DNA of 64,000 nt from Candidatus Omnitrophota bacterium (GTDB lineage Bacteria; Omnitrophota; Gorgyraeia; 1-14-0-20-64-10): positions 124,824 to 188,823 of the forward strand of contig JAHFFE010000002.1 in assembly GCA_023248155.1 (NCBI GenBank). The letters are read 5' to 3'. The position numbers and the translations under genes were made by a program. Under the pieces are notes generated by a model. That model had not been told where the DNA came from. It did not search any database and saw only the letters and a list, made by a program, of their open reading frames with translations. Shown here piece after piece: positions 1 through 64,000 of the stretch (position 1 is the first letter of the stretch; each line of letters starts with the position of its first letter).

Positions 1-740
1 ACGATCATATCGACCGGTTGTTTGAATCGGCGCATACGCTGATGCTGACGATTCCGCTGACGCGGCAGCAGCTGGCGCAGGCGGTTATCAAAACGCTGCA
101 AGCCAACAAATTGAAAGATGCGTATATCCGCCTGGTGGTCACGCGCGGCCCCGGTGATTTGGGGTTGGACCCTCGTAAATGCAAAAAGGCGACGCTCTTT
201 ATCATTGCCGACAAGATTGTGCTTTATCCGGAAGAAGTTTATCGCGAGGGGATGAAAATCGTGACGGTCCCGACGCCGCGGAACTTGCCGGAGGCGCTCA
301 ATCCGCAGATCAAGTCGTTGAATTACCTCAACAACATTTTGGCGAAGATCGAGGCGATCAACGCCGGCGTGCCCGAAGCGCTGATGCTCAGCGCGCACGG
401 ATATGTGGCCGAATGTACGGGCGACAACATCTTTATCGTCCGTGACGGCGCGCTGCTTACGCCGCCGCCGTATGCCGGACTGCTCAAGGGTATCACGCGC
501 GCCTGCGTGATGGACCTGGCGCGCAAAATGAAGATGCCGGTGCGCGAAGAAATGATGACGCGGCACGATCTTTACAATGCCGACGAATGTTTCCTGACCG
601 GAACTGCCGCCGAGATCGCGCCGATCGTCAAGATCGACGGGCGCGCGATTGCCGATGAGAAGCCGGGCAAATGGACACTCAAGCTGATGCAGGCATTCCA
701 TAAAGCGACCCGCTTGGATGGGGTCCGCTATCGCGTTTAA
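1..740 (+). CDS. ilvE: Branched-chain amino acid aminotransferase (class IV aminotransferase), 5' end outside window
   Basis: ORF 18..740 continues in frame to position 1. Translation matches class IV aminotransferases (..ECTGDNIFIVRDGALLTPP.., ..CFLTGTAAEIAPIVKIDGR..). Confidence 0.75.
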   Translation, partial: DHIDRLFESAHTLMLTIPLTRQQLAQAVIKTLQANKLKDAYIRLVVTRGPGDLGLDPRKCKKATLFIIADKIVLYPEEVYREGMKIVTVPTPRNLPEALNPQIKSLNYLNNILAKIEAINAGVPEALMLSAHGYVAECTGDNIFIVRDGALLTPPPYAGLLKGITRACVMDLARKMKMPVREEMMTRHDLYNADECFLTGTAAEIAPIVKIDGRAIADEKPGKWTLKLMQAFHKATRLDGVRYRV

Positions 741-746
741 TCGGCT

Positions 747-1286
747 GTGATTAAGTGCGATCTCTGCTCCAAGAATGAAGCCGTTTTCCATTTAAGCGAG
801 GTCATTAACGGCAAGAGCAGGGAACTGCATTTGTGCGAGTCCTGCGCGCGCGAAAAAGGCGCCGAGCAGCTGGCGTTAAACGCCCCGCTTATTGACCCCG
901 CCGGAACGGCCGCCGGAAGTTTGGCTTCATTGCTCGCCGGCCTGGCTGATCTGGGCACTAAAACTCCGCCTGGCCAAAAACCGGTCACGCCCAAAATAAC
1001 CTGTTCCGGGTGCGGCATGACCTTCGCGCAGTTCCGCAAGGCAGGCCGGTTTGGCTGCGCGTCCTGTTACGGCGCTTTTTCCCGTTATTTGACGCCGCTG
1101 CTGCGCAGGATTCACGGTGCCGTTCAGTATTCTGGAAAGTCTCCCAATCGCAAAGCCCCGAAAAGAATCTCCGCGAAAGAACGTCTGCTCCGTCTGAAGA
1201 CGGAACTTCAATCGGCGGTCTCAGCCGAGGAGTTTGAAAAAGCTGCCGCTTTGCGCGACAAGATCCGCTTGCTGGAAAAGAAGTAA
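747..1286 (+). CDS. mcsA: Protein-arginine kinase activator McsA (Cys-rich Zn-finger-like repeats plus C-terminal UVR motif)
   Basis: CxxC pairs (CDLCSKN, CESCAREK, CSGCGM, CASCYG). UVR-like C-terminus (EEFEKAAALRDKIRLLEKK). Sits immediately upstream of mcsB. Confidence 0.8.
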   Translation: MIKCDLCSKNEAVFHLSEVINGKSRELHLCESCAREKGAEQLALNAPLIDPAGTAAGSLASLLAGLADLGTKTPPGQKPVTPKITCSGCGMTFAQFRKAGRFGCASCYGAFSRYLTPLLRRIHGAVQYSGKSPNRKAPKRISAKERLLRLKTELQSAVSAEEFEKAAALRDKIRLLEKK

Positions 1287-2341
1287 TGAAACAGCCGCTG
1301 ACATTTGACAGCCTTCTGCATCAAACCGGGGAGTGGCTGCGAAGTACCGGCCCTCATCACACAATTGTTCTTTCGTCGCGCATCCGCCTCGCGCGTAATT
1401 TAAACGGCCAGCCGTTTCCGCATTGGGCCTCTTCGGCCCAGCGCACCAAAATTGTTCGCAAGGTGGTGGCGGCCGTCGGGAAATCCAGTTTTTTGAAAGG
1501 GTCGCTTATTCTGCCGATGAAAAAACTATCGGCGCTGGACAAGCAATTCCTCGTCGAGCGGCATTTGATCAGCCGCGATTTCGCGCAGCCGCCCGATGAA
1601 AAAGCGGTGGTCATCAGCGACCGCGAGATTGTGTCCATCATGATCAACGAAGAAGATCATCTGCGGCTGCAGGTGATGCAGTCAGGGCTCCGTCTCGATG
1701 AAGCCTGGGCGATTTTGCAACGGATTGATCAGGAACTTGAGAAACAACTCGACTACGCGTTTCGCGATGACTGGGGCTATCTGACGGCCTGTCCCACCAA
1801 TGTAGGGACCGGTATGCGCGCATCGTGCATGCTGCATCTGCCATGCCTGGTGATGACGCGGCAAATGGAGCGCGTGCTCAACGCGATTTCCAAACTGGGA
1901 ATGACGGCGCGCGGATTTTACGGCGAGGGGACCGAAGCTTCCGGTAATTTTTATCAGTTATCCAACCAGGTGACGCTCGGTATTTCCGAGACTGACACAA
2001 TCAATCAGTTGGACCGGATTATCCAGAAGGTGGTCGAGCAGGAGGAAGCGGCCCGCAAAGTGCTGCTGAAAAATCACCGTGAAATTCTGGAAGATAAAAT
2101 CTGGCGCGCCTATGGCACGCTGCGCAGCGCCGCGCAGATCAGCTCCGGCGAAGCGGTAAAACTGCTGTCGCTGGTCCGGCTGGGCACCGACATCGGACGG
2201 ATTCCCGTTAAAGACCCGGCGCTGATGAACCGTCTTTTTGTTCAGATTCAGCCGGCCTATCTGCAGAAACTGGAAGGGAAGATTCTCTCTCCGGATGAGC
2301 GCGACAAGCGCCGCGCGCAGCTTCTGCGCGAAGCGTTTTAA
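1286..2341 (+). CDS. mcsB: Protein arginine kinase McsB (ATP:guanido phosphotransferase family)
   Basis: Phosphagen-kinase active-site signature CPTNVGTGMRAS. Length 351 aa. Start overlaps the mcsA stop (ATGA). Confidence 0.85.
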   Translation: MKQPLTFDSLLHQTGEWLRSTGPHHTIVLSSRIRLARNLNGQPFPHWASSAQRTKIVRKVVAAVGKSSFLKGSLILPMKKLSALDKQFLVERHLISRDFAQPPDEKAVVISDREIVSIMINEEDHLRLQVMQSGLRLDEAWAILQRIDQELEKQLDYAFRDDWGYLTACPTNVGTGMRASCMLHLPCLVMTRQMERVLNAISKLGMTARGFYGEGTEASGNFYQLSNQVTLGISETDTINQLDRIIQKVVEQEEAARKVLLKNHREILEDKIWRAYGTLRSAAQISSGEAVKLLSLVRLGTDIGRIPVKDPALMNRLFVQIQPAYLQKLEGKILSPDERDKRRAQLLREAF

Positions 2342-2436
2342 CCACAGCCTCAGATAGTTAGCAATAGAATAACTTAGATAATTTTTCTGCTATTTATCCC
2401 GTCACATAGGTTATACTTCTTTTATAGCACCTACAA

Positions 2437-5400
2437 ATGAATAGTTCACAGCCTAAAACCCAACGGATTTTTCGACCGGCGGAGTTTTTATTTCTCCGCT
2501 TTCTAAGCGCTTTGCTGATTATTAGCATCGCGCTGCCGCCTTCATCTGCTTACGCGCTGCGGTCTCTTTCGGCAGTCGAATCTGGCGCCGAAGAAGAACT
2601 CACCCAATCGTTGAAACCTTCCGCACTTTCGGACAATGGATTGGCCGGTGAAATACGGGAAGAAATTTTAAGAGAAACCGCGTTTCTTCGCGTTGTTAAT
2701 ACGGGAAACAGTCCCTCATGGTTTACGGATATCGAAACGGAATATGTGCGGCAACATCCGGATCAGCGGCCGGCTGATCCGACTCCGCCCTGGATGCATT
2801 TGGTTGAAGGAGCAGACCGCCAGGTGTGGGTTCATCTGCATCTGTTCAGTGATCGTGCCGATCCGAATAGTTTGATGAACGGACTTTTGGTTGAGCTCAG
2901 GGAAGATGCCTCTGATTCGGCGTCGCCCCGTCTTCAGCCGGGTCGTATTCTCATTGAGCCATCTACCCACAGCCAGGTGCGGCGGTTTTTCTTGGATATA
3001 GAAGGTGACCCCGCGAATAATTTGCCGCCAGTTTTTGACGAACTGATTCGCAGCGCACTTCAGCATGAGATTACCGAGATGTTGAACCGGCCGGCTTACG
3101 GATTCCGGAAGTCTTTCACGCGTTTCCAGACAGAAAGAAAAACTTTGTTCGTGATAGCCGCATCCATCAATTCCGATCAACCCGGTTTGTATATGATGCT
3201 TCGGAGAAAGACAGCGGATCGTCCCGGTCCCCAGCTGGAATGGATGGCGCAATCCGGCCCTTATTTTGTTTTCGGAGATCGTCAGCGAGATGTTATTTTT
3301 CGCCGTCTCGACCAGCCGGAAGATCTTCCCGCGAAACGGCAGATTCTGAATCAACTAGGCGAAGGGGCCGGGCAGGAGGAGCGGAAGGAATTTTCTTCAA
3401 GACAGAAGCAATGGGCAAGGGTTGGTCTTGGTCTTTTAGGGGCGCTGGTTATCTCAGTAGGAACCATGGGTGGGTGGCCGTTAGGATTAAAAATTGCTCG
3501 AACCTGGGAACGGTCTCCCGCAGCGCTTTCCAAGAACAAAGATTATAAACATGAGGATCTGCAGAAATTGGCTGAAGATGTCCCGGCACCTTTGATAAAT
3601 GCTCGGCTTCAAGTTCGGCCTGAGGATGAGTCAAAAGTAAGTGGTTGGACACAGTATGGCGCGAAGACCGAAAATCCTTATTTGTTTGATATAGAGATTC
3701 CAGCTGGCCAGGCCAATGCAACAGTCCGAATACAATTGGTTTTACCCGATGGCACTGCGCCTCGTACTCATATTTACGACGGCATTCGAGTTAGTCAGGG
3801 TATGTACTCTATTTACTCAGAGAATGTCCAATGGAATATTGTTGCTGTAGATAAAGATAATAAAACCCGAATTCCAATTTCAGAACAAGCCCTGAATCTG
3901 GCAGAACTTTCATCTGCCGGATATTTTTATTCGGCAGATCATCCGGAATGGGAAAATATCGGTAGTTTTGAACTAGAACTTACAGTTGGAAGACCCCCTT
4001 GGTGGAATGACCTTTCAAAAGCTAGTTCTACGAGAATTATTATAGGATCAGCCAAAGTTGTTCGAACCCTGCAATATCAAAAAGCCCAGACTGCTCAAAG
4101 GGCTTTTCAAATTCTTTTTTCTCTGCTTGGTTTTTCTGCGACCGCGGTTCCGGTATGGTGGCTGTACCGCTCATTGAAAGAGAAAAAACCAGAAGCCGGG
4201 CAGGAGGAGCAGAAGGAGCTTTCTCCGACGCAGAAACGATGGGCGAAGGTTGGGTTTGGATTGCTGGGGCTGACGCTTGTCTCATTGACTACGCTGGGCG
4301 GCGCGGGCGGTGGATTGCAGCTGGCCCGCAACACCGAATATGATCCAGTGGAACGCCGGTCGGTTGTTTCGGCGCCTCCCGGAAAAATTATTGAACCTGT
4401 CGCGGCTATTGCACCCGATCCGACTAACGATACTCGATGGCCGGAGGTAGATGCGTCGCTGGAAGTGGTTCCTTCGGATCGCGAGAAGGTGCGCAATTGG
4501 CGTTTGTTTAGCGAGCCCGATCCCGATCAGCCGCAATTATTTACCGATAAACCAGGCCCGACCGGATTCATAGAAAAGGGCGGCTGGATCAGCGGATACG
4601 ATTTTACGCTGGAAATTCCGGCGGGCCAATCCAGCGTGACGATCCGTACGAAAGCGTCTTTGCCCGATGGAAGTCCTCTCGATTCGCGCGTCTATGGAGA
4701 TCTTTATACCGGTGTTTATCCCGATCCGCAGATGCCCGTTCAAATGTCAGCGGTTTCTTCCGATCAAACGTTCGAGAAAAAATACAGAGCGGCTTATGTG
4801 GCACAGAACACCTTGACTGTTTTGTATATTCAGGAAGACCCTGCGTGGGAACAGGTTCATTCCGTGGAACTGGAGTGGACATTTAATCGCCCTGCCGGGA
4901 GCGATCTGAGCAAGCCGTTTTCCGCGCAAGTGCACATGGATACGCTTCACGCCGCTCGCGACGAAAAATACAAAACAATCCAGGAACGGCGGAGTTGGCG
5001 CAATTTTTCTTACGGACTTGCGGGAGCACTGCTTGGCTTTACGATTTCCGCCGGCGCCGCCTACTGGCTGTACCGCTCATTGAGAGAGAAAAAACCGGAA
5101 GCCGGACAGGAAGAGAAGGTCGTTTCGAATGTTCAATTCCCATCGGGCTTGGAACCGGGCGCGAAAGATGCGATCCATGCCGCGATTTTGGAATTAAACC
5201 GAAGTGTTCAAAGCAATCTCACCCTGGTGAATACCGTCGCAAATTTTCGTGTGCGCTTGAATTCTGCCGTAACAGCGTTTACGCGGCCTTTATCGACGGA
5301 AGAATCCGATTTGCTGAAAACCATTACGCATACGACAAATGCCAATCAACTCCGCCCGGCTGGCGACCGTGACGCATTGTTGCGGTATCTCGAAAACGCT

Positions 5401-8400
5401 TCTGTGGTTCCCTCCGCCGGGCTGGAGGAACGGGGTTCTGTTCCGGTAGCTCGGGGAACGTTAGATGGGCGATTGCTGCGGTTGCCGGCCGGCTGGCTGA
5501 ATTTGAATGGAAAAAGAAAAGTTGTCGTTCAAAGAATAGACCGGGACGAAACGACAGGGCCTCATCTGGAGATTGTTACGCTCGATGAATTTGCTCGACG
5601 GAAAAGACGGGTTCATAGCCATATTCAATTAGGCTTCAGAGGTCTTCCGCATGCGCAGCAACATTTGAAGGCCGCTTTTGATCAGACCTACTATATCGCA
5701 GCGCTTAAAAAGGGCGGGATTGTGGAAATTTCCGAGGAATATCTCGCGCATGCCGGTGTTGTTCCTTCCGGAGACCTGGTGTTGATAGATCCGCCAAACC
5801 ATATAGAATTTTGGAATGCGGAAGCAGCCGCAGCCCGTTTTCAGGCGTTGTCATCCGTTCGCGTTTATGAAAAACCAGCCATCCAGTCTGAGTTGCAAAA
5901 ACTTGTGGCTGTGATGGAGAATCTGCTGGGCGCCCGGAATGACAGAGATGTCGCGGAAGCGCTTTACGACGCGGTGGCAGCTTTGGGCTACAGCGGTTTT
6001 GCGATGTATCTGGTCCGTCCCTCTGCGGGCGGGCAATACGATATCAGGAATGTTTATCGTAATCTTCCTCGCGAATCATCGGCGGCGGATTGGAAGCCGG
6101 CCCAGGATGAGATTGCCTACGCGCTTGCAAGTAACGAACCCGATCTCTTTATTGACCGGCTGGATAATACGGCGGATGTTTTTCCGCATGTCAGCCAGAG
6201 TTTCTTTACCCGGGACGCGAATGAGTATGGCGGCGGCGACAAAAATCGCGTGCGCCAGGTTTATTATCTTGTTGTCCGTGATCCGGTAACGCGTGAACCG
6301 AGAATGTTGATCCATTTAAACCGGTGGGCTGTCAACGAACCGGTTTTCTCGAGGGGCACTGCGGAAGAGCAGCGCCAGTTCCAGACGCACCTGCGCGGCG
6401 TTCTGGAAAGCTTGGGGTATGCCGCCTTGTTGGCCAGAGAGAATGTGCATTCCTATGAGCGGGCCGATATTTTTAACCGCTTGGGCGCGCGAAGAAGCAT
6501 TATTGGTAACCGCCTGCATAACGATGTTAAAAACAGTCTTGTTTTTGTGCCGACATTTATCGAACTTCTTGGCCAGCGGGAAAATCTGATTTTGGAAGAA
6601 ATGACCAATTTAAACCGGAACGTCGCGGAGTTAATGGCCGAAGTGATTGAGACGATGGGACGGGTTGAAAATCCGGGAGTTTCGTCGCAGCAGAATGGTT
6701 CGGCAGCGCCTCCGACGGAGCCGCTCGTTTCCGCAGATGATTTGGCTCTGCTGGAAGCGCTTTTCCATGACCTATCAGCGCAATTGTTAAATGCCGTCCG
6801 CCAGGATATGGATGCCGAAGATATGCGTACACGAATATTGAAACCTGTCCGGGATCGATTCAGCGCCAGTCGCTCCGCCCAGGCGGTTCTGGATCGGTGG
6901 GAACAGCTGGCTTCCACCGCGTCGATGGTGGTGTATGAGTTGCAACAGGAACGGGTAGATTTCCTGCGCAGAATTCCTGTTTTAAGACAACGATTTCTTG
7001 AACTGAAAACCCATGAAGCTCAACTCAGAACTGCCGCCGGCCGGTTGGATAATTTAGAAGCCCAAAAGAAAATCAGCATGATTATTTCGGGGACGATCAG
7101 AGCCCGCCGCTCAATGCTGCGGATATTAGATGAGTTGGAACACGCTTTGAGTGATGATTTGACTGTTTCTGAATTGCCTCCGCCGTATTCGGATCAGGTT
7201 GATCTTGTTTCCGAACTGCGGGAAATTATCGAGACCCGTTCCGGCCTGATGCAGTTGCATTTTTCGTCTGATTTGCCGGCAGCCTTAAGAGTGCCCGATG
7301 CGCGCGGTGATCTCGTATCGGGAATGCTGGGCGAGTTATTGGTGAATGCCTATAAAAACCGGCGGCCGGATGTTCCGTTGGAAGTTTGGGTATCGGTGCA
7401 ATATCAGGAATCAAGCGGAATGATTGATCTTACCGTTCGCGATAACGGCGCCGGAATTCCGTTAGCGAAGCGCGCGCAAATTTTTGAACGCGGAGCAACC
7501 AATGGAACATCGTCAGCCGGTGTTTCTCGCGGGCTGGGTCTGGCGACCAGGGAAGAACTGCAAAAATTGGGCGGCGGCATTGAGCTGGCCGAAAGTGTCC
7601 ATGCCGGTGATGCGAACGCAGCCCAGCCGGGCAGTACCTTCCATTTCTGGCTTCCGACGAATCCCTCCGCCGGCGCTGAGGAAAAAAAATCGGAATATGT
7701 TCTATCAAGAGGGCAGAGAATCACATTGTGGTTTGCATCCGCTACGCTGGGATTTGTGTTAACCGGATTAGGCACTGTGATTGGCGCCGGCGCTGGTTAC
7801 CACGCGGCTGAAACTTACTATCGGGCTGATGAAACCAAAAAACCGGCAGTCAGCCCGCCAGAATCTGATGCTCGCAATTATCCTTGGATGGTTGGCGGCG
7901 GGTTGGCTGGGTTGGTCGGTTCCATCGGGGCAATCCGCAGAGAGATTTCTTCAGGAAGAGACAAGCGTTCCGCTGGACTGGAGGAAAAAATAGTTGTTCG
8001 AGTTAACGACCAGGGGCAGCCTATTTTGAGCAGAGAAGGGTTGGCTGGCCGGATTCCCGGATACGGGAAAACAGTTGTTGTTCAGCCCCCCGCCGAGAGA
8101 TTAGCGGAAATTTCCGCGGTATTATCGGGCAAATTTTCCAACTTGGAAACGCTTCTTGTTCAGGCCTATCAATCCAAGGCGGATCCCATTGATATTTCTG
8201 CCATCAAGCAGGCAATCAGTCAGCTGAATCCGGAGTCACAAGTGTTTCGTCTTTCAGACACAATGAGTTTGGTGCAATTCATCGGATGGGTAGAGTCTTT
8301 GAACATCAGCTATTTTCATCAAATAGGCGTACATCTTTTGTTAAGACAAACTGTTGAAGGAGAGAGAATTTGGGCAAGGTATCAGTTTGGAGGGGCTCAA

Positions 8401-9732
8401 AATTGGGAGCAAATACCATATCTGAACGGGATCATCTATCTGAACCAAGGCACCGTTGATCGTGAACTTCCGTTTGAATGGGCCGGAACTCATCCGGCAA
8501 ACTCGGCGTACGCGCTTATGGATTTAGAGGCTGTCCGCTTATCGGATCAAAAGCAAGCAGAGCGTTATCGACAAGGCGGCTGGTCTGTGCTTGAGAAACA
8601 GTTGTTGATCGATCGCATTTACCTGGCGATGGAGGAGTCCCAAAGACGATTGGCAGAGGAGCGCTCCGCGTTTCTGGAAGAAACCCGGCACGCGCAAGAC
8701 GCGCTCTGGGCGTCTTTTTACCACGGGGTCGATGTGCGTCTTATAAACCAGGCTAATTTGCTCGTTGCCGACGCATTGGTTCGGCCGGATTCCTTGATCG
8801 ATAAAGTTTGGTCGCTCGGAAAAGGAAAATATCAAGTCAGGCAAACCCAAAAAAACCTGGAAGCTCTTTCCGCCAGGGCCGATGCCATTAGCGAACTTGC
8901 CGGCAATATGGGCAGTTTGCGGCAACAGATGAATGAACTTATTTTGGATGGAAAAGATCAGCAGGCATTTTTGATCTTCGCTTTGGATTTTGTGCGGCAG
9001 ATGAGAGCGGTCAATCAAGGGCATTCCAATACTGCCGATCTCTTTACTGCCTATATGTACCAAAAAGCGATTTCTGCTTCTCTGGGGATTCAGGAGCCAA
9101 CGGAAATTCTCATGTCCTTTATGCGTCAGCCATCGCCTGGCCGGGCCGCGTATGAATGGGTAGACCAATTTTACCGAAGAAATTTCTGGACCGACGAAGA
9201 GCGGGTCGCTTTGTTGGAAGGCAAATCCATCGCCGAGGTTTTGGCCGCTTCCGCCGGGGCGGAGGAATTGCAAGCGCGGCAGAGAATGACTGTTCTCGAC
9301 GAGGCGGCGCCGCAGGGGGCCGGTGTTTTGGTGATCGAGGCGCGGGCATTTGCCAACCGCGGCGGGTTGGAAGAATTTATCGGGCGGATTGGGGCATTAA
9401 AAACAAGAATAGTTTTGTTCGGCAGTGACAGCGCTGCTATTAAAGAATTAGCACTGCGCAATGGTGTTTCTGTTGTGGATAGCGACGATCCGGCCGATCT
9501 GGCGTTTCGTTTGGCCGGCATGGAAGAGCGCGCCAACCGGATCGGTTATGTTGGAAATTCAGAAACCGCCGGTCTGCTTGCGCGGATTCTTCCGGCCAGT
9601 ATGGTAGTTATTCCGTTGGGTTCTCCAACCCTCGAAAAAATGATGCTTTTTCTGGGCTATCCCTCCGCGGTGTTAAACAGCATCAATGCGGCCGGTTTTG
9701 AAGAGCAATTAGCCGCCTCTACCGCCGCGTAA
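2437..9732 (+). CDS. Giant (2431 aa) secreted/multi-pass membrane protein with embedded sensor histidine-kinase core (HisKA_2/HWE-like H-box plus HATPase_c); function unknown
   Basis: N-terminal signal-like segment (FLFLRFLSALLIISIALPPSSAYA). At least six hydrophobic helices, each followed by an acidic linker (..EAGQEE.., ..SAGLEEK..). Two homologous ~200-aa inter-TM domains (..LFDIEIPAGQANATVRIQLVLPDG.. and ..DFTLEIPAGQSSVTIRTKASLPDG..). Putative H-box IIGNRLHNDVKNSL near aa 1350. GHKL ATPase motifs near aa 1620-1740 (LGELLVNAYKN.., VRDNGAGIP, GLGLA). AT-rich stretches inside an otherwise GC-rich locus. Confidence 0.7.
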   Translation: MNSSQPKTQRIFRPAEFLFLRFLSALLIISIALPPSSAYALRSLSAVESGAEEELTQSLKPSALSDNGLAGEIREEILRETAFLRVVNTGNSPSWFTDIETEYVRQHPDQRPADPTPPWMHLVEGADRQVWVHLHLFSDRADPNSLMNGLLVELREDASDSASPRLQPGRILIEPSTHSQVRRFFLDIEGDPANNLPPVFDELIRSALQHEITEMLNRPAYGFRKSFTRFQTERKTLFVIAASINSDQPGLYMMLRRKTADRPGPQLEWMAQSGPYFVFGDRQRDVIFRRLDQPEDLPAKRQILNQLGEGAGQEERKEFSSRQKQWARVGLGLLGALVISVGTMGGWPLGLKIARTWERSPAALSKNKDYKHEDLQKLAEDVPAPLINARLQVRPEDESKVSGWTQYGAKTENPYLFDIEIPAGQANATVRIQLVLPDGTAPRTHIYDGIRVSQGMYSIYSENVQWNIVAVDKDNKTRIPISEQALNLAELSSAGYFYSADHPEWENIGSFELELTVGRPPWWNDLSKASSTRIIIGSAKVVRTLQYQKAQTAQRAFQILFSLLGFSATAVPVWWLYRSLKEKKPEAGQEEQKELSPTQKRWAKVGFGLLGLTLVSLTTLGGAGGGLQLARNTEYDPVERRSVVSAPPGKIIEPVAAIAPDPTNDTRWPEVDASLEVVPSDREKVRNWRLFSEPDPDQPQLFTDKPGPTGFIEKGGWISGYDFTLEIPAGQSSVTIRTKASLPDGSPLDSRVYGDLYTGVYPDPQMPVQMSAVSSDQTFEKKYRAAYVAQNTLTVLYIQEDPAWEQVHSVELEWTFNRPAGSDLSKPFSAQVHMDTLHAARDEKYKTIQERRSWRNFSYGLAGALLGFTISAGAAYWLYRSLREKKPEAGQEEKVVSNVQFPSGLEPGAKDAIHAAILELNRSVQSNLTLVNTVANFRVRLNSAVTAFTRPLSTEESDLLKTITHTTNANQLRPAGDRDALLRYLENASVVPSAGLEERGSVPVARGTLDGRLLRLPAGWLNLNGKRKVVVQRIDRDETTGPHLEIVTLDEFARRKRRVHSHIQLGFRGLPHAQQHLKAAFDQTYYIAALKKGGIVEISEEYLAHAGVVPSGDLVLIDPPNHIEFWNAEAAAARFQALSSVRVYEKPAIQSELQKLVAVMENLLGARNDRDVAEALYDAVAALGYSGFAMYLVRPSAGGQYDIRNVYRNLPRESSAADWKPAQDEIAYALASNEPDLFIDRLDNTADVFPHVSQSFFTRDANEYGGGDKNRVRQVYYLVVRDPVTREPRMLIHLNRWAVNEPVFSRGTAEEQRQFQTHLRGVLESLGYAALLARENVHSYERADIFNRLGARRSIIGNRLHNDVKNSLVFVPTFIELLGQRENLILEEMTNLNRNVAELMAEVIETMGRVENPGVSSQQNGSAAPPTEPLVSADDLALLEALFHDLSAQLLNAVRQDMDAEDMRTRILKPVRDRFSASRSAQAVLDRWEQLASTASMVVYELQQERVDFLRRIPVLRQRFLELKTHEAQLRTAAGRLDNLEAQKKISMIISGTIRARRSMLRILDELEHALSDDLTVSELPPPYSDQVDLVSELREIIETRSGLMQLHFSSDLPAALRVPDARGDLVSGMLGELLVNAYKNRRPDVPLEVWVSVQYQESSGMIDLTVRDNGAGIPLAKRAQIFERGATNGTSSAGVSRGLGLATREELQKLGGGIELAESVHAGDANAAQPGSTFHFWLPTNPSAGAEEKKSEYVLSRGQRITLWFASATLGFVLTGLGTVIGAGAGYHAAETYYRADETKKPAVSPPESDARNYPWMVGGGLAGLVGSIGAIRREISSGRDKRSAGLEEKIVVRVNDQGQPILSREGLAGRIPGYGKTVVVQPPAERLAEISAVLSGKFSNLETLLVQAYQSKADPIDISAIKQAISQLNPESQVFRLSDTMSLVQFIGWVESLNISYFHQIGVHLLLRQTVEGERIWARYQFGGAQNWEQIPYLNGIIYLNQGTVDRELPFEWAGTHPANSAYALMDLEAVRLSDQKQAERYRQGGWSVLEKQLLIDRIYLAMEESQRRLAEERSAFLEETRHAQDALWASFYHGVDVRLINQANLLVADALVRPDSLIDKVWSLGKGKYQVRQTQKNLEALSARADAISELAGNMGSLRQQMNELILDGKDQQAFLIFALDFVRQMRAVNQGHSNTADLFTAYMYQKAISASLGIQEPTEILMSFMRQPSPGRAAYEWVDQFYRRNFWTDEERVALLEGKSIAEVLAASAGAEELQARQRMTVLDEAAPQGAGVLVIEARAFANRGGLEEFIGRIGALKTRIVLFGSDSAAIKELALRNGVSVVDSDDPADLAFRLAGMEERANRIGYVGNSETAGLLARILPASMVVIPLGSPTLEKMMLFLGYPSAVLNSINAAGFEEQLAASTAA
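3355..5110 (+). repeat. Intragenic tandem duplication inside the giant CDS, repeated three times at the TM/linker junctions
   Basis: Near-identical DNA at ~3360-3470, ~4143-4330 and ~5040-5110 (e.g. ggctgtaccgctcattgaaagagaaaaaaccagaagccgggcaggaggagcagaagg versus ggctgtaccgctcattgagagagaaaaaaccggaagccggacaggaagagaagg). The encoded units are TM-WLYRSL(K/R)EKKPEAGQEE-..QK.WA(K/R)VG.GLLG-TM. The intervening ~200-aa domains are diverged but clearly homologous. Confidence 0.8.
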
Positions 9733-9829
9733 TTCATTCACCCGTCGTTCCTGCGTATTTCTATAATCTGCAACAAATTTGTTGAAATGAATTTAGCAGC
9801 GTGGTACGCTTCATCCAAAAGGAGTATTC

Positions 9830-10348
9830 ATGAGAAATTTAATACGAATGGAAGAAATTGAGAATCATATCCTATTCGTCCGCGGGCACAAAGTAATGTT
9901 GGATGAAGGCTTGGCGCGGCTTTACGGTGTTTCTACAAAGCGTTTAAATGAACAGGTGCGACGAAATCGCGCTCGTTTTCCAAAAGATTTTATGTTTCAG
10001 CTTACGCCTGAAGAGGCCCGCTTTTTGAGGTCGCATTTTGCGACCTCAAGTTCGGAGCATGGAGGCCGGCGGTATCTCCCCTACGTGTTTACCGAACAAG
10101 GGATCGCCATGCTTTCCAGCGTGCTAAACAGCGAGAGAGCAGTCCAAGTGAATATTGCCATCATGCGAGCTTTTGTCAAATTGCGGAAGATTCTATCGAC
10201 CCATCGAGAATTTGCTCGAAAGCTTTCAGATTTGGAGCGTAAGTGGGAACTCCATGATGAACAAATACATTCGGTTTTTGAGGCAATCCGCCAGCTTATG
10301 GCGCCTGAACCTACGCGTCGCCGACGAATTGGATTTCACCGAGTGTAG
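9830..10348 (+). CDS. ORF6N-domain protein (KilA-N-related, phage antirepressor-like DNA-binding protein)
   Basis: The N-terminal half (..IENHILFVRGHKVMLDEGLARLYGVSTKRLNEQVRRNRARFPKDFMFQLTPEE..) is typical of the ORF6N family. The gene and its flanks are AT-rich relative to the locus. Confidence 0.65.
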   Translation: MRNLIRMEEIENHILFVRGHKVMLDEGLARLYGVSTKRLNEQVRRNRARFPKDFMFQLTPEEARFLRSHFATSSSEHGGRRYLPYVFTEQGIAMLSSVLNSERAVQVNIAIMRAFVKLRKILSTHREFARKLSDLERKWELHDEQIHSVFEAIRQLMAPEPTRRRRIGFHRV

Positions 10349-10493
10349 GGATAAATACCCCCGCTTTTACCTGTTCCAATTCTTGTTTCATCCCACCTAT
10401 TTTGTGCGATAATTATTAGTAGGGGTATTGGATTATTATTATCATTAATTCAAAGGCGGTTTACCGCCATATAGAGGAAGGAGAGTAAGCCAA

Positions 10494-12989
<2,496 letters not shown>

Positions 12990-12993
12990 CCGT

Positions 12994-14379
12994 TTGAAAC
13001 GGATCGTGAAAAGGCGTTCTCTGGTTACGATCGGGCTGGCGGGCCTGTTGGCCGTCAGCGCGTCCGCGTGGGGAGTCACCGAAGCGGCCCGCCTGGCGTC
13101 TGAACGAGCGCTTTCCCGTTTCTTCCATCAGCCGGTTTCTATTCGCCGCGTTACATTTTCCGCCGATCAGATTACGCTGCATCATATTGAAATTGCTTAT
13201 TCCGCCGAATCATCGCCGGTAGTGATTGAGCGCGTCGAATGGCAGGGTTCCGTTTTTGAACTTTTAAAGACCCGCTTGCTGAAAGTCGGCCGGATGCCGT
13301 CGTCGGAAACATTTACGCTGCGCGGCGCGGCGGTGTTGGTGGCCGGTGTTCCGCTGCGCGCCACCGGGGTTCTTCATTTGGACCACCGTTTGCGCGCGCC
13401 CGCGTTCCTTTCAGGGCAGATGCAGTTAAATCATCCGTGGATTCACGCGCAGGCCGAAATTGCAGGAACATCGGTGAAGCCAGTTTTAATCGGCTGGGTC
13501 GACGGGAAAAAAATGGGACCGCACCGGTTTATCGCGCAATTGTCGCGTCAGGCGGAATGGGTTGGCATTGAACGTCTGGAAGTTCAGGGCGGCTGGTTGG
13601 CGCGCGGACAGTGGACCGGGCGCGACTCGACGCATCCGTTTTGGCGCGCCGAACTGGAACTGATGCATGACATCGACCGGTACCGGCTGGAGATGGGTCC
13701 TTCCGGGGAGGGAGCGATGCAGGCCGGCCTTTGGGTTTACCGTGAGGGATTGCCTCCGCAGGAATTGATGGCGGCCTGGAAGCCGGCCGACGAGGGTATT
13801 GAATGGAGCGCGCGGACCGGGTCCGGTCAATTGTCCGGATGGGGACGGATTTCCCGAAAGAACTGGCCGGAACTCTCAATGGCGATTGATCTGAAGCAGT
13901 TTGATTTAAAAGAAATATACCCCTGGTTTCCAAGGACCATTGCTTCACCATTATTGGCCGGAACATTTAATGGCCATTTGGAATTGGCCGGTATCTGGCC
14001 GGATCTGAAAAGCCAGGGCGAGATTTTCGGTGAAGATGGAAAATTCGGCGAGTTCAATTTTGAAGGGATTACGGTGCGGTTCCAGGGTGTCGGCCCCTAT
14101 CTGCGCATTTTTAATTCACATTTGAAGCAGCCGATCGGGCCGACCTATCTGGAAGGGACGCTCGATTTAAACCAGACCGGCAAGCCTGATTTCTTTCGGA
14201 ATGTCCGGATGTTGTCGACCGATCCGACGATCACGACGGCGCAATGGCAGATGAACTTAGCCGGTAATCCGCCGCTTGCGCTGGAAATGAAGCCGGCCAC
14301 AGCGGCGGGCAACCCGATCGGTGTGGCGTCCTCTGCCGGATCCGGAGCGAAGTCTGTTTCCGATGGAGAAAAAACGTGA
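12994..14379 (+). CDS. Hypothetical membrane-anchored protein (N-terminal TM/signal), possibly lipid-transport associated; precedes mlaEFD
   Basis: Long ORF starting with a TTG codon (read as Met), N-terminal hydrophobic segment. Translationally coupled to mlaE (stop overlaps its start). I recognise no motif. The start codon is uncertain. Confidence 0.4.
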   Translation: MKRIVKRRSLVTIGLAGLLAVSASAWGVTEAARLASERALSRFFHQPVSIRRVTFSADQITLHHIEIAYSAESSPVVIERVEWQGSVFELLKTRLLKVGRMPSSETFTLRGAAVLVAGVPLRATGVLHLDHRLRAPAFLSGQMQLNHPWIHAQAEIAGTSVKPVLIGWVDGKKMGPHRFIAQLSRQAEWVGIERLEVQGGWLARGQWTGRDSTHPFWRAELELMHDIDRYRLEMGPSGEGAMQAGLWVYREGLPPQELMAAWKPADEGIEWSARTGSGQLSGWGRISRKNWPELSMAIDLKQFDLKEIYPWFPRTIASPLLAGTFNGHLELAGIWPDLKSQGEIFGEDGKFGEFNFEGITVRFQGVGPYLRIFNSHLKQPIGPTYLEGTLDLNQTGKPDFFRNVRMLSTDPTITTAQWQMNLAGNPPLALEMKPATAAGNPIGVASSAGSGAKSVSDGEKT

Positions 14380-15224
14380 CCCAGAAAAGTTTTCTTGAAC
14401 CGCTGGGCGAATCGGCGCTGACGGTTTTTGGATATATCGGCGCGACGATGGCGCTGCTGGGCCAGACGCTTTTGCAGATGTGTTATTATCCGTGGCTGCG
14501 CTGGGCCGGGTGGATGGTTTTACCGTGGAAGTGGCCGTTGTTGGCGCGCGACCGGCGCTGGAATCTGCTGGTCGATCAGATGGAAAAAATCGGCGTGGCC
14601 AGTTTTCCGCTGGTTTTTCTGACGGCGCTGTTTACCGGCATGGTGCTGGCGCTGCAGAGCGCTTATCAGCTGCAGCGGATGGGCGCCGAGAATTACATCG
14701 CCTCGCTGGTGGCGCTTTCGATTACGCGTGAACTGGGCCCGGTGCTGACGGCGCTGGTAATTGCCGGGCGCGTCGGCGCGGCCATTACCGCGCAGCTGGG
14801 CACGATGCGCGTAACCGAGCAGATCGACGCGCTGGAAACGCTGGGCACCGATCCGATACGGTATCTGTCGGTACCGCGGCTGCTGGCTCTGTTGATCATG
14901 CTGCCGCTGTTGACCGCCTACGCGGACATCATCGGAATTCTCGGCGGGTATATCGTCGGCGTCTGCAAGCTGGGGCTGGGATCCAATCTGTATATGCGGA
15001 TGACCTGGGAATCGCTGAAACTGAAAGATCTGTTTACGGGGTTGTTCAAGTCGGCCGTTTTCGCGGCGATTATCGCGACGGTGGCTTGCCATGAAGGGTT
15101 TGAAACGCGCGACGGCGCCGAGGGCGTGGGCCGTTCAACGACGCTGTCCGTGGTGATCTCGTTCATTTTAATTATTACGGCCGACTGTTTTTTCACGGCG
15201 CTCTTTTATTTCGTGTTTCCATGA
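14376..15224 (+). CDS. mlaE: MlaE-family ABC transporter permease (phospholipid/lipid asymmetry maintenance)
   Basis: Polytopic permease of ~280 aa, followed by the ABC ATPase and an MCE-domain protein. Confidence 0.75.
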   Translation: MTQKSFLEPLGESALTVFGYIGATMALLGQTLLQMCYYPWLRWAGWMVLPWKWPLLARDRRWNLLVDQMEKIGVASFPLVFLTALFTGMVLALQSAYQLQRMGAENYIASLVALSITRELGPVLTALVIAGRVGAAITAQLGTMRVTEQIDALETLGTDPIRYLSVPRLLALLIMLPLLTAYADIIGILGGYIVGVCKLGLGSNLYMRMTWESLKLKDLFTGLFKSAVFAAIIATVACHEGFETRDGAEGVGRSTTLSVVISFILIITADCFFTALFYFVFP

Positions 15225-15976
15225 TTGAAGTGATTAATTTATCCAAATCGTTCGATGGCCGGCCGGTGCTGTCGGGTGTGAACCTTTCGATTCGGGAAGG
15301 CGAGACGATGGTCATCATGGGCCGGTCCGGCTGCGGCAAGTCGGTGCTGCTCAAACATATTATCGGGCTGATTCGGCCGGATGAAGGGCAGGTATTCGTC
15401 GACGGACAGGAGATTTCACGCGCGACCGGAGAAGAACTGAGCCGCGCGCGGCTGAAATTCGGGATGCTGTTTCAGGGTGCTGCGCTGTTTGATTCGTTGT
15501 CGGTCGGCGAGAACGTGGCGTTTCCGCTGCGCGAGCATACCACGATGACCGAGGCGCAGATCCGGGATCGCGTGAGTGAATGCCTGAACTTGGTCGGCAT
15601 GCCGGACATTGAAGACCGCCGTCCGGCCGAGCTGTCGGGCGGTATGCGCAAACGCGTTGGATTGGCGCGCGCCGTCGCGATGCAGCCGAAGATCGTTCTA
15701 TACGACGAGCCGACCACCGGCATTGATCCGGTGATGTCGGATGTGATCAACCGGCTGATCGTCCGGTTGCGGGATCAATTAAAAGTGACGGGGATTGTCG
15801 TGACGCATGATCTGGTCAGCGCGTACACGGTCGGCAACCGGATCGCGATGCTGCATGAGGGCGCCATCGAGCAGGTCGGCACCGTGGCGGAAATACGTTC
15901 ATCGGGCAACCCTGTGGTGAGACAATTTTTGGAGCCGGCTTTATCGAGACAATCGGAAAAGGGAGGCATGGCATGA
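15221..15976 (+). CDS. mlaF: ABC transporter ATP-binding protein (MlaF-like)
   Basis: Walker A GRSGCGKS, ABC signature LSGGMRKRVGLARA, Walker B IVLYDEPTTGIDP. Confidence 0.85.
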   Translation: MIEVINLSKSFDGRPVLSGVNLSIREGETMVIMGRSGCGKSVLLKHIIGLIRPDEGQVFVDGQEISRATGEELSRARLKFGMLFQGAALFDSLSVGENVAFPLREHTTMTEAQIRDRVSECLNLVGMPDIEDRRPAELSGGMRKRVGLARAVAMQPKIVLYDEPTTGIDPVMSDVINRLIVRLRDQLKVTGIVVTHDLVSAYTVGNRIAMLHEGAIEQVGTVAEIRSSGNPVVRQFLEPALSRQSEKGGMA

Positions 15977-16716
15977 CCGGAACGACGCAGCAGGTGAAGG
16001 TCGGATTGTTTGTCTTTATCGCGTTTATTCTTTTGACGGTGATGGTTTTTTCCATCAGCGATTTTTACACGGTGCAGGGACAGAATACCTACGCGCTGCG
16101 CGTCCGTTTTTCGTCGGTCAGCGGCATTGACACCGGCGCTCCGGTGCGCGTGTCGGGCGTGAAGGCCGGCGAGGTCAAGTCGGTGCGCGTCTACCGTGAA
16201 GAAGCCACGCAAAAAATGCTGGTTGAGGTCGGGATCCGGCTTTCGAAAGAGGTAACGCTCGAGGAAGATTCAACCGCCACGATTACCAGCCTGGGGTTTC
16301 TGGGCGAGAAATATGTGGAGATCATGCCGGGTACGCCCGGAGCCCGCCTGCTTAACGCAGGCGAGATTTTAGTCGGCAAGGAATCGGTTTCGATGGAACG
16401 GCTGATGGATTCCAGCGTCCGCGCGCTGGATCAGATACAGAAAACATTCGTGTCGGTCAACGCAATCGTCTCGGACGAACAAAACCGTGAAGCAATTAAG
16501 GGATCGCTGGCCAACTCAAAGGAAGCGACAGCGCAGTTCACGCAAATGATGGCGCAGACCAACGACTTAATCAATAAAATTAATCGGGGCGAAGGTACGG
16601 TGGGCAAATTGCTGATGGAAGACGAAATTTATAATAATCTCAAAGAACTCTCGTCCGACGTCAAGGCGCATCCGTGGAAGTTGTTTATTAAAACGAAGGA
16701 ATCCAAGAAGAAATAA
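15973..16716 (+). CDS. mlaD: MCE-domain (MlaD-like) substrate-binding protein
   Basis: N-terminal TM helix followed by an MCE-like region (..RVRFSSVSGIDTGAPVRVSGVKAGEV..). Third gene of the mla-like cluster. Confidence 0.7.
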   Translation: MTGTTQQVKVGLFVFIAFILLTVMVFSISDFYTVQGQNTYALRVRFSSVSGIDTGAPVRVSGVKAGEVKSVRVYREEATQKMLVEVGIRLSKEVTLEEDSTATITSLGFLGEKYVEIMPGTPGARLLNAGEILVGKESVSMERLMDSSVRALDQIQKTFVSVNAIVSDEQNREAIKGSLANSKEATAQFTQMMAQTNDLINKINRGEGTVGKLLMEDEIYNNLKELSSDVKAHPWKLFIKTKESKKK

Positions 16717-16763
16717 TTTTTTTATAAATCCGGGTTCCTATAGATAAATGGAGGGTTCTTATC

Positions 16764-17795
16764 ATGACTATTTGGTTTGTCCGTTTCTTTTTTATGGCGA
16801 TTGCGGCGGCGTTCGGGTATCAGATCGGCTACACGTTGCCGTGGCTGGGCGCGTCGGCCGGATTGATGGGGGCGCTGGCAGGCGTGGCGCTGGCGTCGGC
16901 CTTGATCGGCGTGGAATTCGTGATGAAGAAAATTTCCACGCAGGGGCTTTCGGCGGCCGTGTTCGGGCTGTTGTTCGGCATGATCATGGCGCGGCTGGTG
17001 ATCTCAACGCTGGAATTGATTCCGATGGGGCCGCAGCTGACGGCATCGTTCCGTTCCAGCGTGCTGGTTATTTTCTGTTATTTCGGAATGGCCGTCGCGG
17101 TGCGCGGGCGCGATGAATTCAACATTATCATTCCGTATGTAAAGTTTACCCGGCAGGACAAGCACGAAGAACTGGTGATTCTCGATACCAGCGTGATTAT
17201 CGACGGACGGATTGCCGATATCTGCGACACGCGGTTTATTGAAGGCAAACTGATCGTGCCGCGGTTCGTGTTGAAAGAACTGCAGCAGATCGCCGACAGC
17301 CAGGACCCGATCAAGCGAAACCGCGGGCGGCGCGGGTTGGATGTGCTGGCACGGATCCAGAAAATTCCGCACATCGATGTGCGCATTCAGGAAGAAGATT
17401 TCACCGATGTGCGCGAGGTGGACGCCAAACTGGTGAAGCTGGCCAAGCTCGTCGGCGGCAAGGTGCTGACGAATGATTTTAATCTGAACAAAGTGGCCGA
17501 GCTGCAGGGCGTGCAGGTGCTCAATATTAATGAGCTGTCCAACGCGCTCAAGCCGGTGGTGCTGCCCGGTGAGCTGATGGAAGCCAAAGTACTTAAAGAA
17601 GGCAAAGAATACAACCAGGGTGTCGCTTATCTGGATGATGGCACGATGGTAGTTGTCGAGCAGGGGCGCCATTTGATTGGGCAGACCGTGCGCGTGGCAG
17701 TGACCAGTGTTTTGCAGACGGCCGCCGGCCGGATGATTTTCGCCAAGCCGGATGAAGATCCTAGAACCGGTTCCAACAATCCCCGTGGCCGCTAA
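16764..17795 (+). CDS. yacL: PIN/TRAM-domain membrane protein (YacL family)
   Basis: N-terminal TM helices, a PIN-like core ([15 protein letters not shown]..), a C-terminal TRAM-like segment. Lies directly upstream of ispD-ispF as in the B. subtilis yacL locus. Confidence 0.7.
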
Positions 17796-17798
17796 ACG

Positions 17799-18476
17799 AT
17801 GGTAGGGGCGATTGTTCCTGCAGGCGGCGTCGGAAAACGGCTGGGCGCGAAGGGACACAAATCATTCGTGAAGCTGGCCGGTGAGCCAATGCTGGTCTGG
17901 TCTCTGCGCGCGCTGGATTTGACGCGCGAGATTAATCAGATTGTTTTGGTGGTTCATCCGGATGATCTGGCGGCGGCCCGTCGTCTCGTGGCGGCCAAGC
18001 GGTTCCGTAAAGTGTCACGCATCGTCGCCGGAGGCGACACCCGCATGCAGTCAGTTGCCTGCGGTCTTGCGGCGCTTGCGCCGGAGATGGAATGGGTGCT
18101 GGTGCATGACGCGGCCCGTCCGCTTGTCACCGGCGACTTGATTCGCGCGGTGGTGCGCGGCGGCATTCGGTTTGGCTCGGCGATTGCCGCGGTGCCGGTC
18201 ATCCCGACGATCAAAGAAGTCGATAAAGGGGCCGTGGTTGCGACGCTGGACCGGACCCGTTTGTGGGAAGTGCAGACGCCGCAGGTATTCCGCCGCGATT
18301 TGCTGGAAGAGGCGCATCTTTCGGGCCGCGCGGATGGAATTGAGGCGACCGACGACTCGATGCTGGTGGAGCGGTTAAGCCGCCGCCGAGTCCGGATCGT
18401 GATGGGATCGCACCGGAATTTGAAAGTGACGACGCCCGAAGATTTGGCAATCGCCGAAGCGTTAATTAAACACTAG
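17799..18476 (+). CDS. ispD: 2-C-methyl-D-erythritol 4-phosphate cytidylyltransferase
   Basis: N-terminal AIVPAGGVGKRLG motif. Length 225 aa. Adjacent to ispF. Confidence 0.85.
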   Translation: MVGAIVPAGGVGKRLGAKGHKSFVKLAGEPMLVWSLRALDLTREINQIVLVVHPDDLAAARRLVAAKRFRKVSRIVAGGDTRMQSVACGLAALAPEMEWVLVHDAARPLVTGDLIRAVVRGGIRFGSAIAAVPVIPTIKEVDKGAVVATLDRTRLWEVQTPQVFRRDLLEEAHLSGRADGIEATDDSMLVERLSRRRVRIVMGSHRNLKVTTPEDLAIAEALIKH

Positions 18477-18484
18477 GAGTTTTA

Positions 18485-18964
18485 TTGATGGGTCGGATTG
18501 GAATGGGGTTTGATATTCATCGGCTTGTCGAAGGCCGGCCGTTGTGGCTCGGCGGCATTCAGGTTCCGCACGGCAAGGGTCTGCTGGGCCATTCGGACGC
18601 CGATATTTTATTGCATGCGCTTTGCGACGCGCTGCTGGGCGCGGCCGGCGCCGGCGACATCGGCAGTTATTTTCCGGATACCGATCCGAAATGGAAGGGT
18701 GCCTCAAGCCGGATTTTCGTTGAGAAAGCGATGGAACTGGTTCGCAAAGACGGCTGGATAATTTCCAATGCCGACCTGACTGTGATTGCCGAAGAACCGA
18801 AGCTGGCTCCGCACCGCGGCGAAATTGTCCGGTCGATCGCCGGCATTCTCGGCGTGCCGGAATCGTCGGTAAACCTTAAAGCCCGCACCATGGAAAAACT
18901 GGGCCCGATCGGCGCCGGTGAGGCGATGTCGGCCTACGCGGTCGTGCTGCTGGAGAAAAAATAA
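18485..18964 (+). CDS. ispF: 2-C-methyl-D-erythritol 2,4-cyclodiphosphate synthase
   Basis: [35 protein letters not shown] signature. Length 159 aa. Confidence 0.9.
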
Positions 18965-18965
18965 A

Positions 18966-19568
18966 ATGCCATTAAAACAGTTAGTTCTTATCGTCGCTGC
19001 GGTTTTGTTTGCGAAGGTTCTTTTGCTGCGCTGGTTTTGGCGGCATGAGATCAGCGCTGCGATGGAACGCGATCCGGCCGCCCGTTCGACATGGGAAGTC
19101 CTCTTTTTGTATCCGAGCGTCATGGCGATCGGTTTTTACCGCATCGCGCACCCGCTGCATCAATTGAACTGGCCCGGGTTCCGGTTTATCGCGCGCTGGA
19201 TGTCGCAATATGCGCGCGGCTGGACCGGCATTGAAATTCATCCCGGGGCCGTCATCGGCAAGGGACTGTTTATCGATCATGGCATGGGCGTGGTGATCGG
19301 TGAAACGGCGATTATCGGTGAGAATGTAACGCTGTTCCAGGGTGTCACGCTTGGCGGTACCGGCAAGGAAAAAGGCAAACGGCATCCGACGCTGGGGAAT
19401 AATGTGGTGGTCGGCGCCGGCGCGAAAGTGCTGGGCAGTTTCACGATCGGAAATAATTCGCAGATCGGCGCCAATGCCGTGGTGGTGCAAGAAGTTCCTC
19501 CCGATTCGGTCGTCGTCGGTGTTCCAGGCAAAATTGTCCGGCAGAACGGCAAGCGAGTGACCGACTGA
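18966..19568 (+). CDS. cysE: Serine O-acetyltransferase
   Basis: Hexapeptide-repeat acetyltransferase with the SAT N-terminal region (..[28 protein letters not shown]..). Start taken at ATG 18966, just after the ispF stop. The longer overlapping ORF from 18918 is probably not used. Confidence 0.8.
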
Positions 19569-19574
19569 CCTTCA

Positions 19575-20927
19575 ATGGGATTGCGCTTACATAATACGCT
19601 CACCGGCAAAGTAGAACCGTTTGAGCCGCTGAAGCCGAGTGAAGTTTCGTTGTATCTCTGCGGCATCACCGTGTATGACGACTGCCATGTCGGACATGCG
19701 CGCGGCGCTGTAGTGTTTGACGCGTTCCGCCGTTTTCTGGAAAGCCGGAAACTGCGCGTCACGCATATTCGCAATATCACCGATGTCGACGACAAAATCA
19801 TTGATCGCGCCCGCAAGGAAGATGCTTCTTCCGGTGATTTAAACGCGCGCACTAAACGGGTGGCCGAGAAATATACCGGCCGTTTTCAGGCCGATTTCAA
19901 GAAACTTGGACTGCTGCCGCCTACGCAGGAACCGAAAGCCACCGAATTTATTCCTCAGATGATCGCGTTGATCGGCGATTTGATTAAGCGTGAGATGGCG
20001 TATGAAACGGCTGACGGCGTTTATTTCTCGGTGAGGAAACTTTCGGAATATGGCCGGCTTTCGCATCAGAAGCCGGACCAGATGCTCGAGAACCATCGCG
20101 CGGAAACAGGCGACGGCAAGAAAGACTCGCTCGATTTTGCGCTCTGGAAAAAAGCGAAGCCGGACGAACCGCAGTGGCCCAGTCCCTGGGGAGCCGGGCG
20201 GCCCGGCTGGCATATTGAATGCACGACGATGTCGACTCGGTTGCTGGGGGATCAGTTTGATATCCATGGCGGCGGGCAGGACCTTGTTTTCCCGCATCAC
20301 GAGAATGAACTGGCGCAGGCGCTCGGCGCCAAAAAACCGTTTGCGCGAACCTGGATGCACAACGGCCTGCTGACGATCAACGGGCAGAAGATGTCGAAAT
20401 CGCTGGGGAATTTTGTCACGCTCGAAGAAGTGCTGAGTAAATATCCGGCCGATGTGGTCCGGCTCTTTTTCTTAAGCGTGCATTACCACTCGCCGGTTGA
20501 TTTTACCTGGGAGCGCATGGAAGAAGCCAAACATTCGTACGGCCGCCTGACCGCTTTTCTTGCGCATGCGGAATCGAAACCGGCTGCAACTGCTGCACCG
20601 GATCTTTCCGGTCCTGAAAAAGATTTTTATGAAGCGCTCGAGGACAATTTTAATACACCGCGCGCGCTGGCCTGTTTGCATGACTTGACGCGGCATCCAT
20701 CGCCGAAAGAAGCGGCTGGACTTCTTCGCGCGTTGGCGAAAACGCTCGGATTTTTTCAGGCCGATGCCGGCGTAGACGATGCGATTCAACAATTGGTTGA
20801 TCAGCGCGACCAGGTGCGCGCGAAAAAAGATTTCGCCGCTTCCGACCGGATCCGCAAAGAACTCAACGATCTTGGCTATTTGGTAGAAGATACCGCCGGA
20901 AAAACCGTGGTGCGCAAAAAGATCTGA
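19575..20927 (+). CDS. cysS: Cysteinyl-tRNA synthetase
   Basis: Class I aaRS motifs HVGHARG and KMSKSLGN. Length 450 aa. Confidence 0.9.
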   Translation: MGLRLHNTLTGKVEPFEPLKPSEVSLYLCGITVYDDCHVGHARGAVVFDAFRRFLESRKLRVTHIRNITDVDDKIIDRARKEDASSGDLNARTKRVAEKYTGRFQADFKKLGLLPPTQEPKATEFIPQMIALIGDLIKREMAYETADGVYFSVRKLSEYGRLSHQKPDQMLENHRAETGDGKKDSLDFALWKKAKPDEPQWPSPWGAGRPGWHIECTTMSTRLLGDQFDIHGGGQDLVFPHHENELAQALGAKKPFARTWMHNGLLTINGQKMSKSLGNFVTLEEVLSKYPADVVRLFFLSVHYHSPVDFTWERMEEAKHSYGRLTAFLAHAESKPAATAAPDLSGPEKDFYEALEDNFNTPRALACLHDLTRHPSPKEAAGLLRALAKTLGFFQADAGVDDAIQQLVDQRDQVRAKKDFAASDRIRKELNDLGYLVEDTAGKTVVRKKI

Positions 20928-20929
20928 CG

Positions 20930-21544
20930 ATGAAAAAAGGATTATTCATTACATTCGAGGGGCCGGAAGGGGCGGGCAAGTCGACGCAATGCCGCCGCTT
21001 GGCTGCCTGGCTGAAACGGCGCGGCTATTCCGTTCTACTGACACGCGAACCGGGCGGCACGCGGATCGGCCGTCAGCTGCGCAAGATTTTGCTGAACAAA
21101 GATCATCATGAAATCAGTCCGGCCGTGGAACTGTTTTTGTATGAAGCCAGCCGCGCCATTCTGGTTTCTGAGGTGATACTTCCGGCGCTGAAAAAGGGCC
21201 GGACTGTGATCGTCGACCGGTTCCAGGATTCCACCTGGGCTTATCAGGGATGGGCCGGCAAAATGGATTTGAAACTGATTGATCGTCTCGGCCAGGAAGC
21301 GCTGGGCGGGTTGAAGCCGCAAATTACTTTTTTGCTCGACCTGCCGGTTCGTAAAGGATTGGCGCGCGTTCGGCACCCGAACCGTTTCGAGGCCAAGCCG
21401 CTGGCGTTCCATGAAAAAGTGCGGCAGGGTTATTTAACGCTGGCCCTCCGCGAAAAAGGAAGAATCTGGCGCATTGATGCCGACCGCTCTGCCGATGAAG
21501 TGCAGGAAAAAATTCAGGAGGTAATGCGCCGTGTCGTTCGCTAG
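20930..21544 (+). CDS. tmk: Thymidylate kinase
   Basis: P-loop FITFEGPEGAGKSTQ. Length 204 aa. Confidence 0.9.
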   Translation: MKKGLFITFEGPEGAGKSTQCRRLAAWLKRRGYSVLLTREPGGTRIGRQLRKILLNKDHHEISPAVELFLYEASRAILVSEVILPALKKGRTVIVDRFQDSTWAYQGWAGKMDLKLIDRLGQEALGGLKPQITFLLDLPVRKGLARVRHPNRFEAKPLAFHEKVRQGYLTLALREKGRIWRIDADRSADEVQEKIQEVMRRVVR

Positions 21545-22499
21545 TCTGACCGGGCATGACGCGGTGATCCGTCTCTTGAAGGGACAGATTCGCCAGGGGC
21601 GCATTCCGCATACGGCGCTTTGGGTCGGGCCTTCCGGCATCGGCAAGGCAGCGCTGGCGCGCGCGTTTGCCAAGGCGCTCGAATGCGCGCAGCCCACCAA
21701 AGATGGCGACGCCTGTGATGCCTGCGACAGCTGCCGCAAGATCGAGCAGGGAACCTCTCCGGATTTTTTGACAGTGGGGCCTGAATCGGAAAATGGGCAG
21801 ATTGGAATCGATCAGATCCGCAAACTGGAAAACTGGATGTCGCTGACGCCGCATTCAGGAAAATGGAAAATCGGCGTTTTGGACCAAGCCGAAGCGATGA
21901 CCGATCAGGCCGCCAACGCCTGTTTAAAAATGTTGGAAGAACCTCCGGCGAGCAGCCTATTCATTTTACTGACCACGGCGCCCAACCGATTGCTGCCGAC
22001 GATCGTGTCGCGCTGCCACCGGCTGCGCCTTTCGCCGCAGGGAGTTGATAGCGTTGCCGTTTATCTGCGCGAGAAAGAAAAAGTAGAGCCGGCCATGGCG
22101 CAGATGGTTGCCGTCGCGTCGAGCGGACGGCTGGGCATGGCGCTTGATTTTTTGCGCACCGACCATTTGCAGGAACGGAACAAGAACCTGGATCAGATGA
22201 TTCAGGCGATACAGCGCGGCGATATTGAGATTCCGGTCGCCAAGCTTTCACGCGATAAAATCAGCGAGAATCTGGAATGGTACGCGGCCTGGTTGCGCGA
22301 CCGCCTGATTCTGCAGCTGCAGGGCGACCCGTCCTGGATTATTCATCAGGACCGGATGCAGGAACTGCGCGCTGCTTCCAAAACACTCTCAACCGAAGCG
22401 CTGCTGCAGCGGCTCGACCGCGTCTATGCCGTCGAGCAGGCGATCAAGAAGAACGCTTCCGTAAAAAACGCGTTATCGGTTTTGTTAAGCCATGGATAA
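21531..22499 (+). CDS. holB: DNA polymerase III delta-prime subunit
   Basis: AAA+ clamp-loader-like N-terminus (..HTALWVGPSGIGKAALARAFAKALEC..) with a Cys cluster CDACDSC. Follows tmk, which is the conserved arrangement. Confidence 0.8.
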   Translation: MSFASLTGHDAVIRLLKGQIRQGRIPHTALWVGPSGIGKAALARAFAKALECAQPTKDGDACDACDSCRKIEQGTSPDFLTVGPESENGQIGIDQIRKLENWMSLTPHSGKWKIGVLDQAEAMTDQAANACLKMLEEPPASSLFILLTTAPNRLLPTIVSRCHRLRLSPQGVDSVAVYLREKEKVEPAMAQMVAVASSGRLGMALDFLRTDHLQERNKNLDQMIQAIQRGDIEIPVAKLSRDKISENLEWYAAWLRDRLILQLQGDPSWIIHQDRMQELRAASKTLSTEALLQRLDRVYAVEQAIKKNASVKNALSVLLSHG

Positions 22500-24033
22500 A
22501 AAGATGAACGCGTTTTATCTGACCACACCGCTTTATTATGTGAATGCCAAGCCGCATTTGGGCCACGCCTATACGACGATCATCGCCGACTGTCTGGCGC
22601 GCGCGCACCGTCAGCGCGGCGAGCAGGTTTTTCTGCTGACGGGCACCGACGAGCATGGAGAAAAAATCGCGCAGGCCGCGCAGGCTCAGGGAATCACGCC
22701 CAAGGAATTTGTCGACAAAACTTCGGGGACATTCCATTCGCTTTGGCAGCAACTCGGTATTTCGTACGATCATTTCATCCGAACCACCGATGCCGATCAT
22801 ATCCATACCGTGCAGAAAATTCTTGAAACGCTGCGTCCGCAGCTGGAACTGGGCCGGTTTAAATTCTGGTATTGCGTGCCGTGTGAAACCAGTTTTGGTC
22901 TGACCGAAATTGAAACGGCCAAGGCCGTTTGTCCGCAGTGCCAGCGGCCGGTGCAGCAGACCGAAGAGGAAGATTATTATTTGCCACTCGAAAAACATCG
23001 CGCCTGGCTGAAAGAGTATATTCTAAAAAATCCGAAATTTATTCAGCCCGAGTCGCGCCGCAACGAAGTGATGGCGATGCTGGCGAATGAACTTCCGGCG
23101 CTTTGCATCACGCGGCCGAAAGAGCGGGTCAGCTGGGGCATTGAAGTGCCGTTCTCGACGACGCATGTGACCTATGTCTGGTTTGACGCGCTGCTCAATT
23201 ACATCAGCGCGCTGGGCTGGCCCGATGGCGAGAAATTCAAATTATTCTGGAAAGAAACCGGCGCCATCCATTTGGTCGGCAAAGATATTATCCGGCACCA
23301 TTGCCTTTACTGGCCGATCGTTTTGCATGCGCTGGGCATCGATCCGCCCAAAACAATTTTTGCGCATGGCTGGTGGCTGGTCAAAGGTGAGAAAATGTCC
23401 AAGTCTAAGGGGAATATCGTCGATCCGGGCGCCGTGGTTGATGCCTATGGTCTCGATGCGTTCCGTTATTTTCTGCTGCGCGATGTTCCGTTCGGCGACG
23501 ACGGTGTTTTTTCGGAAGAATCGTTCGTGAAGCGGATTAATTCCGATCTGTCCAATGACCTGGGCAACCTGGTTTACCGGACGCTGACGATGATCGAGAA
23601 ACATACCGGCGGAAAAATTCCGGCAGGGAAGCAGGACGCGCGAATGATGGAGCAGATTGCGCTGGCCGATGCGGGCACCTGGAAATATCTTCAGCAGGTC
23701 GCTCCGTCCGAGGCGCTGAAAACACTTTGGGAATTGATTCGCTGGGCCAACCAGCAGGTGGAAGAAAACGCACCTTGGACGCTGGCCAAAGAAGGCAAGC
23801 GGCAGGAACTCGAACAATTTTTGTATCAGCTGGCCGACACGGTCCGCGCGATCTTACTGCTGACCTGGCCGTTCATGCCGACGGCGGCTGAGTCGGCCTG
23901 GAAACAGTTGGGCATGAGTTCTGATTTGGCGGCTGAGCGATTGCCGGAAACGCTTTCGCGGCCGATTCCCATCGGACAAGCGATTGCAAAAGGTACGCCG
24001 CTTTTCCCCCGTATCCAACTTACTGCAGATTAG
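22492..24033 (+). CDS. metG: Methionyl-tRNA synthetase (short form)
   Basis: Class I motifs (..PLYYVNAKPHLGHAYTT.., KMSKSKGN) and a Zn knuckle (CVPCETS..CPQC). The true start may be the ATG at 22504. Confidence 0.9.
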   Translation: MDKKMNAFYLTTPLYYVNAKPHLGHAYTTIIADCLARAHRQRGEQVFLLTGTDEHGEKIAQAAQAQGITPKEFVDKTSGTFHSLWQQLGISYDHFIRTTDADHIHTVQKILETLRPQLELGRFKFWYCVPCETSFGLTEIETAKAVCPQCQRPVQQTEEEDYYLPLEKHRAWLKEYILKNPKFIQPESRRNEVMAMLANELPALCITRPKERVSWGIEVPFSTTHVTYVWFDALLNYISALGWPDGEKFKLFWKETGAIHLVGKDIIRHHCLYWPIVLHALGIDPPKTIFAHGWWLVKGEKMSKSKGNIVDPGAVVDAYGLDAFRYFLLRDVPFGDDGVFSEESFVKRINSDLSNDLGNLVYRTLTMIEKHTGGKIPAGKQDARMMEQIALADAGTWKYLQQVAPSEALKTLWELIRWANQQVEENAPWTLAKEGKRQELEQFLYQLADTVRAILLLTWPFMPTAAESAWKQLGMSSDLAAERLPETLSRPIPIGQAIAKGTPLFPRIQLTAD

Positions 24034-24857
24034 TGGGAATGCTTGATGGTGTAGTGGGTTTGTTCGTTGTAAAGCGCGGTGAGCTTGCCGTTTTTCTGCG
24101 CGCGTAAACAGGCTTCGGCGACGGCCGGATCGAAGTGGGTTCCGGCGCAGCGCTGAATTTCACGACAGGCGCGGTCCATATCGGTGCTCTCGCGGTAAGG
24201 GCGGTTTGAAACCATCGCGTCGAGCGCGTCGGCCACGGCGATGATGCGGGCTTCGAGACGGATCCGGTCGGCGCGCAGTCCCTGCGGGTAACCGCTTCCA
24301 TCCCACCGTTCATGTTCCTGATGGACCATCTCGGTGATATCTTTCATGAAGGTCAGCGGTTCCAAAATGCGCGCGCCCCAGATCGGATGCTGCTTGATGA
24401 CTTCGAACTCTTCCTTCGTCAGAGGACCTTTTTTCATTAAAATTGAGTCGGGAATGGCGATTTTTCCAAGGTCATGCAGCTCGCAGCCGTGCAGAAGACG
24501 GTCGATTTTTTCTTTGGAGAAACCCATCTCTTCACCGATGGAGCGGGCATAGGTGGCCACATTGTGCGAGTGGCCGAACAGGTAAGTATCTTTGGCGCTC
24601 ATCGCTTCAACCAGCGCGGTGACGGTTTCGAGGTAGGTGTCCTGTAAACGGCGGTGGGCCAGTTCCAGTTCGCGGGTTCGTTCGGCGACTTTCTCCTCGA
24701 GGCGGCGGTTCCATTCCAGAACCTGGCCCTTCATTTCTTCGAGTTGCTGCGCCTGGTCACGCGTCTGGCGCGTTAAATAGAAAATTAGAATAAGTGCGCC
24801 GATGCAGAGCGTGATTAGTGCAATTTGAGCCAATAGCCATCCCCAGGACATCGTCAT
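24030..24857 (-). CDS. HD-GYP domain c-di-GMP phosphodiesterase-like protein with N-terminal TM helix and coiled coil
   Basis: HD..HDLGK.. and GYP motifs (..HERWDGSGYPQGL..). Its 3' end overlaps the metG stop by 4 bp (convergent). Confidence 0.8.
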   Translation of the reverse strand: MTMSWGWLLAQIALITLCIGALILIFYLTRQTRDQAQQLEEMKGQVLEWNRRLEEKVAERTRELELAHRRLQDTYLETVTALVEAMSAKDTYLFGHSHNVATYARSIGEEMGFSKEKIDRLLHGCELHDLGKIAIPDSILMKKGPLTKEEFEVIKQHPIWGARILEPLTFMKDITEMVHQEHERWDGSGYPQGLRADRIRLEARIIAVADALDAMVSNRPYRESTDMDRACREIQRCAGTHFDPAVAEACLRAQKNGKLTALYNEQTHYTIKHSH

Positions 24858-24903
24858 TTGGTATCCTCCGTTACTGGAGCTTCCAGTAGTATACTATATA
24901 TTT

Positions 24904-26058
24904 ATGGAACTGATTTATCTGGATTACAACGCCACCGCCCCGGTTCATCCTGCAGTGCGTGAAAAGATCCGGCCGTATATGGAAGAAGCGTTCGGAAACG
25001 CTTCCAGCCTGCATGCGGCGGGCCGCAAAGCGCGCGTCGGTATAGAGGAAGCGCGCGCCCTGATTTTAAAACTGTTGAATGATCCGCGCGGAGAATTGGT
25101 GTTTACTTCGGGCGGCACGGAAGCGGGCAACCTTGCTTTACGCGGCGTGATGGAAAATTCCCGCGCCAAAGGGAATCACCTGATTATTTCCGCGGTCGAG
25201 CACAGCGCGGTATTGCAGCCGGCGCAGGCGCTTCAGCGCGAAGGGTATGAAGTGACTTTTCTTCCGGTGGACAAGCTGGGGCGCGTTGATCCCGAGGCGG
25301 TCCGCCGCGCGATTACGCCGCAAACCGTTTTGATCTCCATCATGCATGCCAATAATGAAGTGGGCACCATTCAGCCGATTGAAGCGATCGGCGCGATTGC
25401 CCGCGAGAAGGGCGTGTTGTTCCATACCGATGCCGTGCAGTCGTTCGGAAAAATTCCGGTTGATATGGCGAAGCTGCCGGTGGATATGGTTTCTTTGTCG
25501 GCGCACAAACTGGGCGGCCTGAAAGGAACCGGAGCGCTTTATTTGCGGCGCGGCCTTAAACTCAAACCGCAGATCGTCGGCGGGCCGCACGAGCATAATA
25601 TGCGCGCCGGCACCGAGAATGTGGTGGGAATCGTGGCGATGGGAGAAGCGGCCCGCATCAGCGTAGCGGAATTGAACGACGGCACTATTGCGCGCATCGG
25701 GACTTTACGCGACCGTCTGCAGCAGGAGCTGCTGTCGTCGATCAGCGATGCGGTTCTGAACGGAGATCCGGCGAATCGCGTGCCCGGCACGCTGCATTTA
25801 AGTTTTCTGGGATGCGAGGGCGAATCGCTGCTGATGGCGCTGGACATGGCCCGCATCGCCGTATCGACGGGGTCGGCCTGTTCGGCCGGATCGATGCAGC
25901 CGTCGCATGTGCTCAAGGCAATGGATGTTCAGAAAGACTGTTTGCAGGGAGCCATCCGGTTGTCGCTGGGATGGGGATCGACGCAGGCGCAGATTGACGA
26001 AGCGCTGCTGCGGATTCCTCCGGTGATTGCCCAGATGCGTAAGACCCCGAAAGCGTAA
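24904..26058 (+). CDS. iscS: Cysteine desulfurase (IscS/NifS family, class V aminotransferase)
   Basis: N-terminal LDYNATAP.., PLP-lysine region SLSAHKLGGLKGTGALYL, C-terminal STGSACS active-Cys loop. Confidence 0.85.
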   Translation: MELIYLDYNATAPVHPAVREKIRPYMEEAFGNASSLHAAGRKARVGIEEARALILKLLNDPRGELVFTSGGTEAGNLALRGVMENSRAKGNHLIISAVEHSAVLQPAQALQREGYEVTFLPVDKLGRVDPEAVRRAITPQTVLISIMHANNEVGTIQPIEAIGAIAREKGVLFHTDAVQSFGKIPVDMAKLPVDMVSLSAHKLGGLKGTGALYLRRGLKLKPQIVGGPHEHNMRAGTENVVGIVAMGEAARISVAELNDGTIARIGTLRDRLQQELLSSISDAVLNGDPANRVPGTLHLSFLGCEGESLLMALDMARIAVSTGSACSAGSMQPSHVLKAMDVQKDCLQGAIRLSLGWGSTQAQIDEALLRIPPVIAQMRKTPKA

Positions 26059-26060
26059 CC

Positions 26061-27512
26061 GTGACCACCGCTGGAATTGTTGATACGCACTGCCATCTGC
26101 ACCGCGCCGAATTTGATGCCGACCGCGACGCGATCCTTGCGCGCGCGCGCCAAATCGGTTTGACCGCGCTGATTGATCCGGCCACCGATGTCGCTTCAAG
26201 CCGGATTGTTGCGCAGACCGTCCAAAAATATCCCGAACTGTACGGCGCCGTCGGCGTTCATCCGCAAGACACGGCCGGTTTGACCGACGAAGGCCTGGAA
26301 GAGCTACGCAAGCTGGCGACGGCTCCGAAAATTGTGGCGATCGGCGAGATCGGTCTTGATTATTACCGTGAATCGACGCCCCGTGCTGTTCAACAGCAGG
26401 CGCTGCGCCGTTTATTGGCGCTTGCGCAAGAAACCAACAAACCGATTATTCTGCATTGCCGTCAGGAAGAGAGCGGCGGACTGGCCGGCCAGGGCGGGCA
26501 GGCGTATCAGGATCTCTTTTTAATTTTGCGCGAATGCATGAAGCCGCCGGTGCGCGGTGTTTTGCACTGTTTTTCAGGTGATCTCGAAGCGGCCAATGAG
26601 GCGATCGGCCTGGGTCTTTATTTATCGTTCGCCGGTATTTTAACTTTCACTAAAGCCGAAGCGCTGCGCGCGGTGGCCCGGCAGGTTCCATTCGACCGTG
26701 TGATGCTGGAAACCGACGCGCCGTTTTTATCGCCCCAGCCGTACCGCGGAAAACGGAATGAACCGGCTTTTCTCGACGCGCTGATTAAAACCTGGGCGGA
26801 AATCAAAGATTTGTCGGAAGAGGATGTCCGCCGCGTGACCTCGGTGAATGCGTATCAGTTGTTCGGTGTCGGCCAGGCCCCCGTGCGCGGGCGCGTGGCG
26901 TATGCGATCCGCGATTCGCTCTACATCAATCTGACGAATGCCTGTACCGACCGCTGTGTTTTTTGCGCGCTCAGCGACGATCAGTTCTGGAAAGGCGAGG
27001 GAACTTCACCGTTTGTGAAGGGGCATCATCTGCGAATGGCCAAAGATCCGTCGGTCGAGGAAGTTCTGTCCGCCGCGGGAGATCCATCTCAGTATAAAGA
27101 AATTGTTTTTTGCGGATACGGCGAACCGGTGATCCGGTTGAAAGAACTGCGCGAGATCGCGCTGCGCCTGCGTGAAAAAGGGGCGAAGTCGATCCGGATC
27201 AATACCAACGGGCACGGCAACTTAATTCATAAACGGCCGGTGGCCGGTGAGTTGAAGGGGATCGTCGACGAAATATCAGTCAGCTTAAATACACCGAACG
27301 CAGAACAATATCTGGAAATCTGCCGGCCGTCGTTCGGCCTGCCGGCCTATGAATCGATCAAACAGTTTATCCGCGACTGCCGCGACGCGGGGATCCGCGT
27401 GGTGGCGACTGTGGTGGCGATGCCCGGCGTTGATGTCGAGGCCTGCCGAAAAGTGGCTGAAGAGGAGTTGAAAGTGATTTATCGCGTGCGGGGTTACGAC
27501 GATGTGGGATAA
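26061..27512 (+). CDS. Fusion protein: TatD-family metal-dependent hydrolase (N-terminal ~265 aa) plus TatD-associated radical SAM domain (C-terminal ~215 aa)
   Basis: TatD motifs at the N-terminus (VDTHCHL.., ..GEIGLDYY.., ..LETDAPFL..). CX3CX2C radical-SAM cluster motif NACTDRCVFC at about aa 293. One continuous 483-aa ORF. Confidence 0.7.
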   Translation: MTTAGIVDTHCHLHRAEFDADRDAILARARQIGLTALIDPATDVASSRIVAQTVQKYPELYGAVGVHPQDTAGLTDEGLEELRKLATAPKIVAIGEIGLDYYRESTPRAVQQQALRRLLALAQETNKPIILHCRQEESGGLAGQGGQAYQDLFLILRECMKPPVRGVLHCFSGDLEAANEAIGLGLYLSFAGILTFTKAEALRAVARQVPFDRVMLETDAPFLSPQPYRGKRNEPAFLDALIKTWAEIKDLSEEDVRRVTSVNAYQLFGVGQAPVRGRVAYAIRDSLYINLTNACTDRCVFCALSDDQFWKGEGTSPFVKGHHLRMAKDPSVEEVLSAAGDPSQYKEIVFCGYGEPVIRLKELREIALRLREKGAKSIRINTNGHGNLIHKRPVAGELKGIVDEISVSLNTPNAEQYLEICRPSFGLPAYESIKQFIRDCRDAGIRVVATVVAMPGVDVEACRKVAEEELKVIYRVRGYDDVG

Positions 27513-28527
27513 GCCGGTCGACCGTTTCTTGCTGGCCGCCGTGGTCGTGCTTTCGCTGGCATCGGTGGTTTCTCCGCGCCGTGCGCATCGTCCGGAACTG
27601 TTGCTGTCGAATGAAACAACGGTAGAGCAGAAAATGCCGGTAGAGATGAGCCAGAAGGCGGTTGAAGCAAAACTGCGCGACAACCCCGTACTGCGCGCCC
27701 GGTTTGAGCAGGCGTCGACGGTTAGTTTTGTTTTCATGTTTTTATCGCTCTTTTATTTCATGCAGTTGTTTGCAGCGCTCATTTTTAAGCGGTTGGTTTT
27801 GAAAAAGACGCCGCCGGCTGAACTGGATGACGGGTTTTTGGTGGTGTTCCGCGCGGTGGCCGGATCGTTGACGGTGCTGCTGTCATTCCCGTGGATAGCG
27901 GCCGCGATTCACCGGCTGTTTCCCGCAGCGTGGTTGCCGCAAGGCCGCGTTGAATCGATTCTGATGACGCTCTGCGTGAATGCGTTTTTGTTTTTGCTGC
28001 TGGCCTGGAGGTTCTGGGGAGCCGCACTGCTTCCTCCAATGGAAAAAGAATGGAAGCGCCATCTTCTGGCGGTCGTGACGGCGGTTCGATGGTACCTGGC
28101 ATTGGTTCCGGTTTTATTTGCGGTGATTATCCTGTCGGTGCTGGCGTTTCGCGCGGCCGGCATTGAAGGGCCCAGTCAGGAAATTTTTCAGATTTATCTT
28201 TCGGAAGGCCGCGGACCGATTTTGGGACTGTTGAATATTTTAATCGTGGTGGTGGGACCGGTTACGGAAGAATTGTTTTTCCGGGGAGCGCTTTACCGGT
28301 CGCTGAAACCGCGCGCCGGAATCCGCGGAGCGTTGATTCTATCGGCGGCGTTATTTGCGGCGCTGCATATGGACTTGGTCGCATTCGTCCCGATTTTCAC
28401 GCTGGGATTGTTGTTCGGCTGGGTTTACGAGCAGACCGGATCGCTGGCGGCCCCGATTACCATTCATTTGCTGCATAACGGGTTCATGCTTTATTTCGCG
28501 TCGCTGGTCAAGGAACTCCTTTCATGA
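27502..28527 (+). CDS. CPBP-family (CAAX/Abi) intramembrane metalloprotease
   Basis: Multi-TM protein with conserved EELFFRG and ..FAALHMD motifs. Confidence 0.75.
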   Translation: MWDKPVDRFLLAAVVVLSLASVVSPRRAHRPELLLSNETTVEQKMPVEMSQKAVEAKLRDNPVLRARFEQASTVSFVFMFLSLFYFMQLFAALIFKRLVLKKTPPAELDDGFLVVFRAVAGSLTVLLSFPWIAAAIHRLFPAAWLPQGRVESILMTLCVNAFLFLLLAWRFWGAALLPPMEKEWKRHLLAVVTAVRWYLALVPVLFAVIILSVLAFRAAGIEGPSQEIFQIYLSEGRGPILGLLNILIVVVGPVTEELFFRGALYRSLKPRAGIRGALILSAALFAALHMDLVAFVPIFTLGLLFGWVYEQTGSLAAPITIHLLHNGFMLYFASLVKELLS

Positions 28528-28540
28528 TGGCGTTTTTTTC

Positions 28541-28830
28541 GAGTCGGCTCGGGCATGGGAGCCGTGGACACGCTCGGAATCGACTACCGATTCCGTCGCT
28601 CTGTCTGCGGCCTTGCCGAAGAACAATTCGATTCGGCCTTCGCCAAGGTCCACTGGCCCCATATCCCGAACCGCCTCTTATCACGCAGGCGCTTCGGGTG
28701 ACGCGGGCGGGAGAGGCCTTCGCCGCCACGCGCGCAGCGAAGCGAGCACGGACGGCGGAGAGTGTCCCCGAGCGGCAGGACCCGAAGCGACGGAGATTGA
28801 TGATATCCCGGGCCGACTCGTTGGTAACAG
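28541..28830. repeat. Copy 1 of a ~290-bp structured intergenic repeat element with imperfect terminal inverted repeats (MITE-like or structured-RNA-like)
   Basis: A ~245-bp core (28556-28800) is ~97% identical to 62291-62531. Flanks are inverted (gagtcggctcggg ... cccgggccgactc). Internal hairpins include cggaatcg-actac-cgattccg, ccgtcgct...agcgacgg and cgcttcg..cgaagcg. The overlapping ORFs 28524..28862 and 28508..28837 are spurious. Confidence 0.8.
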
Positions 28831-28858
28831 GATCCAAAGTGGCCGCGAGGGTTCTCGC

Positions 28859-29779
28859 GTGAAGGTGGCGGAGTTGGGCGAGGACCGGCTGATCGCGAAA
28901 ATTTCCCGGCAGCTGCCGGCGGGCGCTTTCGTGAAGCGCGGCGTCGGCGACGATTGCGCGGTGTTTCGCATCGACGCGCGGCGCGACGGACTTTTAGCGT
29001 CGGACATGCTGGTGGAGGGTGTTCATTTTTCTTCGCAGAGTCCGGCTGAGCAGGTGGGCTGGAAACTGCTGGCTGTAAATCTCAGCGATATCGCCGCGAT
29101 GGGCGGAACGCCGCGGGCCGCCGTTGTTTCCATCGGGATTCCGCCTTCGACGCCGGTTGGTTGGGTGGAAAAACTTTATCGCGGATTGGGGCGATGCGCG
29201 CGCGCCTATGGCGTCAGCATTGTCGGCGGAGATACGGTGCGTGCGCCCCAGCGTGTGGCTGACCTTTCAATTTTGGGCGAGGTGCCTGCCGGAAAAGCAA
29301 TTTTGCGGACCGGCGCCAGGCCCGGCGACTGGATTTTGGTAACGGGCCGTCTGGGCGGGTCATTGAAATCGGGACGGCATTTGTCGTTTAAGCCGCGGCT
29401 GAAAGAGGCTGCCGCATTGCTGAAGCATTGCCGGCCGACGGCGATGATGGATCTGTCCGACGGATTATGGATTGATCTGCCGCGGCTTTGCAAGGCCAGC
29501 GGTGTTCGCGCCGAGGTGGAAACCGAATTGGTTCCACGAAACCGGAACTGTTCCACGCTTCAGGCGTTAACGGACGGCGAAGATTTTGAACTGTTATTGA
29601 CGGTTCGCCCCGGACATCTGCGTCCGCTGTTGCGCTGGGCCAAACGTTCGCTGCCGTGCGGCTTGACGCCGATCGGGTTGATGAGTGCCCGCAAGCAGGG
29701 AACGCCGGAAGTGGAATGGTTTGACCGGATGAATCAGAAATTAAAAATGACCCCAAAAGGATTCCAACATTTTTCATGA
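28859..29779 (+). CDS. thiL: Thiamine-monophosphate kinase
   Basis: AIR-synthase-related fold (..GDDCAVF.., ..LLAVNLSDIAAMGG.., ..VSIVGGDT..). Start assigned to GTG 28859 (VKVAELGEDRLIAKI..). The longer annotated ORF from 28355 reads through the repeat and is probably an artefact. Confidence 0.75.
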   Translation: MKVAELGEDRLIAKISRQLPAGAFVKRGVGDDCAVFRIDARRDGLLASDMLVEGVHFSSQSPAEQVGWKLLAVNLSDIAAMGGTPRAAVVSIGIPPSTPVGWVEKLYRGLGRCARAYGVSIVGGDTVRAPQRVADLSILGEVPAGKAILRTGARPGDWILVTGRLGGSLKSGRHLSFKPRLKEAAALLKHCRPTAMMDLSDGLWIDLPRLCKASGVRAEVETELVPRNRNCSTLQALTDGEDFELLLTVRPGHLRPLLRWAKRSLPCGLTPIGLMSARKQGTPEVEWFDRMNQKLKMTPKGFQHFS

Positions 29780-30234
29780 GCGGCATATTGGAAGTGATAA
29801 CCCGTTTTCCGGAAGAAACGCAGGCATTGGCCGAGCGGTTTTCGGCCCAGTTAAAAGGCAACGAAGTGATTGCGCTGGCCGGAGAGATGGGCGCAGGAAA
29901 AACACAGTTTGTGCATGGTCTGGCGCGCGGACTGCAGGTTCCCGACGGATCGGTGGCCAGCCCTTCGTTTGTTCTGATTCGCGAATACCGCGGCCGCTTG
30001 ACGATTCATCATTCCGATCTGTTCCGCCTCGAAGGGCTTCCCGAAACGGTCAATGTGGGTCTGGAAGAATTTTATGAAGACGGCGGCGTGACCGTGATTG
30101 AGTGGGCCAATAAAATTCCGGGCATTTTACCCGAACAGTATCTGGAAATCCGTTTTGAAGTGGTCGATCCCGAAACCCGTAAACTGTTGCTGGTTCCGCA
30201 CGGGAAACGATACGAGGCGCTGCGATGGCAATAA
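29776..30234 (+). CDS. tsaE: tRNA threonylcarbamoyladenosine biosynthesis ATPase TsaE
   Basis: P-loop LAGEMGAGKTQFV. Length 152 aa. Directly upstream of tsaB. Confidence 0.85.
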   Translation: MSGILEVITRFPEETQALAERFSAQLKGNEVIALAGEMGAGKTQFVHGLARGLQVPDGSVASPSFVLIREYRGRLTIHHSDLFRLEGLPETVNVGLEEFYEDGGVTVIEWANKIPGILPEQYLEIRFEVVDPETRKLLLVPHGKRYEALRWQ

Positions 30235-30911
30235 ATTTATTGGGCATTGAAACATCGTCGCCTATTTTTTCAGCAGCCGTTACCTCGGGACCCGATCTGC
30301 GCTCTTATTTGCAGGTGGAAGGATTGGGCCGTCCATCGGGGCTGTTGACCGATTTGATCGCGCATGCATTGGAGAAAGCGGAGTTGACACTGGAACGGAT
30401 CGACGCGATTGCGCTGTCGATCGGCCCCGGTTCTTTTACCGGCCTGCGCGTCGGGACAGTGACCGCGAAAACGATGGGCTGGGCTTTAAAGATTCCGGTG
30501 GTTCCGGTTTCATCGCTGGAAGTGGCCGCGCAAAATCTGGCAGGCATTAAGAAAGAACTGCATCTGATGGTTGACGCGCGCCGCGGCAATGTTTATTATG
30601 CCCGTTTTGGTCCGGGACCCGACGGAGTGACGCGGCTGGAGCCCGATCAGCGGCTGAAGCCGGAAGAGGCGCTTCAAAAAATAAATCCCGATTCATTTAT
30701 GATGGGTGACGCGCTTGATAAATACGCCGACTTGATCCGGTCCGCCGGACTGGACCGGTGCGAGCCGGTCCCTCCGTTTGCGTGGGTTCCGCGCGCCGAC
30801 CATCTCTGCCGCATCGCGCAAAGGCGCTGGCCCGAAGGCCAGGTGACCGATTGGCACCGGATCCAACCGAATTATCTCTATTCACAAGAGCTTAATATTG
30901 CCGCAAAATAG
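30225..30911 (+). CDS. tsaB: tRNA threonylcarbamoyladenosine biosynthesis protein TsaB (YeaZ family)
   Basis: ASKHA-fold N-terminus (LGIETSS..). Length 228 aa. Paired with tsaE. Confidence 0.8.
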   Translation: MAINLLGIETSSPIFSAAVTSGPDLRSYLQVEGLGRPSGLLTDLIAHALEKAELTLERIDAIALSIGPGSFTGLRVGTVTAKTMGWALKIPVVPVSSLEVAAQNLAGIKKELHLMVDARRGNVYYARFGPGPDGVTRLEPDQRLKPEEALQKINPDSFMMGDALDKYADLIRSAGLDRCEPVPPFAWVPRADHLCRIAQRRWPEGQVTDWHRIQPNYLYSQELNIAAK

Positions 30912-32064
30912 AACCATGGACAGACCCACCGAAAACCTCACGGGCGCCATGGCGCCTCCGGTCTGGATCGAGACTGATTGTTCGGCGATCGTGCACAATT
31001 TCAAACAGATCCGCCGATGGGTCAGCCCCGGCGTTAAAATTCTGACGGTCGTTAAAGCCAACGCCTATGGGCATGGAATTTTACCGGTTTCCCGCGCATT
31101 GGTTGAGGCCGGCGCCGATCTGCTCGCCGTGGCGAGCGTCGTCGAAGGGGTCACGCTGCGCCAGGCCGGCATTGCCGGAAAAATTCTGGTGCTTGGCCAG
31201 TTGCTGCCCGACGAAGCGCCGCTGGTGGTTCATTATGATTTAACGCAGGCGCTCGGCGATGAACAAAGCGCGCGCGCATTAAGCGCTGCCGCCGTCCGAT
31301 TTCAAAAAACGGTTGCGATCCATCTGAAAATCGATACCGGCATGGGCCGTTACGGTGTCTGGCATGAAGAAGCGATGCCGTTGCTGGAACGGCTGACCGA
31401 TCTTCCGGGATTAAAGCGGGAAGGTGTTTTTACGCACTTCAGCAGTGCCGGCCAGAGCGTGCAGGTTTCCGAGGAACAGATGGCACGATACAACCGGTTG
31501 TTGGAACGAATGGCGCAGCGGCATTACGCGCCGGGACTTCGGCATTTGGCCAACAGCGTGGGGTTGATCCGTTTTCCGGAATCGCACTGGGATCTGGTCC
31601 GCACAGGCCTTCTGCTGTATGGAGCCTCTCCGGTCAAAGAAAATCAGCCGTTTATGCTGGAACCGGCGCTGACGTTAAAAAGCAGGATCCGTTTCATTAA
31701 ACTAATTCAGACCGGACAAACGGTCAGCTACGGAGGCACTTTTAAAGCCGAGAGGCCGACGGCCGTGGCGACGATCCCCGTCGGTTACGCGCATGGGTAT
31801 CCGCGCACACTTTCCAACAAGGCCGAACTGCTGGTGCGCGGCCGGCGCGTTCGGGTGATTGGGAAAATCACCATGGAAGATCTGATGATTGATGTGACGG
31901 AAGTTCCCGAAGCGGCGATTGGTGATGAAGTGGTCTTGATCGGCCGGCAGGGGAATGAACGGATTACCGCCGAAGAACTGGCCATGCATGCGCGCACGAT
32001 CCCGTACGAAATTCTCGTCGGACTTTCAGCGAACATTCCCCGTTTATCGGCAGGCGCCGCGTGA
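30898..32064 (+). CDS. alr: Alanine racemase
   Basis: PLP-lysine motif VVKANAYGHG. Length 388 aa. Confidence 0.85.
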   Translation: MPQNRTMDRPTENLTGAMAPPVWIETDCSAIVHNFKQIRRWVSPGVKILTVVKANAYGHGILPVSRALVEAGADLLAVASVVEGVTLRQAGIAGKILVLGQLLPDEAPLVVHYDLTQALGDEQSARALSAAAVRFQKTVAIHLKIDTGMGRYGVWHEEAMPLLERLTDLPGLKREGVFTHFSSAGQSVQVSEEQMARYNRLLERMAQRHYAPGLRHLANSVGLIRFPESHWDLVRTGLLLYGASPVKENQPFMLEPALTLKSRIRFIKLIQTGQTVSYGGTFKAERPTAVATIPVGYAHGYPRTLSNKAELLVRGRRVRVIGKITMEDLMIDVTEVPEAAIGDEVVLIGRQGNERITAEELAMHARTIPYEILVGLSANIPRLSAGAA

Positions 32065-33527
32065 AAAATTTCTTCCGGGTTGCGGCCGCACTTTTAGCGG
32101 TCCTGTTGATGGTTCCTTCGCTGGCATCGGCGATGGGTTCGTTGAGCCCCAATTTTGAGATATCGGCTCCGCCCGAAGCCCCTGATCTGCGGCCGATCAC
32201 GAAATCAGACCGCCTGTTGATCGTTGCGCCGCATCCCGACGATGAAGCGCTGGGAGCCGGCGGACTTTTGCAAAAGGCACTGGCGGCCGGCGCTGCGGTC
32301 CGTGTGGTTTATCTGACCTGCGGCGATTACAATGAACTGGCGTTTATTTTATTCCGCAAACGGCTGGGGCTTTCACCGGTGGTCAACCGGGAAATGGGAA
32401 AATTGCGCCAGGCTGAGGGTCAGGAAGCGATGACGCACCTGGGGCTTTCATCGGAGGATCTGGTTTTTCTCGGTTATCCTGACAGCGGTTTGATGGATAT
32501 CTGGAACGCGCATTGGGGAACGCAGGAACCGTTCAGGAGTCGTTCGACGCGTACCACCGAGATTCCATACGAACAGGCCGCTTCATTCGGGCATCCGCAT
32601 AAAGGCGAGGAGATCACCGCCGATTTGCAAAAAGAGATCGAACAGTTTCGCCCGACGCGAATTTTGGTGACCGGTCCGTTTGACAGCCATCCCGACCATG
32701 CGGCCGCCTGGCTGTTTACCTGGGCGGCGGTTTTGCAGTCGAAAGTTAACCCGCGCCTGGAACTGTTGGTTTATCCGGTGCATGTGCAGAATTGGCCGTT
32801 TCCGTATGGTCTGCATGCTGACCGCTGGCTTTCGATTCCGCTCCGGTTGCGCGGAGATCAGGCGAGATGGTTTTCGCTGCCGCTCTCGAAGGATGAGATT
32901 CGCCTGAAACGGACGGCGCTCGATTTTTATAAAACGCAGCAGGTGGAAGGAGAACGGTGGATGGCTTCATTCGCGCGCCGCAATGAACTGTTTGCCGACT
33001 ATCCGATGGCCGTGCTGCGGCGCGGGCAGTGGGCGTCGGATCAGCAGCTGTTGTCCGGGTCCGATAAAGAAGCGCTGGCGCTTCCGCAGGATGCCGAGAA
33101 TAAAACGGTCCGTCCGATCTCAAAAATTTCTTATCAGGTGGCCACCGAAGGGTTGTTGGTTCAGATTGTTCCCGACCAGTTGATCGACCTGGAAATCGGG
33201 TTGTATGTCCATATCGCCGGATTCCGCAGCGACAAGCCGTTTCAGGAAATGCCAAAACTGCAATTGCGCTGGCTGATGGGCAACGCGATCCGGCTGGAAA
33301 ACCAGGGGGAAAGTTTTGAGGATCCGTCGGTAACCGTTCAATTTTCCGGAGCGCGCCGTGCCATTTTGATTCCGTGGAAAGTGCTTGGAGATCCGGAATA
33401 TCTTTTTGTCCAGACGGAGGGCCAAATCGGCTGGATGACCACTTCGCGGACCGCCTGGCAGCTGATCCGGCGGGAGGAGATTAATCTGGTGCCGGAATCC
33501 GCGGTATTCAAAAAGGAGTCTTCCTAG
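32061..33527 (+). CDS. Secreted PIG-L/LmbE-family N-acetylglucosaminyl deacetylase with ~230-aa C-terminal extension
   Basis: Signal peptide, then the LmbE motif LLIVAPHPDDEALGAGG and ..HPDH... The C-terminal half has no match I recognise. Confidence 0.65.
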   Translation: MKNFFRVAAALLAVLLMVPSLASAMGSLSPNFEISAPPEAPDLRPITKSDRLLIVAPHPDDEALGAGGLLQKALAAGAAVRVVYLTCGDYNELAFILFRKRLGLSPVVNREMGKLRQAEGQEAMTHLGLSSEDLVFLGYPDSGLMDIWNAHWGTQEPFRSRSTRTTEIPYEQAASFGHPHKGEEITADLQKEIEQFRPTRILVTGPFDSHPDHAAAWLFTWAAVLQSKVNPRLELLVYPVHVQNWPFPYGLHADRWLSIPLRLRGDQARWFSLPLSKDEIRLKRTALDFYKTQQVEGERWMASFARRNELFADYPMAVLRRGQWASDQQLLSGSDKEALALPQDAENKTVRPISKISYQVATEGLLVQIVPDQLIDLEIGLYVHIAGFRSDKPFQEMPKLQLRWLMGNAIRLENQGESFEDPSVTVQFSGARRAILIPWKVLGDPEYLFVQTEGQIGWMTTSRTAWQLIRREEINLVPESAVFKKESS

Positions 33528-34264
33528 TGGCCGATTCAGCGCTGGTTCTGTTGCATCCATTTCCGTTGTCTTCCTCGTATTGGTCGGCGGAAAAAGAAGC
33601 GCTCGGCAAACGGTTTTCCGTCGTAGTGCCCGATCTTCCGGGATTTGGTTCGGCGCCGGTGCAGACCGACCCATCGATTGCCGGCATGGCCGCCGAGGTC
33701 GCTTCGCGGCTCGACAAGCAGGGGATCTCGGGACCGGTCATCGTGGCCGGCGTTTCAATGGGCGGTTATGTTGCGTTTGAATTTTTACGGCAGTTTCCGC
33801 AGCGCGTGGCCGGGTTGGCGCTTATTTCCACGCGCGCGTCGGCCGACACGCAGGAAGCGCGCGACAGCCGCCTTAAAACCATTGAAAAGATTGAAGCGGG
33901 TGACCGGGCCACATTCGAAAAAGCGGTGCTTCCAAAATTACTGGGTCAGACAACGATGGGAACCAATCCCGCGCTGGTTACGCGCGTGAAAGCCGAGTTG
34001 GAAAAAGCGCCCGCCGCCGGCATTATTGCCGCGCTGCGCGCGATGGCAGGCCGCGTTGACTCCACGCCGTTATTGGCGAAGATCCGTTGTCCGGTGCTGG
34101 TGATGGCCGGCACTGAAGATTCTTTTATTCCATCCGCGGAAGCGGAGGCAATGGCTGCCATTATTCCGTCGGCCCAGCTGGAACTGGTTGCCAGGGCAGG
34201 GCATCTGCTCAATTTGGAGCAGCCCGATCTGTTTCTTGAAATTTTCAACTCCTGGATTCGGTAA
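33527..34264 (+). CDS. Alpha/beta-fold hydrolase
   Basis: Nucleophile-elbow GVSMGG. Length 245 aa. Confidence 0.7.
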   Translation: MADSALVLLHPFPLSSSYWSAEKEALGKRFSVVVPDLPGFGSAPVQTDPSIAGMAAEVASRLDKQGISGPVIVAGVSMGGYVAFEFLRQFPQRVAGLALISTRASADTQEARDSRLKTIEKIEAGDRATFEKAVLPKLLGQTTMGTNPALVTRVKAELEKAPAAGIIAALRAMAGRVDSTPLLAKIRCPVLVMAGTEDSFIPSAEAEAMAAIIPSAQLELVARAGHLLNLEQPDLFLEIFNSWIR

Positions 34265-34303
34265 TCGGGGCTGTTACAGAAGTATAAAGAAGTATAAAGC
34301 CCG

Positions 34304-34332
34304 TTGACAACGGGTGAATGATCCCCTAATAT
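34304..34332 (+). promoter_or_regulatory. Near-consensus sigma70-type promoter (TTGACA-N17-TAATAT) upstream of the HTH gene and ilvD
   Basis: ttgaca at 34304-34309, a 17-nt spacer, taatat at 34327-34332. Followed by an imperfect leader hairpin (ggccaggc...gcctggc, 34348-34390). Preceded by the direct repeat agaagtataaag-aagtataaag. Confidence 0.45.
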
Positions 34333-34428
34333 AGGAAGCGTGGTCTTAAATGAGGCCAGGCGTCTTTTCCCGCAATGGAAAGGGTGCCTGGCTTCCTTAT
34401 TCTTATACTGAAAATTCAAGGAGTTCTG

Positions 34429-34635
34429 ATGAATCAGAATGATGTAATGACGGTTTCGGAAGTAGCCGATTATTTGCGGTTGAATCCGCAGACGGTTTAC
34501 CGCAAGGCGAAGGCCGGCGAATTACCGGCTTTGCGAATCGGGCGGGCGATCCGGTTTCATCGAGCCGAGCTGGAACAATGGCTTCGTTCCTCGATGACGG
34601 TGACCTCCTCTTCAGCGGCCGTAACCTATTTATGA
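34429..34635 (+). CDS. Small helix-turn-helix DNA-binding protein (excisionase/MerR-like family)
   Basis: [46 protein letters not shown] is the classic excisionase-family HTH. Its last codons overlap the ilvD start. Confidence 0.65.
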
Positions 34636-36290
34636 AACTCAGAAGCGACGCTTTAAATAAAGGGTACGCGCGCGCGCCGGCCAGGGCGATGCTGCGCGCC
34701 GTCGGGTTTACCGACGCCGATTTCCGCAAGCCGATGATTGCCGTGGCGAACACCTGGACCGAGGTGATGCCGTGCAACATTCATTTGCGGCGGATCGCCG
34801 AGAAGATCAAGGCCGGCATCCGCGCCGGCGGCGGCGTGCCGGTGGAATGCAACACCATCTCCGTTTCCGACGGTATTTCGATGGGAACGGAAGGAATGAA
34901 ATGCTCTTTGATCAGCCGCGATCTGGTGGCCGATTCGGTGGAATTGTTCGTGCGCGGGCATTTATTTGACGGCGTTGTCGGTATCTCCGGATGCGATAAA
35001 ACGATTCCGGGAATGGCGATGGCGCTGGCACGGCTGAATCTGCCGGGGCTGGTGGTTTACGGCGGTTCAATCGCGCCGGGCCGTTTTCAGGGAAAAGATG
35101 TGACGATCCAGGATGTTTTTGAAGGGGTCGGCGCCTGTTCCTCCGGGAAAATCACCGAAGCGCAGTTGACCGAACTTGAAAAGAAGGCCTGTCCCGGGGC
35201 GGGCGCCTGCGGCGGACAATTTACCGCCAATACGATGTCGACGGCGATGGAATTGATTGGGATTTCGCCGATGGGCGTGAACAGTATTCCGGCGATGGAT
35301 CCCGACAAGGACAAAGCGGCATTTGAAGCCGGCAAATTGGCCGTGGAACTGGTATTTAAGAACCGCACGCCGCGACAAATCATGACGAAGCAGGCCTTTG
35401 AGAATGCGATTGCCGGCGTTGTGGCGACCGGCGGATCGACGAACGGCGTTTTGCATTTGCTGGCGCTCGCGCGCGAGGCCGGCGTGAAATTATCAATTGA
35501 AGATTTTGATGTTGTCAGCCGGCGTACGCCGATCTGGGCCGATATGAAACCATGGGGCCGATTCACGGCGCCCGATATGCATCGCGCCGGCGGGATTCGC
35601 CTGGTGGCGAAGCGGCTGCTCGACGCGAAACTACTGCACGCTAACGCGTTGACGGTGACCGGCAAGACGATCGGCGCCGAGGCGCGCACAGCGAAAGAAA
35701 CGCGCGGGCAAAAAGTGGTTCGTCCGGTGAATCAGCCGGTCAAGCCGACCGGCGGACTGGTGATTCTCAAAGGATCTTTATCTCCGGAAGGATGCGTTTT
35801 GAAAGTGGCCGGACAGACGGCGCTGCGGGTCAGCGGACCGGCGCGCGTTTTTGACAGCGAAGAACAGGCGTTCGCCGCGGTCAAGGGGCGCCGGATCAAG
35901 AAGGGTGATGTCGTCGTGATTCGCTACGAAGGACCGCGCGGCGGACCCGGAATGCGCGAGATGCTGGCCGTGACGGCGGCGCTCGTCGGGGAAGGGCTCG
36001 GCGATTCGGTCGCGTTGTTGACCGACGGACGGTTCTCGGGCGCCACGCACGGGTTCATGGCCGGCCATGTGGCGCCGGAAGCGGCTGTCGGCGGACCGAT
36101 CGCGGCGGTGCGTAACGGAGACCTGATCACGTTTGATGTGAAGAACCGGAAATTGAATTTGGAAATTTCAAAAGCGGAATTAAAAGCGCGGCTCAAACGG
36201 TGGAAAGCGCCGAAGCCGAAATATACCAGCGGCGTGATCGGGCGCTACGCGAAAATGGTCGGTTCGGCCAGTCAGGGAGCGGCACTGTGA
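34632..36290 (+). CDS. ilvD: Dihydroxy-acid dehydratase
   Basis: ILVD/EDD family motifs (..[11 protein letters not shown].., ..SGGTPGMRE.. region, ..LLTDGRFSG..). Start assigned to ATG 34632 (MKLRSDAL..), which matches the conserved N-terminus. The annotated longer ORF from 34578 is probably N-terminally over-extended. Confidence 0.85.
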
Positions 36291-36298
36291 AATCATTG

Positions 36299-36871
36299 AT
36301 GAAAGCCGGACTGATGTTGGCGATGGCGCTGGGGTTGATGGCCGCTGCGCCGGTCGAGCAGAAGAAATCATTTGATGAATTAGCGAAAGAATCGCATCAG
36401 ATTTTACTGGTGCAGCGGGACATGCCGTTTCAGGATCCGGCTGATCCGTTGAATTACAAAATGAAGATCGTCGCGGTGCTTTATTCGGACGGGTTTTCCG
36501 AGTTTCATCCGGGTGAAAAGATTGAGGCGCGCGAAGCCGGTTATTTTAATCGGCCGAAGCTGCCGCCGATACCGATTCCGGATTATAACGAGGAGACCGG
36601 CGAGCCGCTCGAAAAACCGACAGCAGCGCCGGTCACTCCGGCACCGGTCGAACCGGCCAAAACCGACGAGGCGTGGGCGCCCCGATATGTCGGGTTCGAC
36701 GGGTCAACGCATAAGACGCCTGATTTATTGGCGCTGCGTGACCGGAAATTTATTGTCTTTGTGTTAAGTCAGGGATATCCCGACGGCTCCTCCCATTGGG
36801 AGTTTACGGCCGAGGGAGCGTACGAGCCGCTTTCACAGTTGGAAGCGGTAAGAGCTCGTCTCGAAACCTAG
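36299..36871 (+). CDS. Hypothetical secreted protein (signal peptide, Pro-rich linker)
   Basis: N-terminal signal peptide MKAGLMLAMALGLMAAAP. No recognisable domain. An alternative GTG start lies at 36287. The last 8 codons lie inside the left arm of the long inverted repeat. Confidence 0.5.
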   Translation: MKAGLMLAMALGLMAAAPVEQKKSFDELAKESHQILLVQRDMPFQDPADPLNYKMKIVAVLYSDGFSEFHPGEKIEAREAGYFNRPKLPPIPIPDYNEETGEPLEKPTAAPVTPAPVEPAKTDEAWAPRYVGFDGSTHKTPDLLALRDRKFIVFVLSQGYPDGSSHWEFTAEGAYEPLSQLEAVRARLET

Positions 36872-37123
36872 CGCGGCCGCGCTGGATGAAGTTACCAGCC
36901 GTGCAAGGCGAGAGGAGGAGGCATAGCCACATAGGCGCTATTCCGACGACGAGCAACGTCGCACGGCGAAGTAAATTCGGCCAGCCCTTTGGGTTTCGGT
37001 GGCAGGCCGCCGTCTCCGTCGGCGCTCTTCCTTGACGTATTACTGTGAATACGCCGTCGTCATCGCTTCTTGGATACGACGGCCTGGCACTCGAAACGCG
37101 GCTAGCGCTAGGTTTCGAGACGA
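36843..37123. repeat. ~280-bp element bounded by a perfect 22-bp inverted repeat (possible MITE or long stem-loop leader upstream of ilvB)
   Basis: agctcgtctcgaaacctagcgc (36847-36868) is the exact reverse complement of gcgctaggtttcgagacgagct (37101-37122). The right arm also forms a local hairpin (ctcgaaac..gtttcgag). Confidence 0.7.
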
Positions 37124-37251
37124 GCTCTATAACAAAAACTGGACAGTCACACGGCACCAACACTCTGAACGACGGGTGTCCGGTCCAAGCGGCCGGGCAT
37201 TGGTTTTCGGGGAATGGCTGTGGACGGCTGACGGTTTAAGGAGATAAAAGA

Positions 37252-38949
37252 ATGACGAAGATGAAGGGCGCTCAGATTTTAGTGGAATGTTTAAAGCGCG
37301 AGGGAACCGATGTGGTGTTCGGTTACCCGGGCGGGGCCAACCTGCCGATTTACGACGCGCTGTATGATTCCGGACTCAAGCATGTTTTAGTGCGGCACGA
37401 GCAGGGCGCCGCGCACATGGCCGACGGCTACGCGCGCGCGACCGGCAAGGTCGGCGTCTGCCTGGCCACATCAGGCCCGGGCGCGACGAACCTGGTAACC
37501 GGCATCGCGACGGCGTTCATGGATTCGATCCCGATGGTGGTGATCACGGGACAGGTGCGCAGTTATTTGATCGGCAACGACGCGTTTCAGGAAGCCGATG
37601 TATGCGGCATTACGCGGCCGATCACCAAACATAATTTTCTGGTCAAGAATGTAAACGATCTGGCGCGCACGATTCGCGAGGCGTTCTTGATCGCCGGGAC
37701 CGGCAAGCCGGGCCCCGTGCTGGTCGATATTCCGGTTGATATTTCACAGGCCGAGATTGAGTTTGTCTGGCCTGAGAAGATTGAGATTCGCGGGTACAAG
37801 CCGCAGCGGTTCGTCGAAGGCCATCGCGGCCAGATCGACAAGGCGGCGAAGATGCTGGTCGAGGCGAAAAAGCCGGTGATTTATATCGGCGGCGGCGCGG
37901 TGCTTTCGGAAGCGGCCGCGGAAATCCGCGAGCTGGTTGATTTGGTCGGCGCTCCGGTCACGACGACCTGCATGGCGCTTGGAATTTATCCGGAAGACAA
38001 GCCGTATTCGCTGCGAATGCTCGGTATGCATGGCGCGGCTTATACCAATTACGCGGTGCAGTATTGCGACCTGTTGTTCAACATCGGCGCGCGGTTTGAT
38101 GATCGCGTGACCGGCAAGGTCGAGACTTTTTCGCCGAAGTCGAAGAAGATCCATATCGACATCGATCCGGCGTCGATCGGCAAAAGCGTGGCCGTCGATG
38201 TTCCGATCGTGGGCGATGTGAAAAAAGTGGTCCGCGAACTGATCAAAGAGATTAAGGCGCTCAACGCCAAGCCGGATTACAAGGATTGGTGGGTGCAGAT
38301 TGAAGAGTGGAAGAAAAAGCATCCACTGAACTATGTTCCGTCGCGTAAGGGCGCCAAGATCAAGCCGCAGCATGTGCTTGAGGTGCTCTCGGAGCTGACC
38401 GGCGGTGATTGTCTGATGACGACCGATGTGGGCCAGCACCAGATGTGGGCCTGTCAGTTTTATCGCTGGACGCAGCCGCGCACCTACATCACGTCGGGCG
38501 GGCTCGGCACGATGGGCTACGGCCTTCCGGCGGCGATCGGCGCGCAGATGGGCAAGCCGAAGGAACTGGTGATCTGCCTATCGGGCGATGGTTCGTTCGT
38601 GATGAACATTCAGGAATTGGCGACGGCGGTCGATCAGAAACTGCCGATCAAGACGATCATCCTGAACAACGCGAACCTGGGCATGGTGCGCCAGTGGCAG
38701 GACATGTTCTACAACAAACGGTTTTCGTACAGCGGCATCCGTCCGCCGGACTTTGCGAAAGTGGCCGAAGGATTCGGCGCCAAAGGCATCACGATCACGA
38801 AGCCGGAAGATTTGAAGCCGATCCTGGAGAAGATACTCAAGGACGAATTTTGCTGGGTGGTCGACTGCATTTGCGACGAGGATGAGAAAGTGTTCCCGAT
38901 CATTCCTCCGGGCAAGGCGATCGACGAAATGATCATGGACATGGCATAA
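37252..38949 (+). CDS. ilvB: Acetolactate synthase large subunit (ThDP-dependent)
   Basis: TPP motifs (..GYPGGANLPIYDAL.., ..GDGSFVMNIQEL..). Length 565 aa. Followed by ilvN. Confidence 0.9.
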   Translation: MTKMKGAQILVECLKREGTDVVFGYPGGANLPIYDALYDSGLKHVLVRHEQGAAHMADGYARATGKVGVCLATSGPGATNLVTGIATAFMDSIPMVVITGQVRSYLIGNDAFQEADVCGITRPITKHNFLVKNVNDLARTIREAFLIAGTGKPGPVLVDIPVDISQAEIEFVWPEKIEIRGYKPQRFVEGHRGQIDKAAKMLVEAKKPVIYIGGGAVLSEAAAEIRELVDLVGAPVTTTCMALGIYPEDKPYSLRMLGMHGAAYTNYAVQYCDLLFNIGARFDDRVTGKVETFSPKSKKIHIDIDPASIGKSVAVDVPIVGDVKKVVRELIKEIKALNAKPDYKDWWVQIEEWKKKHPLNYVPSRKGAKIKPQHVLEVLSELTGGDCLMTTDVGQHQMWACQFYRWTQPRTYITSGGLGTMGYGLPAAIGAQMGKPKELVICLSGDGSFVMNIQELATAVDQKLPIKTIILNNANLGMVRQWQDMFYNKRFSYSGIRPPDFAKVAEGFGAKGITITKPEDLKPILEKILKDEFCWVVDCICDEDEKVFPIIPPGKAIDEMIMDMA

Positions 38950-38950
38950 C

Positions 38951-39442
38951 ATGGCAAAACATATCATTTCAGTACTCGTGGAAAATAAGTTTGGCGTGCT
39001 GGCGCGCGTGGCGTCATTGATCGCCGGGCGCGCGTTCAACATCGATTCGCTGGCTGTGGGTGAGACGGAAGATCCGACGGCGTCGCGCATGACGATCGTG
39101 TTTGACGGCGACGAGAAAACAATCGAACAGATCAAGAAACAGTTGAATCGTCTGATCGATGTGATCTCGACGCAGGATCTGACCAAAGAAGAGCATCTGG
39201 ACCGCGAGTTGATCATGGTCAAGATTTCGGTCAGTCCGAAGACGCGGCCCGAAGTGGTGGAAATCGCTGAAACGCTCAAGGCGGAAGTGGCCGATGTCGG
39301 CGTAAAAACGCTGACGCTGCTGCTCGTCGGGGATCAGGCGAAAATCAAGACTTTGCTGGAACTGGTGAAACCTTACGGCGTTAAGGAGATCGTCCGGACC
39401 GGACGGATTGCCCTGACGCGCGATATCGCGGGAGGAGTATAA
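38951..39442 (+). CDS. ilvN: Acetolactate synthase small (regulatory) subunit
   Basis: ACT-domain N-terminus ([33 protein letters not shown]). Length 163 aa. Confidence 0.9.
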
Positions 39443-39443
39443 C

Positions 39444-40514
39444 ATGGCGAAAATTTATTACGACAATGATGCGGATTTAAACACACTCAAGGGCAAGCGG
39501 ATCGCGATCCTCGGATACGGAATCCAGGGCCGCGGCCATGCGCTGAACTTGCGCGATTCAGGTCTCGATGTCGTGGTCGCGCAGCGGCCGGGCGGCGTGC
39601 ATTATGACGAGGCCGTCGAGGACGGTTTTCAGCCGACCTCCGTCGCCGAAGCCTGCGCGCAGGCGCAGATCATCATGGTGCTGCTGCAGGATACGCTGCA
39701 GCCCGAAATTTACCGCACGGCGATCCTGCCCCATTTGAAGAAGGGCAAGGCGCTGGCATTCGCGCATGGATTCAATATTCATTTTCATCAGATCGAGCCG
39801 CCGAAGGAGATCGATGTTTTCCTGATCGCTCCGAAGGGGCCGGGCGCGTTGGTGCGCCAGCTCTATCAGCAGGGCGGTGGGGTTCCGGCGCTCGTGGCCG
39901 TTTATCAGGATGCCTCCGGCAGCGCCAAGAAAATCGCGCTGGCCTATGCCAAGGGAATCGGCGCGGCGCGCGCCGGCGTTCTGGAAACGACGTTTGCCGA
40001 GGAAACCGAGACCGACTTGTTCGGTGAGCAGGCCGTGTTGTGCGGCGGCGCCGAGCAGCTGATCAAGGCCGGGTTCGAAACGCTGGTCGAGAAGGGGTAT
40101 CAGCCTGAGGTGGCTTATTTCGAGTGTCTGCACGAGCTGAAGCTGATCGTCGACCTGGTTTATTCGAAGGGAATCCAGGGCATGTGGTCGCGCGTGTCGG
40201 AAACGGCGCGGTACGGCGGCATCACGCGCGGCGACCGGATCATCACCGGTGAAACGCGGGCCGAGATGCGCCGCATTTTAGCCGAGATCCAGAACGGCCA
40301 GTTCGCGAAGGAATGGATTACCGAGTGCCAGGCGGGCCGCCCGGTGTTCAAGGCGTTGTTGGCGCAGCGTGACCGGCATTTGATTGAGCTGGTCGGCGCG
40401 AAGTTGCGCGCGATGATGCCGTGGATCACCAAGCAGGATGCCCAAAAACCGACGGCTATTCAGACGAAAGCCCCGGTCAAAACAAATTCAAAGAAGGTAG
40501 CCAGCAAACGATGA
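39444..40514 (+). CDS. ilvC: Ketol-acid reductoisomerase
   Basis: NADP-binding [19 protein letters not shown], class I KARI length. C-terminal ~20 aa are basic-rich. Confidence 0.9.
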
Positions 40515-42049
40515 GCAAAAAAATTATTATATTCGACACCACGCTGCGTGACGGAGAGCAATGCCCCGGTGCGTCTTTAAATCCTACGCAAAAGCTGGAA
40601 GTGGCATTGCAGCTGGAGCGGTTGAATGTGGATGTGATCGAAGCCGGATTCGCGGTTTCATCGCCCGGTGATTTCGAAGGCGTCAACCGGATCGCGAAAG
40701 CGATTAAGAAGCCGATTGTGATCGCCAGCCTCTCGCGCGCGATGCCGAAAGATATTGAAGCATCCGCGAAGGCGCTCAAGCCGGCCAAGCGAAAACGGAT
40801 CCACACCTTCGTGGCGACTTCCGAGATCCATATGAAGTACAAACTGCGCAAGGCCGAGGATGAAATCATCCGGATCGCCGAGGATGCGGTCAAGCTGGCG
40901 CGGAAATATACCGATGATGTCGAATTTTCGTCGGAAGATGCGGCGCGCAGCAAGCCCGAATTTCTCTACCGCGTCATTGAAGCGGCGATTCGCGCCGGCG
41001 CGACCACCGTGAATATTCCGGACACGGTCGGCTGGGCGATTCCGAGCCAGTTCGGGTCTCTGATTCGCGGCATTCGCGAGAATGTTCCGAATATCGACAA
41101 AGCGGTCATTTCGGTTCATTGCCACAACGACCTGGGTCTGGCCACGGCCAACAGCCTGGCCGCCGTCGCCAACGGCGCGGGACAGGTGGAATGCACGATT
41201 AATGGTATGGGCGAGCGCGCCGGCAATGCCAGCCTCGAAGAAGTGGTGATGGCGCTGAAAGTGCGCAAAGATCTGTTCGGTGCCGAGGTCGGCGTCGACA
41301 CGCGTGAAATTTACAAATCCAGCAGGCTGGTTTCGAAGCTGACCGGGTTTGTCGTGCAGCCGAACAAGGCGATCGTCGGCAGCAACGCGTTCGCGCATGA
41401 GTCGGGCATCCATCAGGACGGCGTGCTGAAGTACCGCAAGACCTACGAGATCATGCATCCGAAAGAAGTCGGTTACGGCGAATCGAAGCTGGTCATGGGC
41501 AAGCACTCGGGGCGGCATGCGCTCAACGAGCGGCTCAAGGCGCTCGGGTTCAAGCTGGCCGATGAGGCGGCGCTCGTGGCGGCCTATGACAAATTCAAGG
41601 TGCTGGCCGACAAGAAAAAAGAATTGTTCGACGATGATTTGATCGCGATGATGGAAGACGATGCCGTTGCTTCTTCGAAGAAATATTCGCTCGAGTATCT
41701 GCATGTGAGCAGTGGAACCGGCGTTATCCCGACGGCCACGGTGCGCCTGAAAACGCCCGATGGAAAGGTCGTGCAGGGCGCTTCCAGCGGCGATGGGCCG
41801 GTGGATGCCTGCTTCAACGCGGTCGACCAGCTGATTCCGTTTAAAGGGAAACTGCAGGATTACATCATCCAGTCGGTCACTTCCGGCAAAGATGCGCTGG
41901 GCGAGGTCAAGGTGCGATTGGAATTGAAGGGGCGCGTCGAAACCGGCAATGCCGCTTCAACCGACATCATCGAGGCGTCAACGAAAGCTTATCTGAACGC
42001 GATTAACCGGCTTCTGTTTTTTAAGGGTGGGAACCGGACTCGTCCGTAA
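40511..42049 (+). CDS. leuA: 2-isopropylmalate synthase
   Basis: N-terminal [11 protein letters not shown] and the HxH region (..[10 protein letters not shown]..). Start ATG 40511 overlaps the ilvC stop. The annotated ORF start at 40421 is an over-extension. Confidence 0.9.
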
Positions 42050-42085
42050 CAAGCGTTTTTCTGGAAATTGATAGCAGACCAGGAC

Positions 42086-42118
42086 GGGGCCACAAGTTGT
42101 GTGGCCCCGTTCATTCTT
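42086..42118 (+). terminator. Rho-independent terminator candidate after leuA
   Basis: Perfect 9-bp stem ggggccaca / tgtggcccc with a 5-nt loop (agttg), followed by gttcattctt. Confidence 0.6.
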
Positions 42119-42129
42119 AAAACAATACA

Positions 42130-43041
42130 ATGACCGAAAAAAAATTCTGGAAATTGGGGATAATCGGCTGGCCTCTCGGCTACTCGCTTTCGCCGGTGAT
42201 GCATCATGCCGCGTTGAAGGCCAGCGGACTGCAGGGCGAATATCTGGAGTATAAGGTAAAGCCCGAAGATCTCGAGAACTGGCTCTTGACGGTTGCACCC
42301 ACACTGGACGGTTTTAATGTGACGATGCCGTACAAAGAAGGGCTCTATCTCTGGATGCAGGACACGAGCGAATCCCGAAAAGCGGTTCTTTCACAGGTAG
42401 CCGCGCAGATGCGCGCCGTCAATACGGTGGTTGTTCGCGACGGCGGTTTTGCAGGGGATAACACCGACGGCATCGGCTTCGTGAATTCACTGAATGAAAA
42501 AATTCCGGCCGGTTTTGACGACAAGAAAGTTTTGGTTTTTGGCGCCGGCGGCGCGGCGCGCGCCGTGATTTGGGCGCTGTTGACCAAGCATTCCGGGAAA
42601 CGGATGCGGATCTATCTGTACAACCGCGATGCAAAAAAAGCGGCCGATCTCTGCGCGCAGATGACGGCTGCAAAGCCGGCCGAATGCCATTCTGAAATTC
42701 AGGTTTGTTCGAATGAAGAAAGAAACGAGGCGCTGCAATTTGATCTGATCGTTAATACGACGCCGGTCGGCATGAACCCGGGCGAGGGGCCGTTATTTGA
42801 CTATGGCCAGCTGCGGCCCGGACAAATTGTCTATGACATTGTTTATAAACCGAAAGAAACGCCGCTGGTTCAGGCCGCGAATTCCCGCGCCTGCATTGTG
42901 ATTACCGGTGATGAAATGCTGGCAGGCCAGGGGGCCGCGGCGTTTGAGCTCTGGACCGGAGTGCCGGCCGCCAAGACATTGCCGGTGATGAAGAAAGCGC
43001 TGGATGAGCATTTCGCGCATCGCGAAAAGGCCCAGGCGTGA
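42130..43041 (+). CDS. aroE: Shikimate dehydrogenase
   Basis: LGIIGWPLGYSLSPVMH N-terminal signature, NADP Rossmann region GAGGAARAV. Confidence 0.85.
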   Translation: MTEKKFWKLGIIGWPLGYSLSPVMHHAALKASGLQGEYLEYKVKPEDLENWLLTVAPTLDGFNVTMPYKEGLYLWMQDTSESRKAVLSQVAAQMRAVNTVVVRDGGFAGDNTDGIGFVNSLNEKIPAGFDDKKVLVFGAGGAARAVIWALLTKHSGKRMRIYLYNRDAKKAADLCAQMTAAKPAECHSEIQVCSNEERNEALQFDLIVNTTPVGMNPGEGPLFDYGQLRPGQIVYDIVYKPKETPLVQAANSRACIVITGDEMLAGQGAAAFELWTGVPAAKTLPVMKKALDEHFAHREKAQA

Positions 43042-43838
43042 TAATGGATCAAGGGCTTGTCTTCAGCTTGGTGTTTGTTTTCGGATTACTGTTCGGATCG
43101 TTTCTCAATGTTTGTATTCGCCGGATTCCGGCGGAAGAACAGATTTGGGCCGGGCGGTCGCATTGCCGCTCCTGTAAAAAGATGATCGGCTGGACTGATA
43201 ATATTCCGGTAATCAGTTTTTGTGTATTAAAGGCGCGCTGCCGGCATTGCAAGGCGCGCATCGGGTGGAGTTATCCGCTGGTGGAACTGGCGACCGGCAT
43301 TTTGTTTGTGGCCTGCGTCGCGCGGTTCGGGCAGACGCCGCTGGCTGTTGTGTATGCGCTGCTGGGCGCGGCGCTGATCGTTCTGACGGTCATTGATTTT
43401 CATGAAATGTTTTTGCCCGACGAAATTACACTGCCGGGTATTTCGATCGGCGTGATTGTCAGTTTTTTTCTGCCGCAGCTGCATGGGGCCGCTACGCCGT
43501 GGGCCGGGCTCTGGGCCGCTGTCGCAGGCGCGTTGGTCGGTTCCGGTATTTTAACGGTGATTCGCTGGCTGGGCGGGCTGGCGTTTAAGCGCGAAGCGAT
43601 GGGCCTGGGCGATTTAAAGCTGATGGCGATGGTGGGCGCGTTCATCGGCGTTTATAAGGCGGGGTTGGTCGATTTTTTTCTGGCGCCGATTCTTGGCGCT
43701 TTGATCGGTTTGGCTTTAAAATTAAGGGATGGGCGCGAAGAGATTCCGTTCGGGCCGTTTTTGGCGGCCGGAACGCTGATTGCCATTTTTTGGGGCGACG
43801 CGATTTTAAACTGGTACGCGCATTGGTTATTCGGATAG
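43038..43838 (+). CDS. pilD: Prepilin peptidase (A24 family, type IV pilin leader peptidase/N-methyltransferase)
   Basis: Tetra-Cys Zn motif (CRSC..CRHC), multi-TM, conserved GLGDLKL region. Confidence 0.8.
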   Translation: MIMDQGLVFSLVFVFGLLFGSFLNVCIRRIPAEEQIWAGRSHCRSCKKMIGWTDNIPVISFCVLKARCRHCKARIGWSYPLVELATGILFVACVARFGQTPLAVVYALLGAALIVLTVIDFHEMFLPDEITLPGISIGVIVSFFLPQLHGAATPWAGLWAAVAGALVGSGILTVIRWLGGLAFKREAMGLGDLKLMAMVGAFIGVYKAGLVDFFLAPILGALIGLALKLRDGREEIPFGPFLAAGTLIAIFWGDAILNWYAHWLFG

Positions 43839-43866
43839 AACCGGTCCCCTAAAAAAGGAGGGAAAA

Positions 43867-44994
43867 ATGCTTCGGTATTTGACCGCGGGAGAATCACACG
43901 GACTTTGTCTGACAGCCATCGTCGAAGGGATGCCGGCCGGCCTGACGATTAATCAGGCGGCGATCGATTTGGAACTGAAACGCCGCCAGCTCGGCTACGG
44001 CCGCGGCGCGCGCATGACCTCGATTGAAACCGACAAAGTGAATTTTTTGTCGGGCGTCCGTGCCGGAAAAACGATGGGTTCTCCTCTGACGCTGCAGGTG
44101 CTCAACAAAGATACTTCCATCGACAAACTGCCGAAGGTGACCCGTCCTCGTCCCGGCCATGCCGATCTCTCCGGTGTTTTGAAATATGATCTCGATGATG
44201 TGCGCACCATTCTGGAGCGCGCTTCCGCGCGTGAAACGGCCGCGCGCGTGGCCGTCGGCGCGTTGATGAAACTGTTCCTGAAAGAGTTCGGCATCGAGGT
44301 TTTCAGCCATGTGACCAAGATGGGCGACGGTGTGGCAAAGACCGATACGCTGTCGTTCGACCAGATCCGCAAGAAGGCCGAGGTTTCTCCGCTGCGCTGC
44401 GCCGATATGAAGGCCGAAGCGAAAATGATCCGCTTCATCGACAAAGCCAAGAAAGCGGGCGATACCGTCGGCGGCAGCATTGAAATCGTGGCGCTGAATG
44501 TTCCGGTCGGCCTGGGTTCGCATGTGCAGTTTGACCGAAAACTGGACGCAAAACTGGCGATGCAGCTCATGTCGATCCAGGCGATCAAGGCTGTTGAGAT
44601 CGGCGCCGGAACGAAAGTGGCCGAACTGCTCGGATCACAGCTGCACGATCAGATTTTCTATTCGAAACAAAAAGGATTTTTCCGTAAAACGCACCGCGCC
44701 GGCGGCATCGAGGGCGGTATGTCGGTCGGCGGGCCCGTCGTGGTCCGGATCCATATGAAGCCGTTGTCCACGCTGCGCCGGCCGATGATGAGCGTCGACA
44801 TCAAGAACAAACAGTCATTCAAGGCGACTGTGGAACGGTCCGATGTCAGTGCCGTGCCGGCCGCCGGTATCGTGGGCGAATCGGTCATGGCGTTTGTGCT
44901 GGCCGATGCGCTGATCGAGAAGTTCGGCGGAGACAGCGTGGCTGAGATCAAACGCAATTACCAAGGATACCTGCGGCAGGTTGCCCAATTCTAA
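43867..44994 (+). CDS. aroC: Chorismate synthase
   Basis: MLRYLTAGESHG N-terminus and ..RPRPGHAD.. signature. Confidence 0.9.
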   Translation: MLRYLTAGESHGLCLTAIVEGMPAGLTINQAAIDLELKRRQLGYGRGARMTSIETDKVNFLSGVRAGKTMGSPLTLQVLNKDTSIDKLPKVTRPRPGHADLSGVLKYDLDDVRTILERASARETAARVAVGALMKLFLKEFGIEVFSHVTKMGDGVAKTDTLSFDQIRKKAEVSPLRCADMKAEAKMIRFIDKAKKAGDTVGGSIEIVALNVPVGLGSHVQFDRKLDAKLAMQLMSIQAIKAVEIGAGTKVAELLGSQLHDQIFYSKQKGFFRKTHRAGGIEGGMSVGGPVVVRIHMKPLSTLRRPMMSVDIKNKQSFKATVERSDVSAVPAAGIVGESVMAFVLADALIEKFGGDSVAEIKRNYQGYLRQVAQF

Positions 44995-44996
44995 AA

Positions 44997-45506
44997 GTGG
45001 ACAGTATTATTCTAGTCGGGTTCATGGGAACGGGTAAATCAACGGTCGGCAAATTGCTTGCCGATAAGTTGAAGCGGCCGTTTATTGACCTGGACCGAAT
45101 GATCGAGAAAAGCGCGGGCAGCACCGTCGCCCAGATTTTTTCGGAGCAGGGTGAAGGGAAATTCCGTCAGCTCGAAACAGAGGCGGTTCGCAAGGCGGTC
45201 AAAAAACCGGGTGTTGTGATTGCGACGGGCGGCGGTGTTTTATTGAAGGAAGAAAATCTTCGGTTGCTGAAAGGCGCCGGAACGTTGGTCTGTCTGACGG
45301 CCGGCGTCGATCAAATCATGCGCCGGATCGGAGCAGGGCGCGGCCGCAGGCCTTTGCTGGCCGGCGAAGATCCGCGCCGCCGCGTCGAGGACTTGCTGGC
45401 CCAGCGCGCACCTTATTACGCACAGGCCAATTGCACCATCTCGACGGACGGTCTTACGGCCAAACAGGCGGCAGAAAAAATAAAGAAAGAATTGAATTTG
45501 TCATGA
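44997..45506 (+). CDS. aroK: Shikimate kinase
   Basis: P-loop GFMGTGKSTVG. Length 169 aa. Confidence 0.85.
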   Translation: MDSIILVGFMGTGKSTVGKLLADKLKRPFIDLDRMIEKSAGSTVAQIFSEQGEGKFRQLETEAVRKAVKKPGVVIATGGGVLLKEENLRLLKGAGTLVCLTAGVDQIMRRIGAGRGRRPLLAGEDPRRRVEDLLAQRAPYYAQANCTISTDGLTAKQAAEKIKKELNLS

Positions 45507-46630
45507 TGACTGAACGGGAAGCGCTTCTGCGACTGACATTGGCACGGGGAATCGGATCCGTTGCGATCAGCCGTTTGCGCGAAGTTTTTCCAAATCTGCC
45601 AGAAGTATTCGCTGCGTCGGAAGAGGCGCTGAGACCGGTACTGACTCCCGCGCGCGCCGCGGAATTTGTCCGGCAAAGAAATTCGGGAGAACTCAACGCT
45701 CTCTATGAACAAGAGCTGCGTCTGACTGACCAACAGAATGTGCGCTGGCTGACCGTCGACGATGCCGATTATCCGGCGCTGTTAAAGCAGATGATCAATC
45801 CGCCGGCGGCGCTCTATGTTCGAGGATCGTTGTTGGTTGAAGATGAAGCGGCCGTCGCGATGGTCGGAACGCGCCGGGCGACGCCGTATGGATTATCGAC
45901 GGCAGGACAGTTTGCCAAAGCGTTGTCGCGAGCCGGTATTACGGTGGTTTCAGGATTGGCCGAAGGGATTGACCGGGCCGCGCATGAAGGCGCGCTGGAA
46001 GCCGGCGGCCGGACGATCGCCGTGGTGGGCCATGGTCTCTCGATGATTTATCCGCCGCATCACCGGGGTCTGGCTGAAAAAATTGCACAACAGGGAGCCA
46101 TCGTTTCTGAATTTCCGATGGGAATTGAACCGGAAGCAGGAAATTTTCCGCGCCGCAATCGTGTGATTGCCGGATTAAGTCTAGGAACTTTAGTCGTGGA
46201 AGCCCCGTCGCGCAGCGGCGCGTTGATTACCGCGCGTGAAGCGGGCGAAATCGGCCGGGCCGTTTTTGCGATCCCGGGGCCGGTGTCATCGCCGCAGTCG
46301 CAGGGATCGTTTGCATTGCTGAAAGATGGCGCGAAATTAGTAACGACCGTTGGTGATATTTTTGAGGAGTTGGCCCCGGCCTTAAAAGACCGGATCGCGC
46401 AATGGAGTGGCGATCTGACGGCTGAAGCCAGAGTTCCGTTGAAAGAAGCGCTGGCTCCAGAAGAAGCGGCGATTATAAAATTTATTCCGGTCGGAAGTCC
46501 GGTCAATCTGGAACAGCTGGCCGCGCAAATTCAAATACCGGCATCCGATCTATTGTCGTCACTGACGGAACTGGAATTGAGAGGCGTAGTGCGGCAGATG
46601 CCGGGCCATGGGTTCAGCCGGACGGCATAA
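45503..46630 (+). CDS. dprA: DNA processing protein DprA (Smf)
   Basis: DprA Rossmann-like core (..VVSGLAEGIDRAAHEGAL.., ..AVFAIPGPV..). Start ATG 45503 overlaps the aroK stop. The ORF start at 45431 is an over-extension. Confidence 0.8.
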   Translation: MMTEREALLRLTLARGIGSVAISRLREVFPNLPEVFAASEEALRPVLTPARAAEFVRQRNSGELNALYEQELRLTDQQNVRWLTVDDADYPALLKQMINPPAALYVRGSLLVEDEAAVAMVGTRRATPYGLSTAGQFAKALSRAGITVVSGLAEGIDRAAHEGALEAGGRTIAVVGHGLSMIYPPHHRGLAEKIAQQGAIVSEFPMGIEPEAGNFPRRNRVIAGLSLGTLVVEAPSRSGALITAREAGEIGRAVFAIPGPVSSPQSQGSFALLKDGAKLVTTVGDIFEELAPALKDRIAQWSGDLTAEARVPLKEALAPEEAAIIKFIPVGSPVNLEQLAAQIQIPASDLLSSLTELELRGVVRQMPGHGFSRTA

Positions 46631-46632
46631 CA

Positions 46633-46836
46633 ATGCGCGTGACCGTCAACGGCGATCCGATGGAATTGAACGAAGGGACGACGCTGACCGATTTGCTCGT
46701 GCAGGTCCAGCTGAAACCGGAACTGGTGGTCATTGAATACAATCTGACCATTTTGCGCCGGGATGAACTTGCGGGTACCGTATTAAAGGAAGGCGATCAG
46801 GTCGAGATCGTTCATTTCGTGGGAGGAGGAGTTTAA
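46633..46836 (+). CDS. thiS: ThiS/MoaD-family sulfur-carrier protein (C-terminal GG)
   Basis: 67-aa protein ending ..VHFVGGGV, typical ThiS size and terminus. Confidence 0.6.
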   Translation: MRVTVNGDPMELNEGTTLTDLLVQVQLKPELVVIEYNLTILRRDELAGTVLKEGDQVEIVHFVGGGV

Positions 46837-46840
46837 GCCG

Positions 46841-48985
46841 ATGGCAACGAAAAAAGCGGCAGCCGGTTCGAAAAAAGGCAAGGCGCTGGTAATTGTGGAG
46901 TCGCCCACCAAGGCGCGCACGCTGGACCGGTTTTTGGGCAGTTCTTATAAAGTAATCGCCTCCCAGGGTCATGTGATGGATCTTCCGGCCAGCAAGTTTG
47001 GCGTTGATTTGGAAAATAATTTTGCCCCGCACTACATCGTCATTTTTAAGAAACGGAAACTGGTCCGCGAATTAAAAGAGGCGGCCGCCAAGTACAAAGA
47101 ACTGTACCTGGCCACCGACCCTGACCGCGAAGGCGAGGCGATCAGCGCGCACCTGGCCATTATTCTGGGCGAAGGTAAAAAGATCCACCGCGCCGAGTTC
47201 CATGAAATCACGCCGGCGGCCGTGCAGGCCGCGTTTGACCATCCGCGCGAAGTGAATGTCCACCGCGTTGAAGCGCAGCAGGCGCGCCGCATCCTCGACC
47301 GTATCGTCGGCTACAGCCTTTCACCGCTGCTCTGGAAAAAAGTCGGATCGGGTTTAAGCGCCGGCCGCGTGCAGTCGGTCGCGTTGAAACTGATTGTTGA
47401 CCGTGAGCGCGAAATCCGCGCGTTCAATCCGATGGAATATTGGAAAGTGCAGGTGGTGCTTGAGAAAATCAAACCGCTTGCCGACGAACCAAAATCATTC
47501 GTGGCCGAGCTGGAATCGGTTGACGGGAAAAAGACCGAACTCAAAGAGGGCGCCATCGCGCATGAGATCGTGGACGGCCTGAAAAACGCTCCGTTCATCA
47601 TCACCGGATTAACCCAGAAAGCGCAGCAGCGCCGCCCCGCCGCCCCGTACACCACCAGCACGCTGCAGCAGGACGCGTTCAACAAACTGGGGTTCACGGC
47701 AGGACGGACGATGCGCATCGCGCAGCAACTGTATGAAGGCATCGAAGTGGGGGAGGAAGGTCCCGTCGGTTTGATTACCTACATGAGGACCGATTCGGTG
47801 CAGGTTGCCGCCGAGGCGCAGGCGCAGGCCCGCCAGTTCATCGAGCAGCAGTTCGGCAAACCGTTTTTGCCGGAAACGCCTCCCAAATATCAGTCCAAGC
47901 GCGGCGCGCAGGAAGCGCACGAAGCGATACGCCCCACCGGCGTTGAGCGTCTGCCGGAATCGGTGGCGTCGTTCCTGGATCCGGCGCAGATGAAATTGTA
48001 CACGTTGATCTGGAACCGTTTTCTGGCCAGCCAGATGGCGCCGGCCCGTCTTGAAGTGACCAGCGTCGAGATTACGGCCGGCCGCTGCGGGTTCCGCGCT
48101 TCAGGGACCAAGATTTTATTTCCCGGTTTTTTGAAAGTGATGCGCGCCGACGAAGAGGCCGCGAAAAAGAAGAAGGCCAAAGAAAAAGCGGAAGAGCCGG
48201 AAGAAGAGGCCAAAGAGGAAGAAGCCAAATCGACGGGACAAATTCTTCCGACGCTTGAAAAAGACGAGAAAGTTCTTCCGCAGTCGATTGATCCGAGCCA
48301 GCATTTTACGAAACCGCCGGCGCGCTTTACCGAAGCGTCACTGATCAAAACGATGGAAGAGTTGGGAATCGGCCGTCCTTCTACTTACGCGCCGACCATC
48401 TATACGATCTCCACGCGCGGTTATGTGACAAAGACAGGGCGCGCGCTTTCGCCGTCCAACCTGGGAGAGGTAGTCACCGATCTGCTCGCGCAGAATTTTC
48501 CGCAGGTGGTCGATGTGCAGTTTACGGCCCGCCTGGAAGAACAGCTCGACGAGGTGGAAGAGGGCAAGCAGACCTGGCCGGCCTGCGTGAATGAATTTTA
48601 TGGGCCGTTCGCCCAGGCGCTGAAGGCGGCCATGGACATTGAATCGGTCAAGCAGGCGCCCGAACCGACGAACGAAATCTGTCCGCAGTGCGGAAAGCCG
48701 ATTGTGATCAAGTGGGGGCGCAAGGGCCGGTTCATGAGCTGCTCTGCGTTTCCGGAATGCAAGTTTGCCAAACCGATTACCACCGGCGTGAAATGTCCCG
48801 AGTCCGGCTGCGACGGAGAATTGGTCCGACGCCAGTCGCGCCGCGGTTCTTTTTACGGATGTTCGCGTTTCCCGAACTGCCGGCATATTTCAAAAGATCT
48901 CCCGCCGGGATCACCGGAAAATCCAGGGCCATCCACCGGTCCGGCCAACGGCAATGAATCGCCGCAAAACGGGCCCAATGGCTGA
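46841..48985 (+). CDS. topA: DNA topoisomerase I
   Basis: TOPRIM N-terminus (LVIVESPTKA), active-site region, C-terminal C4 Zn ribbons (CPQCGKP.., CPESGCDGEL..). Confidence 0.9.
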   Translation: MATKKAAAGSKKGKALVIVESPTKARTLDRFLGSSYKVIASQGHVMDLPASKFGVDLENNFAPHYIVIFKKRKLVRELKEAAAKYKELYLATDPDREGEAISAHLAIILGEGKKIHRAEFHEITPAAVQAAFDHPREVNVHRVEAQQARRILDRIVGYSLSPLLWKKVGSGLSAGRVQSVALKLIVDREREIRAFNPMEYWKVQVVLEKIKPLADEPKSFVAELESVDGKKTELKEGAIAHEIVDGLKNAPFIITGLTQKAQQRRPAAPYTTSTLQQDAFNKLGFTAGRTMRIAQQLYEGIEVGEEGPVGLITYMRTDSVQVAAEAQAQARQFIEQQFGKPFLPETPPKYQSKRGAQEAHEAIRPTGVERLPESVASFLDPAQMKLYTLIWNRFLASQMAPARLEVTSVEITAGRCGFRASGTKILFPGFLKVMRADEEAAKKKKAKEKAEEPEEEAKEEEAKSTGQILPTLEKDEKVLPQSIDPSQHFTKPPARFTEASLIKTMEELGIGRPSTYAPTIYTISTRGYVTKTGRALSPSNLGEVVTDLLAQNFPQVVDVQFTARLEEQLDEVEEGKQTWPACVNEFYGPFAQALKAAMDIESVKQAPEPTNEICPQCGKPIVIKWGRKGRFMSCSAFPECKFAKPITTGVKCPESGCDGELVRRQSRRGSFYGCSRFPNCRHISKDLPPGSPENPGPSTGPANGNESPQNGPNG

Positions 48986-49892
48986 ATCCCGCCTATCGGG
49001 CGCGGGTAATTCCGGCGACCCGTGGCTGCGCCGCTTTTTCGATTATCTTCGGGTGGAGCGCGATGGTTCGCCGCATACGCATCGCAATTACGAAAAAGAT
49101 TTGACGCTGCTCAAGCAGGCGTCCGGCGGCAGGACCTGGGCGCAAATGGATCTGCTGACGCTGCGGCAGTTCGTCGCGCAGCAGCGGTCCGGCGGCCTTT
49201 CCAAATCAACGGTTGCGCGGCGCGTGGCCTCGATCCGTTCCTTCTTTCGTTATTTAAGCAGGGAAGGACTGATCAGTTCCAATCCGGCGCTGGGCTTGAC
49301 GCGTCCCAAACAAGACAAACATCTGCCGTCGTTTCTCAGTCAGGAGGAAGCGACCCGTCTGGTGGAAGCGCCCGCCGGAGATTCATTCGCGGCGCGCCGC
49401 GACAAGGCGATTCTCGAAACGCTTTATTCGACCGGTCTGCGCGTCAGCGAGCTGGTCGGATTGAAAATCCGCGATGTCGATTTGATCGGCGGTTCGCTGC
49501 GGACTATCGGCAAGGGACGCAAAGAGCGGCTGGTGCCGGTCGGTTCCTACAGTATCAAGGCGATCCGCGATTATCTGAAACGTTTGCGCCCGGCCGATGC
49601 TTCCCCCGAGAAAACATTGTTTCAAAACCAGCGGCACGGTCCTCTGACGGATCGCTCGGTCCGCCGCATTTTAAACCGGTATCTGACCCAGGTTCAGGTT
49701 CAAACGCGCATCTCACCCCATTCGCTGCGGCATTCGTTCGCGACGCATTTGCTGGACCGCGGCGCCGATCTGCGCGCCGTTCAGGAACTGCTGGGACACA
49801 GCTCGCTTTCCACGACGCAGGTCTATACGCATGTGACCACCGACCGGTTGAAGAAAGTATACGACTCGGCTCATCCGCGTGCGCGCAAATGA
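48978..49892 (+). CDS. xerC: Tyrosine site-specific recombinase XerC/XerD family
   Basis: Catalytic R..HxxR..Y region (..LRHSFATHLLDRGADLRAVQELLGHSSLSTTQVYTHV..). The annotated ORF start at 48954 overlaps the topA end; I prefer ATG 48978. Confidence 0.8.
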   Translation: MAESRLSGAGNSGDPWLRRFFDYLRVERDGSPHTHRNYEKDLTLLKQASGGRTWAQMDLLTLRQFVAQQRSGGLSKSTVARRVASIRSFFRYLSREGLISSNPALGLTRPKQDKHLPSFLSQEEATRLVEAPAGDSFAARRDKAILETLYSTGLRVSELVGLKIRDVDLIGGSLRTIGKGRKERLVPVGSYSIKAIRDYLKRLRPADASPEKTLFQNQRHGPLTDRSVRRILNRYLTQVQVQTRISPHSLRHSFATHLLDRGADLRAVQELLGHSSLSTTQVYTHVTTDRLKKVYDSAHPRARK

Positions 49893-51205
49893 TTTTAATA
49901 GCCGGTCTCTGGATCTATCAATTCGGCTTCGGTGTATTTGGATTTTTATACCTGTTGATCCGGACGATGCGCGGCCGGCCGATGCCCGGGCTTCGCGAAC
50001 GGCTGGCAATTTATTCGTCCGCGCAGAAAGAACAGTTGAAGAAATTGCGCCGGCCGCTCTGGATGCAGCTGGTATCGGTAGGCGAAGTGGTGGCCGCCCA
50101 GCCGTTGATTTTGCGCATGAAGGAGCGGTTTCCCGACAGTGATTGGGTAGTTACGACGGTCACTCCGGCGGGCCGCGCCGTGGCCGAAAAAAATCTGGCG
50201 CCGCTGGGTGTTTGCGTATTGTATCTGCCGTGGGATTTTCAGCCGATTACGGCCCGCGCCATTCGCATCATCCGGCCTGCGCTTTTCCTGTCGTTCGAAA
50301 CGGAGCTTTGGCCGGTGCTGTATTACCAGCTGGAAAAAGCCGGCGTTCCGGTCGCCGTTGTTAACGGACGGATTTCTGCGCGCGCTTATCCACGGTATCT
50401 CTGGGTTCGTTTTTGGATGGAGCGGTTCCTGCATCCGGTGCAGCTGGTGTTGGCGCAGACGCCCCAGGATGCGCGGCGATACGCAGCGCTCGGCGCCGCG
50501 AAAGACCGGATCGGGATCGCCGGAAATATTAAATGGGATTTGCCGGTGCCTGCGCCGGTTGATTCCGCCGAACAGGCGCGCCGCCGTAAATTATTGGGCG
50601 TTTCAGTTCAGGACTGTCTCTGGATCGCCGGCTCGACGCATCCGGGCGAGGAAGAAATTATTTTGCGCGTCTATCGCCGGCTGAGAGAATCGTTTCCGGG
50701 TTTGCGATTGGCGTTGGCGCCGCGGCATACAGACCGGACGGAAACAATCGGCCAGCTGGTTGAAAAAGAGGGCCTGCGCTGGGTGCGCAAAACGGCATTG
50801 AAGGATTCCTCTCCGGTTTCCGCCGGCACGGTGGTCCTGGTGGATACGGTCGGCGAATTGACGGCGCTCTATCAGATCAGCGATCTTGTTTTTGTCGGCG
50901 GGTCGCTGGTTCCCAAAGGCGGACATAATTTAATTGAGCCGGCTGTTTTTTCGAAACCGATCATGACGGGGCCGTTCCTGCAGAATTTTCAGGCGATCGC
51001 CGAAGCGCTGCGCGCCGGCGGCGGACTCGCTGTGGTTTCCGGTGAGACTGAATTGGAGAAAACGATTCGCAATTTAATCTCGATGCCAGGCCAGGCAGGC
51101 GAGCTGGGTGAGCGCGCTTACTCGGTTTACCGCGGGAACCAGGGCGCTGTTGACCGGATCTGCGATGCGATTGCGCGGCATTGGGGCAGCAAGCTCTCTA
51201 AATGA
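49889..51205 (+). CDS. waaA: 3-deoxy-D-manno-octulosonic acid (Kdo) transferase
   Basis: KdtA N-terminus (..LWMQLVSVGEV..) and the C-terminal GT-B fold. The annotated ORF 49022..51205 is a read-through over-extension. ATG 49889 overlaps the xerC stop. Confidence 0.8.
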   Translation: MILIAGLWIYQFGFGVFGFLYLLIRTMRGRPMPGLRERLAIYSSAQKEQLKKLRRPLWMQLVSVGEVVAAQPLILRMKERFPDSDWVVTTVTPAGRAVAEKNLAPLGVCVLYLPWDFQPITARAIRIIRPALFLSFETELWPVLYYQLEKAGVPVAVVNGRISARAYPRYLWVRFWMERFLHPVQLVLAQTPQDARRYAALGAAKDRIGIAGNIKWDLPVPAPVDSAEQARRRKLLGVSVQDCLWIAGSTHPGEEEIILRVYRRLRESFPGLRLALAPRHTDRTETIGQLVEKEGLRWVRKTALKDSSPVSAGTVVLVDTVGELTALYQISDLVFVGGSLVPKGGHNLIEPAVFSKPIMTGPFLQNFQAIAEALRAGGGLAVVSGETELEKTIRNLISMPGQAGELGERAYSVYRGNQGAVDRICDAIARHWGSKLSK

Positions 51206-52221
51206 AAAACCGAATCCTCGGATGGATATGGCGATGGTCGCTGGCTCCGGTGCTGGAAGTCGTTTACGCGGCGGGGTTGACGGTCGTCTACGCGCTTTAC
51301 CGGGTCCGGATTTTTCGCAGACACCGCCTTCCGGTGAAGGTGGTCAGCGTCGGGAACCTGACCTGGGGCGGGACCGGCAAAACGCCGCTGGTGCTGTTTC
51401 TGGCGCGGCAGTTAAAACAACGGGGATGGCGCGTCGCCGTTCTGACGCGCGGATATGGAAAAGATGAGTCACGGCTTTTAACCGAAAGGCTGGCGCCGAT
51501 TCCGGTGCTGGTCGGACCGGACCGTCTTGCCAACGGAAAAAAAGCGATTGAACAGCACAACGCCAATCTGCTGTTGCTGGATGACGGGTATCAGCAGTGG
51601 CGTTTGATCAAAGACATTGAAATACTGATGGTGAATGAAGGGTCTCCGTGGGGCAACGGCCATTTGATTCCTCGCGGAATTTTGCGTGAACCGATTTCGG
51701 CCGGCCGGCGCGCCGACCTGGTGGTGATGAAACAGTCCAGCCCCGATCCTTCGGCGGCCGTCTGGACCGAGGTCCATCTGCGGGCCGCTTTAATCGATGC
51801 GCCGTTGTTTCAGATGGGCTATACCGTCGCGACGCTGCGGGAATGGCCGGGCAGGGCAACGCTGCCGCCGTCGTCGTTAAAAGGGCGGCGCGTGGCCACG
51901 CTGGCCGGTATCGCCGGACCCACCCAGTTTGAAGCGACGGTTCGTTCTTTGGGGGCATCGGTTCCGGTTCATTTCCGCGTGCGCGACCATCATCCGTACA
52001 CGGCCCAGGAATTAGTCCGGATGGTTCAGCGCTGTCAGCGCAATCAGATTGACAGCTTGGTGACCACCGCGAAAGATGCGGTCCGTTTGCACGGTTTTTT
52101 CATGGATTTTCTGAAAGAGCGCGCGCCGCAGTTTAAAATTTTGATTATTGAAATTGAACCCTGGTTTAAACCTGATGAAAGCCAACTTTTACACCGAATC
52201 GATACTTTACTCGCTCGCTAG
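51202..52221 (+). CDS. lpxK: Tetraacyldisaccharide 4'-kinase
   Basis: P-loop VVSVGNLTWGGTGKTP. Length 339 aa. Follows waaA. Confidence 0.85.
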   Translation: MKNRILGWIWRWSLAPVLEVVYAAGLTVVYALYRVRIFRRHRLPVKVVSVGNLTWGGTGKTPLVLFLARQLKQRGWRVAVLTRGYGKDESRLLTERLAPIPVLVGPDRLANGKKAIEQHNANLLLLDDGYQQWRLIKDIEILMVNEGSPWGNGHLIPRGILREPISAGRRADLVVMKQSSPDPSAAVWTEVHLRAALIDAPLFQMGYTVATLREWPGRATLPPSSLKGRRVATLAGIAGPTQFEATVRSLGASVPVHFRVRDHHPYTAQELVRMVQRCQRNQIDSLVTTAKDAVRLHGFFMDFLKERAPQFKILIIEIEPWFKPDESQLLHRIDTLLAR

Positions 52222-54181
52222 GGGCATCAGCGCTCTCGCGCAGAAGCTTCCGCCGCGCTGGAACTGCCGGCTGGGCGCCGGCGCCGGTACGCTTTTGTAT
52301 TGGACGCTCGGTTCCCGCAAGCGGGTCGCGCGCGATAATCTGCGCGCCGCGTTTCAATCCACCTACACGCCGCAGCAATACGAACAAATTCTGCTGAAAA
52401 TGTTTCAGAATTTCGGGCGGACCTTCATGGAAATCGCCGCCATGCCCAGTATTGACCGGGCTTATCTGGACCGCTGGGTTGCCGTCGATCCCCAAAGCAG
52501 GGAACGGCTGGATGCGCAGATGGCCCTGGGCAAGGGAATTATTTTTGTCACCGGTCATTTTGGAAATTGGGAAATGGTGAGCGTTACTTCTGCTTTGCAC
52601 GGATTGCCGTTGATTATTTTGGTTCGCCAGCAGGGCTGGCCCCGGCTGAACCGCTTATTGACTCAATACCGGGAATCCAAAGGGTGCCAGGTGGTCACTA
52701 AAGGATTCGCGATTCGGGAAATGGTTCAGGGATTAAAAGAGAAACAGTTTATCGGGATTCTCGCGGATCAGGATGGAGGCCCCAACGGGGTTCTGGCGGA
52801 CTATTTGGGCCGTATCTCTTCAACGGCGGCGGGCCCGATCGCCTTGCATTTAAGCAGCGGGGCCCCGGTCATTCCGGCGTTTATGGTTCGGCAGAAGGGA
52901 CCTTTCCACCAAATGATGCTCGAAGAGCCGCTGGTTATTCCGCAACAGGGAACCGAGCAGGAACGGCTTCAAGCCGGAATTGCCGCTTATTTGGCTGTTC
53001 TTGAAAAATATGTGCGGGCTTATCCGGAACAGTGGCTCTGGCTTCATCGCCGCTGGAAATCGTGCCCCGAACGGCGCGTTTTAATTTTCAACGATGGGAA
53101 AGCGGGCCATCTCAGCCAATGCCTGGGTCTGGCCGACCGGATTGAAACGGCCTGGAACAAGAAAATGGCCGGCGATCCCCGATTAAAAATTCTTCCGGTC
53201 CACCGTCCGCTGGTTTCGACGCGCGTGGTCGAGGTTCGTTACCGGCATCCGTTTTGGAAACCGCTGCTTTCGTGCGTGGCGGCATTTTCGGGAAAACATC
53301 CGTCCGGCGGCGACAAATGGCTGCGCCGGGCGCTTACGCCGGAAAGTTATAAATCAATGGCGTCGCTCCATGCCGATATTTCGATCTCGTGCGGTTCTTC
53401 GTCAGCGCCGGTCAACCGGTTGTGGGCCGGCCTGATCCGCTGCAAGACCGTTCATTTGACGAAAAATAAGAGGCCTTCCTGGAAATCGTTTGATCTGGCG
53501 GTTCTTCCGGCGCATGATTTCGAGAAACCACCTTCGCAGAAAAAACTGGTTCTCACCGATCTGGCGCTGGCGCCCCGCCGCCATTTTTCTCCGGCGCAGG
53601 TTTCTGCCTGGCGTGCCGCGCTGGGGTTACGCGCTTCGCGCGTGATCGGGCTGATGCTGGGCGGATCGGCTCCGCCGCTGGTTTGGACGACCGAACAGAT
53701 TGCCCAAATCGTCGAACAGCTAATCCAGTTTGCCGAGCGGCACGATGCCGAATTTCTGGTCACCAGTTCCCGTCGTACCGGTGACGCGGCGGAAGCGCTT
53801 CTGGAAAAACTGTTGAAGAAAAATCCGCGCTGCCGGCTTCTGACACTGGTTGGACGGAACGATCCGGATCGGCTGAAGAGCACCTCGGAAGCGGTCGATG
53901 CGATTTTGGCCTGCGCGCAGAGGGTGGTTGTTACGGGCGACTCGATCTCAATGGTTTCCGAAGCGGCCGCGCTGGGAATCGGTACCGCTGTGATTTTTCC
54001 TCCCGATGCATTGGCAGGGAATTCAAAACAGCGCCGGTTCGCCGCGCGGTTGGAACAGCGGCGAAAAATACGCGTTTCCGGTCCGGACGGTGTTTTAACT
54101 CTGCTTGAAGAAATTGCGCTGATGCCGCCGGCCGGGAGTGAGACAATGGAATTGGAGGAGTTTTTACGGAAATGGCTTTAA
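52175..54181 (+). CDS. Fusion: lipid A biosynthesis (Kdo2-lipid IVA) acyltransferase LpxL/HtrB family (N-terminal) plus ELM1/DUF1022-like domain (C-terminal)
   Basis: The N-terminal ~300 aa show the LpxL family architecture (..DNLRAAF.., ..VTGHFGNWE.., ..HRRWK..). The C-terminal ~370 aa (..RVLIFNDGKAGHLSQCLGLADRIE..) resemble the ELM1/GtrOC1 family. The start is uncertain (52148 or 52175) and overlaps the lpxK 3' end. Confidence 0.6.
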   Translation: MKANFYTESILYSLARGISALAQKLPPRWNCRLGAGAGTLLYWTLGSRKRVARDNLRAAFQSTYTPQQYEQILLKMFQNFGRTFMEIAAMPSIDRAYLDRWVAVDPQSRERLDAQMALGKGIIFVTGHFGNWEMVSVTSALHGLPLIILVRQQGWPRLNRLLTQYRESKGCQVVTKGFAIREMVQGLKEKQFIGILADQDGGPNGVLADYLGRISSTAAGPIALHLSSGAPVIPAFMVRQKGPFHQMMLEEPLVIPQQGTEQERLQAGIAAYLAVLEKYVRAYPEQWLWLHRRWKSCPERRVLIFNDGKAGHLSQCLGLADRIETAWNKKMAGDPRLKILPVHRPLVSTRVVEVRYRHPFWKPLLSCVAAFSGKHPSGGDKWLRRALTPESYKSMASLHADISISCGSSSAPVNRLWAGLIRCKTVHLTKNKRPSWKSFDLAVLPAHDFEKPPSQKKLVLTDLALAPRRHFSPAQVSAWRAALGLRASRVIGLMLGGSAPPLVWTTEQIAQIVEQLIQFAERHDAEFLVTSSRRTGDAAEALLEKLLKKNPRCRLLTLVGRNDPDRLKSTSEAVDAILACAQRVVVTGDSISMVSEAAALGIGTAVIFPPDALAGNSKQRRFAARLEQRRKIRVSGPDGVLTLLEEIALMPPAGSETMELEEFLRKWL

Positions 54182-56376
54182 CCGTTTTGCAGTTGGTCCC
54201 GGCGCTCAAAGGCGGCGGTGTGGAAACCGGTACGGTCGACATGGCCCGCGGTTTAATGGCGCAGGGCCATCGCGCGATCGTTATCTCTTCGGGCGGTCCG
54301 CTGGTCAAGGAACTGGAAGCCGCCGGCGCTATCCATTACACGCTGCCCATTCACCGCAAACTTCCCTGGATTGCGCTCAAACAAGTTCCGCGCGTCGCTG
54401 AGTTAATCGAATCGCATGGCGTCGATGTGATCCACGCGCGCAGCCGTGTTCCGGCGATCATCGGCTATCTGGCGTGGCGGAAAGCCGCCTGCAAAGCCAG
54501 TTTCCGGATGGGCGGCCGGCAGCAGCTGCCGGTTTTTATCACGACGGCGCACGGCTATTATTCCAAACATCCGTTCAGCGCCGTGATGGGCTGGGGCCGG
54601 TGGGTAATCGCCAACTCCGAGAGCATTGCCCGCCATATGATCGATGATTTTCATGTGCCTTCCGATAAAATCCGGTTTATTCCGCGCGGCGTTGACCTTG
54701 AAAAATATCAATGGAGAGAGCCGCGCGCTGAGTCGGTCAAAGGGGATTGGGTTATCAGCTGCATCGGGCGGATCACGCCGATCAAGGGGCACCGCGATTT
54801 AATCCGCGCGTTCGCCGCGGTCGCCAAAACGTTTCCGAAAGCCCGATTGAGGATTATCGGCGGGGCCGACGCGCGCCATCAGAATTATCTTCAGGAACTC
54901 AAACAGCTGGTATTGAAATTAAGTCTGGAAGATCGCGTTGAATTTTCGGGGCATGAGCCGAATATCCCGTTGGCGCTGGCGCAGAGCGATCTGATGGTGC
55001 TTCCCTCGACTTGTCAGGAGGCGTTCGGCCGCGTTTTGATTGAGGCCGGCGCATCCGGCGTTCCGGTGGTCGCCACGCGCGTCGGTGGAATCCCGGAAGT
55101 GATCCTTGACAAGAAAACAGGACTGATCGTTCCTCCTCAGGATCCGGTGGCGCTGGCGTCGGCGATGAACACGCTGTTGAAAGACCGCGCGCTGGCGCTG
55201 ACGCTGGCGCGCGAGAACCGCCGCCGCGTGGAAACCGTTTACCCGATGGCGCGCATGGTCCGCCAGACGATGGAAGTTTATCAGGAAGCCGGCCAGTCGC
55301 TGCGAATTTTGGTGATCAAGCTCAGCGCCGTAGGGGATATCGTGCTGATTACGCCGTCTTTGCGCGCGCTGCGCGACCGGTTTCCCAAGGCGCAGATCAC
55401 CGTGCTGGTCGGCCGCGAAGGCCGCGAACTTCTGCACCGCTGTCCGTATATCGATGATCTGGTTGTTTTTGACCGCGCGCAGAACGGAACTATTGCGGGT
55501 TTGCTGCGGATGGCGCGCCGGCTGCGCGAATCGCAGATTGATCTCGTGATTGATTTTCAGAATAACCGGATCAGCCATTGGCTGGGCCGCCTCTGCGGCG
55601 CGCCGCACCGCTACGGCTGGGCCGGCCGCCGCTGGAGCTGGCTGTTGTCGCATCGCGCGATTCCTCCCGAACAGCCGCTCTCGCCGGTTGACCATCAGTT
55701 CCGTCTGCTGCAGCTGGTCGGTGTTGAATCGAATGACAAACGGCTGGAGCTCTGGCCCGGGCCGTCCGACCAGAGCCGCGTCGATGCATTGCTCAACGAA
55801 TCTTGGGTTGCGCAGCAGCAGCCGCTGGTGGCGATTCATCCGGGCGGAAGCTGGCTTTCAAAACAGTGGCCCGAATCGTATATTCTGGAACTGGTCGACC
55901 GTCTGGCCGGCATTTCAAAAGTACGCGTGATTTTGATCGGCTCGGCGAAAGAACGGCCGATCTGCGACCGGATCCATCATGCGGCGCGCGTCAAACCGGT
56001 GGTAGCCGCCGGCCGGACCTCGCTGAATGAATTGGCCGCGCTGCTGGGCCGCTGCTCGGTTTTTATCGGGGGTGATTCCGCTCCGCTGCATGTGGCGGCG
56101 GCGGCCGGTATTCCGATTATCGCGCTGTTCGGCGCGACCGATCCTTTGCGGCATCTTCCGCCGGCTTCTTCGCTGACGCTGTTAAGGACGCAGTTGCCGT
56201 GCAGTCCCTGCTACCGCCCGAAATGTCCGCGCGTCGGGGCAGGCAAGATGGAATGCATGAAATCAATCACTGTGGAAACGGTCGCACAAACGGCCGCTAA
56301 AATCGTGACCGCTTCTCCGCGCCGCAATCCGGCTGTTTCGCGCGTCGAGACCGATCTGTTTTCCGCGGACAAATGA
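54172..56376 (+). CDS. Fusion glycosyltransferase: GT1/GT4-family glycosyltransferase (N-terminal) plus GT9 ADP-heptose:LPS heptosyltransferase (C-terminal)
   Basis: GT4-like N-terminal half ending ..EAFGRVLIEAGASGVPVVATRVGGIPEVI... Then a heptosyltransferase-like half beginning ..LRILVIKLSAVGDIVLITPSLRAL.. One 734-aa ORF. Confidence 0.7.
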   Translation: MALTVLQLVPALKGGGVETGTVDMARGLMAQGHRAIVISSGGPLVKELEAAGAIHYTLPIHRKLPWIALKQVPRVAELIESHGVDVIHARSRVPAIIGYLAWRKAACKASFRMGGRQQLPVFITTAHGYYSKHPFSAVMGWGRWVIANSESIARHMIDDFHVPSDKIRFIPRGVDLEKYQWREPRAESVKGDWVISCIGRITPIKGHRDLIRAFAAVAKTFPKARLRIIGGADARHQNYLQELKQLVLKLSLEDRVEFSGHEPNIPLALAQSDLMVLPSTCQEAFGRVLIEAGASGVPVVATRVGGIPEVILDKKTGLIVPPQDPVALASAMNTLLKDRALALTLARENRRRVETVYPMARMVRQTMEVYQEAGQSLRILVIKLSAVGDIVLITPSLRALRDRFPKAQITVLVGREGRELLHRCPYIDDLVVFDRAQNGTIAGLLRMARRLRESQIDLVIDFQNNRISHWLGRLCGAPHRYGWAGRRWSWLLSHRAIPPEQPLSPVDHQFRLLQLVGVESNDKRLELWPGPSDQSRVDALLNESWVAQQQPLVAIHPGGSWLSKQWPESYILELVDRLAGISKVRVILIGSAKERPICDRIHHAARVKPVVAAGRTSLNELAALLGRCSVFIGGDSAPLHVAAAAGIPIIALFGATDPLRHLPPASSLTLLRTQLPCSPCYRPKCPRVGAGKMECMKSITVETVAQTAAKIVTASPRRNPAVSRVETDLFSADK

Positions 56377-57401
56377 AAATCGTTCAACCCAAACGGATCC
56401 TGATCGTTGGTCTGAATTGGATGGGCGATCTTCTGCTGTTGACGCCGTCGATCCGGGCGATCCGGAAAAATTACCCTCACGCAACCATCGTTTGCCTGGT
56501 TCCGCCGCGCGGGGAGGCCGTACTGGAAGATAATCCGAACCTGGACCGTCTGATTGTCTATCCCGAATCGCGCGGTTTATCCGGATGGATTGGTTTCTGG
56601 CCGTTGGTCTTTCTTCTGCGTTCTGAACGGTTTGATGCCGCGTTTTTGTTTCATCCATCGGGAACGCGCGCGATGGCGGCCTGGCTTGCCGGCGTGAAGC
56701 AGCGGATCGGTTTTAAAACAAAAAAAGGAAATTGCTGGCTGACCCGGGCTGTTGAGATGCCCTCCAAAGATTCCACGCACAAAGCGGCCGTTTATCTGCG
56801 GCTTGTCGAGGCGGCCGGTTTGAAAACCGACGGTTTTTCCTGTGACGCCGGCATTCGTGATGCCGATGAGCAGGCGGTCGACCGGCTTTACCAACAGATC
56901 GGATTGCGCAGCGACCGTCCGGCCGTGGCGATTCATCCGGCGGCCAACTGGAAATTGAAACGGTGGCCGGCCGAATCGTTCGCGCGCCTGGCCGACCGGC
57001 TCGCGCGGGAGAAACAGGCGCAGATCGTTTTCATCGGAACCAAAAATGAACTGCCGTTGGTTGAACAGGTCCGTTCCCGCATGCAGCACCAGGCGTTCGT
57101 CGCCGCCGGCAAGACCAGCTTCAAGGAACTGGGCGCTTTACTGAAACGGATGAATCTGCTGATTACCAACGATTCCGGGCCGATGCATCTGGCCGCCGCC
57201 GTCGGCACGCCGCTGGTGGGGCTGTTCGGCCCGACGCTGCCGTCGCTCAGCGGTCCGCCGTCCGATCCCCGGTTTAAAACGCTGCACGGTTCCATCGGCT
57301 GCCCGGTGCCGTGCTATCAACTCAACTGTCCGGCGAACTTGTGCATGGAACAGATCTCGCCCGATCAGGTCTTCGCAGAAGCGGAAAAATGGCTGAAATA
57401 A
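56373..57401 (+). CDS. GT9-family LPS heptosyltransferase
   Basis: KRILIVGLNWMGDLLLLTPSIRAI N-terminal signature, C-terminal ..NDSGPMHLAAAVGTP.. motif. Confidence 0.75.
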   Translation: MKIVQPKRILIVGLNWMGDLLLLTPSIRAIRKNYPHATIVCLVPPRGEAVLEDNPNLDRLIVYPESRGLSGWIGFWPLVFLLRSERFDAAFLFHPSGTRAMAAWLAGVKQRIGFKTKKGNCWLTRAVEMPSKDSTHKAAVYLRLVEAAGLKTDGFSCDAGIRDADEQAVDRLYQQIGLRSDRPAVAIHPAANWKLKRWPAESFARLADRLAREKQAQIVFIGTKNELPLVEQVRSRMQHQAFVAAGKTSFKELGALLKRMNLLITNDSGPMHLAAAVGTPLVGLFGPTLPSLSGPPSDPRFKTLHGSIGCPVPCYQLNCPANLCMEQISPDQVFAEAEKWLK

Positions 57402-58369
57402 AAATTCTAATCATCAGCTTAAGCAACATCGGCGACGCGCTGTTGTGTTATCCGGCACTGGAACCGCTTTGGCAGGCCTATCCCGGCGCGCAGACCGATG
57501 TGCTGGCTTCTCCGCGGACGGAAACACTCTATCGATCGGATCCCCGTTTTTCGCGCGTCTGGGTTTTGGAAAAGAAATCCAATATTTTCCGGCAGGCCGT
57601 TCAAGTCGCCCGCTTGAGTTCTCAGCGGTACGCCGTCGTCGTTGATTTCAGAAACTCAATCATTCCAGTCTTTTTGTTCGGCGCGCGCCGTACGCCGATT
57701 TTGCGCGGTTCCGCCCCCGAAGGAATCCACCGCGCGCTGGTCCATCAGGCGCTGGTGAGCAAACTAATGGGCAAGCCGTTATCCGGAAGCGGTTATTCCG
57801 CGCCGGGATTTCCATTCTCAGCCGATGATCTTCGATTCGCGCGGAATCTTCTTGTGCCGGGCAAAACGCCGGTCATACTGGTGCCGGGCGCCCGCAGCCA
57901 TCTGAAACGCTGGCCTTCAGAACGGTTCGCTGTGATTGCCGACCGGTTGATCGACGAGCAGAACGCGCAGATTCTTCTGGTTGGAGAGGCCTCCGAGCAG
58001 CCGATCGTTTCGGCGGTCATGGCCGGGATGCGGCATTCCGCCACGAACCTCGTCGGAAAAACGTCGCTCGCGCAGTTTATGGCGCTGTTGTCGCTGGCGA
58101 AACTGGTGATTACCAACGACAGCGCGTCGCTGCATGCCGCCGAACTGACCGGCGTTCCATCCGTCGCCATTTTCGGGCCGACCGATGAAAAGAAATACGG
58201 CCCGCGCCATCCGCAGTCAATCGTAGTCCGGCGTACGATGATCTGCGCGCCGTGCGAACTGGCGCTTTGCCCGTACCGGCATGAATGCATGGAGTTGATT
58301 CCGGCCGATGAGGTCTACTCCGCCGCCGTGAAAATCCTGAAGAAATCAGAGGATCCGCGTAGGGGATGA
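57389..58369 (+). CDS. GT9-family LPS heptosyltransferase
   Basis: IKILIISLSNIGDALLCYPAL.. and ..NDSASLHAAELTGVP.. motifs. Start ATG 57389 overlaps the previous gene by 13 bp. Confidence 0.7.
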   Translation: MAEIKILIISLSNIGDALLCYPALEPLWQAYPGAQTDVLASPRTETLYRSDPRFSRVWVLEKKSNIFRQAVQVARLSSQRYAVVVDFRNSIIPVFLFGARRTPILRGSAPEGIHRALVHQALVSKLMGKPLSGSGYSAPGFPFSADDLRFARNLLVPGKTPVILVPGARSHLKRWPSERFAVIADRLIDEQNAQILLVGEASEQPIVSAVMAGMRHSATNLVGKTSLAQFMALLSLAKLVITNDSASLHAAELTGVPSVAIFGPTDEKKYGPRHPQSIVVRRTMICAPCELALCPYRHECMELIPADEVYSAAVKILKKSEDPRRG

Positions 58370-59943
58370 TCATCACAACAATAACCATTCAGGATCTTCG
58401 CCTGGCTTGGTTTCGCTTAAAGCAAGATAGGATGGATGGTGGCCCTGATTGGCGTAAGAGATCTTTCGTAAATCATCCGTACTTGATTTCTTTGATTGAA
58501 GACGACCTTGATGTGTGGTTGAGCAATATTTTGACAAAACTACATAGTGGATATCACCCAAATTCGAGTGTTCTATGCCAAGTCCCAAAAGCGTCATGGA
58601 TGATTCGAAACGCTGAAATTATTACTCTAGAAGATGAGGTTGTTTTTAATGCTGTTTTAGCCAAGTTACATCAAGATATTTGGAAACGCATAGGTCTTTT
58701 TCAGGGGGATCCAGATATTGCTTATCAGTTGCAGCCGCCCTCTGAAGATCAGCAATGGATAAAATCTGGCTTAGTTGTATGGGAGGAGTTTAGAGAAAAA
58801 TCTCTTCTGGAATTACAAAAGGGAGCTCAATATGTCCTTTTTGCCGATATTACTGCATTTTATGACAATATTGATCTTCGCCAGCTTCGATCAGATTTGA
58901 ATGATTTGGAAGCAGAGAATTCGTTAGTTCAAACGCTTATGGATTTTCTTACCAAGTGGGATTTTCCTCGAGGCAGGGGGATTCCTCAGGGATATTCGTC
59001 TAGTGATATTTTGGCCAAGATTTACATGTTTACCATCGACCAAACACTTCTACACGAAGGATTCAGGCATTTAAGGTATGTGGATGACATCAGGATTTTT
59101 TGTAAAAACGAGAGTGAAGCGAAGAAAGCCCTGCTCGTTCTAAACAAGATTCTTCACGAAAAAAATCTTAGCTTACAATCTGCTAAAACTATTATTTATT
59201 CCACTGAAGATGCTCGGCGAGAAATATTAAGTGTAGTTTCATTGATACAAGGCTTCCAAAAGCAGATGAAAAAAGAATTGAGTATGGATCCATATGTAAG
59301 TTCTCACGAGGTAGAGGTGCTTATTAAGCAATCTCCTGACAAATTACCCGCCGATTTTTTCGAAGGTATCTTCAGAGAGTATCTTTTAGATAAAAAAGTA
59401 AAATTCAACAAAACGATATTTAGATATGTGATCCACCGACTTGCTGATACAAAGTCAAATATTGCGATTGATTACTGTCTTGATGTATTAGTCGAGCATC
59501 CAGAAGAAACTGAGGATGTCTTAAGGTATTTATCTGCCATAGCTGTGAGGGATGAGCAGCTTGGCAAGCTCTTGGCATATATGAAATCTCAGGATGCACT
59601 TTACGATTATCAGCTCTATCAAATCGTCTCTTGGTTTTTTGAAAGAAAAACTTGCCCACCCACTTTATTGTCATTGTGTCTCGATTGGGCTAGGAATAAA
59701 AACAAAGCGCCATGGTTAAGAACCTATAGTATTGCATTGTTGGGTCTTTTTGGAGCTAGAGCTGAGCTTGATATGATTCGAGGTTTATATAGCGTGGCAA
59801 GTACAGATATTGAGAAAGCAGAAATAGTTATAGCTCTAAAGCGACTGGAAACCAGTCAGCGCAATGCATTTTATAATCAAGTGATTGCTGATGGTGAATT
59901 AATTAAGAGAGCTGTTGTGAAAACCAAAGGTACCAGTAATTAA
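58366..59943 (+). CDS. Reverse transcriptase (RNA-directed DNA polymerase) with C-terminal alpha-helical repeat (HEAT-like) domain; Abi/UG-type, not intron/retron/DGR-like by context
   Basis: RT motifs: 1 PKASWMIRNAEIITLEDEVVFNAV, 2 FADITAFYDNI, 4 GIPQGYSSSDILAKIYM, 5 RYVDDIRIF (YxDD), 6/7 LSLQSAKTII. A C-terminal ~230-aa helical region follows. GC is ~40% against ~60% in both flanking heptosyltransferase genes. The start overlaps the upstream stop (ATGA) and the stop abuts the downstream ATG. Confidence 0.8.
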   Translation: MIITTITIQDLRLAWFRLKQDRMDGGPDWRKRSFVNHPYLISLIEDDLDVWLSNILTKLHSGYHPNSSVLCQVPKASWMIRNAEIITLEDEVVFNAVLAKLHQDIWKRIGLFQGDPDIAYQLQPPSEDQQWIKSGLVVWEEFREKSLLELQKGAQYVLFADITAFYDNIDLRQLRSDLNDLEAENSLVQTLMDFLTKWDFPRGRGIPQGYSSSDILAKIYMFTIDQTLLHEGFRHLRYVDDIRIFCKNESEAKKALLVLNKILHEKNLSLQSAKTIIYSTEDARREILSVVSLIQGFQKQMKKELSMDPYVSSHEVEVLIKQSPDKLPADFFEGIFREYLLDKKVKFNKTIFRYVIHRLADTKSNIAIDYCLDVLVEHPEETEDVLRYLSAIAVRDEQLGKLLAYMKSQDALYDYQLYQIVSWFFERKTCPPTLLSLCLDWARNKNKAPWLRTYSIALLGLFGARAELDMIRGLYSVASTDIEKAEIVIALKRLETSQRNAFYNQVIADGELIKRAVVKTKGTSN

Positions 59944-60978
59944 ATGACTCCGCGGCGGATATTAATCATGCGGACGGACCGGATGGGGGATTTAATCCTG
60001 TCTACGCCGGTATTGCGCACGCTGCGCGCCGCGTTCCCAGACGCGTATTTGGGAATGGCGATTGCCGACGAGTACAAACCGCTGCTGCAGGGACACCCCG
60101 ATTTAAACGCTCTTTTTCTGTACGATAAAAAAGGTGAGCACCGCTCGGCGCTGGGAACTCTGAAATTCGCGCGACAGATTAAAGAACATCGGTTCGACAC
60201 GGCGCTGATTCTCCATTCCACGAACCGCGCTGTTTTGACCGCGGTACTGGCGGGGATTCCTCGTCGGGTGGGTTACGCGCGGCGGCTGGGCTGGCTGTTG
60301 ACCGACGCTGTTCCGTACATTAAATCGGAAGGAACCGTGCATGAAATTGATTACAACCTGCAGTTGGTCAAACGGCTGGGCGTTGAAACGGCGGATCGGA
60401 CCACCTCGGTTGCTCTGGATGCTTCCGCCGAACCTGCCGTCACCCAATTTCTTGCTGAAAACGGATTAACCGGGAAACCGTTTGCCGTTCTGCATCCGGG
60501 CGCCAGTTGTCCGTCGAAACGCTGGCCGGAAGAACGGTTCGCACAATTGGGCGACTGGATCGTCGGGCGGTATCAAATGCCGGTCGTGGTAATGACCGGC
60601 CCTGCCGAACGAACAGCGGGACAGCGCGTGATTGAACGAATGAAAACGCCGGCGGTTTCCGCTGCGGGGCGGTTTAATATCGGCGAGCTCAGCTGGCTTT
60701 TAAAAAAAGCGTCGATTTTAATTTCCAATGACAGCGGCCCGGTTCATCTGGCTTGCGCCGTCGGCACGCCGGTTATTTCCATTTTCGGGCGGTGGGGCGG
60801 CGGGTTAAGCCCCGCGCGCTGGGGGCCTGCCGGTCCGCGTGCCGCCGCGCTGCATCATGATATCGGCTGCCGTCCCTGTCTGGCGCACCGGTGTACAATA
60901 GGATTTGTTTGTTTGCGTGCGGTCACGGTGGAAGAAGCGGCGGCTTCTGTCGATTTTCTTTTGAAGAGTATTGGATGA
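59944..60978 (+). CDS. GT9-family LPS heptosyltransferase
   Basis: RRILIMRTDRMGDLILSTPVLRTL.. and ..NDSGPVHLACAVGTP.. motifs. Confidence 0.75.
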   Translation: MTPRRILIMRTDRMGDLILSTPVLRTLRAAFPDAYLGMAIADEYKPLLQGHPDLNALFLYDKKGEHRSALGTLKFARQIKEHRFDTALILHSTNRAVLTAVLAGIPRRVGYARRLGWLLTDAVPYIKSEGTVHEIDYNLQLVKRLGVETADRTTSVALDASAEPAVTQFLAENGLTGKPFAVLHPGASCPSKRWPEERFAQLGDWIVGRYQMPVVVMTGPAERTAGQRVIERMKTPAVSAAGRFNIGELSWLLKKASILISNDSGPVHLACAVGTPVISIFGRWGGGLSPARWGPAGPRAAALHHDIGCRPCLAHRCTIGFVCLRAVTVEEAAASVDFLLKSIG

Positions 60979-61820
60979 AAAAAACGGTCATTTGGATCGC
61001 GGCGCTTGGACTGGCCGGCGGATGTGTTTCCCCGGCGCAGTTTCATCCGAGGGGAACTGCCGGCGGCACGAAACAAGTTTCTGGGCCGCCCATTGTGATT
61101 GCCGCACCGCTGGCTGAAATCCTGGCAGGGGAAACGCTCGACTATCAAATTTATTATTTCGGAACGCCGGTTGCCACCGCCACGCTGACAACCTCGCCGC
61201 CGTCCGATTTAAAATACAAAGGGCTGGTCGAACTTAAATTTGAATCGCGCGCGCACTGGTATTTGCGGACAATCTATCCGGTCCGGACCATTTTAGTCAG
61301 CTGGGTCGACCCAAAAACCGTTGTGCCCCGCCGTGCCGAGGTCTACATCAAGCGGCAATGGCGTCTTTATCAGGATCAAATCACTTTTGATCATGAACGC
61401 GGCCTGGCGCTGCATAAAATTTCAGGCAAGAAAAGCATCACCGTGCCTATTCCTTCCAATGTGCATGACAGTTTAAGTTTAATCTACTACGCGCGCACCC
61501 TTCATCTGAAGCCGGGGGAGAATTTTCCGGTTCAGGTGACCGCCGATGGAAAAGTTTGGCAGCTGACCGCCCAGGCCAAACAAGCCGGAATAATCCGCGT
61601 TGGCCGCGCCGGTTATTTTCCGGCGATTGAAACGGAAATGGAGCTGGCCTACCCGATCCCGTTTTTTAACGGGGCCAACGCTCAAATCTGGTTCAGCGCC
61701 GACGGCAACCATATTCCGCTCGTGATTAAATTGAAGTCCCGCTTTGGTCCGGTCAGCGCTGTTTTGGCCAAGCGAACGGTGGTGTCGGAAGATAAAAACG
61801 ATAGTGAGGAGGGTAAATAA
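60975..61820 (+). CDS. Lipoprotein, DUF3108-like
   Basis: Lipobox LAGGC after a signal peptide. DUF3108-like core (..YQIYYFGTPVATATL..). Confidence 0.5.
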   Translation: MKKTVIWIAALGLAGGCVSPAQFHPRGTAGGTKQVSGPPIVIAAPLAEILAGETLDYQIYYFGTPVATATLTTSPPSDLKYKGLVELKFESRAHWYLRTIYPVRTILVSWVDPKTVVPRRAEVYIKRQWRLYQDQITFDHERGLALHKISGKKSITVPIPSNVHDSLSLIYYARTLHLKPGENFPVQVTADGKVWQLTAQAKQAGIIRVGRAGYFPAIETEMELAYPIPFFNGANAQIWFSADGNHIPLVIKLKSRFGPVSAVLAKRTVVSEDKNDSEEGK

Positions 61821-62263
61821 TGGAAGCGTCTCAAGAAAAAAGCTGGATTTCGCTGCTGCTGCGCATTGCGGTGGCTTCGTTGTTTATCGGTGCCGTGGTC
61901 CCGAAATTCCGAGAAGGCATGGATCTCGTCGCGGCATTTCAAGGAATGTTCCAGGGAACCTGGCTGCCGATGCCGCTTGTGAAATTGCACGCGCGCCTCA
62001 CGCCCTGGGCGGAATTGTTGATCCCGATTTGGCTCATCAGCGGTTTTCGTCTGCGCTGGGCGTGGCTCTTCACGGGATTGTTCATCATTTCATTGGCATT
62101 CGGCATGATTGTTGCCAAGCAGGGTCCATCGGCTGCCGACAACTATTCTTATTTATTGTTGGCCATTGCCGGGCTTTATTTCAGCCGGTTTGACACGCTG
62201 AATGTGGACGCGATACTAGGCGGAAAAGGCGGCGATTGCTGCGGCGGAACCAGCTGCCACTAA
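61820..62263 (+). CDS. DoxX-like small membrane protein with Cys-rich C-terminal tail
   Basis: Four hydrophobic helices. C-terminus GGKGGDCCGGTSCH. Confidence 0.45.
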   Translation: MEASQEKSWISLLLRIAVASLFIGAVVPKFREGMDLVAAFQGMFQGTWLPMPLVKLHARLTPWAELLIPIWLISGFRLRWAWLFTGLFIISLAFGMIVAKQGPSAADNYSYLLLAIAGLYFSRFDTLNVDAILGGKGGDCCGGTSCH

Positions 62264-62275
62264 ATTAATTGCTCA

Positions 62276-62560
62276 AGAGGCGGCCCGGGCTATGGGGACC
62301 GTGGACACGCTCGGAATCGACTACCGATTCCGTCGCTCTGTCTCCGGCCTTGCCGAAGAACAATTCGATTCGGCCTCCGCCAAGGTCCACTTGCCCCATA
62401 TCCCGATCCGCCTCTTACCACGCAGGCGCTTCGGGTGACGCGGGCGGGAGAGGCCTTCGCCGCCACGCGCGCAGCGAAGCGAGCACGGACGGCGGAGAGT
62501 GTCCCCGAGCGGCAGGACCCGAAGCGACGGAGGTTTGCAGATAAGCCCGGCCCGACTCTT
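62276..62560. repeat. Copy 2 of the ~290-bp structured repeat element
   Basis: 62291-62531 is ~97% identical to 28556-28800, with similar inverted flanks (gaggcggcccgggc ... gcccggcccgactc). The overlapping ORFs 62269..62544 and 62435..62818 are spurious. Confidence 0.8.
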
Positions 62561-62575
62561 GCTGAACGAAAAATT

Positions 62576-63790
62576 TTAGGAAGAGCGGGGGTGGAACAGT
62601 CCCAGGCTGGACGTGAATCCGTGCAGATGATTTTTCTGCGCGATCGGCCCGATCTCTCCGTTGCAGAAGAATCCTCCGACGGGAAAAGGGCCCAAGCCGC
62701 CCTGGATTGTTTTGATGTCGTAGTGCGGCTCGCCGTACAGTTCCTGTCCGCGGCCCATGCAGCTGAACAACAGTCCGCCGCGCGCTTTTTTGGGATGCGC
62801 GGCGGATTGTTGTTTTAACAGAAGCCCCAAATCTTCGCGCGAACTGTCGGCATCGCGTACATGAAACTGAATCGTCTGTCCTCGCTGAACCTGGTCGCCC
62901 ACGGCCAGCGCTCCCGACGCCACATCCATCGCGATCAAGTTCCGGATCAAAAAATCACCGCGGCCGAATGACTGCTGATATTCATTGACCACCATGCCGA
63001 TCAACAGCGCGCGCTGCGCCAGCTGGCGGTCTTTGTCGGTCAGTGAAACATACAATTGTTTCAGCGCTTCGGTGGCCGGCATTCCGGCCAATTCGAAGAT
63101 CACATTCTCCTGCGCTTTGGTGATGATGAACGGCCGTCCGATCGGGCGGCAGCCCTGCGAGACCATGGTTTCCATCGCGATGTCGCCGGTCATCAGCAGG
63201 CCTACGGCTCCTTCGGGGATCAGATCGTCGTTTAAGAACAGAGCGTTTTCTCCGGGGCCGCGCGCGCCGCTGGCAAGTCCTCCGACGATCGGCATCGCCG
63301 GGTAAACCTGGCGCATCGAATCGAGCAGCGTCATGCAGTCGCAGCTGTACGGTTCGGGCAGCAGCACTCCAACCGGCTGTTCGCCGGGATTGGCGCCGAT
63401 TTTTTCAATCCAATAGCCGGAATCGCGCGGTTCGGCCAGATCTTCCGGCGAGACGGAGAACGGGTGCAGTTTTACGCGGGGCAGGCAGGCTGCCACAAGC
63501 GAAATGGCCGGCACGCCTTCGAGTTCCATATTCGACCCGACGATTCCGCCGCCGGTGCATCCGATCAAGATTGGCGAGCCGAGCGTACGGCGGATATGGC
63601 GCAGCTGACTGGCCCAATTCATGCGGTAGTGCGCCGACGCGAACAGGAAAGCGGCATGGATCGGCCGGTCCTGCAGTGTTTCCTGAACCTGCGCCAGGAC
63701 GGAGTGAATCGCTTCAGCCGGATCCGTTTTGTCGGTGATGCCGGCCGCGAAAAACATTTGATCAGAAGAAGGAACCGATTCGCGATTCAT
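62576..63790 (-). CDS. FIST-domain sensory protein (FIST N and C domains)
   Basis: 404-aa ORF with a FIST-like architecture (..LIGCTGGGIVG.., ..GGFFCNGEIGP..). Confidence 0.65.
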   Translation of the reverse strand: MNRESVPSSDQMFFAAGITDKTDPAEAIHSVLAQVQETLQDRPIHAAFLFASAHYRMNWASQLRHIRRTLGSPILIGCTGGGIVGSNMELEGVPAISLVAACLPRVKLHPFSVSPEDLAEPRDSGYWIEKIGANPGEQPVGVLLPEPYSCDCMTLLDSMRQVYPAMPIVGGLASGARGPGENALFLNDDLIPEGAVGLLMTGDIAMETMVSQGCRPIGRPFIITKAQENVIFELAGMPATEALKQLYVSLTDKDRQLAQRALLIGMVVNEYQQSFGRGDFLIRNLIAMDVASGALAVGDQVQRGQTIQFHVRDADSSREDLGLLLKQQSAAHPKKARGGLLFSCMGRGQELYGEPHYDIKTIQGGLGPFPVGGFFCNGEIGPIAQKNHLHGFTSSLGLFHPRSS

Positions 63791-63800
63791 TGGTATAATG
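63791..63800 (+). promoter_or_regulatory. Extended -10 promoter element (TGgTATAAT) upstream of yajQ
   Basis: tggtataat at 63791-63799, 12 nt before ATG 63812. It lies in the divergent FIST/yajQ intergenic gap. Confidence 0.35.
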
Positions 63801-63811
63801 TATTGTACACC

Positions 63812-64000
63812 ATGTCAAAAGATCATAGTTTTGATGTTGTATCCAAAACCAATCTGCAGGAGCTGAAGAACGCACTGCAGATGGCTCAAAAAGAGATTCA
63901 GACCCGCTTCGATTTCAAGGGGTCATCGGCCTCCGTCAATTTTGAGGAAGGCGCCAACACCGTGAAGCTGACGGCCGATCATTCGGTCCAACTGCACAGC
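63812..64000 (+). CDS. yajQ: YajQ-family (UPF0234) nucleotide-binding protein, 3' end outside window
   Basis: MSKDHSFDVVSKTNLQELKNALQMAQKEIQTRFDFKGSSASV matches the YajQ N-terminus. Confidence 0.7.
   Translation, partial: MSKDHSFDVVSKTNLQELKNALQMAQKEIQTRFDFKGSSASVNFEEGANTVKLTADHSVQLHS

Follow-up and report, generated by a model that had tools for sequence, protein, structure and literature searches.

A giant gene between mcsB and clpC of an Omnitrophota genome: a probable cassette-exchange locus for a multi-module protein

What kind of protein is encoded by the giant open reading frame (ORF) between mcsB and clpC in this Omnitrophota genome, and is its kinase-like part the core around which the rest is built? 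An earlier note on the window (the whole 64-kb stretch of DNA analysed here) described a single multi-pass membrane sensor around an internal histidine-kinase core. Its outline of the locus holds: domain searches confirm mcsA, mcsB and clpC as the flanks, and the ORF of 2,431 codons shows zero internal stops. A separate assembly from ENA (L001) differs from the window at 6 of 12,969 nt and encodes an identical giant protein, so the gene is neither a chimera nor a pseudogene, two of the outcomes named as refuting it. The window is also collinear with the Ca. Omnitrophica MAG contig PCVW01000038.1 over 15 genes. As explained below, the locus rather probably serves the exchange of cassettes in an exported multi-module protein, one of whose cargoes is the kinase-like part.

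HATPase_c is the sole Pfam or NCBIfam match of the protein, in agreement with the claim that no named family fits it. The signal-like N-terminus is likewise borne out, with a K/R-containing n-region, a hydrophobic core (aa 15-33) and the sequence ...SSAYA↓LR. Transmembrane (TM) helices are present, although the claimed number of at least six holds in part: besides the leader, crude hydropathy gives five clear hydrophobic helices (aa 329-347, 559-577, 605-623, 857-875 and 1764-1782) and one weak, glycine-rich one. The two homologous inter-TM domains are real (aa ~322-588 and ~597-890; 31% identity, E 2e-31), as are the AT-rich internal stretches (GC 0.41-0.43 at positions 3600-4200); GC is 0.432 in the B1 domain, 0.535 in its paralogue B2 and 0.514 in the whole gene. 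The ~650-aa C-terminal region described as having no obvious family resolves into a TM pair (aa 1750-1845), the module C (aa 1851-2272) and a C-terminal domain (CTD; aa 2278-2431). The cargo of the window allele thus comprises cassette A, the two TM-domain-TM cassettes B1 and B2, the small m4, the GHKL kinase-like cassette, m6 with its TM pair, and cassette C (Table 1). Cassette A shows 40% identity with aa 764-993 of the family protein P0003, and this homology is bounded by delimiters on both sides.

Table 1. Features of the giant gene and its neighbours, with nucleotide positions counted from the first letter of the window
Feature	Amino acids	Nucleotides	Strand	Remarks
mcsA		747-1286		left of mcsB
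mcsB (protein arginine kinase)		1286-2341	+	ATP-gua_Ptrans, E 4.5e-70; left flank of the slot
AT-rich intergenic region		2342-2436	+	-10-like TATACT at 2412-2417, 19 nt before the ATG; no Shine-Dalgarno site
Giant ORF	1-2431	2437-9732	+	
Leader	1-48	2437-2580	+	Sec/SPase-I-type signal peptide, end ...SSAYA↓LR
Delimiter 1, SGAEE	49-53	2581-2595	+	
Cassette A	54-310	2596-3366	+	no Pfam match
Delimiter 2, AGQEE	311-315	3367-3381	+	DNA GCCGGGCAGGAGGAG
Cassette B1	316-586	3382-4194	+	K/R-rich stretch, TM helix, ~200-aa domain, TM helix; low GC, 0.43
Delimiter 3, AGQEE	587-591	4195-4209	+	
Cassette B2	592-888	4210-5100	+	paralogue of B1 (31% identity, E 2e-31)
Delimiter 4, AGQEE	889-893	5101-5115	+	
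Cassette m4	894-993	5116-5415	+	homologous to P0056 aa 1127-1229; no Pfam match
Delimiter 5, AGLEE	994-998	5416-5430	+	
Kinase-like cassette	999-1744	5431-7668	+	N-terminal region, helical segments, DHp-like hairpin (~aa 1505-1575), HATPase_c CA domain
Candidate H-box of the earlier note, LHNDVKNSL	1360-1368	6514-6540	+	unsupported
HATPase_c CA domain	1630-1741	7324-7659	+	PF02518, E 2.6e-14
Delimiter 6, AGAEE	1745-1749	7669-7683	+	starts 4 residues past the end of HATPase_c
Cassette m6	1750-1845	7684-7971	+	K/R-rich start, clear TM helix 1764-1782, weak glycine-rich hydrophobic segment
Delimiter 7, AGLEE	1846-1850	7972-7986	+	
Cassette C	1851-2272	7987-9252	+	family-specific module; in 12 other proteins
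Delimiter 8, AGAEE	2273-2277	9253-9267	+	directly before the C-terminal domain
C-terminal domain	2278-2431	9268-9729	+	five-stranded Rossmann-like alpha/beta fold; end ...STAA
Motif copies inside the C-terminal domain		GGLEE 9361-9375; AGMEE 9514-9528; AGFEE 9691-9705	+	
ORF6N-domain gene		9830-10348	+	ORF6N, E 3.9e-34; accessory passenger in the slot
clpC		10494-12989	+	Clp_N, AAA, AAA_2, ClpB_D2-small; right flank of the slot

The modules are separated by the pentapeptide [A/S/T]-G-[L/A/M/Q]-E-E, which occurs 11 times in the giant protein against 0.14-0.22 copies expected from shuffled sequences, and in none of the other ORFs of at least 150 aa in the window. Across 89 related proteins, 311 copies are observed against 4.5 expected, with a density of 5.06 per 1000 aa in family ORFs versus 0.065 in non-family ORFs. 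The motif had been noticed as an acidic EAGQEE/AGLEEK linker following each TM helix; it is real and non-random, but just 3 of the 11 copies follow such a helix. It marks module boundaries, not TM helices. The linker had been taken as a side detail; the motif is the main feature of the gene.

Delimiters sit between domains: none of 60 in eight family proteins falls inside a Pfam envelope, none of the 11 copies in the giant protein lies within HATPase_c, the ends of homology blocks between family members coincide with them, and one lies within ±15 aa of the C-terminal boundary of cassette C in 13 of 14 copies. The pentapeptide stands before each cassette, behind a Pro-rich linker, and in nearly every member it also follows the signal peptide, often twice. 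The CTD contains 3-4 copies within its predicted fold, at helix N-termini or in loops, and the delimiter ahead of it coincides with the predicted start of helix 1. The profile of 219 sites, in which G and EE are fixed by the search pattern itself, shows A at position -1 in 68% and L at +1 in 56%; Ile and Phe are also found at +1 in some members. The median cassette has 264 aa, comparable to a whole protein, and in several cassettes (here B1, B2 and m6) a separate Tat- or Sec-like signal begins 3-13 residues past the delimiter; in P0011, P0027 and P0051, Tat-like signals lie directly behind delimiters.

The codons of the delimiter are biased toward GCC GGG CWG GAG GAG at all five positions (p 2e-6 to 3e-3), which indicates a nucleotide-level component as well. 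Identical 15-mers are found at unrelated junctions, and within the window the delimiter 15-mer is restricted to the giant gene. The hexamer GGAGGA is ∼5 times denser in this gene than in other coding sequences of an organism that uses Shine-Dalgarno sites on about 40% of its genes. Start codons downstream of delimiters are not enriched in the delimiter profile. GCTGGAGG shows no enrichment across the window, and the motif is therefore not a Chi-type signal.

The giant ORF belongs to an apparently undescribed Omnitrophota gene family, with 88 relatives found by exhaustive HMMER searches, a census skewed to relatives of the C-terminal third of the protein because this third served as the query. 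Its members consist of a Sec/SPase-I-type leader (AxA↓LR), unrelated cassettes and a Rossmann-like CTD of ∼155 aa ending in ...AA; they range from 0.2 to 3 kaa, with identities as low as ∼30%. Homologous leaders are present in 20 other family proteins (consensus ...LALGLPSPAFA↓LRP) and are not seen on non-family ORFs; the test for the AxA↓LR leader is positive for the giant protein (...SSAYA↓LRSLS), and P0008 of locus L012 has no leader. Family genes in L002, L004, L005, L011 and L013 are preceded by GGGTATA(C/G)T at a distance of 7-22 nt. The CTD is found in 76 other proteins and takes the extreme C-terminus in 77 of 79 occurrences; that of the window, ending in ...STAA, shows 30-69% identity with 39 other aligned CTDs, and its structure model (pLDDT 93) is a five-stranded Rossmann-like alpha/beta fold. 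Neither delimiter nor CTD has a match in Pfam or NCBIfam. None of the 40 CTD sequences has the DxD of HAD motif I where strand 1 ends; they carry E (20), D (6) or G (5) at the motif-I position, followed by A, P or T. Leader, m4, C and CTD are distributed as a mosaic among the members, whose cassettes include sigma70-r4 domains, peptidases, methyltransferases, dehydrogenases and GHKL ATPases. A single-module version of cassette C exists as P0063/PIQ82311.1 in a Ca. Omnitrophica MAG; the AF2 model of cassette C is unusable (pLDDT 49). Neither a protease candidate nor a conserved neighbouring gene of the family was found at the loci examined.

The proposed comparison of the mcsB-clpC interval in relatives is answered in part: a family member occupies the slot in five genomes, with differing cargo. 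In the window and in L005, L011, L012 and L013, the slot is flanked by mcsB and/or clpC (by mcsB also in L005, L011 and L013), and the clpC of the window is 86% identical at the amino acid level to those of L005 and L012. The promoter and leader block is 81-85% identical in DNA among L005, L011 and L013, and in the three loci compared, the 5' DNA homology ends at "ALR" where a leader is present. Homology restarts exactly at the codons of the pre-CTD delimiter, at nt 3762 of L012 (AGLEE at residue 1117) and nt 10014 of L005 (SGLEE at residue 582). DNA homology at both ends with different cargo in between indicates that cargo is exchanged between conserved ends. The giant ORF is accordingly best read as one allele of a leader-cassettes-CTD gene in the mcsB-clpC slot and other slots of an Omnitrophota clade. 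The neighbouring ORF6N gene, missing from the other four slots compared, is assigned by PADLOC to PDC-S05 (E 6.9e-59) and the AAA_14 protein of L013 to PDC-S01; the giant protein, P0005, P0008 and P0038 have no PADLOC match. The earlier note had recorded the position of the gene and missed its meaning as a conserved hypervariable slot.

The kinase-like part has to be weighed against this anatomy. If the protein were a giant multi-pass sensor histidine kinase, its periplasmic or inter-TM domains would sense, a DHp+CA core would autophosphorylate and the regulator would be encoded elsewhere, a reading that is improbable. The GHKL/HATPase_c domain is genuine, with N-box LLVNAYKN (1634-1641), G1 VRDNGAGIP (1667-1675) and G2 GLGLA (1699-1703); TM-flanked domains lie upstream, and phmmer aligns aa ∼1504-1741 to the DHp+CA region of HK853 (2c2a/3dge), which likewise shows a helical hairpin ahead of the CA domain. 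The phospho-His column of this alignment, however, falls on Val1515, and the nearest histidine, H1526 in KTHEAQLR, is 11 residues off; it stands 111 aa ahead of the N-box Asn, a normal H-box spacing for HisKA kinases, and is a possible alternative phospho-acceptor. The candidate H-box LHNDVKNSL (H1361) finds no support: 276 aa separate it from the N-box Asn downstream, and by inspection its Asn and Leu are one residue out of register with H-x-x-K-N-x-L, the consensus of HisKA_2/HWE-type H-boxes. HisKA, HisKA_2, HisKA_3 and HWE profiles give no match to the giant protein even at E<=10, and neither helical segment alone, among them the one around LHNDVKNSL, matches a solved DHp domain. In contrast to HK853, there is no recognisable H-box, no nearby partner (none of the ∼45 ORFs annotated in the window carries a Response_reg domain; a genome-wide search for a cognate regulator had been suggested) and the part is exchangeable. 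It is one of eight delimiter-bounded cassettes, missing from the four other slot genes in related genomes and without a homologue among the 88 other family proteins examined, and GHKL modules without any DHp domain occur in P0035 and P0014. The claim of a single sensor organised around a kinase core is thus not supported, and the kinase-like cassette is best read as cargo.

Other explanations concern the delimiter or the gene itself. The protein might be an unprocessed giant membrane protein in which the pentapeptide is a helix-capping linker (AG as N-cap, xEE as first helical turn) inherited through cassette fusion, with no role in signalling or cleavage. The motif copies at helix N-termini or in loops of the modelled CTD, the pre-CTD delimiter at the predicted start of helix 1, the missing protease partner and the codon bias and identical 15-mers expected of junctions of shared descent all fit this idea, which is nevertheless rather unlikely: the bias at -1 and +1, seen where unrelated domains meet at hundreds of junctions, exceeds the needs of a generic linker, G and EE (admittedly fixed by the search pattern) persist in proteins whose identity falls to ∼30%, nearly all members have the motif behind the signal peptide too, and cassettes open with their own targeting signals. 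The same codon bias and identical 15-mers, together with the homology breakpoint exactly at the delimiter and the density of GGAGGA in a genome with Shine-Dalgarno sites, could instead mean that the delimiter works mainly at the nucleic-acid level, the 15-mer GCCGGGCWGGAGGAG being a recombination handle or GGAGGAG a Shine-Dalgarno-like pause site that would allow cassette-wise co-translational folding or targeting, with the peptide as a by-product. Many delimiters, however, use GAA GAA or other non-Shine-Dalgarno-like codons and still keep the peptide, Ile and Phe are possible at +1 even though their codons never end in G, and neither downstream start codons nor GCTGGAGG are enriched; selection therefore acts on the peptide itself. 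As a main role this is unlikely, and a nucleic-acid role more likely complements the cassette-exchange explanation than replaces it. A pseudogene, gene-fusion artefact or chimeric assembly, suggested by the unusual length, the GC of 0.43 at 3600-4200 and the metagenomic origin, is extremely improbable given the unbroken ORF, the same protein in an independent assembly with 6 nt different, and a leader, delimiters and CTD that all fit the family consensus in one frame.

Several known systems resemble parts of this architecture. T9SS cargo combines an N-terminal Sec signal, variable cargo and a conserved extreme C-terminal domain, a beta-sandwich of ∼80 aa; the system belongs to the Bacteroidota, and its gingipains are made as precursors of several domains and cleaved at fixed positions. 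To our knowledge, T9SS cargo has no repeated pentapeptide delimiter. The giant protein shares the Sec leader, variable cargo and conserved extreme C-terminal domain with T9SS cargo such as the Porphyromonas gingipain polyproteins (PMC5445135, PMC5562754). An assignment to T9SS cargo is rejected: the CTD is a Rossmann-like domain of ∼155 aa, and Por_Secre_tail/TIGR04183-type matches are absent in Pfam and NCBIfam. MARTX toxins, secreted by the type I route without an N-terminal signal peptide, carry unrelated effector cassettes that are shuffled between strains, with linkers cut by an internal cysteine protease (CPD). The likeness lies in several unrelated cassettes on one polypeptide with a shuffled repertoire; glycine-rich A/B/C repeats and a CPD are absent from the whole protein and its modules in Pfam and NCBIfam, and a MARTX identity is rejected. 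Polymorphic toxin, Rhs and CDI systems are allelic genes at a fixed locus in variable islands, with conserved targeting parts, functional parts replaced wholesale and fast turnover; their N-terminal bulk is conserved, the C-terminal toxin varies and an immunity gene is adjacent. Here, in contrast, conservation is at both ends and variation in the middle, and neither an immunity-gene pattern nor a toxin domain was identified at the loci of the family. Viral polyproteins also hold unrelated units and short conserved separators in one ORF, and a [small]-G↓x site resembles several papain-like viral protease sites. The present family differs as a cellular, chromosomal one with many paralogues and alleles, no protease found and a putative cut.

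The same phylum, judged by the collinearity with the Omnitrophica MAG, has giant mosaic proteins of "Archaeovorin" or dockerin type (10.1101/2023.11.21.568195, 10.64898/2026.06.07.730766, PMC10066038). Like the present protein, they have a signal peptide, TM helices and strings of unrelated, divergent enzyme or regulatory domains; they are rich in HATPase_c, methyltransferase and HAD or HAD-like domains (10.1101/2023.11.21.568195, 10.64898/2026.06.07.730766). They reach 10,000-147,000 aa, in contrast to 0.2-3 kaa in the delimiter family. The "Archaeovorin" type exceeds 30,000 aa and carries SecA_DEAD, glycosyl transferase/hydrolase, NUDIX and C39/S8 peptidase domains (10.1101/2023.11.21.568195); this identity is rejected, with 2,431 aa, HATPase_c as the sole domain found and no SecA_DEAD, C39/S8 peptidase, glycosyl hydrolase or dockerin match in Pfam. 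The delimiter motif, the conserved CTD and the mcsB-clpC slot are not described in 10.1101/2023.11.21.568195 and 10.64898/2026.06.07.730766. For the giants, post-translational cleavage has been proposed by West-Roberts et al., who state that cleavage-point information is missing and that this blocked their analysis (10.1101/2023.11.21.568195).

Under the cassette-exchange explanation, the product would be Sec-targeted and then exported or inserted into the membrane. The delimiter may mark the sites where the chain is recognised and cleaved, or handled in some other way, and the cassettes would then act as separate units of a polyprotein-like multi-effector. Cleavage is plausible, judging from the sequence. 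It is proposed because an invariant short motif stands in exposed Pro-rich linkers, small residues occupy -3 and -1 of a putative G↓x cut, the median cassette is the size of a whole protein and cassettes start with their own Tat- or Sec-like signals. Since copies also occur inside the folded CTD, the motif can have a structural function instead of marking a cut. The conserved ends could double as recombination handles. Fast cargo turnover in a slot that collects defence candidates would suggest that the proteins serve conflict between organisms or interaction with a host, in keeping with the episymbiotic or predatory lifestyle proposed for Omnitrophota. Against this explanation, export seems odd for cargo of cytoplasmic type (sigma70-r4, HTH, NAD-dependent dehydrogenases, an ATP-dependent kinase) unless it acts in another cell, and a Tat signal behind a Sec leader makes for an awkward mechanism. 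The leaderless P0008 and the failure to find a protease candidate or a conserved neighbour at the loci examined also count against it. A bolder proposal, tentative and on balance doubtful, is that Omnitrophota encode true cellular polyproteins: a dedicated protease or sorting machine would read [A/S/T]-G-x-E-E and cut Sec-targeted chains of captured genes into independent proteins, some of them with Tat or Sec signals of their own. The Rossmann-like CTD with its tail ...AA would be the handle of this machine, the same code in the giants of 10-150 kaa would provide their missing cleavage points, and leader and tail would allow effector sets to be swapped by recombination at slots such as mcsB-clpC.

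Omnitrophota are marked by giant mosaic proteins, and this locus bears on the way these are built and processed. With a near-invariant delimiter, a confidently modelled CTD without a database entry and a slot with five cargoes, it offers a small, tractable model. As a processing code, the delimiter would represent a rare polyprotein logic in a cellular organism, and giant Omnitrophota ORFs could then be split in silico into functional units. Even without cleavage, cassette exchange between conserved ends is a clear route to rapid diversification of exported proteins in this uncultivated and probably host-dependent phylum.

The open reading frame of the giant protein, located at 2437 to 9732 on the plus strand, comprises 2,431 codons with no internal stop. 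Between the window and a separate ENA assembly of the region (L001), 6 of 12,969 nt differ and the encoded protein is identical, which excludes the pseudogene or chimeric assembly that the earlier note had allowed for. The gene is flanked by mcsB and clpC, as that note had stated. Pfam and NCBIfam recognize only a HATPase_c domain (aa 1630 to 1741; E 2.6e-14), and a search with the modules one by one yields no further match even at E≤10, in agreement with the claim that the protein fits no named family. Two TM-flanked modules of ∼200 aa are indeed homologous (31% identity; E 2e-31), and the reported AT-rich stretch (GC content of 0.41 to 0.43 at 3600 to 4200) corresponds to the first of these paralogous inter-TM domains. 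Cassettes B1, B2, and m6 start with a K/R-rich stretch and a hydrophobic helix. An even number of TM helices per TM-containing cassette, which would be topologically neutral, was considered and dropped, the Kyte-Doolittle scan being too noisy across the family. Module C is given no fold assignment because its AF2 model, with a pLDDT of 49, is unusable. Rfam shows no match in the window, and promoter and terminator scans of the window give chance-level results only.

The key feature of the giant protein is a pentapeptide. The pattern [A/G/S]-G-x-E-E occurs in 11 copies, compared to 0.22 expected from shuffled sequences, and is absent from every other open reading frame of at least 150 aa in the 64-kb window. 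The acidic linker described earlier is thus real, but just three of its copies come after a TM helix. Across 89 proteins, [AGST]-G-[LMAQIVFT]-E-E is found 311 times against 4.5 expected, and in ∼150 kb of genomic DNA, family open reading frames contain 5.06 copies per 1,000 aa versus 0.065 in all other long ones. At 219 sites outside the conserved C-terminal domain (CTD), the glycine of this delimiter is preceded by a Pro-rich segment (−5 to −3), A, S, or T at −2, and A at −1 (68%), and is followed by L (56%), A (19%), M (9%), or Q (5%) and then E-E. The position of the delimiter is that of a boundary: Pfam envelopes in eight proteins contain none of their 60 delimiters, and in the giant protein the HATPase_c domain ends at aa 1741, with the next delimiter starting at aa 1745. 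Of 14 copies of module C, 13 have a delimiter no more than 15 aa to either side of their C-terminal boundary; of 66 CTD copies, 52 have one no more than 11 aa to either side of the N-terminal boundary (79%, compared to 19% at random positions). The median cassette length is 264 aa.

An initial homology search with the giant protein returned only two relatives, P0002 (1,564 aa) and P0003 (2,160 aa). Both share the signal-like N terminus and the recurring pentapeptide with different domains between the motifs, P0003 carrying an alpha/beta-hydrolase, a cupin, and a 2-hydroxyacid dehydrogenase. Homology among the three proteins comes in blocks terminating at motifs: aa 54 to 310 of the giant protein match aa 764 to 993 of P0003, and aa 1851 to 2272 match both aa 68 to 564 and aa 982 to 1410 of P0002. 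An exhaustive HMMER search of 1.84 billion representative proteins with aa 1744 to 2431 as the query yielded 88 proteins. In ∼75 of these, compared to 3 with a word-index search, the match is limited to the last ∼155 aa, the CTD, and twelve contain module C. P0002 and P0003 end in tails that were considered as CTDs and rejected, since these show no homology to that domain. About 40 members open with a classical Sec/SPase-I signal (...LALGLPSPAFA|LRP...), followed 4 to 30 residues later by the first delimiter. The cargo includes sigma70 region 4, XRE-type HTH, trypsin-like and M23 peptidases, S9/alpha-beta hydrolases, methyltransferases, ROK, 2-hydroxyacid dehydrogenase, and HATPase_c or HATPase_c_2. 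Minimal members consist of the leader, two delimiters, and the CTD (P0009) or of the leader, one delimiter, and module C (P0063). The split family gene of contig L010 (see the table) probably reflects a frameshift, which may be an error of sequencing or a genuine disruption.

The CTD forms the extreme C terminus in 77 of 79 occurrences, in host proteins of 71 to 2,997 aa. Its AlphaFold model, built from a 40-sequence alignment, confidently predicts a five-stranded alpha/beta domain (pLDDT 93; pTM 0.87). Three to four more G-L-E-E motifs lie inside the domain, at helix N termini or in loops, and its last residue is alanine in all 40 sequences, with ...LARxRAA as the typical end.

Five related genomes carry a family member in the mcsB-clpC slot, with a different cargo in each: the giant protein and ORF6N in the window, P0004 (sigma70-r4 and trypsin-like) in L005, P0005 (M23 peptidase) in L011, P0008 (alpha/beta-hydrolase) in L012, and P0038 with a PhdYeFM antitoxin and an AAA_14/DUF4143 gene in L013. 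Both mcsB and clpC are visible in L005, L011, and L013, and clpC only in L012. The promoter and signal peptide up to 'ALR' are 81 to 85% identical in DNA among L005, L011, and L013, while the cargo shares nothing. Homology restarts exactly at the codons of the pre-CTD delimiter (nt 3762 of L012, AGLEE at aa 1117; nt 10014 of L005, SGLEE at aa 582), past which L012 and L005 are 90.7% identical over 3,165 nt, into clpC. This pattern at the DNA level is one of cassette replacement between conserved ends. The P0008 allele of L012 may be 5'-rearranged or decaying. ORF6N of the window matches a phage-defense candidate of PADLOC, PDC-S05 (E 6.9e-59), and the gene is absent from the slot in the other four loci. 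Since the slot of L013 also holds the antitoxin and an ATPase matching the PADLOC candidate PDC-S01 (E 4e-67), the slot acts as a small variable or defense island; the family proteins in the slot match no defense system in PADLOC.

In a one-genome-per-species collection, the sole genome-assigned family member belongs to the Ca. Omnitrophica MAG contig L004 (PCVW01000038.1; PIQ82311.1), which is collinear with the window from 22.5 to 45 kb (15 genes; 43 to 83% amino acid identity), so that the window derives from a relative within the Omnitrophota. The alr-ilvD interval, with different contents in the two, is a second variable slot. Family genes elsewhere stand singly amid housekeeping genes, and no conserved neighboring protease or secretion gene was found at the loci compared. 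Among other genes of the window, the 461-aa open reading frame directly after clpC is fast evolving, with 31% identity to its syntenic counterpart in L005 compared to 74 to 86% for its neighbors. The reverse transcriptase scores below the cutoff for group II intron RT/maturases (77 versus 300 bits) and below those for Drt3a and Drt4, two antiviral RTs. No intron RNA is detected by Rfam in the window, and the enzyme is an unclassified RT.

Features of the window and of related loci
Feature	Locus	Position	Remarks
mcsA-like	Window	747-1286	UVR motif
mcsB	Window	1286-2341	ATP-gua_Ptrans, E 4.5e-70
First inter-TM domain	Window	3484-4101	GC 0.432
Second inter-TM domain	Window	4312-5004	GC 0.535
ORF6N gene	Window	9830-10348	In gap between giant gene and clpC; GC 0.474 (window 0.559)
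clpC	Window	10494-12989	Right flank of slot
461-aa ORF	Window	12994-14379	Signal peptide; no Pfam/NCBIfam family
TatD-related DNase/amidohydrolase + radical-SAM fusion	Window	26061-27512	483 aa; 64% identity kept in L004
PIG-L-type deacetylase + alpha/beta-hydrolase	Window	32061-34264	488 aa and 245 aa; alr-ilvD interval
Reverse transcriptase	Window	58366-59943	525 aa; RVT_1, E 2e-21; amid LPS-core heptosyltransferase genes
P0063, single-module family member	L004	9764-11467	alr-ilvD interval
Split family gene	L010	148-927, 813-2111	Two overlapping ORFs (leader + AGLED motifs; cargo + CTD)
P0008 allele	L012	413-4243	Conserved promoter + leader missing; small opposite-strand ORF upstream
PhdYeFM antitoxin, AAA_14/DUF4143 ATPase	L013	215-490, 4770-5948	Slot accessory genes
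-10-like element	Window	2412-2417	
-10-like element	L002	~126	
-10-like element	L004	~9736	
-10-like element	L005	~8257	
-10-like element	L011	~545	
-10-like element	L013	~795	

The delimiter is also biased at the level of its DNA. In 69 delimiters from 11 genes, codon usage is biased relative to the same genes, with GCC for Ala at 71% versus 32% (p 2e-6), GGG for Gly at 48% versus 23%, CTG or TTG for Leu at 90% versus 55%, and GAG for Glu at 62 to 71% versus 43%. The consensus of the inter-module delimiter DNA is GCCGGGCWGGAGGAG; with up to 2 mismatches, this 15-mer has 4 sites in the window, all within the giant gene, compared to 0.36 expected. A plain DNA repeat is nevertheless rejected, since third-codon positions vary; the codon bias comes in addition. 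Many delimiters use other codons for the same peptide, and the peptide itself is therefore under selection. A Chi-like recombination signal is ruled out, GCTGGAGG occurring once in the window against 1.6 expected, as are internal translation starts after delimiters, where start codons are not enriched. Shine-Dalgarno sites precede ∼40% of the genes of this organism, and GGAGGA is ∼5 times denser in the giant gene than in other coding sequences. The delimiter DNA might possibly play a role in ribosome pausing or as a recombination handle. Upstream of the family genes, a −10-like element, GGGTATA(C/G)T, lies 7 to 22 nt 5' of the ATG (merely 7 nt in L005, L011, and L013) with no Shine-Dalgarno site, an arrangement that suggests leaderless or near-leaderless mRNAs.

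The reading of the giant protein as a sensor kinase is only partly supported, although the underlying observation is largely confirmed. The CA (HATPase_c) domain is genuine, but no HisKA-type profile matches. The H-box proposed earlier, LHNDVKNSL (H1361), is not borne out, as it lies 276 aa upstream of the N-box Asn and has no such match. In a phmmer alignment of aa ∼1504 to 1741 with the DHp and CA domains of HK853, the phospho-His column is occupied by Val1515. H1526 (KTHEAQLR), 111 aa before the N-box Asn, is a better phospho-His candidate than H1361. Both helical segments, searched singly against solved DHp domains, give no match, the 64-kb window encodes no response regulator, and the family relatives examined contain no homologue of this cassette. 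A kinase function is possible; the kinase-like cassette is cargo.

Judging from the leader, the product would be targeted by the Sec pathway. The delimiter may serve as a recognition or cleavage signal, because it is invariant in Pro-rich linkers, because a putative G|x cut would have small residues at positions −3 and −1, and because the cassettes are as large as entire proteins and several of them begin with a targeting signal of their own. A Tat-like TRRDFLKG follows a delimiter by 3 to 13 residues in P0011, P0027, and P0051. These Tat-type signals start at aa 67, 19, and 59, respectively, and P0035 contains a similar TRREFLRMG; in P0011, P0051, and P0035 a Sec-type leader precedes the signal, and P0027, which has no recognizable Sec leader, may be an N-terminally truncated gene call. 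The inferred cleavage at delimiters is weakened by the motif copies in the folded CTD and by the failure to find a protease.

Several known systems resemble the family in part. T9SS cargo shares the arrangement of signal, cargo, and C-terminal domain, MARTX arrays share exchangeable effector cassettes, and polymorphic-toxin loci share allelic replacement, but the family fails the defining test of each. Omnitrophota are known for giant mosaic proteins in which signal peptides and numerous TM helices occur together with HATPase_c, methyltransferase, and HAD domains (10.1101/2023.11.21.568195; 10.64898/2026.06.07.730766). Neither paper mentions the delimiter motif, the conserved C-terminal domain, or the mcsB-clpC slot, and literature searches on the motif strings and on polyproteins in Omnitrophota returned nothing relevant. 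The comparisons show the family anatomy, the placement of delimiters where cassettes meet, the mosaic occurrence of the cassettes, and their exchange at a fixed slot whose ends are conserved. The giant gene, which lies at a hypervariable slot, belongs to a family of cassette-built proteins that is apparently undescribed. This family belongs with the Omnitrophota mosaic proteins as a variant of these, and its delimiter is a concrete, testable candidate for their punctuation.

Follow-up and report, generated by a model that had tools for sequence, protein, structure and literature searches.

A palindromic interspersed repeat, probably of a new MITE/REPIN-like family, in a compact Candidatus Omnitrophota genome

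Introduction

What is an element of about 280 nt, rich in self-complementary sequence, doing in a genome whose genes stand almost end to end? The stretch of 64 kb analysed here (the window) comes from a Candidatus Omnitrophota bacterium, and its genes are of the housekeeping kind, nearly all of them on the + strand and mostly separated by spacers of 0-10 nt. The element lies in two of the gaps and is the sole long repeat family found in the window. An earlier note on this DNA had offered two readings of it, a MITE on account of its size and inverted termini, and a structured RNA or REP/BIME-like regulatory repeat on account of its many possible hairpins. We have looked at the extent and anatomy of the element, at its copies in other assemblies, at its insertion sites and at the conservation of its fold, and we weigh these readings against each other below.

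Results

Location and extent

The two copies share a gapless core of 244 nt with 97% identity (28555-28798 and 62292-62535, both on the + strand), and their likeness extends beyond it to the imperfect inverted ends. The earlier note had described two + strand copies with a core of about 97% identity, and their positions are as it gave them; its outer bounds were well placed, but the ends are here trimmed slightly, to those given in Table 1. The element is richer in G+C (66-68%) than the window (56%). Copy 1 lies between the stop codon of a CPBP/Rce1-like protease gene (28525-28527) and the GTG start of thiL (28859), and copy 2 between the stop of a DoxX/MauE-like gene (62263) and that of a convergent FIST gene (62576). 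The intergenic + strand siting claimed before holds, but the rule that the element follows a membrane-protein gene does not, since elsewhere it follows priA or an epimerase gene, or lies upstream of a gene; the membrane-protein neighbour of both window copies is a coincidence. A search with nhmmer and a covariance model found no diverged further copies in the window (filters off) or in 87 other loci (0.83 Mb).

Table 1. Positions of the element, its parts, its further copies and the spurious ORFs that cover it. Positions are those of the window unless a contig is named.
Feature	Position	Strand	Remarks
Copy 1, long form	28541-28819	+	279 nt; in the 331-nt gap from the CPBP/Rce1-like protease gene to thiL
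Basic unit in copy 1	28541-28677	+	137 nt; left end, inner stem, hairpins A and B, internal right end
Left inverted end	28541-28553	+	GAGTCGGCTCGGG; pairs with 28665-28677 or 28807-28819
Hairpin A	28575-28595	+	CGGAATCG, loop ACTAC, CGATTCCG
Hairpin B	28615-28637	+	GCCGAA ... TTCGGC
Internal copy of right end	28665-28677	+	CCCGAACCGCCTC, with ATATCCCG directly before it
Long hairpin of right arm	28691-28788	+	about 100 nt; long form only; copies 1 and 2 identical here
Terminal right inverted end	28807-28819	+	CCCGGGCCGACTC, with ATATCCCG directly before it
Inverted ends, left...right pair			GAGTCGGCCCGGGC...GCCCGGGCCGACTC
Copy 2, long form	62277-62558	+	282 nt; from the DoxX/MauE-like gene to the convergent FIST gene
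Basic unit in copy 2	62277-62414	+	covariance model R1, 159 bits
Third long copy	L008 987-1266		between priA and def
Short copy	L009 1349-1213	-	137-nt unit
Short copy	L095 1899-2035		137-nt unit
Short copy	L096 248-384		137-nt unit
Spurious 112-aa ORF	28524-28862	+	over copy 1; P0125, listed among the genes of a public ENA assembly
Spurious 48-aa ORF	62292-62438	+	over copy 2; listed among the genes of public assemblies

Some other features of the window are recorded here in their own right. Three further gaps between long ORFs are unusually long (36872-37251, 44995-45430 and 51206-52147, of about 380, 436 and 940 nt) and precede ilvB, dprA and a lipid A acyltransferase-like gene, respectively; no Rfam match and no copy of the element was found in them. 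An ORF of 2431 aa (2437-9732, + strand), whose only Pfam match is HATPase_c (residues 1630-1741), forms an insertion with mcsA/mcsB-like genes (747-2341) on one side and an ORF6N gene followed by clpC (9830-12989) on the other, and it contains direct repeats (3367-3473 with 4195-4301, and 4123-4212 with 5029-5118). Four paralogous GT9 genes stand in a row at 55800-60800 and have short DNA blocks in common (repeat families D2 and D7). Between the third and the fourth of them lies a gene for a UG21 reverse transcriptase (RT) of 525 aa (58366-59943, + strand), which overlaps its upstream neighbour by 4 nt, has a gap of 0 nt to the downstream gene, and falls in the stretch of the window with the lowest G+C content (0.477 at 58001-59000). 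With GT9 heptosyltransferase and LPS-core genes around it, it is an orphan RT of the UG/Abi class in an LPS operon, not in a defence island.

Inverted ends and composite build

In copy 1 the left end GAGTCGGCTCGGGC (28541-28554) opposes the reverse complement of GAGTCGGCCCGGGA (28806-28819); the outer pair reads GAGTCGGCTCGGGC...CCCGGGCCGACTC. In copy 2 the corresponding ends lie at 62277-62290 and 62545-62558 (GAGGCGGCCCGGGC...GCCCGGCCCGACTC). With up to two mismatches, the 14-mer of the end has six matches in the window where 1.04 are expected, a number that none of 100 shuffles reached, and four of the six are ends of the element. The imperfect inverted termini reported earlier are thus real, 13-14 nt long and more frequent than chance would give.

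The short copies L009, L095 and L096 are not random fragments; each corresponds to the long form over its left 137 nt and is bounded by inverted ends of its own. The long form of about 280 nt is thus a composite, consisting of the 137-nt unit, a spacer, a hairpin of about 100 nt and a second right end. The earlier note missed this build upon the 137-nt unit; a composite with two right ends explains the pairings that it had called mutually exclusive.

Fold and compensatory changes

The hairpins named in the earlier note are all present: cggaatcg/cgattccg (28575-28595), gcgcttcggg/cccgaagcg, which closes the arm at 28691-28788, and tccgtcgct/agcgacgga, with 9 nt. Compared with shuffled sequences the element folds strongly on both strands (z -4.2 and -4.7). 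The 137-nt unit folds into a Y, with a terminal stem of 13 bp, an inner stem of about 12 bp (ATGGG..GTGGAC with GTCCAC..CCCAT) and the hairpins A and B; a covariance model of it, R1, scores 161 bits on the basic unit of copy 1. L096 folds by itself to the same Y (z -5.9 under RNA and -6.4 under DNA parameters).

Counted over the six sequences, 93.7% of the cells of the unit fold are paired. Five pairs have changed on both sides, compared with 1.7 in shuffles (3 of 500 shuffles reach five) and 0-2 in a control with the partners slid. Four of these five are in the terminal stem and are mostly owed to L096, whose ends (AAGGGGATCGGG...CCCGATCCCCTT) have diverged in sequence and kept their complementarity, with four pairs changed on both sides. 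Such covariation of the terminal stem would also be expected if one protein has to bind both ends. The fifth pair lies within hairpin A, where L095 has U-A for C-G, and this is not what one would expect if only the ends mattered. In hairpin B, L095 turns a G.A mismatch into A-U, and a pair is kept as G-U in L009. L008 differs in the right arm by three C/U changes opposite G, which remain paired on the + strand and are broken on the - strand. Taken together, the substitutions indicate that the fold is maintained by compensatory change.

Within the 137-nt unit, G-U and A.C cells are balanced between the strands (2 versus 2), and the arms differ, the left one folding more stably on the - strand and the right one on the +. 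This balance, and the split between the arms, mean that the fold does not tell which strand, or which nucleic acid, has been selected. Rfam at the gathering threshold gave 0 matches in the whole 64 kb, and a permissive search gave nothing relevant on copy 1 (E up to 10) or on L096 and L008 (E up to 5). The structured-RNA reading of the earlier note is therefore left without an Rfam family and with a covariation that is alike on both strands; the sole hint in its favour is the sense orientation of all six copies, to which we return below.

Coding status and wrong gene calls

The element is non-coding, as had been proposed. There is no excess of synonymous changes in any of its frames, an indel in L008 shifts the frame, and from copy to copy the ORFs have different ends, the short forms diverging at different points. 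On these grounds a gene for a small protein was ruled out. The suspicion that the element has misled gene callers was likewise justified: the mechanical ORF 28355-29779 crosses the element and over-extends thiL, which truly starts at the GTG at 28859, and public assemblies contain called "genes" whose whole length falls on the element, of 46 aa (on its minus strand), 48 aa and 112 aa. The 48-aa ORF has been joined in a 90% cluster with the NadB-like P0130 and P0131, under a NadB-like representative of 555 aa; the sequences have no visible similarity, and this looks like a clustering artefact.

Copies in other assemblies and the host lineage

Further copies were found by querying the spurious ORFs, translated in two frames, and then reading the contigs on which the matches lay. 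This gave four extra loci from other metagenome assemblies, and with the two in the window there are six loci for which the DNA is at hand. The earlier note had counted a finding of only these two copies in the genome, together with a lack of inverted ends or target-site duplication and of a transcript, against both of its readings; there are more than two, in other assemblies. At least three more loci are evidenced by spurious ORFs alone (P0128, P0133 on four contigs, and P0134), and P0127 is an allele of the L008 locus according to a protein cluster look-up. The assemblies from which the copies come are several and are held in ENA, Logan and NCBI. The family is narrow, as a search of 1.84 billion protein representatives gave only five related spurious ORFs, and these few matches also suggest that the copy number in the genome is low. 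Some short public contigs break within the element (L002 and L003 end 44 nt into it, and L005 starts at model position 230), which is how assemblers behave at repeats.

Exact scans with four blocks of the element (19-26 nt) had 0 matches in the GTDB genomes and 0 in the JGI metagenomes; in IMG/VR one 19-mer matched by chance within a coding region (L010), and the three other patterns had 0 matches. These empty scans imply that the source lineage is absent from those collections. Among GTDB species representatives, the best matches to ThiL are groundwater MAGs of Candidatus Omnitrophota, with an identity of only 57%, which points to an Omnitrophota lineage that has no close representative there.

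Insertion sites

The clearest evidence for insertion comes from the priA-def junction. In the JGI contig L091 the C-terminus of PriA is 93% identical to that of L008, and only 22 nt separate the priA stop from the def start. L008 and L091 can be aligned on both sides of a single clean insertion of 302 nt, which holds the 280-nt element, and in L093, a more distant relative, priA and def are 12 nt apart. The surroundings of copy 1 tell a similar story. The distant Omnitrophota relatives L011 and L012 have kept the gene order TatD-radical SAM/CPBP/ThiL/TsaE/TsaB, and the spacing between CPBP and ThiL is less than 20 nt in both, compared with 331 nt in the window. The tight junctions in the relatives mean that the element has been added and is not an old conserved RNA gene. 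The copies have thus been inserted into very short spacers at the ends of genes in a tightly packed genome. The first gene in this order is, in the window, a TatD-like hydrolase/radical-SAM fusion of 483 aa (26061-27512, + strand), which has 58-71% identity to proteins of other Omnitrophota MAGs, where these likewise precede CPBP and thiL.

The flanks of copy 2, TTGCTCAA to the left and TTGCTGAA to the right, agree at 7 of 8 positions, and L008 has AAAAAC on both sides, although offset, at distances of 12 nt (left end) and 1 nt (right end). No target-site duplication was found at copy 1 or at the short forms L009, L095 and L096, and none is consistent over the six copies, whose left flanks (TTTC, TCAA, TTCA, TTTC, TAAC and TAAT) have no 4-5 nt in common. 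A transposase, a RAYT or a parent IS was looked for and not found in the 64-kb window, in the flanks of the other copies or in 0.93 Mb of loci.

A phage origin is not supported, as there was no phage match, and neither is a plasmid origin, for which the sole match was one of 34 nt at 92% to intergenic sequence of haloarchaeal plasmids. This match joins 28729-28764 in the right arm (CGCGCGCAGCGAAGCGAGCACGG...) to L094 1501-1534, which is unannotated, intergenic and identical on 46 haloarchaeal plasmids, among them those of Halobacterium and Haloferax pHV4; chance similarity to a conserved haloarchaeal repeat is the probable explanation.

Orientation and gene context

Each of the six copies is oriented in the sense direction of a gene next to it (two-sided binomial p ~0.03). 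Five of them start 0-16 nt past the stop codon of an upstream gene with the same orientation; the sixth, L095, is preceded by a divergent gene and followed, 26 nt further on, by a co-oriented one. Four of the six are within apparent operons. The copies outside the window are on contigs of 1-3.6 kb and adjoin priA, an epimerase gene, an M17 peptidase gene and an unnamed gene, and no promoter or terminator is common to the copies. With near-zero spacers, the siting at gene ends is forced. The orientation is not, and is therefore a real but weak hint, which could reflect selection at the RNA level or a mechanism of insertion that depends on the replication strand; six sense copies out of six are not an obvious outcome for a simple cut-and-paste DDE element. 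Both window copies are on the G-rich strand, in a window where the cumulative GC skew rises steadily, and on the short contigs the GC skew does not track the orientation of the element.

Discussion

We believe that the element probably represents a new MITE/REPIN-like family of palindromic interspersed repeats, non-coding, confined to a narrow lineage of Candidatus Omnitrophota and mobilised in trans. The mobilisation is the part that we infer: an enzyme encoded elsewhere in the genome would recognise the inverted ends or the hairpins and move the element, and candidates for it are a DDE transposase that would work on the terminal inverted repeats and an HUH/RAYT-type enzyme that would work on the hairpins. 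After insertion, the element would be transcribed together with its neighbours, as a strongly folded segment between cistrons or at the 3' side, and the copies that we now see may be only those insertions that the flanking operons could tolerate. In a literature search we found no publication that links Omnitrophota with MITE- or REPIN-like elements.

The conservation of the fold could also be explained by function. The Y unit might be an RNA module that acts in cis within its host mRNAs, for instance by blocking 3' exonucleases, by providing an RNase processing site or by uncoupling adjacent cistrons, as for REP/BIME, ERIC and Correia repeats; mobility would then only deliver it, and selection on the RNA fold would account for the conserved sequence. 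Such a role would suit the sense orientation of every copy, the start of five of the six just past a stop codon, the four copies in apparent operons, the compensatory or stem-extending changes in hairpins A and B, and the three C/U changes in the right arm of L008, which pair only on the + strand. We find it unlikely all the same, since there is no Rfam family, the fold of the unit favours neither strand by its G-U and A.C cells, the left arm folds better on the - strand even if the right arm prefers the +, no promoter or terminator common to the copies was found, and the siting after stop codons and the co-orientation are in part imposed by the near-zero spacers and the one-stranded genes. 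Some of the same observations would follow if the element were a hairpin of single-stranded DNA moved by an HUH tyrosine enzyme, either as a REPIN with its RAYT or as a palindrome-associated derivative of IS200/IS605. Both the missing target duplication and the uniform orientation would be explained if such an enzyme inserted the element into one replication strand, and the position of the window copies on the G-rich strand under a rising cumulative skew, a fold that is as significant with DNA as with RNA parameters, and the stems kept by compensatory change are all compatible with it. The 137-nt unit is however far larger than REP units of 20-40 nt, the element has true terminal inverted repeats where the ends of IS200/IS605 have none, its left flanks are without a consensus of 4-5 nt, neither a Y1 transposase nor a RAYT turned up in the window or the other loci examined, and the GC skew of the short contigs does not track the orientation of the element, all of which makes this specific form of mobility distinctly improbable.

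The RT gene, 2.3 kb upstream of copy 2, raises yet another thought, namely that the element is the RNA partner or template of this enzyme, in a retron- or DRT-like system or as an element copied via RNA. The gene matches RT_UG21 (E 2.5e-143), and several UG/Abi RT systems do require a structured ncRNA, although none has been described for the UG21 class, and the known DRT ncRNAs adjoin their RT (PMC9226505). Here, three genes stand between the RT and copy 2, copy 1 lies at a distance of 30 kb, no RT was called on the contigs of the other four copies (1-3.6 kb), and the copies have neither a poly-A tail nor a 5' truncation, the short forms lacking the 3' part and not the 5' part. The differences between copies are not adenine-specific either, so they do not form a template/variable pair of a DGR. 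We regard a partnership with this RT as extremely unlikely. A broader claim, that the 137-nt Y unit is a mobile RNA module of the sense strand, serving as an intercistronic regulator or stabiliser or being re-inserted by means of the orphan UG21 RT, with the inverted ends a mere by-product of its fold, seems to us very doubtful. Two more specific candidates were tried and rejected. A DGR repeat pair does not agree with the differences observed (G/C, T/C, G/T, A/T, T/C and A/G), which are not confined to adenine, or with a nearby RT of UG21 type, and a group II intron or retron tied to that RT does not agree with the lack of Rfam intron domains, the overlap of 4 nt between the RT and its neighbour, and the other copies, which have no RT beside them on their contigs of 1-3.6 kb.

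Having the element in mind would be of practical use. It has given wrong gene calls in public data, in the form of an over-extended thiL and of "proteins" of 44-112 aa from several assemblies, and short-read contigs break in it; masking it would improve the annotation of these Omnitrophota MAGs. It could serve as a strain-level marker and as an entry point to the enzyme that mobilises it. A compact genome of a candidate phylum, almost without intergenic DNA, still carries a non-autonomous repeat that is active or has recently been so, with a modular build and a fold kept by compensatory change, but this does not open a new category of system.

Comparison with known systems

A mobile MITE/REPIN-like repeat invites comparison with the bacterial MITEs above all, such as Correia/NEMIS of Neisseria, Nezha of cyanobacteria and Chunjie of Geobacter. 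Like these, the element is small and non-coding (137 nt and 279-282 nt, where MITEs stay below about 600 bp), has terminal inverted repeats, folds into long hairpins and would be co-transcribed with its neighbours. It is also dispersed between genes, at six loci with DNA and at least three more seen by their ORFs, and is polymorphic for presence and absence, L091 being empty where L008 is filled. It differs from MITEs in that no consistent target-site duplication and no parent IS could be identified, that its internal hairpins are kept by compensatory change, that it has a short and a long form in a two-module build with a duplicated right end, and that it is known from one Omnitrophota lineage only. 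Of the earlier MITE reading the data support the mobile repeat, with at least six loci, conserved inverted ends, an empty site in a close relative, adjacent genes in distant relatives and no credible ORF, but they do not establish classical membership.

With the REP, BIME and REPIN-RAYT systems of Enterobacteria and Pseudomonas it has in common that it is palindromic, extragenic, found at the ends of genes and within operons, mosaic and, as it would be transcribed, structured in the mRNA; REP/REPIN lack a target duplication. Its unit of 137 nt with three stems is however not a palindrome of 20-40 nt, its copies are apparently few, two in 64 kb, and do not run to the hundreds that are seen for REP, and no RAYT was seen in the window. 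It also departs from IS200/IS605, which use a fixed target of 4-5 nt and have no terminal inverted repeats. The mycobacterial MIRUs sit, as the element does, in the intercistronic spacers of operons and in a single orientation to transcription, but they are tandem repeats of 46-101 bp with small ORFs that bridge stop and start, whereas the element is a single-copy palindrome with no conserved ORF.

ERIC/IRU and the pneumococcal BOX are also imperfect palindromes, of 100-300 nt, which lie in transcribed intergenic regions and have no association with a transposase, and the modular build of BOX (boxA-B-C) resembles the short and long forms described here. The element is dissimilar to them in sequence, belongs to another phylum and can be seen as an insertion against an empty site. 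In its manner of working it would nonetheless seem, by analogy, to belong with the MITE, REPIN, ERIC and BOX class of structured intergenic repeats.

What the first reader, a model, noticed from the sequence alone, without database searches (positions are those of the whole stretch)
58366..59943. AT-rich reverse transcriptase gene seamlessly embedded inside an LPS heptosyltransferase operon
A 525-aa ORF carries the full set of RT motifs, including a catalytic YVDD box, and ends in a ~230-aa alpha-helical repeat tail. I see no maturase/endonuclease domain, no flanking space for intron RNA domains or retron msr/msd, and no nearby template/variable repeat pair. Its GC (~40%) contrasts sharply with the ~60% GC heptosyltransferase genes on both sides, yet the junctions are exact: ATGA overlap upstream, TAA-ATG abutment downstream. 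It therefore looks like a horizontally acquired gene co-transcribed with the LPS core genes. The RT-plus-helical-repeat architecture recalls the Abi/UG (defence-associated) RT classes. Placement inside genes that build the LPS core, a common phage receptor, suggests an undescribed RT-based defence or surface-variation function.
Basis: partly seen in the sequence, partly recalled or inferred. Interest (0 to 1): 0.88.

Follow-up and report, generated by a model that had tools for sequence, protein, structure and literature searches.

The report
UG21 defence-type reverse transcriptase in LPS operon
A foreign, AT-rich reverse transcriptase gene of the known but untested UG21 group sits exactly between two LPS-core genes of an Omnitrophota bacterium, at a junction where related bacteria carry other foreign genes, so the LPS setting looks incidental.

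Summary
The 525-aa ORF at 58366-59943 has intact RT motifs (YVDD), an all-helical C-terminal half, about 38% GC against about 58% in the flanks, and exact junctions.

It is not an undescribed kind. It is a full-length member of group UG21 (PADLOC RT_UG21, E = 2.5e-143), a Class 1 UG/Abi reverse transcriptase. Its predicted fold best matches DRT4/UG15, DRT6, AbiK, Abi-P2 and AbiA.

A relative about 87% identical in DNA has the same operon with the two heptosyltransferase genes overlapping (ATGA) and no RT, so this is a recent single-gene insertion.

The LPS link looks incidental. None of 160 other UG21 loci lies near LPS genes. In 8 Omnitrophota lineages the same junction is empty in 5 and occupied in 3, each time by a different low-GC cargo.

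The likely function, by analogy only, is a stand-alone abortive-infection enzyme that makes protein-primed, untemplated DNA and is expressed by read-through from the host operon. No UG21 enzyme has been tested.

Verdict: a new member of a known kind, of modest interest.

The parts
58366..59943 (+). UG21 (Class 1 UG/Abi) reverse transcriptase gene, 525 aa
   Evidence: ORF. PADLOC RT_UG21 E=2.5e-143, covering profile positions 4-500 of 503; the next best is RT_UG19 at 1e-56. All 34 aligned homologues hit RT_UG21 at E<1e-60.
58366..59235 (+). RT fingers/palm region (residues ~1-290) with motifs A-D. The catalytic YVDD is at nt 59077-59088.
   Evidence: Pfam RVT_1 E=2e-21 over residues 146-279. 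Invariant D161, G205-I-P-Q-G209, Y238-V-D-D241 and K274. AF2 secondary structure.
59236..59940 (+). C-terminal alpha-helical repeat (alphaRep/HEAT-like) domain, residues ~291-525
   Evidence: AF2 model has 13 helices from H291 to H522 with pLDDT mostly above 90. Full-length Foldseek matches to DRT4/UG15, DRT6, AbiK, Abi-P2 and AbiA. Mestre 2022 reports HEAT-like homology for the UG21 C-terminus.
58354..59943 (+). Segment absent from the empty-site relative L008 (the insertion). From 58360 it consists of TAGGGG plus the 1578-nt ORF.
   Evidence: blastn: L008 8041-10004 matches window 56391-58353, and L008 10001-12323 matches window 59944-62263. Junction alignment.
58350..58359 (+). Left copy of a possible imperfect direct repeat (AGGATCCGCG). 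The right copy is ATGACTCCGCG at 59944-59954.
   Evidence: Seen. Not significant as a local alignment (p 0.11-0.18), so suggestive only.
57389..58369 (+). Upstream heptosyltransferase (GT9) gene. Its stop overlaps the RT start. Its C-terminus is changed from ...KILEKIG* (relative) to ...KILKKSEDPRRG*.
   Evidence: Pfam Glyco_transf_9 E=2e-30. Gene call. Comparison with L008.
59944..60978 (+). Downstream heptosyltransferase (GT9) gene, starting directly after the RT stop
   Evidence: Pfam Glyco_transf_9 E=9.6e-34. 88% identical to P0124 of the empty-site locus.
49889..62263 (+). Host LPS-core operon that carries the RT: KdtA-like, LpxK, LpxL-ELM1 fusion, GT4-GT9 fusion, GT9, GT9, [RT], GT9, DUF3108, DoxX/MauE-like
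   Evidence: Gene calls with Pfam on the identical ENA contig L001. Pfam. The same order occurs in L008 and L169-L175.

Best explanation
The ORF is a stand-alone reverse transcriptase of group UG21, which belongs to Class 1 of the UG/Abi family (an RT core fused to a C-terminal helical-repeat domain).

Shown:
- It entered one Omnitrophota lineage recently as a single-gene, low-GC cassette.
- It landed exactly at the stop/start overlap between two heptosyltransferase genes of the LPS-core operon.
- That junction is an insertion hotspot for foreign accessory genes in this phylum.

Inferred from the sequence layout:
- The gene has no promoter or flanks of its own, so it is transcribed by read-through of the operon.
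- It is probably translated by coupling through the ATGA overlap.

Inferred by analogy only:
- It works like the Class 1 enzymes studied so far (AbiK, Abi-P2, AbiA, DRT4/UG15, DRT1, DRT3b). An oligomer would make DNA without a nucleic-acid template, primed from one of its own hydroxyl residues.
- The invariant Tyr120 in the family-specific PDIAYQL loop is a candidate priming residue.
- Phage infection would turn this DNA synthesis into growth arrest or death of the infected cell (abortive infection).
- The LPS genes are the landing site and the source of transcription, not functional partners.
For: Identity:
- RT_UG21 E=2.5e-143, full length, 285 bits above the next group. 34 of 34 homologues are UG21.
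- All motifs are intact.
- The AF2 model is confident. Its best full-length structural matches are Class 1 UG/Abi polymerases: UG15/DRT4 9l9s/9vdo E~1e-13 to 1e-12, DRT6 9wy8 TM 0.60/0.64, AbiK 7z0z/7r07, Abi-P2 7r08, AbiA 8oz7.

Acquisition:
- Empty site in L008, which is 85-88% identical in DNA with the same gene order and an ATGA overlap.
- The occupied allele appears in three assemblies.
- GC is 0.385 against 0.582.

Hotspot:
- The junction is occupied in 3 of 8 Omnitrophota lineages by three unrelated low-GC cargos.
- A type II R-M pair sits at the next junction in L169.

Stand-alone, no RNA partner:
- No conserved neighbour among 51 loci.
- No Rfam hit.
- The inserted segment carries only 6 nt before the ATG and none after the stop.

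Family behaviour:
- UG21 genes are low-GC islets: median -7.5 points in 90 non-redundant clusters, with the tract covering the ORF plus about 100 nt on each side.

Defence association:
- The arrangement DUF1156-RT-DUF499 (Hma-type system) recurs in three RT subclusters that are only 45-47% identical to each other.
- Some RTs sit beside or in type I R-M operons (L009, L023), next to TIR or KAP NTPase genes.

Mechanism by analogy:
- Class 1 UG RTs studied so far synthesise DNA without a nucleic-acid template, in several cases protein-primed (PMC13174585; PMC12783706; PMC9508834, abstract).
Against: - No UG21 enzyme has been tested. Mestre et al. 2022 rated its defence association 'inconclusive', and I found no later work.
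- Only about a tenth of the immediate neighbours in my sample are recognisable defence genes. Many are housekeeping genes such as ribonucleotide reductase, GMP synthase and tRNA synthetases.
- The DRT4 priming tyrosine is not positionally conserved. hhalign puts it in an insert that UG21 lacks, and puts UG21 Tyr120 in a loop that DRT4 lacks.
- Expression by read-through is inferred from layout only. The consensus scans used are weak for a phylum with unknown promoters.
- No transfer vector was identified. There are no UG21 relatives in IMG/VR or phage records, and only one on 72,556 plasmids.
Confidence: 0.6

Rival explanations
1. UG21 has a cellular role other than phage defence, for example in DNA damage tolerance or repair or in nucleotide-pool control. 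Some bacterial RTs of other families have such roles. This copy would be a transferred accessory gene of that kind.
For: The defence association of UG21 was 'inconclusive' in Mestre 2022. Several UG21 genes sit directly behind nucleotide-metabolism genes: class II RNR in L034, RNR in L045/L051, GMP synthase in L033/L048. A PrimPol-RT fusion protein is reported to contribute to an oxidative DNA damage response in E. coli (abstract of PMC12439943).
Against: The patchy, low-GC, single-gene distribution across phyla and archaea is typical of mobile accessory or defence genes. The gene is repeatedly embedded in Hma-type and type I R-M operons. The 3' ends of conserved genes are common island insertion sites (my own knowledge), so those neighbours may mean nothing. 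Every characterised structural neighbour is an antiphage enzyme.
Confidence: 0.15
2. The RT is a selfish retroelement. It copies its own ORF-sized message and inserts it at gene junctions, which would explain the ORF-only insertion and a short target-site duplication.
For: The insertion is the ORF plus 6 nt. There is a possible imperfect 10-11 nt direct repeat at the ends. In the family as a whole the low-GC tract is essentially the ORF plus about 100 nt on each side. 10 of 65 non-redundant loci lie within 30 nt behind a same-strand gene.
Against: The repeat is not significant (p 0.11-0.18). The same junction takes non-RT cargo in L169 and L171, so the site rather than the RT explains the location. 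Most UG21 genes have more than 100 nt of upstream spacer. I saw only one RT copy per locus, and only one RT ORF in the part of the window I listed (44-64 kb). Characterised Class 1 relatives do not copy RNA. There is no endonuclease or integrase domain.
Confidence: 0.07
3. The RT is functionally coupled to the LPS core genes, for instance by tying an antiphage response or surface variation to receptor synthesis.
For: It is co-oriented with both GT9 genes and overlaps or abuts them. LPS is a common phage receptor (general knowledge).
Against: 0 of 160 other UG21 loci have GT9, GT4, LpxL, LpxK or DUF3108 homologues nearby. A close relative runs the same operon without the RT. Other lineages carry unrelated cargo at the same junction. 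There is no template/variable repeat pair or other diversification apparatus.
Confidence: 0.04
4. It is an RNA-templated retroelement RT (group II intron, retron, DGR or a Class 2 DRT) whose RNA partner was overlooked.
For: Weak RT-core similarity to group II intron and retron-type RTs.
Against: Scores are far below the family cut-offs: group II 77 against 300 bits, retron St85 45 against 235, Drt2 47 against 390, Drt3a 66 against 200. No Rfam hit at E<=1 on either strand of 50-64 kb. There is no non-coding space, since the insertion is the ORF plus 6 nt. No TR/VR repeats. No maturase or endonuclease domain.
Confidence: 0.03
5. It is an inert passenger: a recently transferred gene that is not functional in this host and is on its way to decay.
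For: Extreme GC and codon mismatch with the host. A lineage-specific 7-aa insertion (residues 23-29) falls in a low-confidence loop.
Against: The 525-codon frame is uninterrupted. All 34 family-invariant residues and all catalytic motifs are kept. Identical sequence was recovered from independent samples.
Confidence: 0.05

Closest known systems
UG21 group of Class 1 UG/Abi reverse transcriptases (Mestre et al. 2022, NAR 50:6084; PADLOC model RT_UG21, filed under DRT)
   Same: Full-length profile match (E=2.5e-143). About 520 aa. RT core plus C-terminal HEAT-like helical repeats. A stand-alone gene with no conserved partner and lower GC than its surroundings.
   Different: Only 46-48% identical to the nearest known members (a singleton branch), and the only Omnitrophota member among the loci and homologues I sampled. 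It carries a 7-aa insertion at residues 23-29. It has no flanks of its own and is embedded inside an LPS operon.
DRT4 / UG15 (single-gene antiphage RT; PDB 9l9s, 9vdo; Wang et al. 2025, PMC12783706)
   Same: Best structural match over the whole length. It is also a single-gene Class 1 enzyme of about 540 aa with a YxDD box whose two Asp are numbered 240-241. This is the likely model for the mode of action: protein-primed random ssDNA and abortive infection.
   Different: About 17% identity. The NCBIfam Drt4 score is 59 bits against a cut-off of 450. The DRT4 priming Tyr125 lies in an insert that UG21 lacks. The trigger (a phage DNA-binding protein) is unknown for UG21.
AbiK, Abi-P2 and AbiA abortive-infection polymerases (PDB 7r06-7r08, 7z0z, 8oz7)
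   Same: The same two-part architecture (RT plus helical-repeat domain) and significant full-length fold matches. These are the founding examples of template-independent, protein-primed synthesis.
   Different: Sequence similarity is limited to the palm (E 1e-6 to 1e-11). UG21 has no HEPN domain, unlike AbiA-large. The oligomeric state and priming residue are unknown here.
Accessory or defence genes embedded inside conserved operons and integration hotspots
   Same: A foreign defence-type gene sits between conserved co-oriented genes and relies on host transcription. The occupancy of the same site varies between relatives.
   Different: Here the host operon is LPS-core biosynthesis in an uncultured phylum. 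The insertion is trimmed to the ORF itself.

Membership tests
UG21 (Class 1 UG/Abi RT) | Best, full-length match to the group-specific profile with a clear margin over sister groups | tested here: met
   RT_UG21 476.5 bits, covering profile positions 4-500 of 503. The next best are RT_UG19 at 191 bits and Drt8 at 185 bits. The homologue set is 34/34 RT_UG21.
UG21 (Class 1 UG/Abi RT) | Intact RT palm motifs, including YxDD | tested here: met
   D161, GIPQG, Y238-V-D-D241 and K274 are invariant in the family and present here.
UG21 (Class 1 UG/Abi RT) | C-terminal alpha-helical (HEAT-like, alphaRep) domain fused to the RT | tested here: met
   AF2 model: residues 291-522 are all-helical, pLDDT 91.4 overall. 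Full-length matches to Class 1 structures. Described for UG21 in PMC9226505.
UG21 (Class 1 UG/Abi RT) | Stand-alone gene: no conserved partner gene or ncRNA | tested here: met
   No neighbour is shared across 51 loci beyond close lineages. No Rfam hit. The insertion here is the ORF plus 6 nt.
Defence-associated RT (DRT) in the functional sense | Confers protection against phage | not testable with these tools
   No experimental data exist for any UG21 member. There is only circumstantial context.
Class 1 UG/Abi mechanism | Nucleic-acid-template-independent, protein-primed DNA synthesis | not testable with these tools
   Inferred from the relatives AbiK, DRT4 and DRT3b. The candidate priming residue Tyr120 is invariant but does not align with DRT4 Tyr125.
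DRT4 / UG15 | Score above the NCBIfam Drt4 equivalog cut-off, and a conserved priming Tyr125 | tested here: not met
   59.1 bits against a cut-off of 450. The priming Tyr falls in an insert that UG21 lacks.
Group II intron RT/maturase | RT with maturase (X) domain inside a structured intron RNA (domains I-VI) | tested here: not met
   TIGR04416 scores 77 bits against a cut-off of 300. Pfam finds only RVT_1. No Rfam intron hit at E<=1. No flanking non-coding DNA.
Retron | Retron-type RT with an adjacent msr/msd ncRNA | tested here: not met
   Retron St85 RT scores 45 bits against a cut-off of 235. No Rfam hit and no inverted repeats flanking a non-coding stretch.
Diversity-generating retroelement | Template repeat / variable repeat pair near the RT | tested here: not met
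   No such direct repeat in 56-62 kb. The only repeats are GT9 paralogue motifs.

The most novel reading that the evidence does not exclude
UG21 genes could be promoter-less 'operon hitch-hikers' with a specific, possibly RT-dependent, way of inserting at the stop/start junctions of conserved co-oriented genes. Examples seen here are GT9|GT9, DUF1156|DUF499, and the positions behind HsdM, GMP synthase and RNR. Their expression would then be wired to host operons. A weaker variant is that occupancy of the LPS-operon junction is selected because it ties a defence gene to expression of the phage receptor pathway.
Probability: 0.07. Interest if true: 0.65.

Novelty: new member of a known kind. Interest (0 to 1): 0.3.

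Why it matters
- The locus is a clean natural before-and-after pair for the transfer of a single defence-type gene. The same operon exists with and without the RT, so the insertion can be defined almost to the nucleotide.
- Gene junctions of a conserved LPS operon in the uncultured phylum Omnitrophota act as sinks for foreign accessory genes.
- UG21 was left 'inconclusive' as a defence gene in 2022. The survey here adds circumstantial support: it is repeatedly embedded in Hma-type and type I R-M operons, and it shows a family-wide low-GC islet signature.
- The survey also gives a compact candidate (525 aa, no partner, no RNA) for biochemical study of yet another Class 1 RT.
- It does not reveal a new kind of system.

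Tried and rejected
1. ncRNA partner. Rfam at E<=1 on 50-64 kb and at gathering threshold on the whole window, plus a tRNA scan, found nothing.
2. DGR or retron repeats. None found.
3. Target-site duplication. An imperfect 10-11 nt repeat is visible (AGGATCCGCG / ATGACTCCGCG). The local-alignment score is not above shuffled or random-window nulls (p 0.11 and 0.18), so it is kept only as a suggestion.
4. Conserved partner gene of UG21. None found.
5. LPS neighbours in other UG21 loci. None in 160 loci.
6. Equivalence of UG21 Tyr120 with the DRT4 priming Tyr125. phmmer and profile alignments did not reach the loop. hhalign against a bona fide Drt4 (L176) puts the two tyrosines in different family-specific inserts, so the equivalence is rejected.
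DRT4 was recovered instead by tblastn on plasmids. Two of the three sequences fetched (L177, L178) turned out not to be Drt4.
8. Phage or plasmid vector. No UG21 in IMG/VR or phage records, and one haloarchaeal plasmid hit.
9. A first attempt at a distance tree timed out. It was replaced by identity clustering, which is not a real phylogeny.
10. Model coordinates could not be read, so the distance from Tyr120 to the active site was not measured.
Full report
OBSERVATION

The ORF is real: 58366-59943 on the + strand, 525 aa. GC falls to 0.36-0.41 inside it and returns to 0.55-0.63 on both sides, with the transitions at the ORF ends. The ORF is at 0.385 against 0.582 for the flanks.

The upstream heptosyltransferase (GT9) stop overlaps the RT start (ATGA at 58366-58369). 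The RT stop TAA (59941-59943) is followed directly by the ATG of the next GT9 gene. One gene caller starts that GT9 39 nt later. The conserved N-terminus in relatives, and the ATGA overlap at the equivalent ATG in relatives that lack the RT, support 59944 as the start.

Pfam finds only RVT_1 in the ORF and Glyco_transf_9 in both neighbours. All palm motifs are intact, including Y238-V-D-D241 at nt 59077-59088, and every family-invariant residue is kept.

WHAT IT IS

The protein matches the PADLOC profile RT_UG21 over its whole length (E = 2.5e-143, 476 bits). The next groups (UG19, Drt8, UG20, UG22) score about 190 bits or less. All 34 aligned homologues are also RT_UG21.

Curated models for group II intron RTs, retron RTs and Drt2-5 score far below their cut-offs.

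UG21 was defined by Mestre et al. 2022 (PMC9226505). It is a Class 1 UG/Abi RT whose C-terminus shows remote HEAT-repeat homology. It has no associated gene, and its defence prediction was rated 'inconclusive'. I found no later experimental work on it.

An AF2 model built on the 34-sequence alignment is confident (pLDDT 91.4, pTM 0.90). It shows an RT core followed by an all-helical domain from residue ~291. Its best full-length matches among solved structures are UG15/DRT4, DRT6, AbiK, Abi-P2 and AbiA. Group II intron RTs match the RT core only.

There is no RNA partner. Rfam gave no hit at E<=1 in 50-64 kb and none at gathering threshold in the window, and there are no tRNAs. There is no TR/VR-like repeat.

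HOW IT GOT THERE

The host is a Candidatus Omnitrophota bacterium, judging from the source names of the GT9 homologues.

The exact RT protein occurs in an NCBI contig of 351 kb and an ENA contig. A Logan contig from another run is 100% identical across the RT/GT9 junction.

A relative with 85-88% DNA identity (L008) has the same operon: KdtA-like, LpxK, LpxL-ELM1 fusion, GT4-GT9 fusion, GT9, GT9, GT9, DUF3108, DoxX/MauE-like. There the two GT9 genes overlap by ATGA and there is no RT. blastn places the break at window 58353|59944. The insertion is therefore about 1.59 kb: the ORF preceded by a few bases.

A possible imperfect direct repeat (AGGATCCGCG at 58350-58359, ATGACTCCGCG at 59944-59954) brackets TAGGGG plus the ORF. 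It is not statistically secure (p 0.11-0.18).

The insertion also changed the last residues of the upstream GT9 from ...KILEKIG* to ...KILKKSEDPRRG*.

No promoter-like site precedes the RT and no terminator-like site follows it. Expression must therefore come from the operon, probably with translational coupling. This is an inference.

IS THE LPS CONTEXT MEANINGFUL?

I collected 80 UG21-type loci from GTDB species genomes and 80 from metagenomes. None has a homologue of the window's GT9, GT4-GT9, LpxL, LpxK or DUF3108 genes within 6-8 kb.

The same GT9|GT9 junction in other Omnitrophota is variably filled:
- Empty in L008, L172, L173, L174 and L175.
- Occupied in L169 by a GIY-YIG gene plus an unknown 263-aa gene (GC 0.44 against 0.62-0.65).
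- Occupied in L171 by a 152-aa unknown gene plus a DUF2283/DUF4258 pair (GC 0.55 against 0.71).

L169 also has a type II R-M pair (MTase_II 7e-147, REase_II 7e-52; GC 0.455) at the next junction, GT9|DUF3108. The stretch after DUF3108 carries toxin-antitoxin pairs in L172 and L174.

So the junction is occupied in 3 of 8 lineages by three unrelated foreign cargos. It behaves as an insertion hotspot, and the RT is one passenger. Eight lineages is a small sample.

FAMILY BEHAVIOUR

UG21 genes are found in Acidobacteriota, Desulfobacterota, Planctomycetota, Poribacteria, Bacteroidota, Actinomycetota, Chloroflexota, Patescibacteria and haloarchaea.

They are lower in GC than their flanks almost everywhere. 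The median is -7.9 points in 51 loci and -7.5 in 90 non-redundant clusters. The window is near the extreme at -19.8. The low-GC tract covers the ORF plus about 100 nt on each side, so the gene travels alone.

No neighbour is conserved. Immediate neighbours are a mix:
- Defence genes: type I R-M subunits, TIR, KAP NTPase and PADLOC candidate families.
- Mobile-element genes: resolvases and an integrase.
- Housekeeping genes: RNR, GMP synthase and tRNA synthetases.

In 10 of 65 evaluable non-redundant loci the RT starts within 30 nt of the stop of a same-strand gene. The window's layout is therefore unusual but not unique.

The arrangement DUF1156-RT-DUF499, an Hma-type system, recurs in six distinct loci. 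Their RTs fall into three subclusters only 45-47% identical to each other. This is the strongest circumstantial link to defence that I found.

UG21 is absent from IMG/VR and from phage records, and it is nearly absent from plasmids. The transfer vector is unknown.

LIKELY MECHANISM

According to recent work, the Class 1 UG RTs studied so far make DNA without a nucleic-acid template, in some cases primed from a residue of the enzyme itself. Class 2 systems copy an ncRNA (PMC13174585).

DRT4, the best structural match and also a single-gene system, makes random ssDNA primed from Tyr125. It kills infected cells when a phage DNA-binding protein protects that ssDNA from host exonuclease (PMC12783706).

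By analogy I expect UG21 to make untemplated, protein-primed DNA and to act by abortive infection. This step is inferred, not shown.

I tested whether the invariant Tyr120 of UG21 (PDIAYQL) corresponds to the DRT4 priming tyrosine. A profile alignment with a bona fide Drt4 (L176, 686 bits) puts the two tyrosines in different family-specific inserts. Tyr120 is therefore only a candidate. Priming residues also differ in position among other Class 1 enzymes, for example Tyr125 in DRT4 and C-terminal Tyr666 in DRT3b.

COMPARISON AND VERDICT

This is a member of UG21. Every defining feature I could test is met. It is not a member of DRT4, AbiK/AbiA/Abi-P2, group II intron, retron or DGR families, each of which fails at least one tested defining feature.

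The claims of an undescribed system and of a link to LPS are not supported.

Novelty: a new, divergent member (46-48% identity to the nearest relatives) of a known but uncharacterised group, in a new phylum and an unusual, well-resolved insertion context.

Interest is modest at 0.3. The most novel reading still open is that UG21 cassettes target operon junctions by a specific mechanism, or that occupancy of the LPS operon is selected. I put this at about 7%.

Noticed in passing
window 28545-28819 and 62281-62558: Two copies of a ~278-bp GC-rich dispersed repeat, 94% identical and in the same orientation. The second lies in the gap just after the end of the LPS operon, before the convergent FIST gene. 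It folds strongly on either strand (about -135 kcal/mol; no shuffle control). There is no Rfam hit, and it is not found in any fetched locus.
   Followed up: partly
window 56373-56376 (junction of the GT4-GT9 fusion gene and the first GT9); L008 6935-8038: Relatives L008, L169, L171, L172 and L173 carry an extra ~367-aa GT4 glycosyltransferase gene at this junction. The window and L174 lack it. It has host-like GC (0.579 in L008), so this looks like a gene-sized loss or gain at an exact junction, unrelated to the RT.
   Followed up: partly
L169 7317-9069 (GCA_016201735.1): A type II restriction-modification pair (N6_N4 methylase plus Tsp45I-like endonuclease, GC 0.455) is inserted between the third GT9 gene and DUF3108 of the same LPS operon in another Omnitrophota genome.
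   Followed up: yes
L010/L093/L094, L092, L095, L132, L133, L134 (and L002-L005): UG21 RT genes are embedded between the DUF1156 methylase and the DUF499 ATPase of Hma-type systems, with gaps of 4-16 nt. The RTs belong to three subclusters only 45-47% identical to each other. In L002-L005 the locus also holds QatB/QueC-like, KAP NTPase and SNF2 helicase genes.
   Followed up: partly
L034 2612-7963; L045 and L051 (-1 gene); L033 and L048 (-1 gene); L024 6142-7971: Several UG21 RTs sit 2-56 nt behind the stop of large conserved genes on the same strand: an intein-containing class II ribonucleotide reductase, Hymenobacter RNR, GMP synthase and a class II tRNA synthetase. This may reflect island insertion at the 3' ends of conserved genes. 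A link to nucleotide metabolism was not tested.
   Followed up: partly
window 58432-58452 (RT residues 23-29, MDGGPDW): A 7-residue insertion is present in this RT and absent from all nine compared UG21 relatives. It falls in the least confident N-terminal part of the model (block pLDDT 64).
   Followed up: no
window 52148-54181 and 54172-56376: Two fusion proteins are conserved in the Omnitrophota LPS operon: a lipid A acyltransferase fused to an ELM1-like domain (677 aa), and a GT4 glycosyltransferase fused to a GT9 heptosyltransferase (734 aa).
   Followed up: no
L177 901-2529 and L178 901-2529 (Rhizobium and Sphingobium plasmids): These 542-aa plasmid RTs were fetched while looking for DRT4. 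They are not Drt4 (83 bits against a cut-off of 450). They carry an HSYRL motif in the same pre-motif-A region as UG21's IAYQL. Their UG group was not determined.
   Followed up: no
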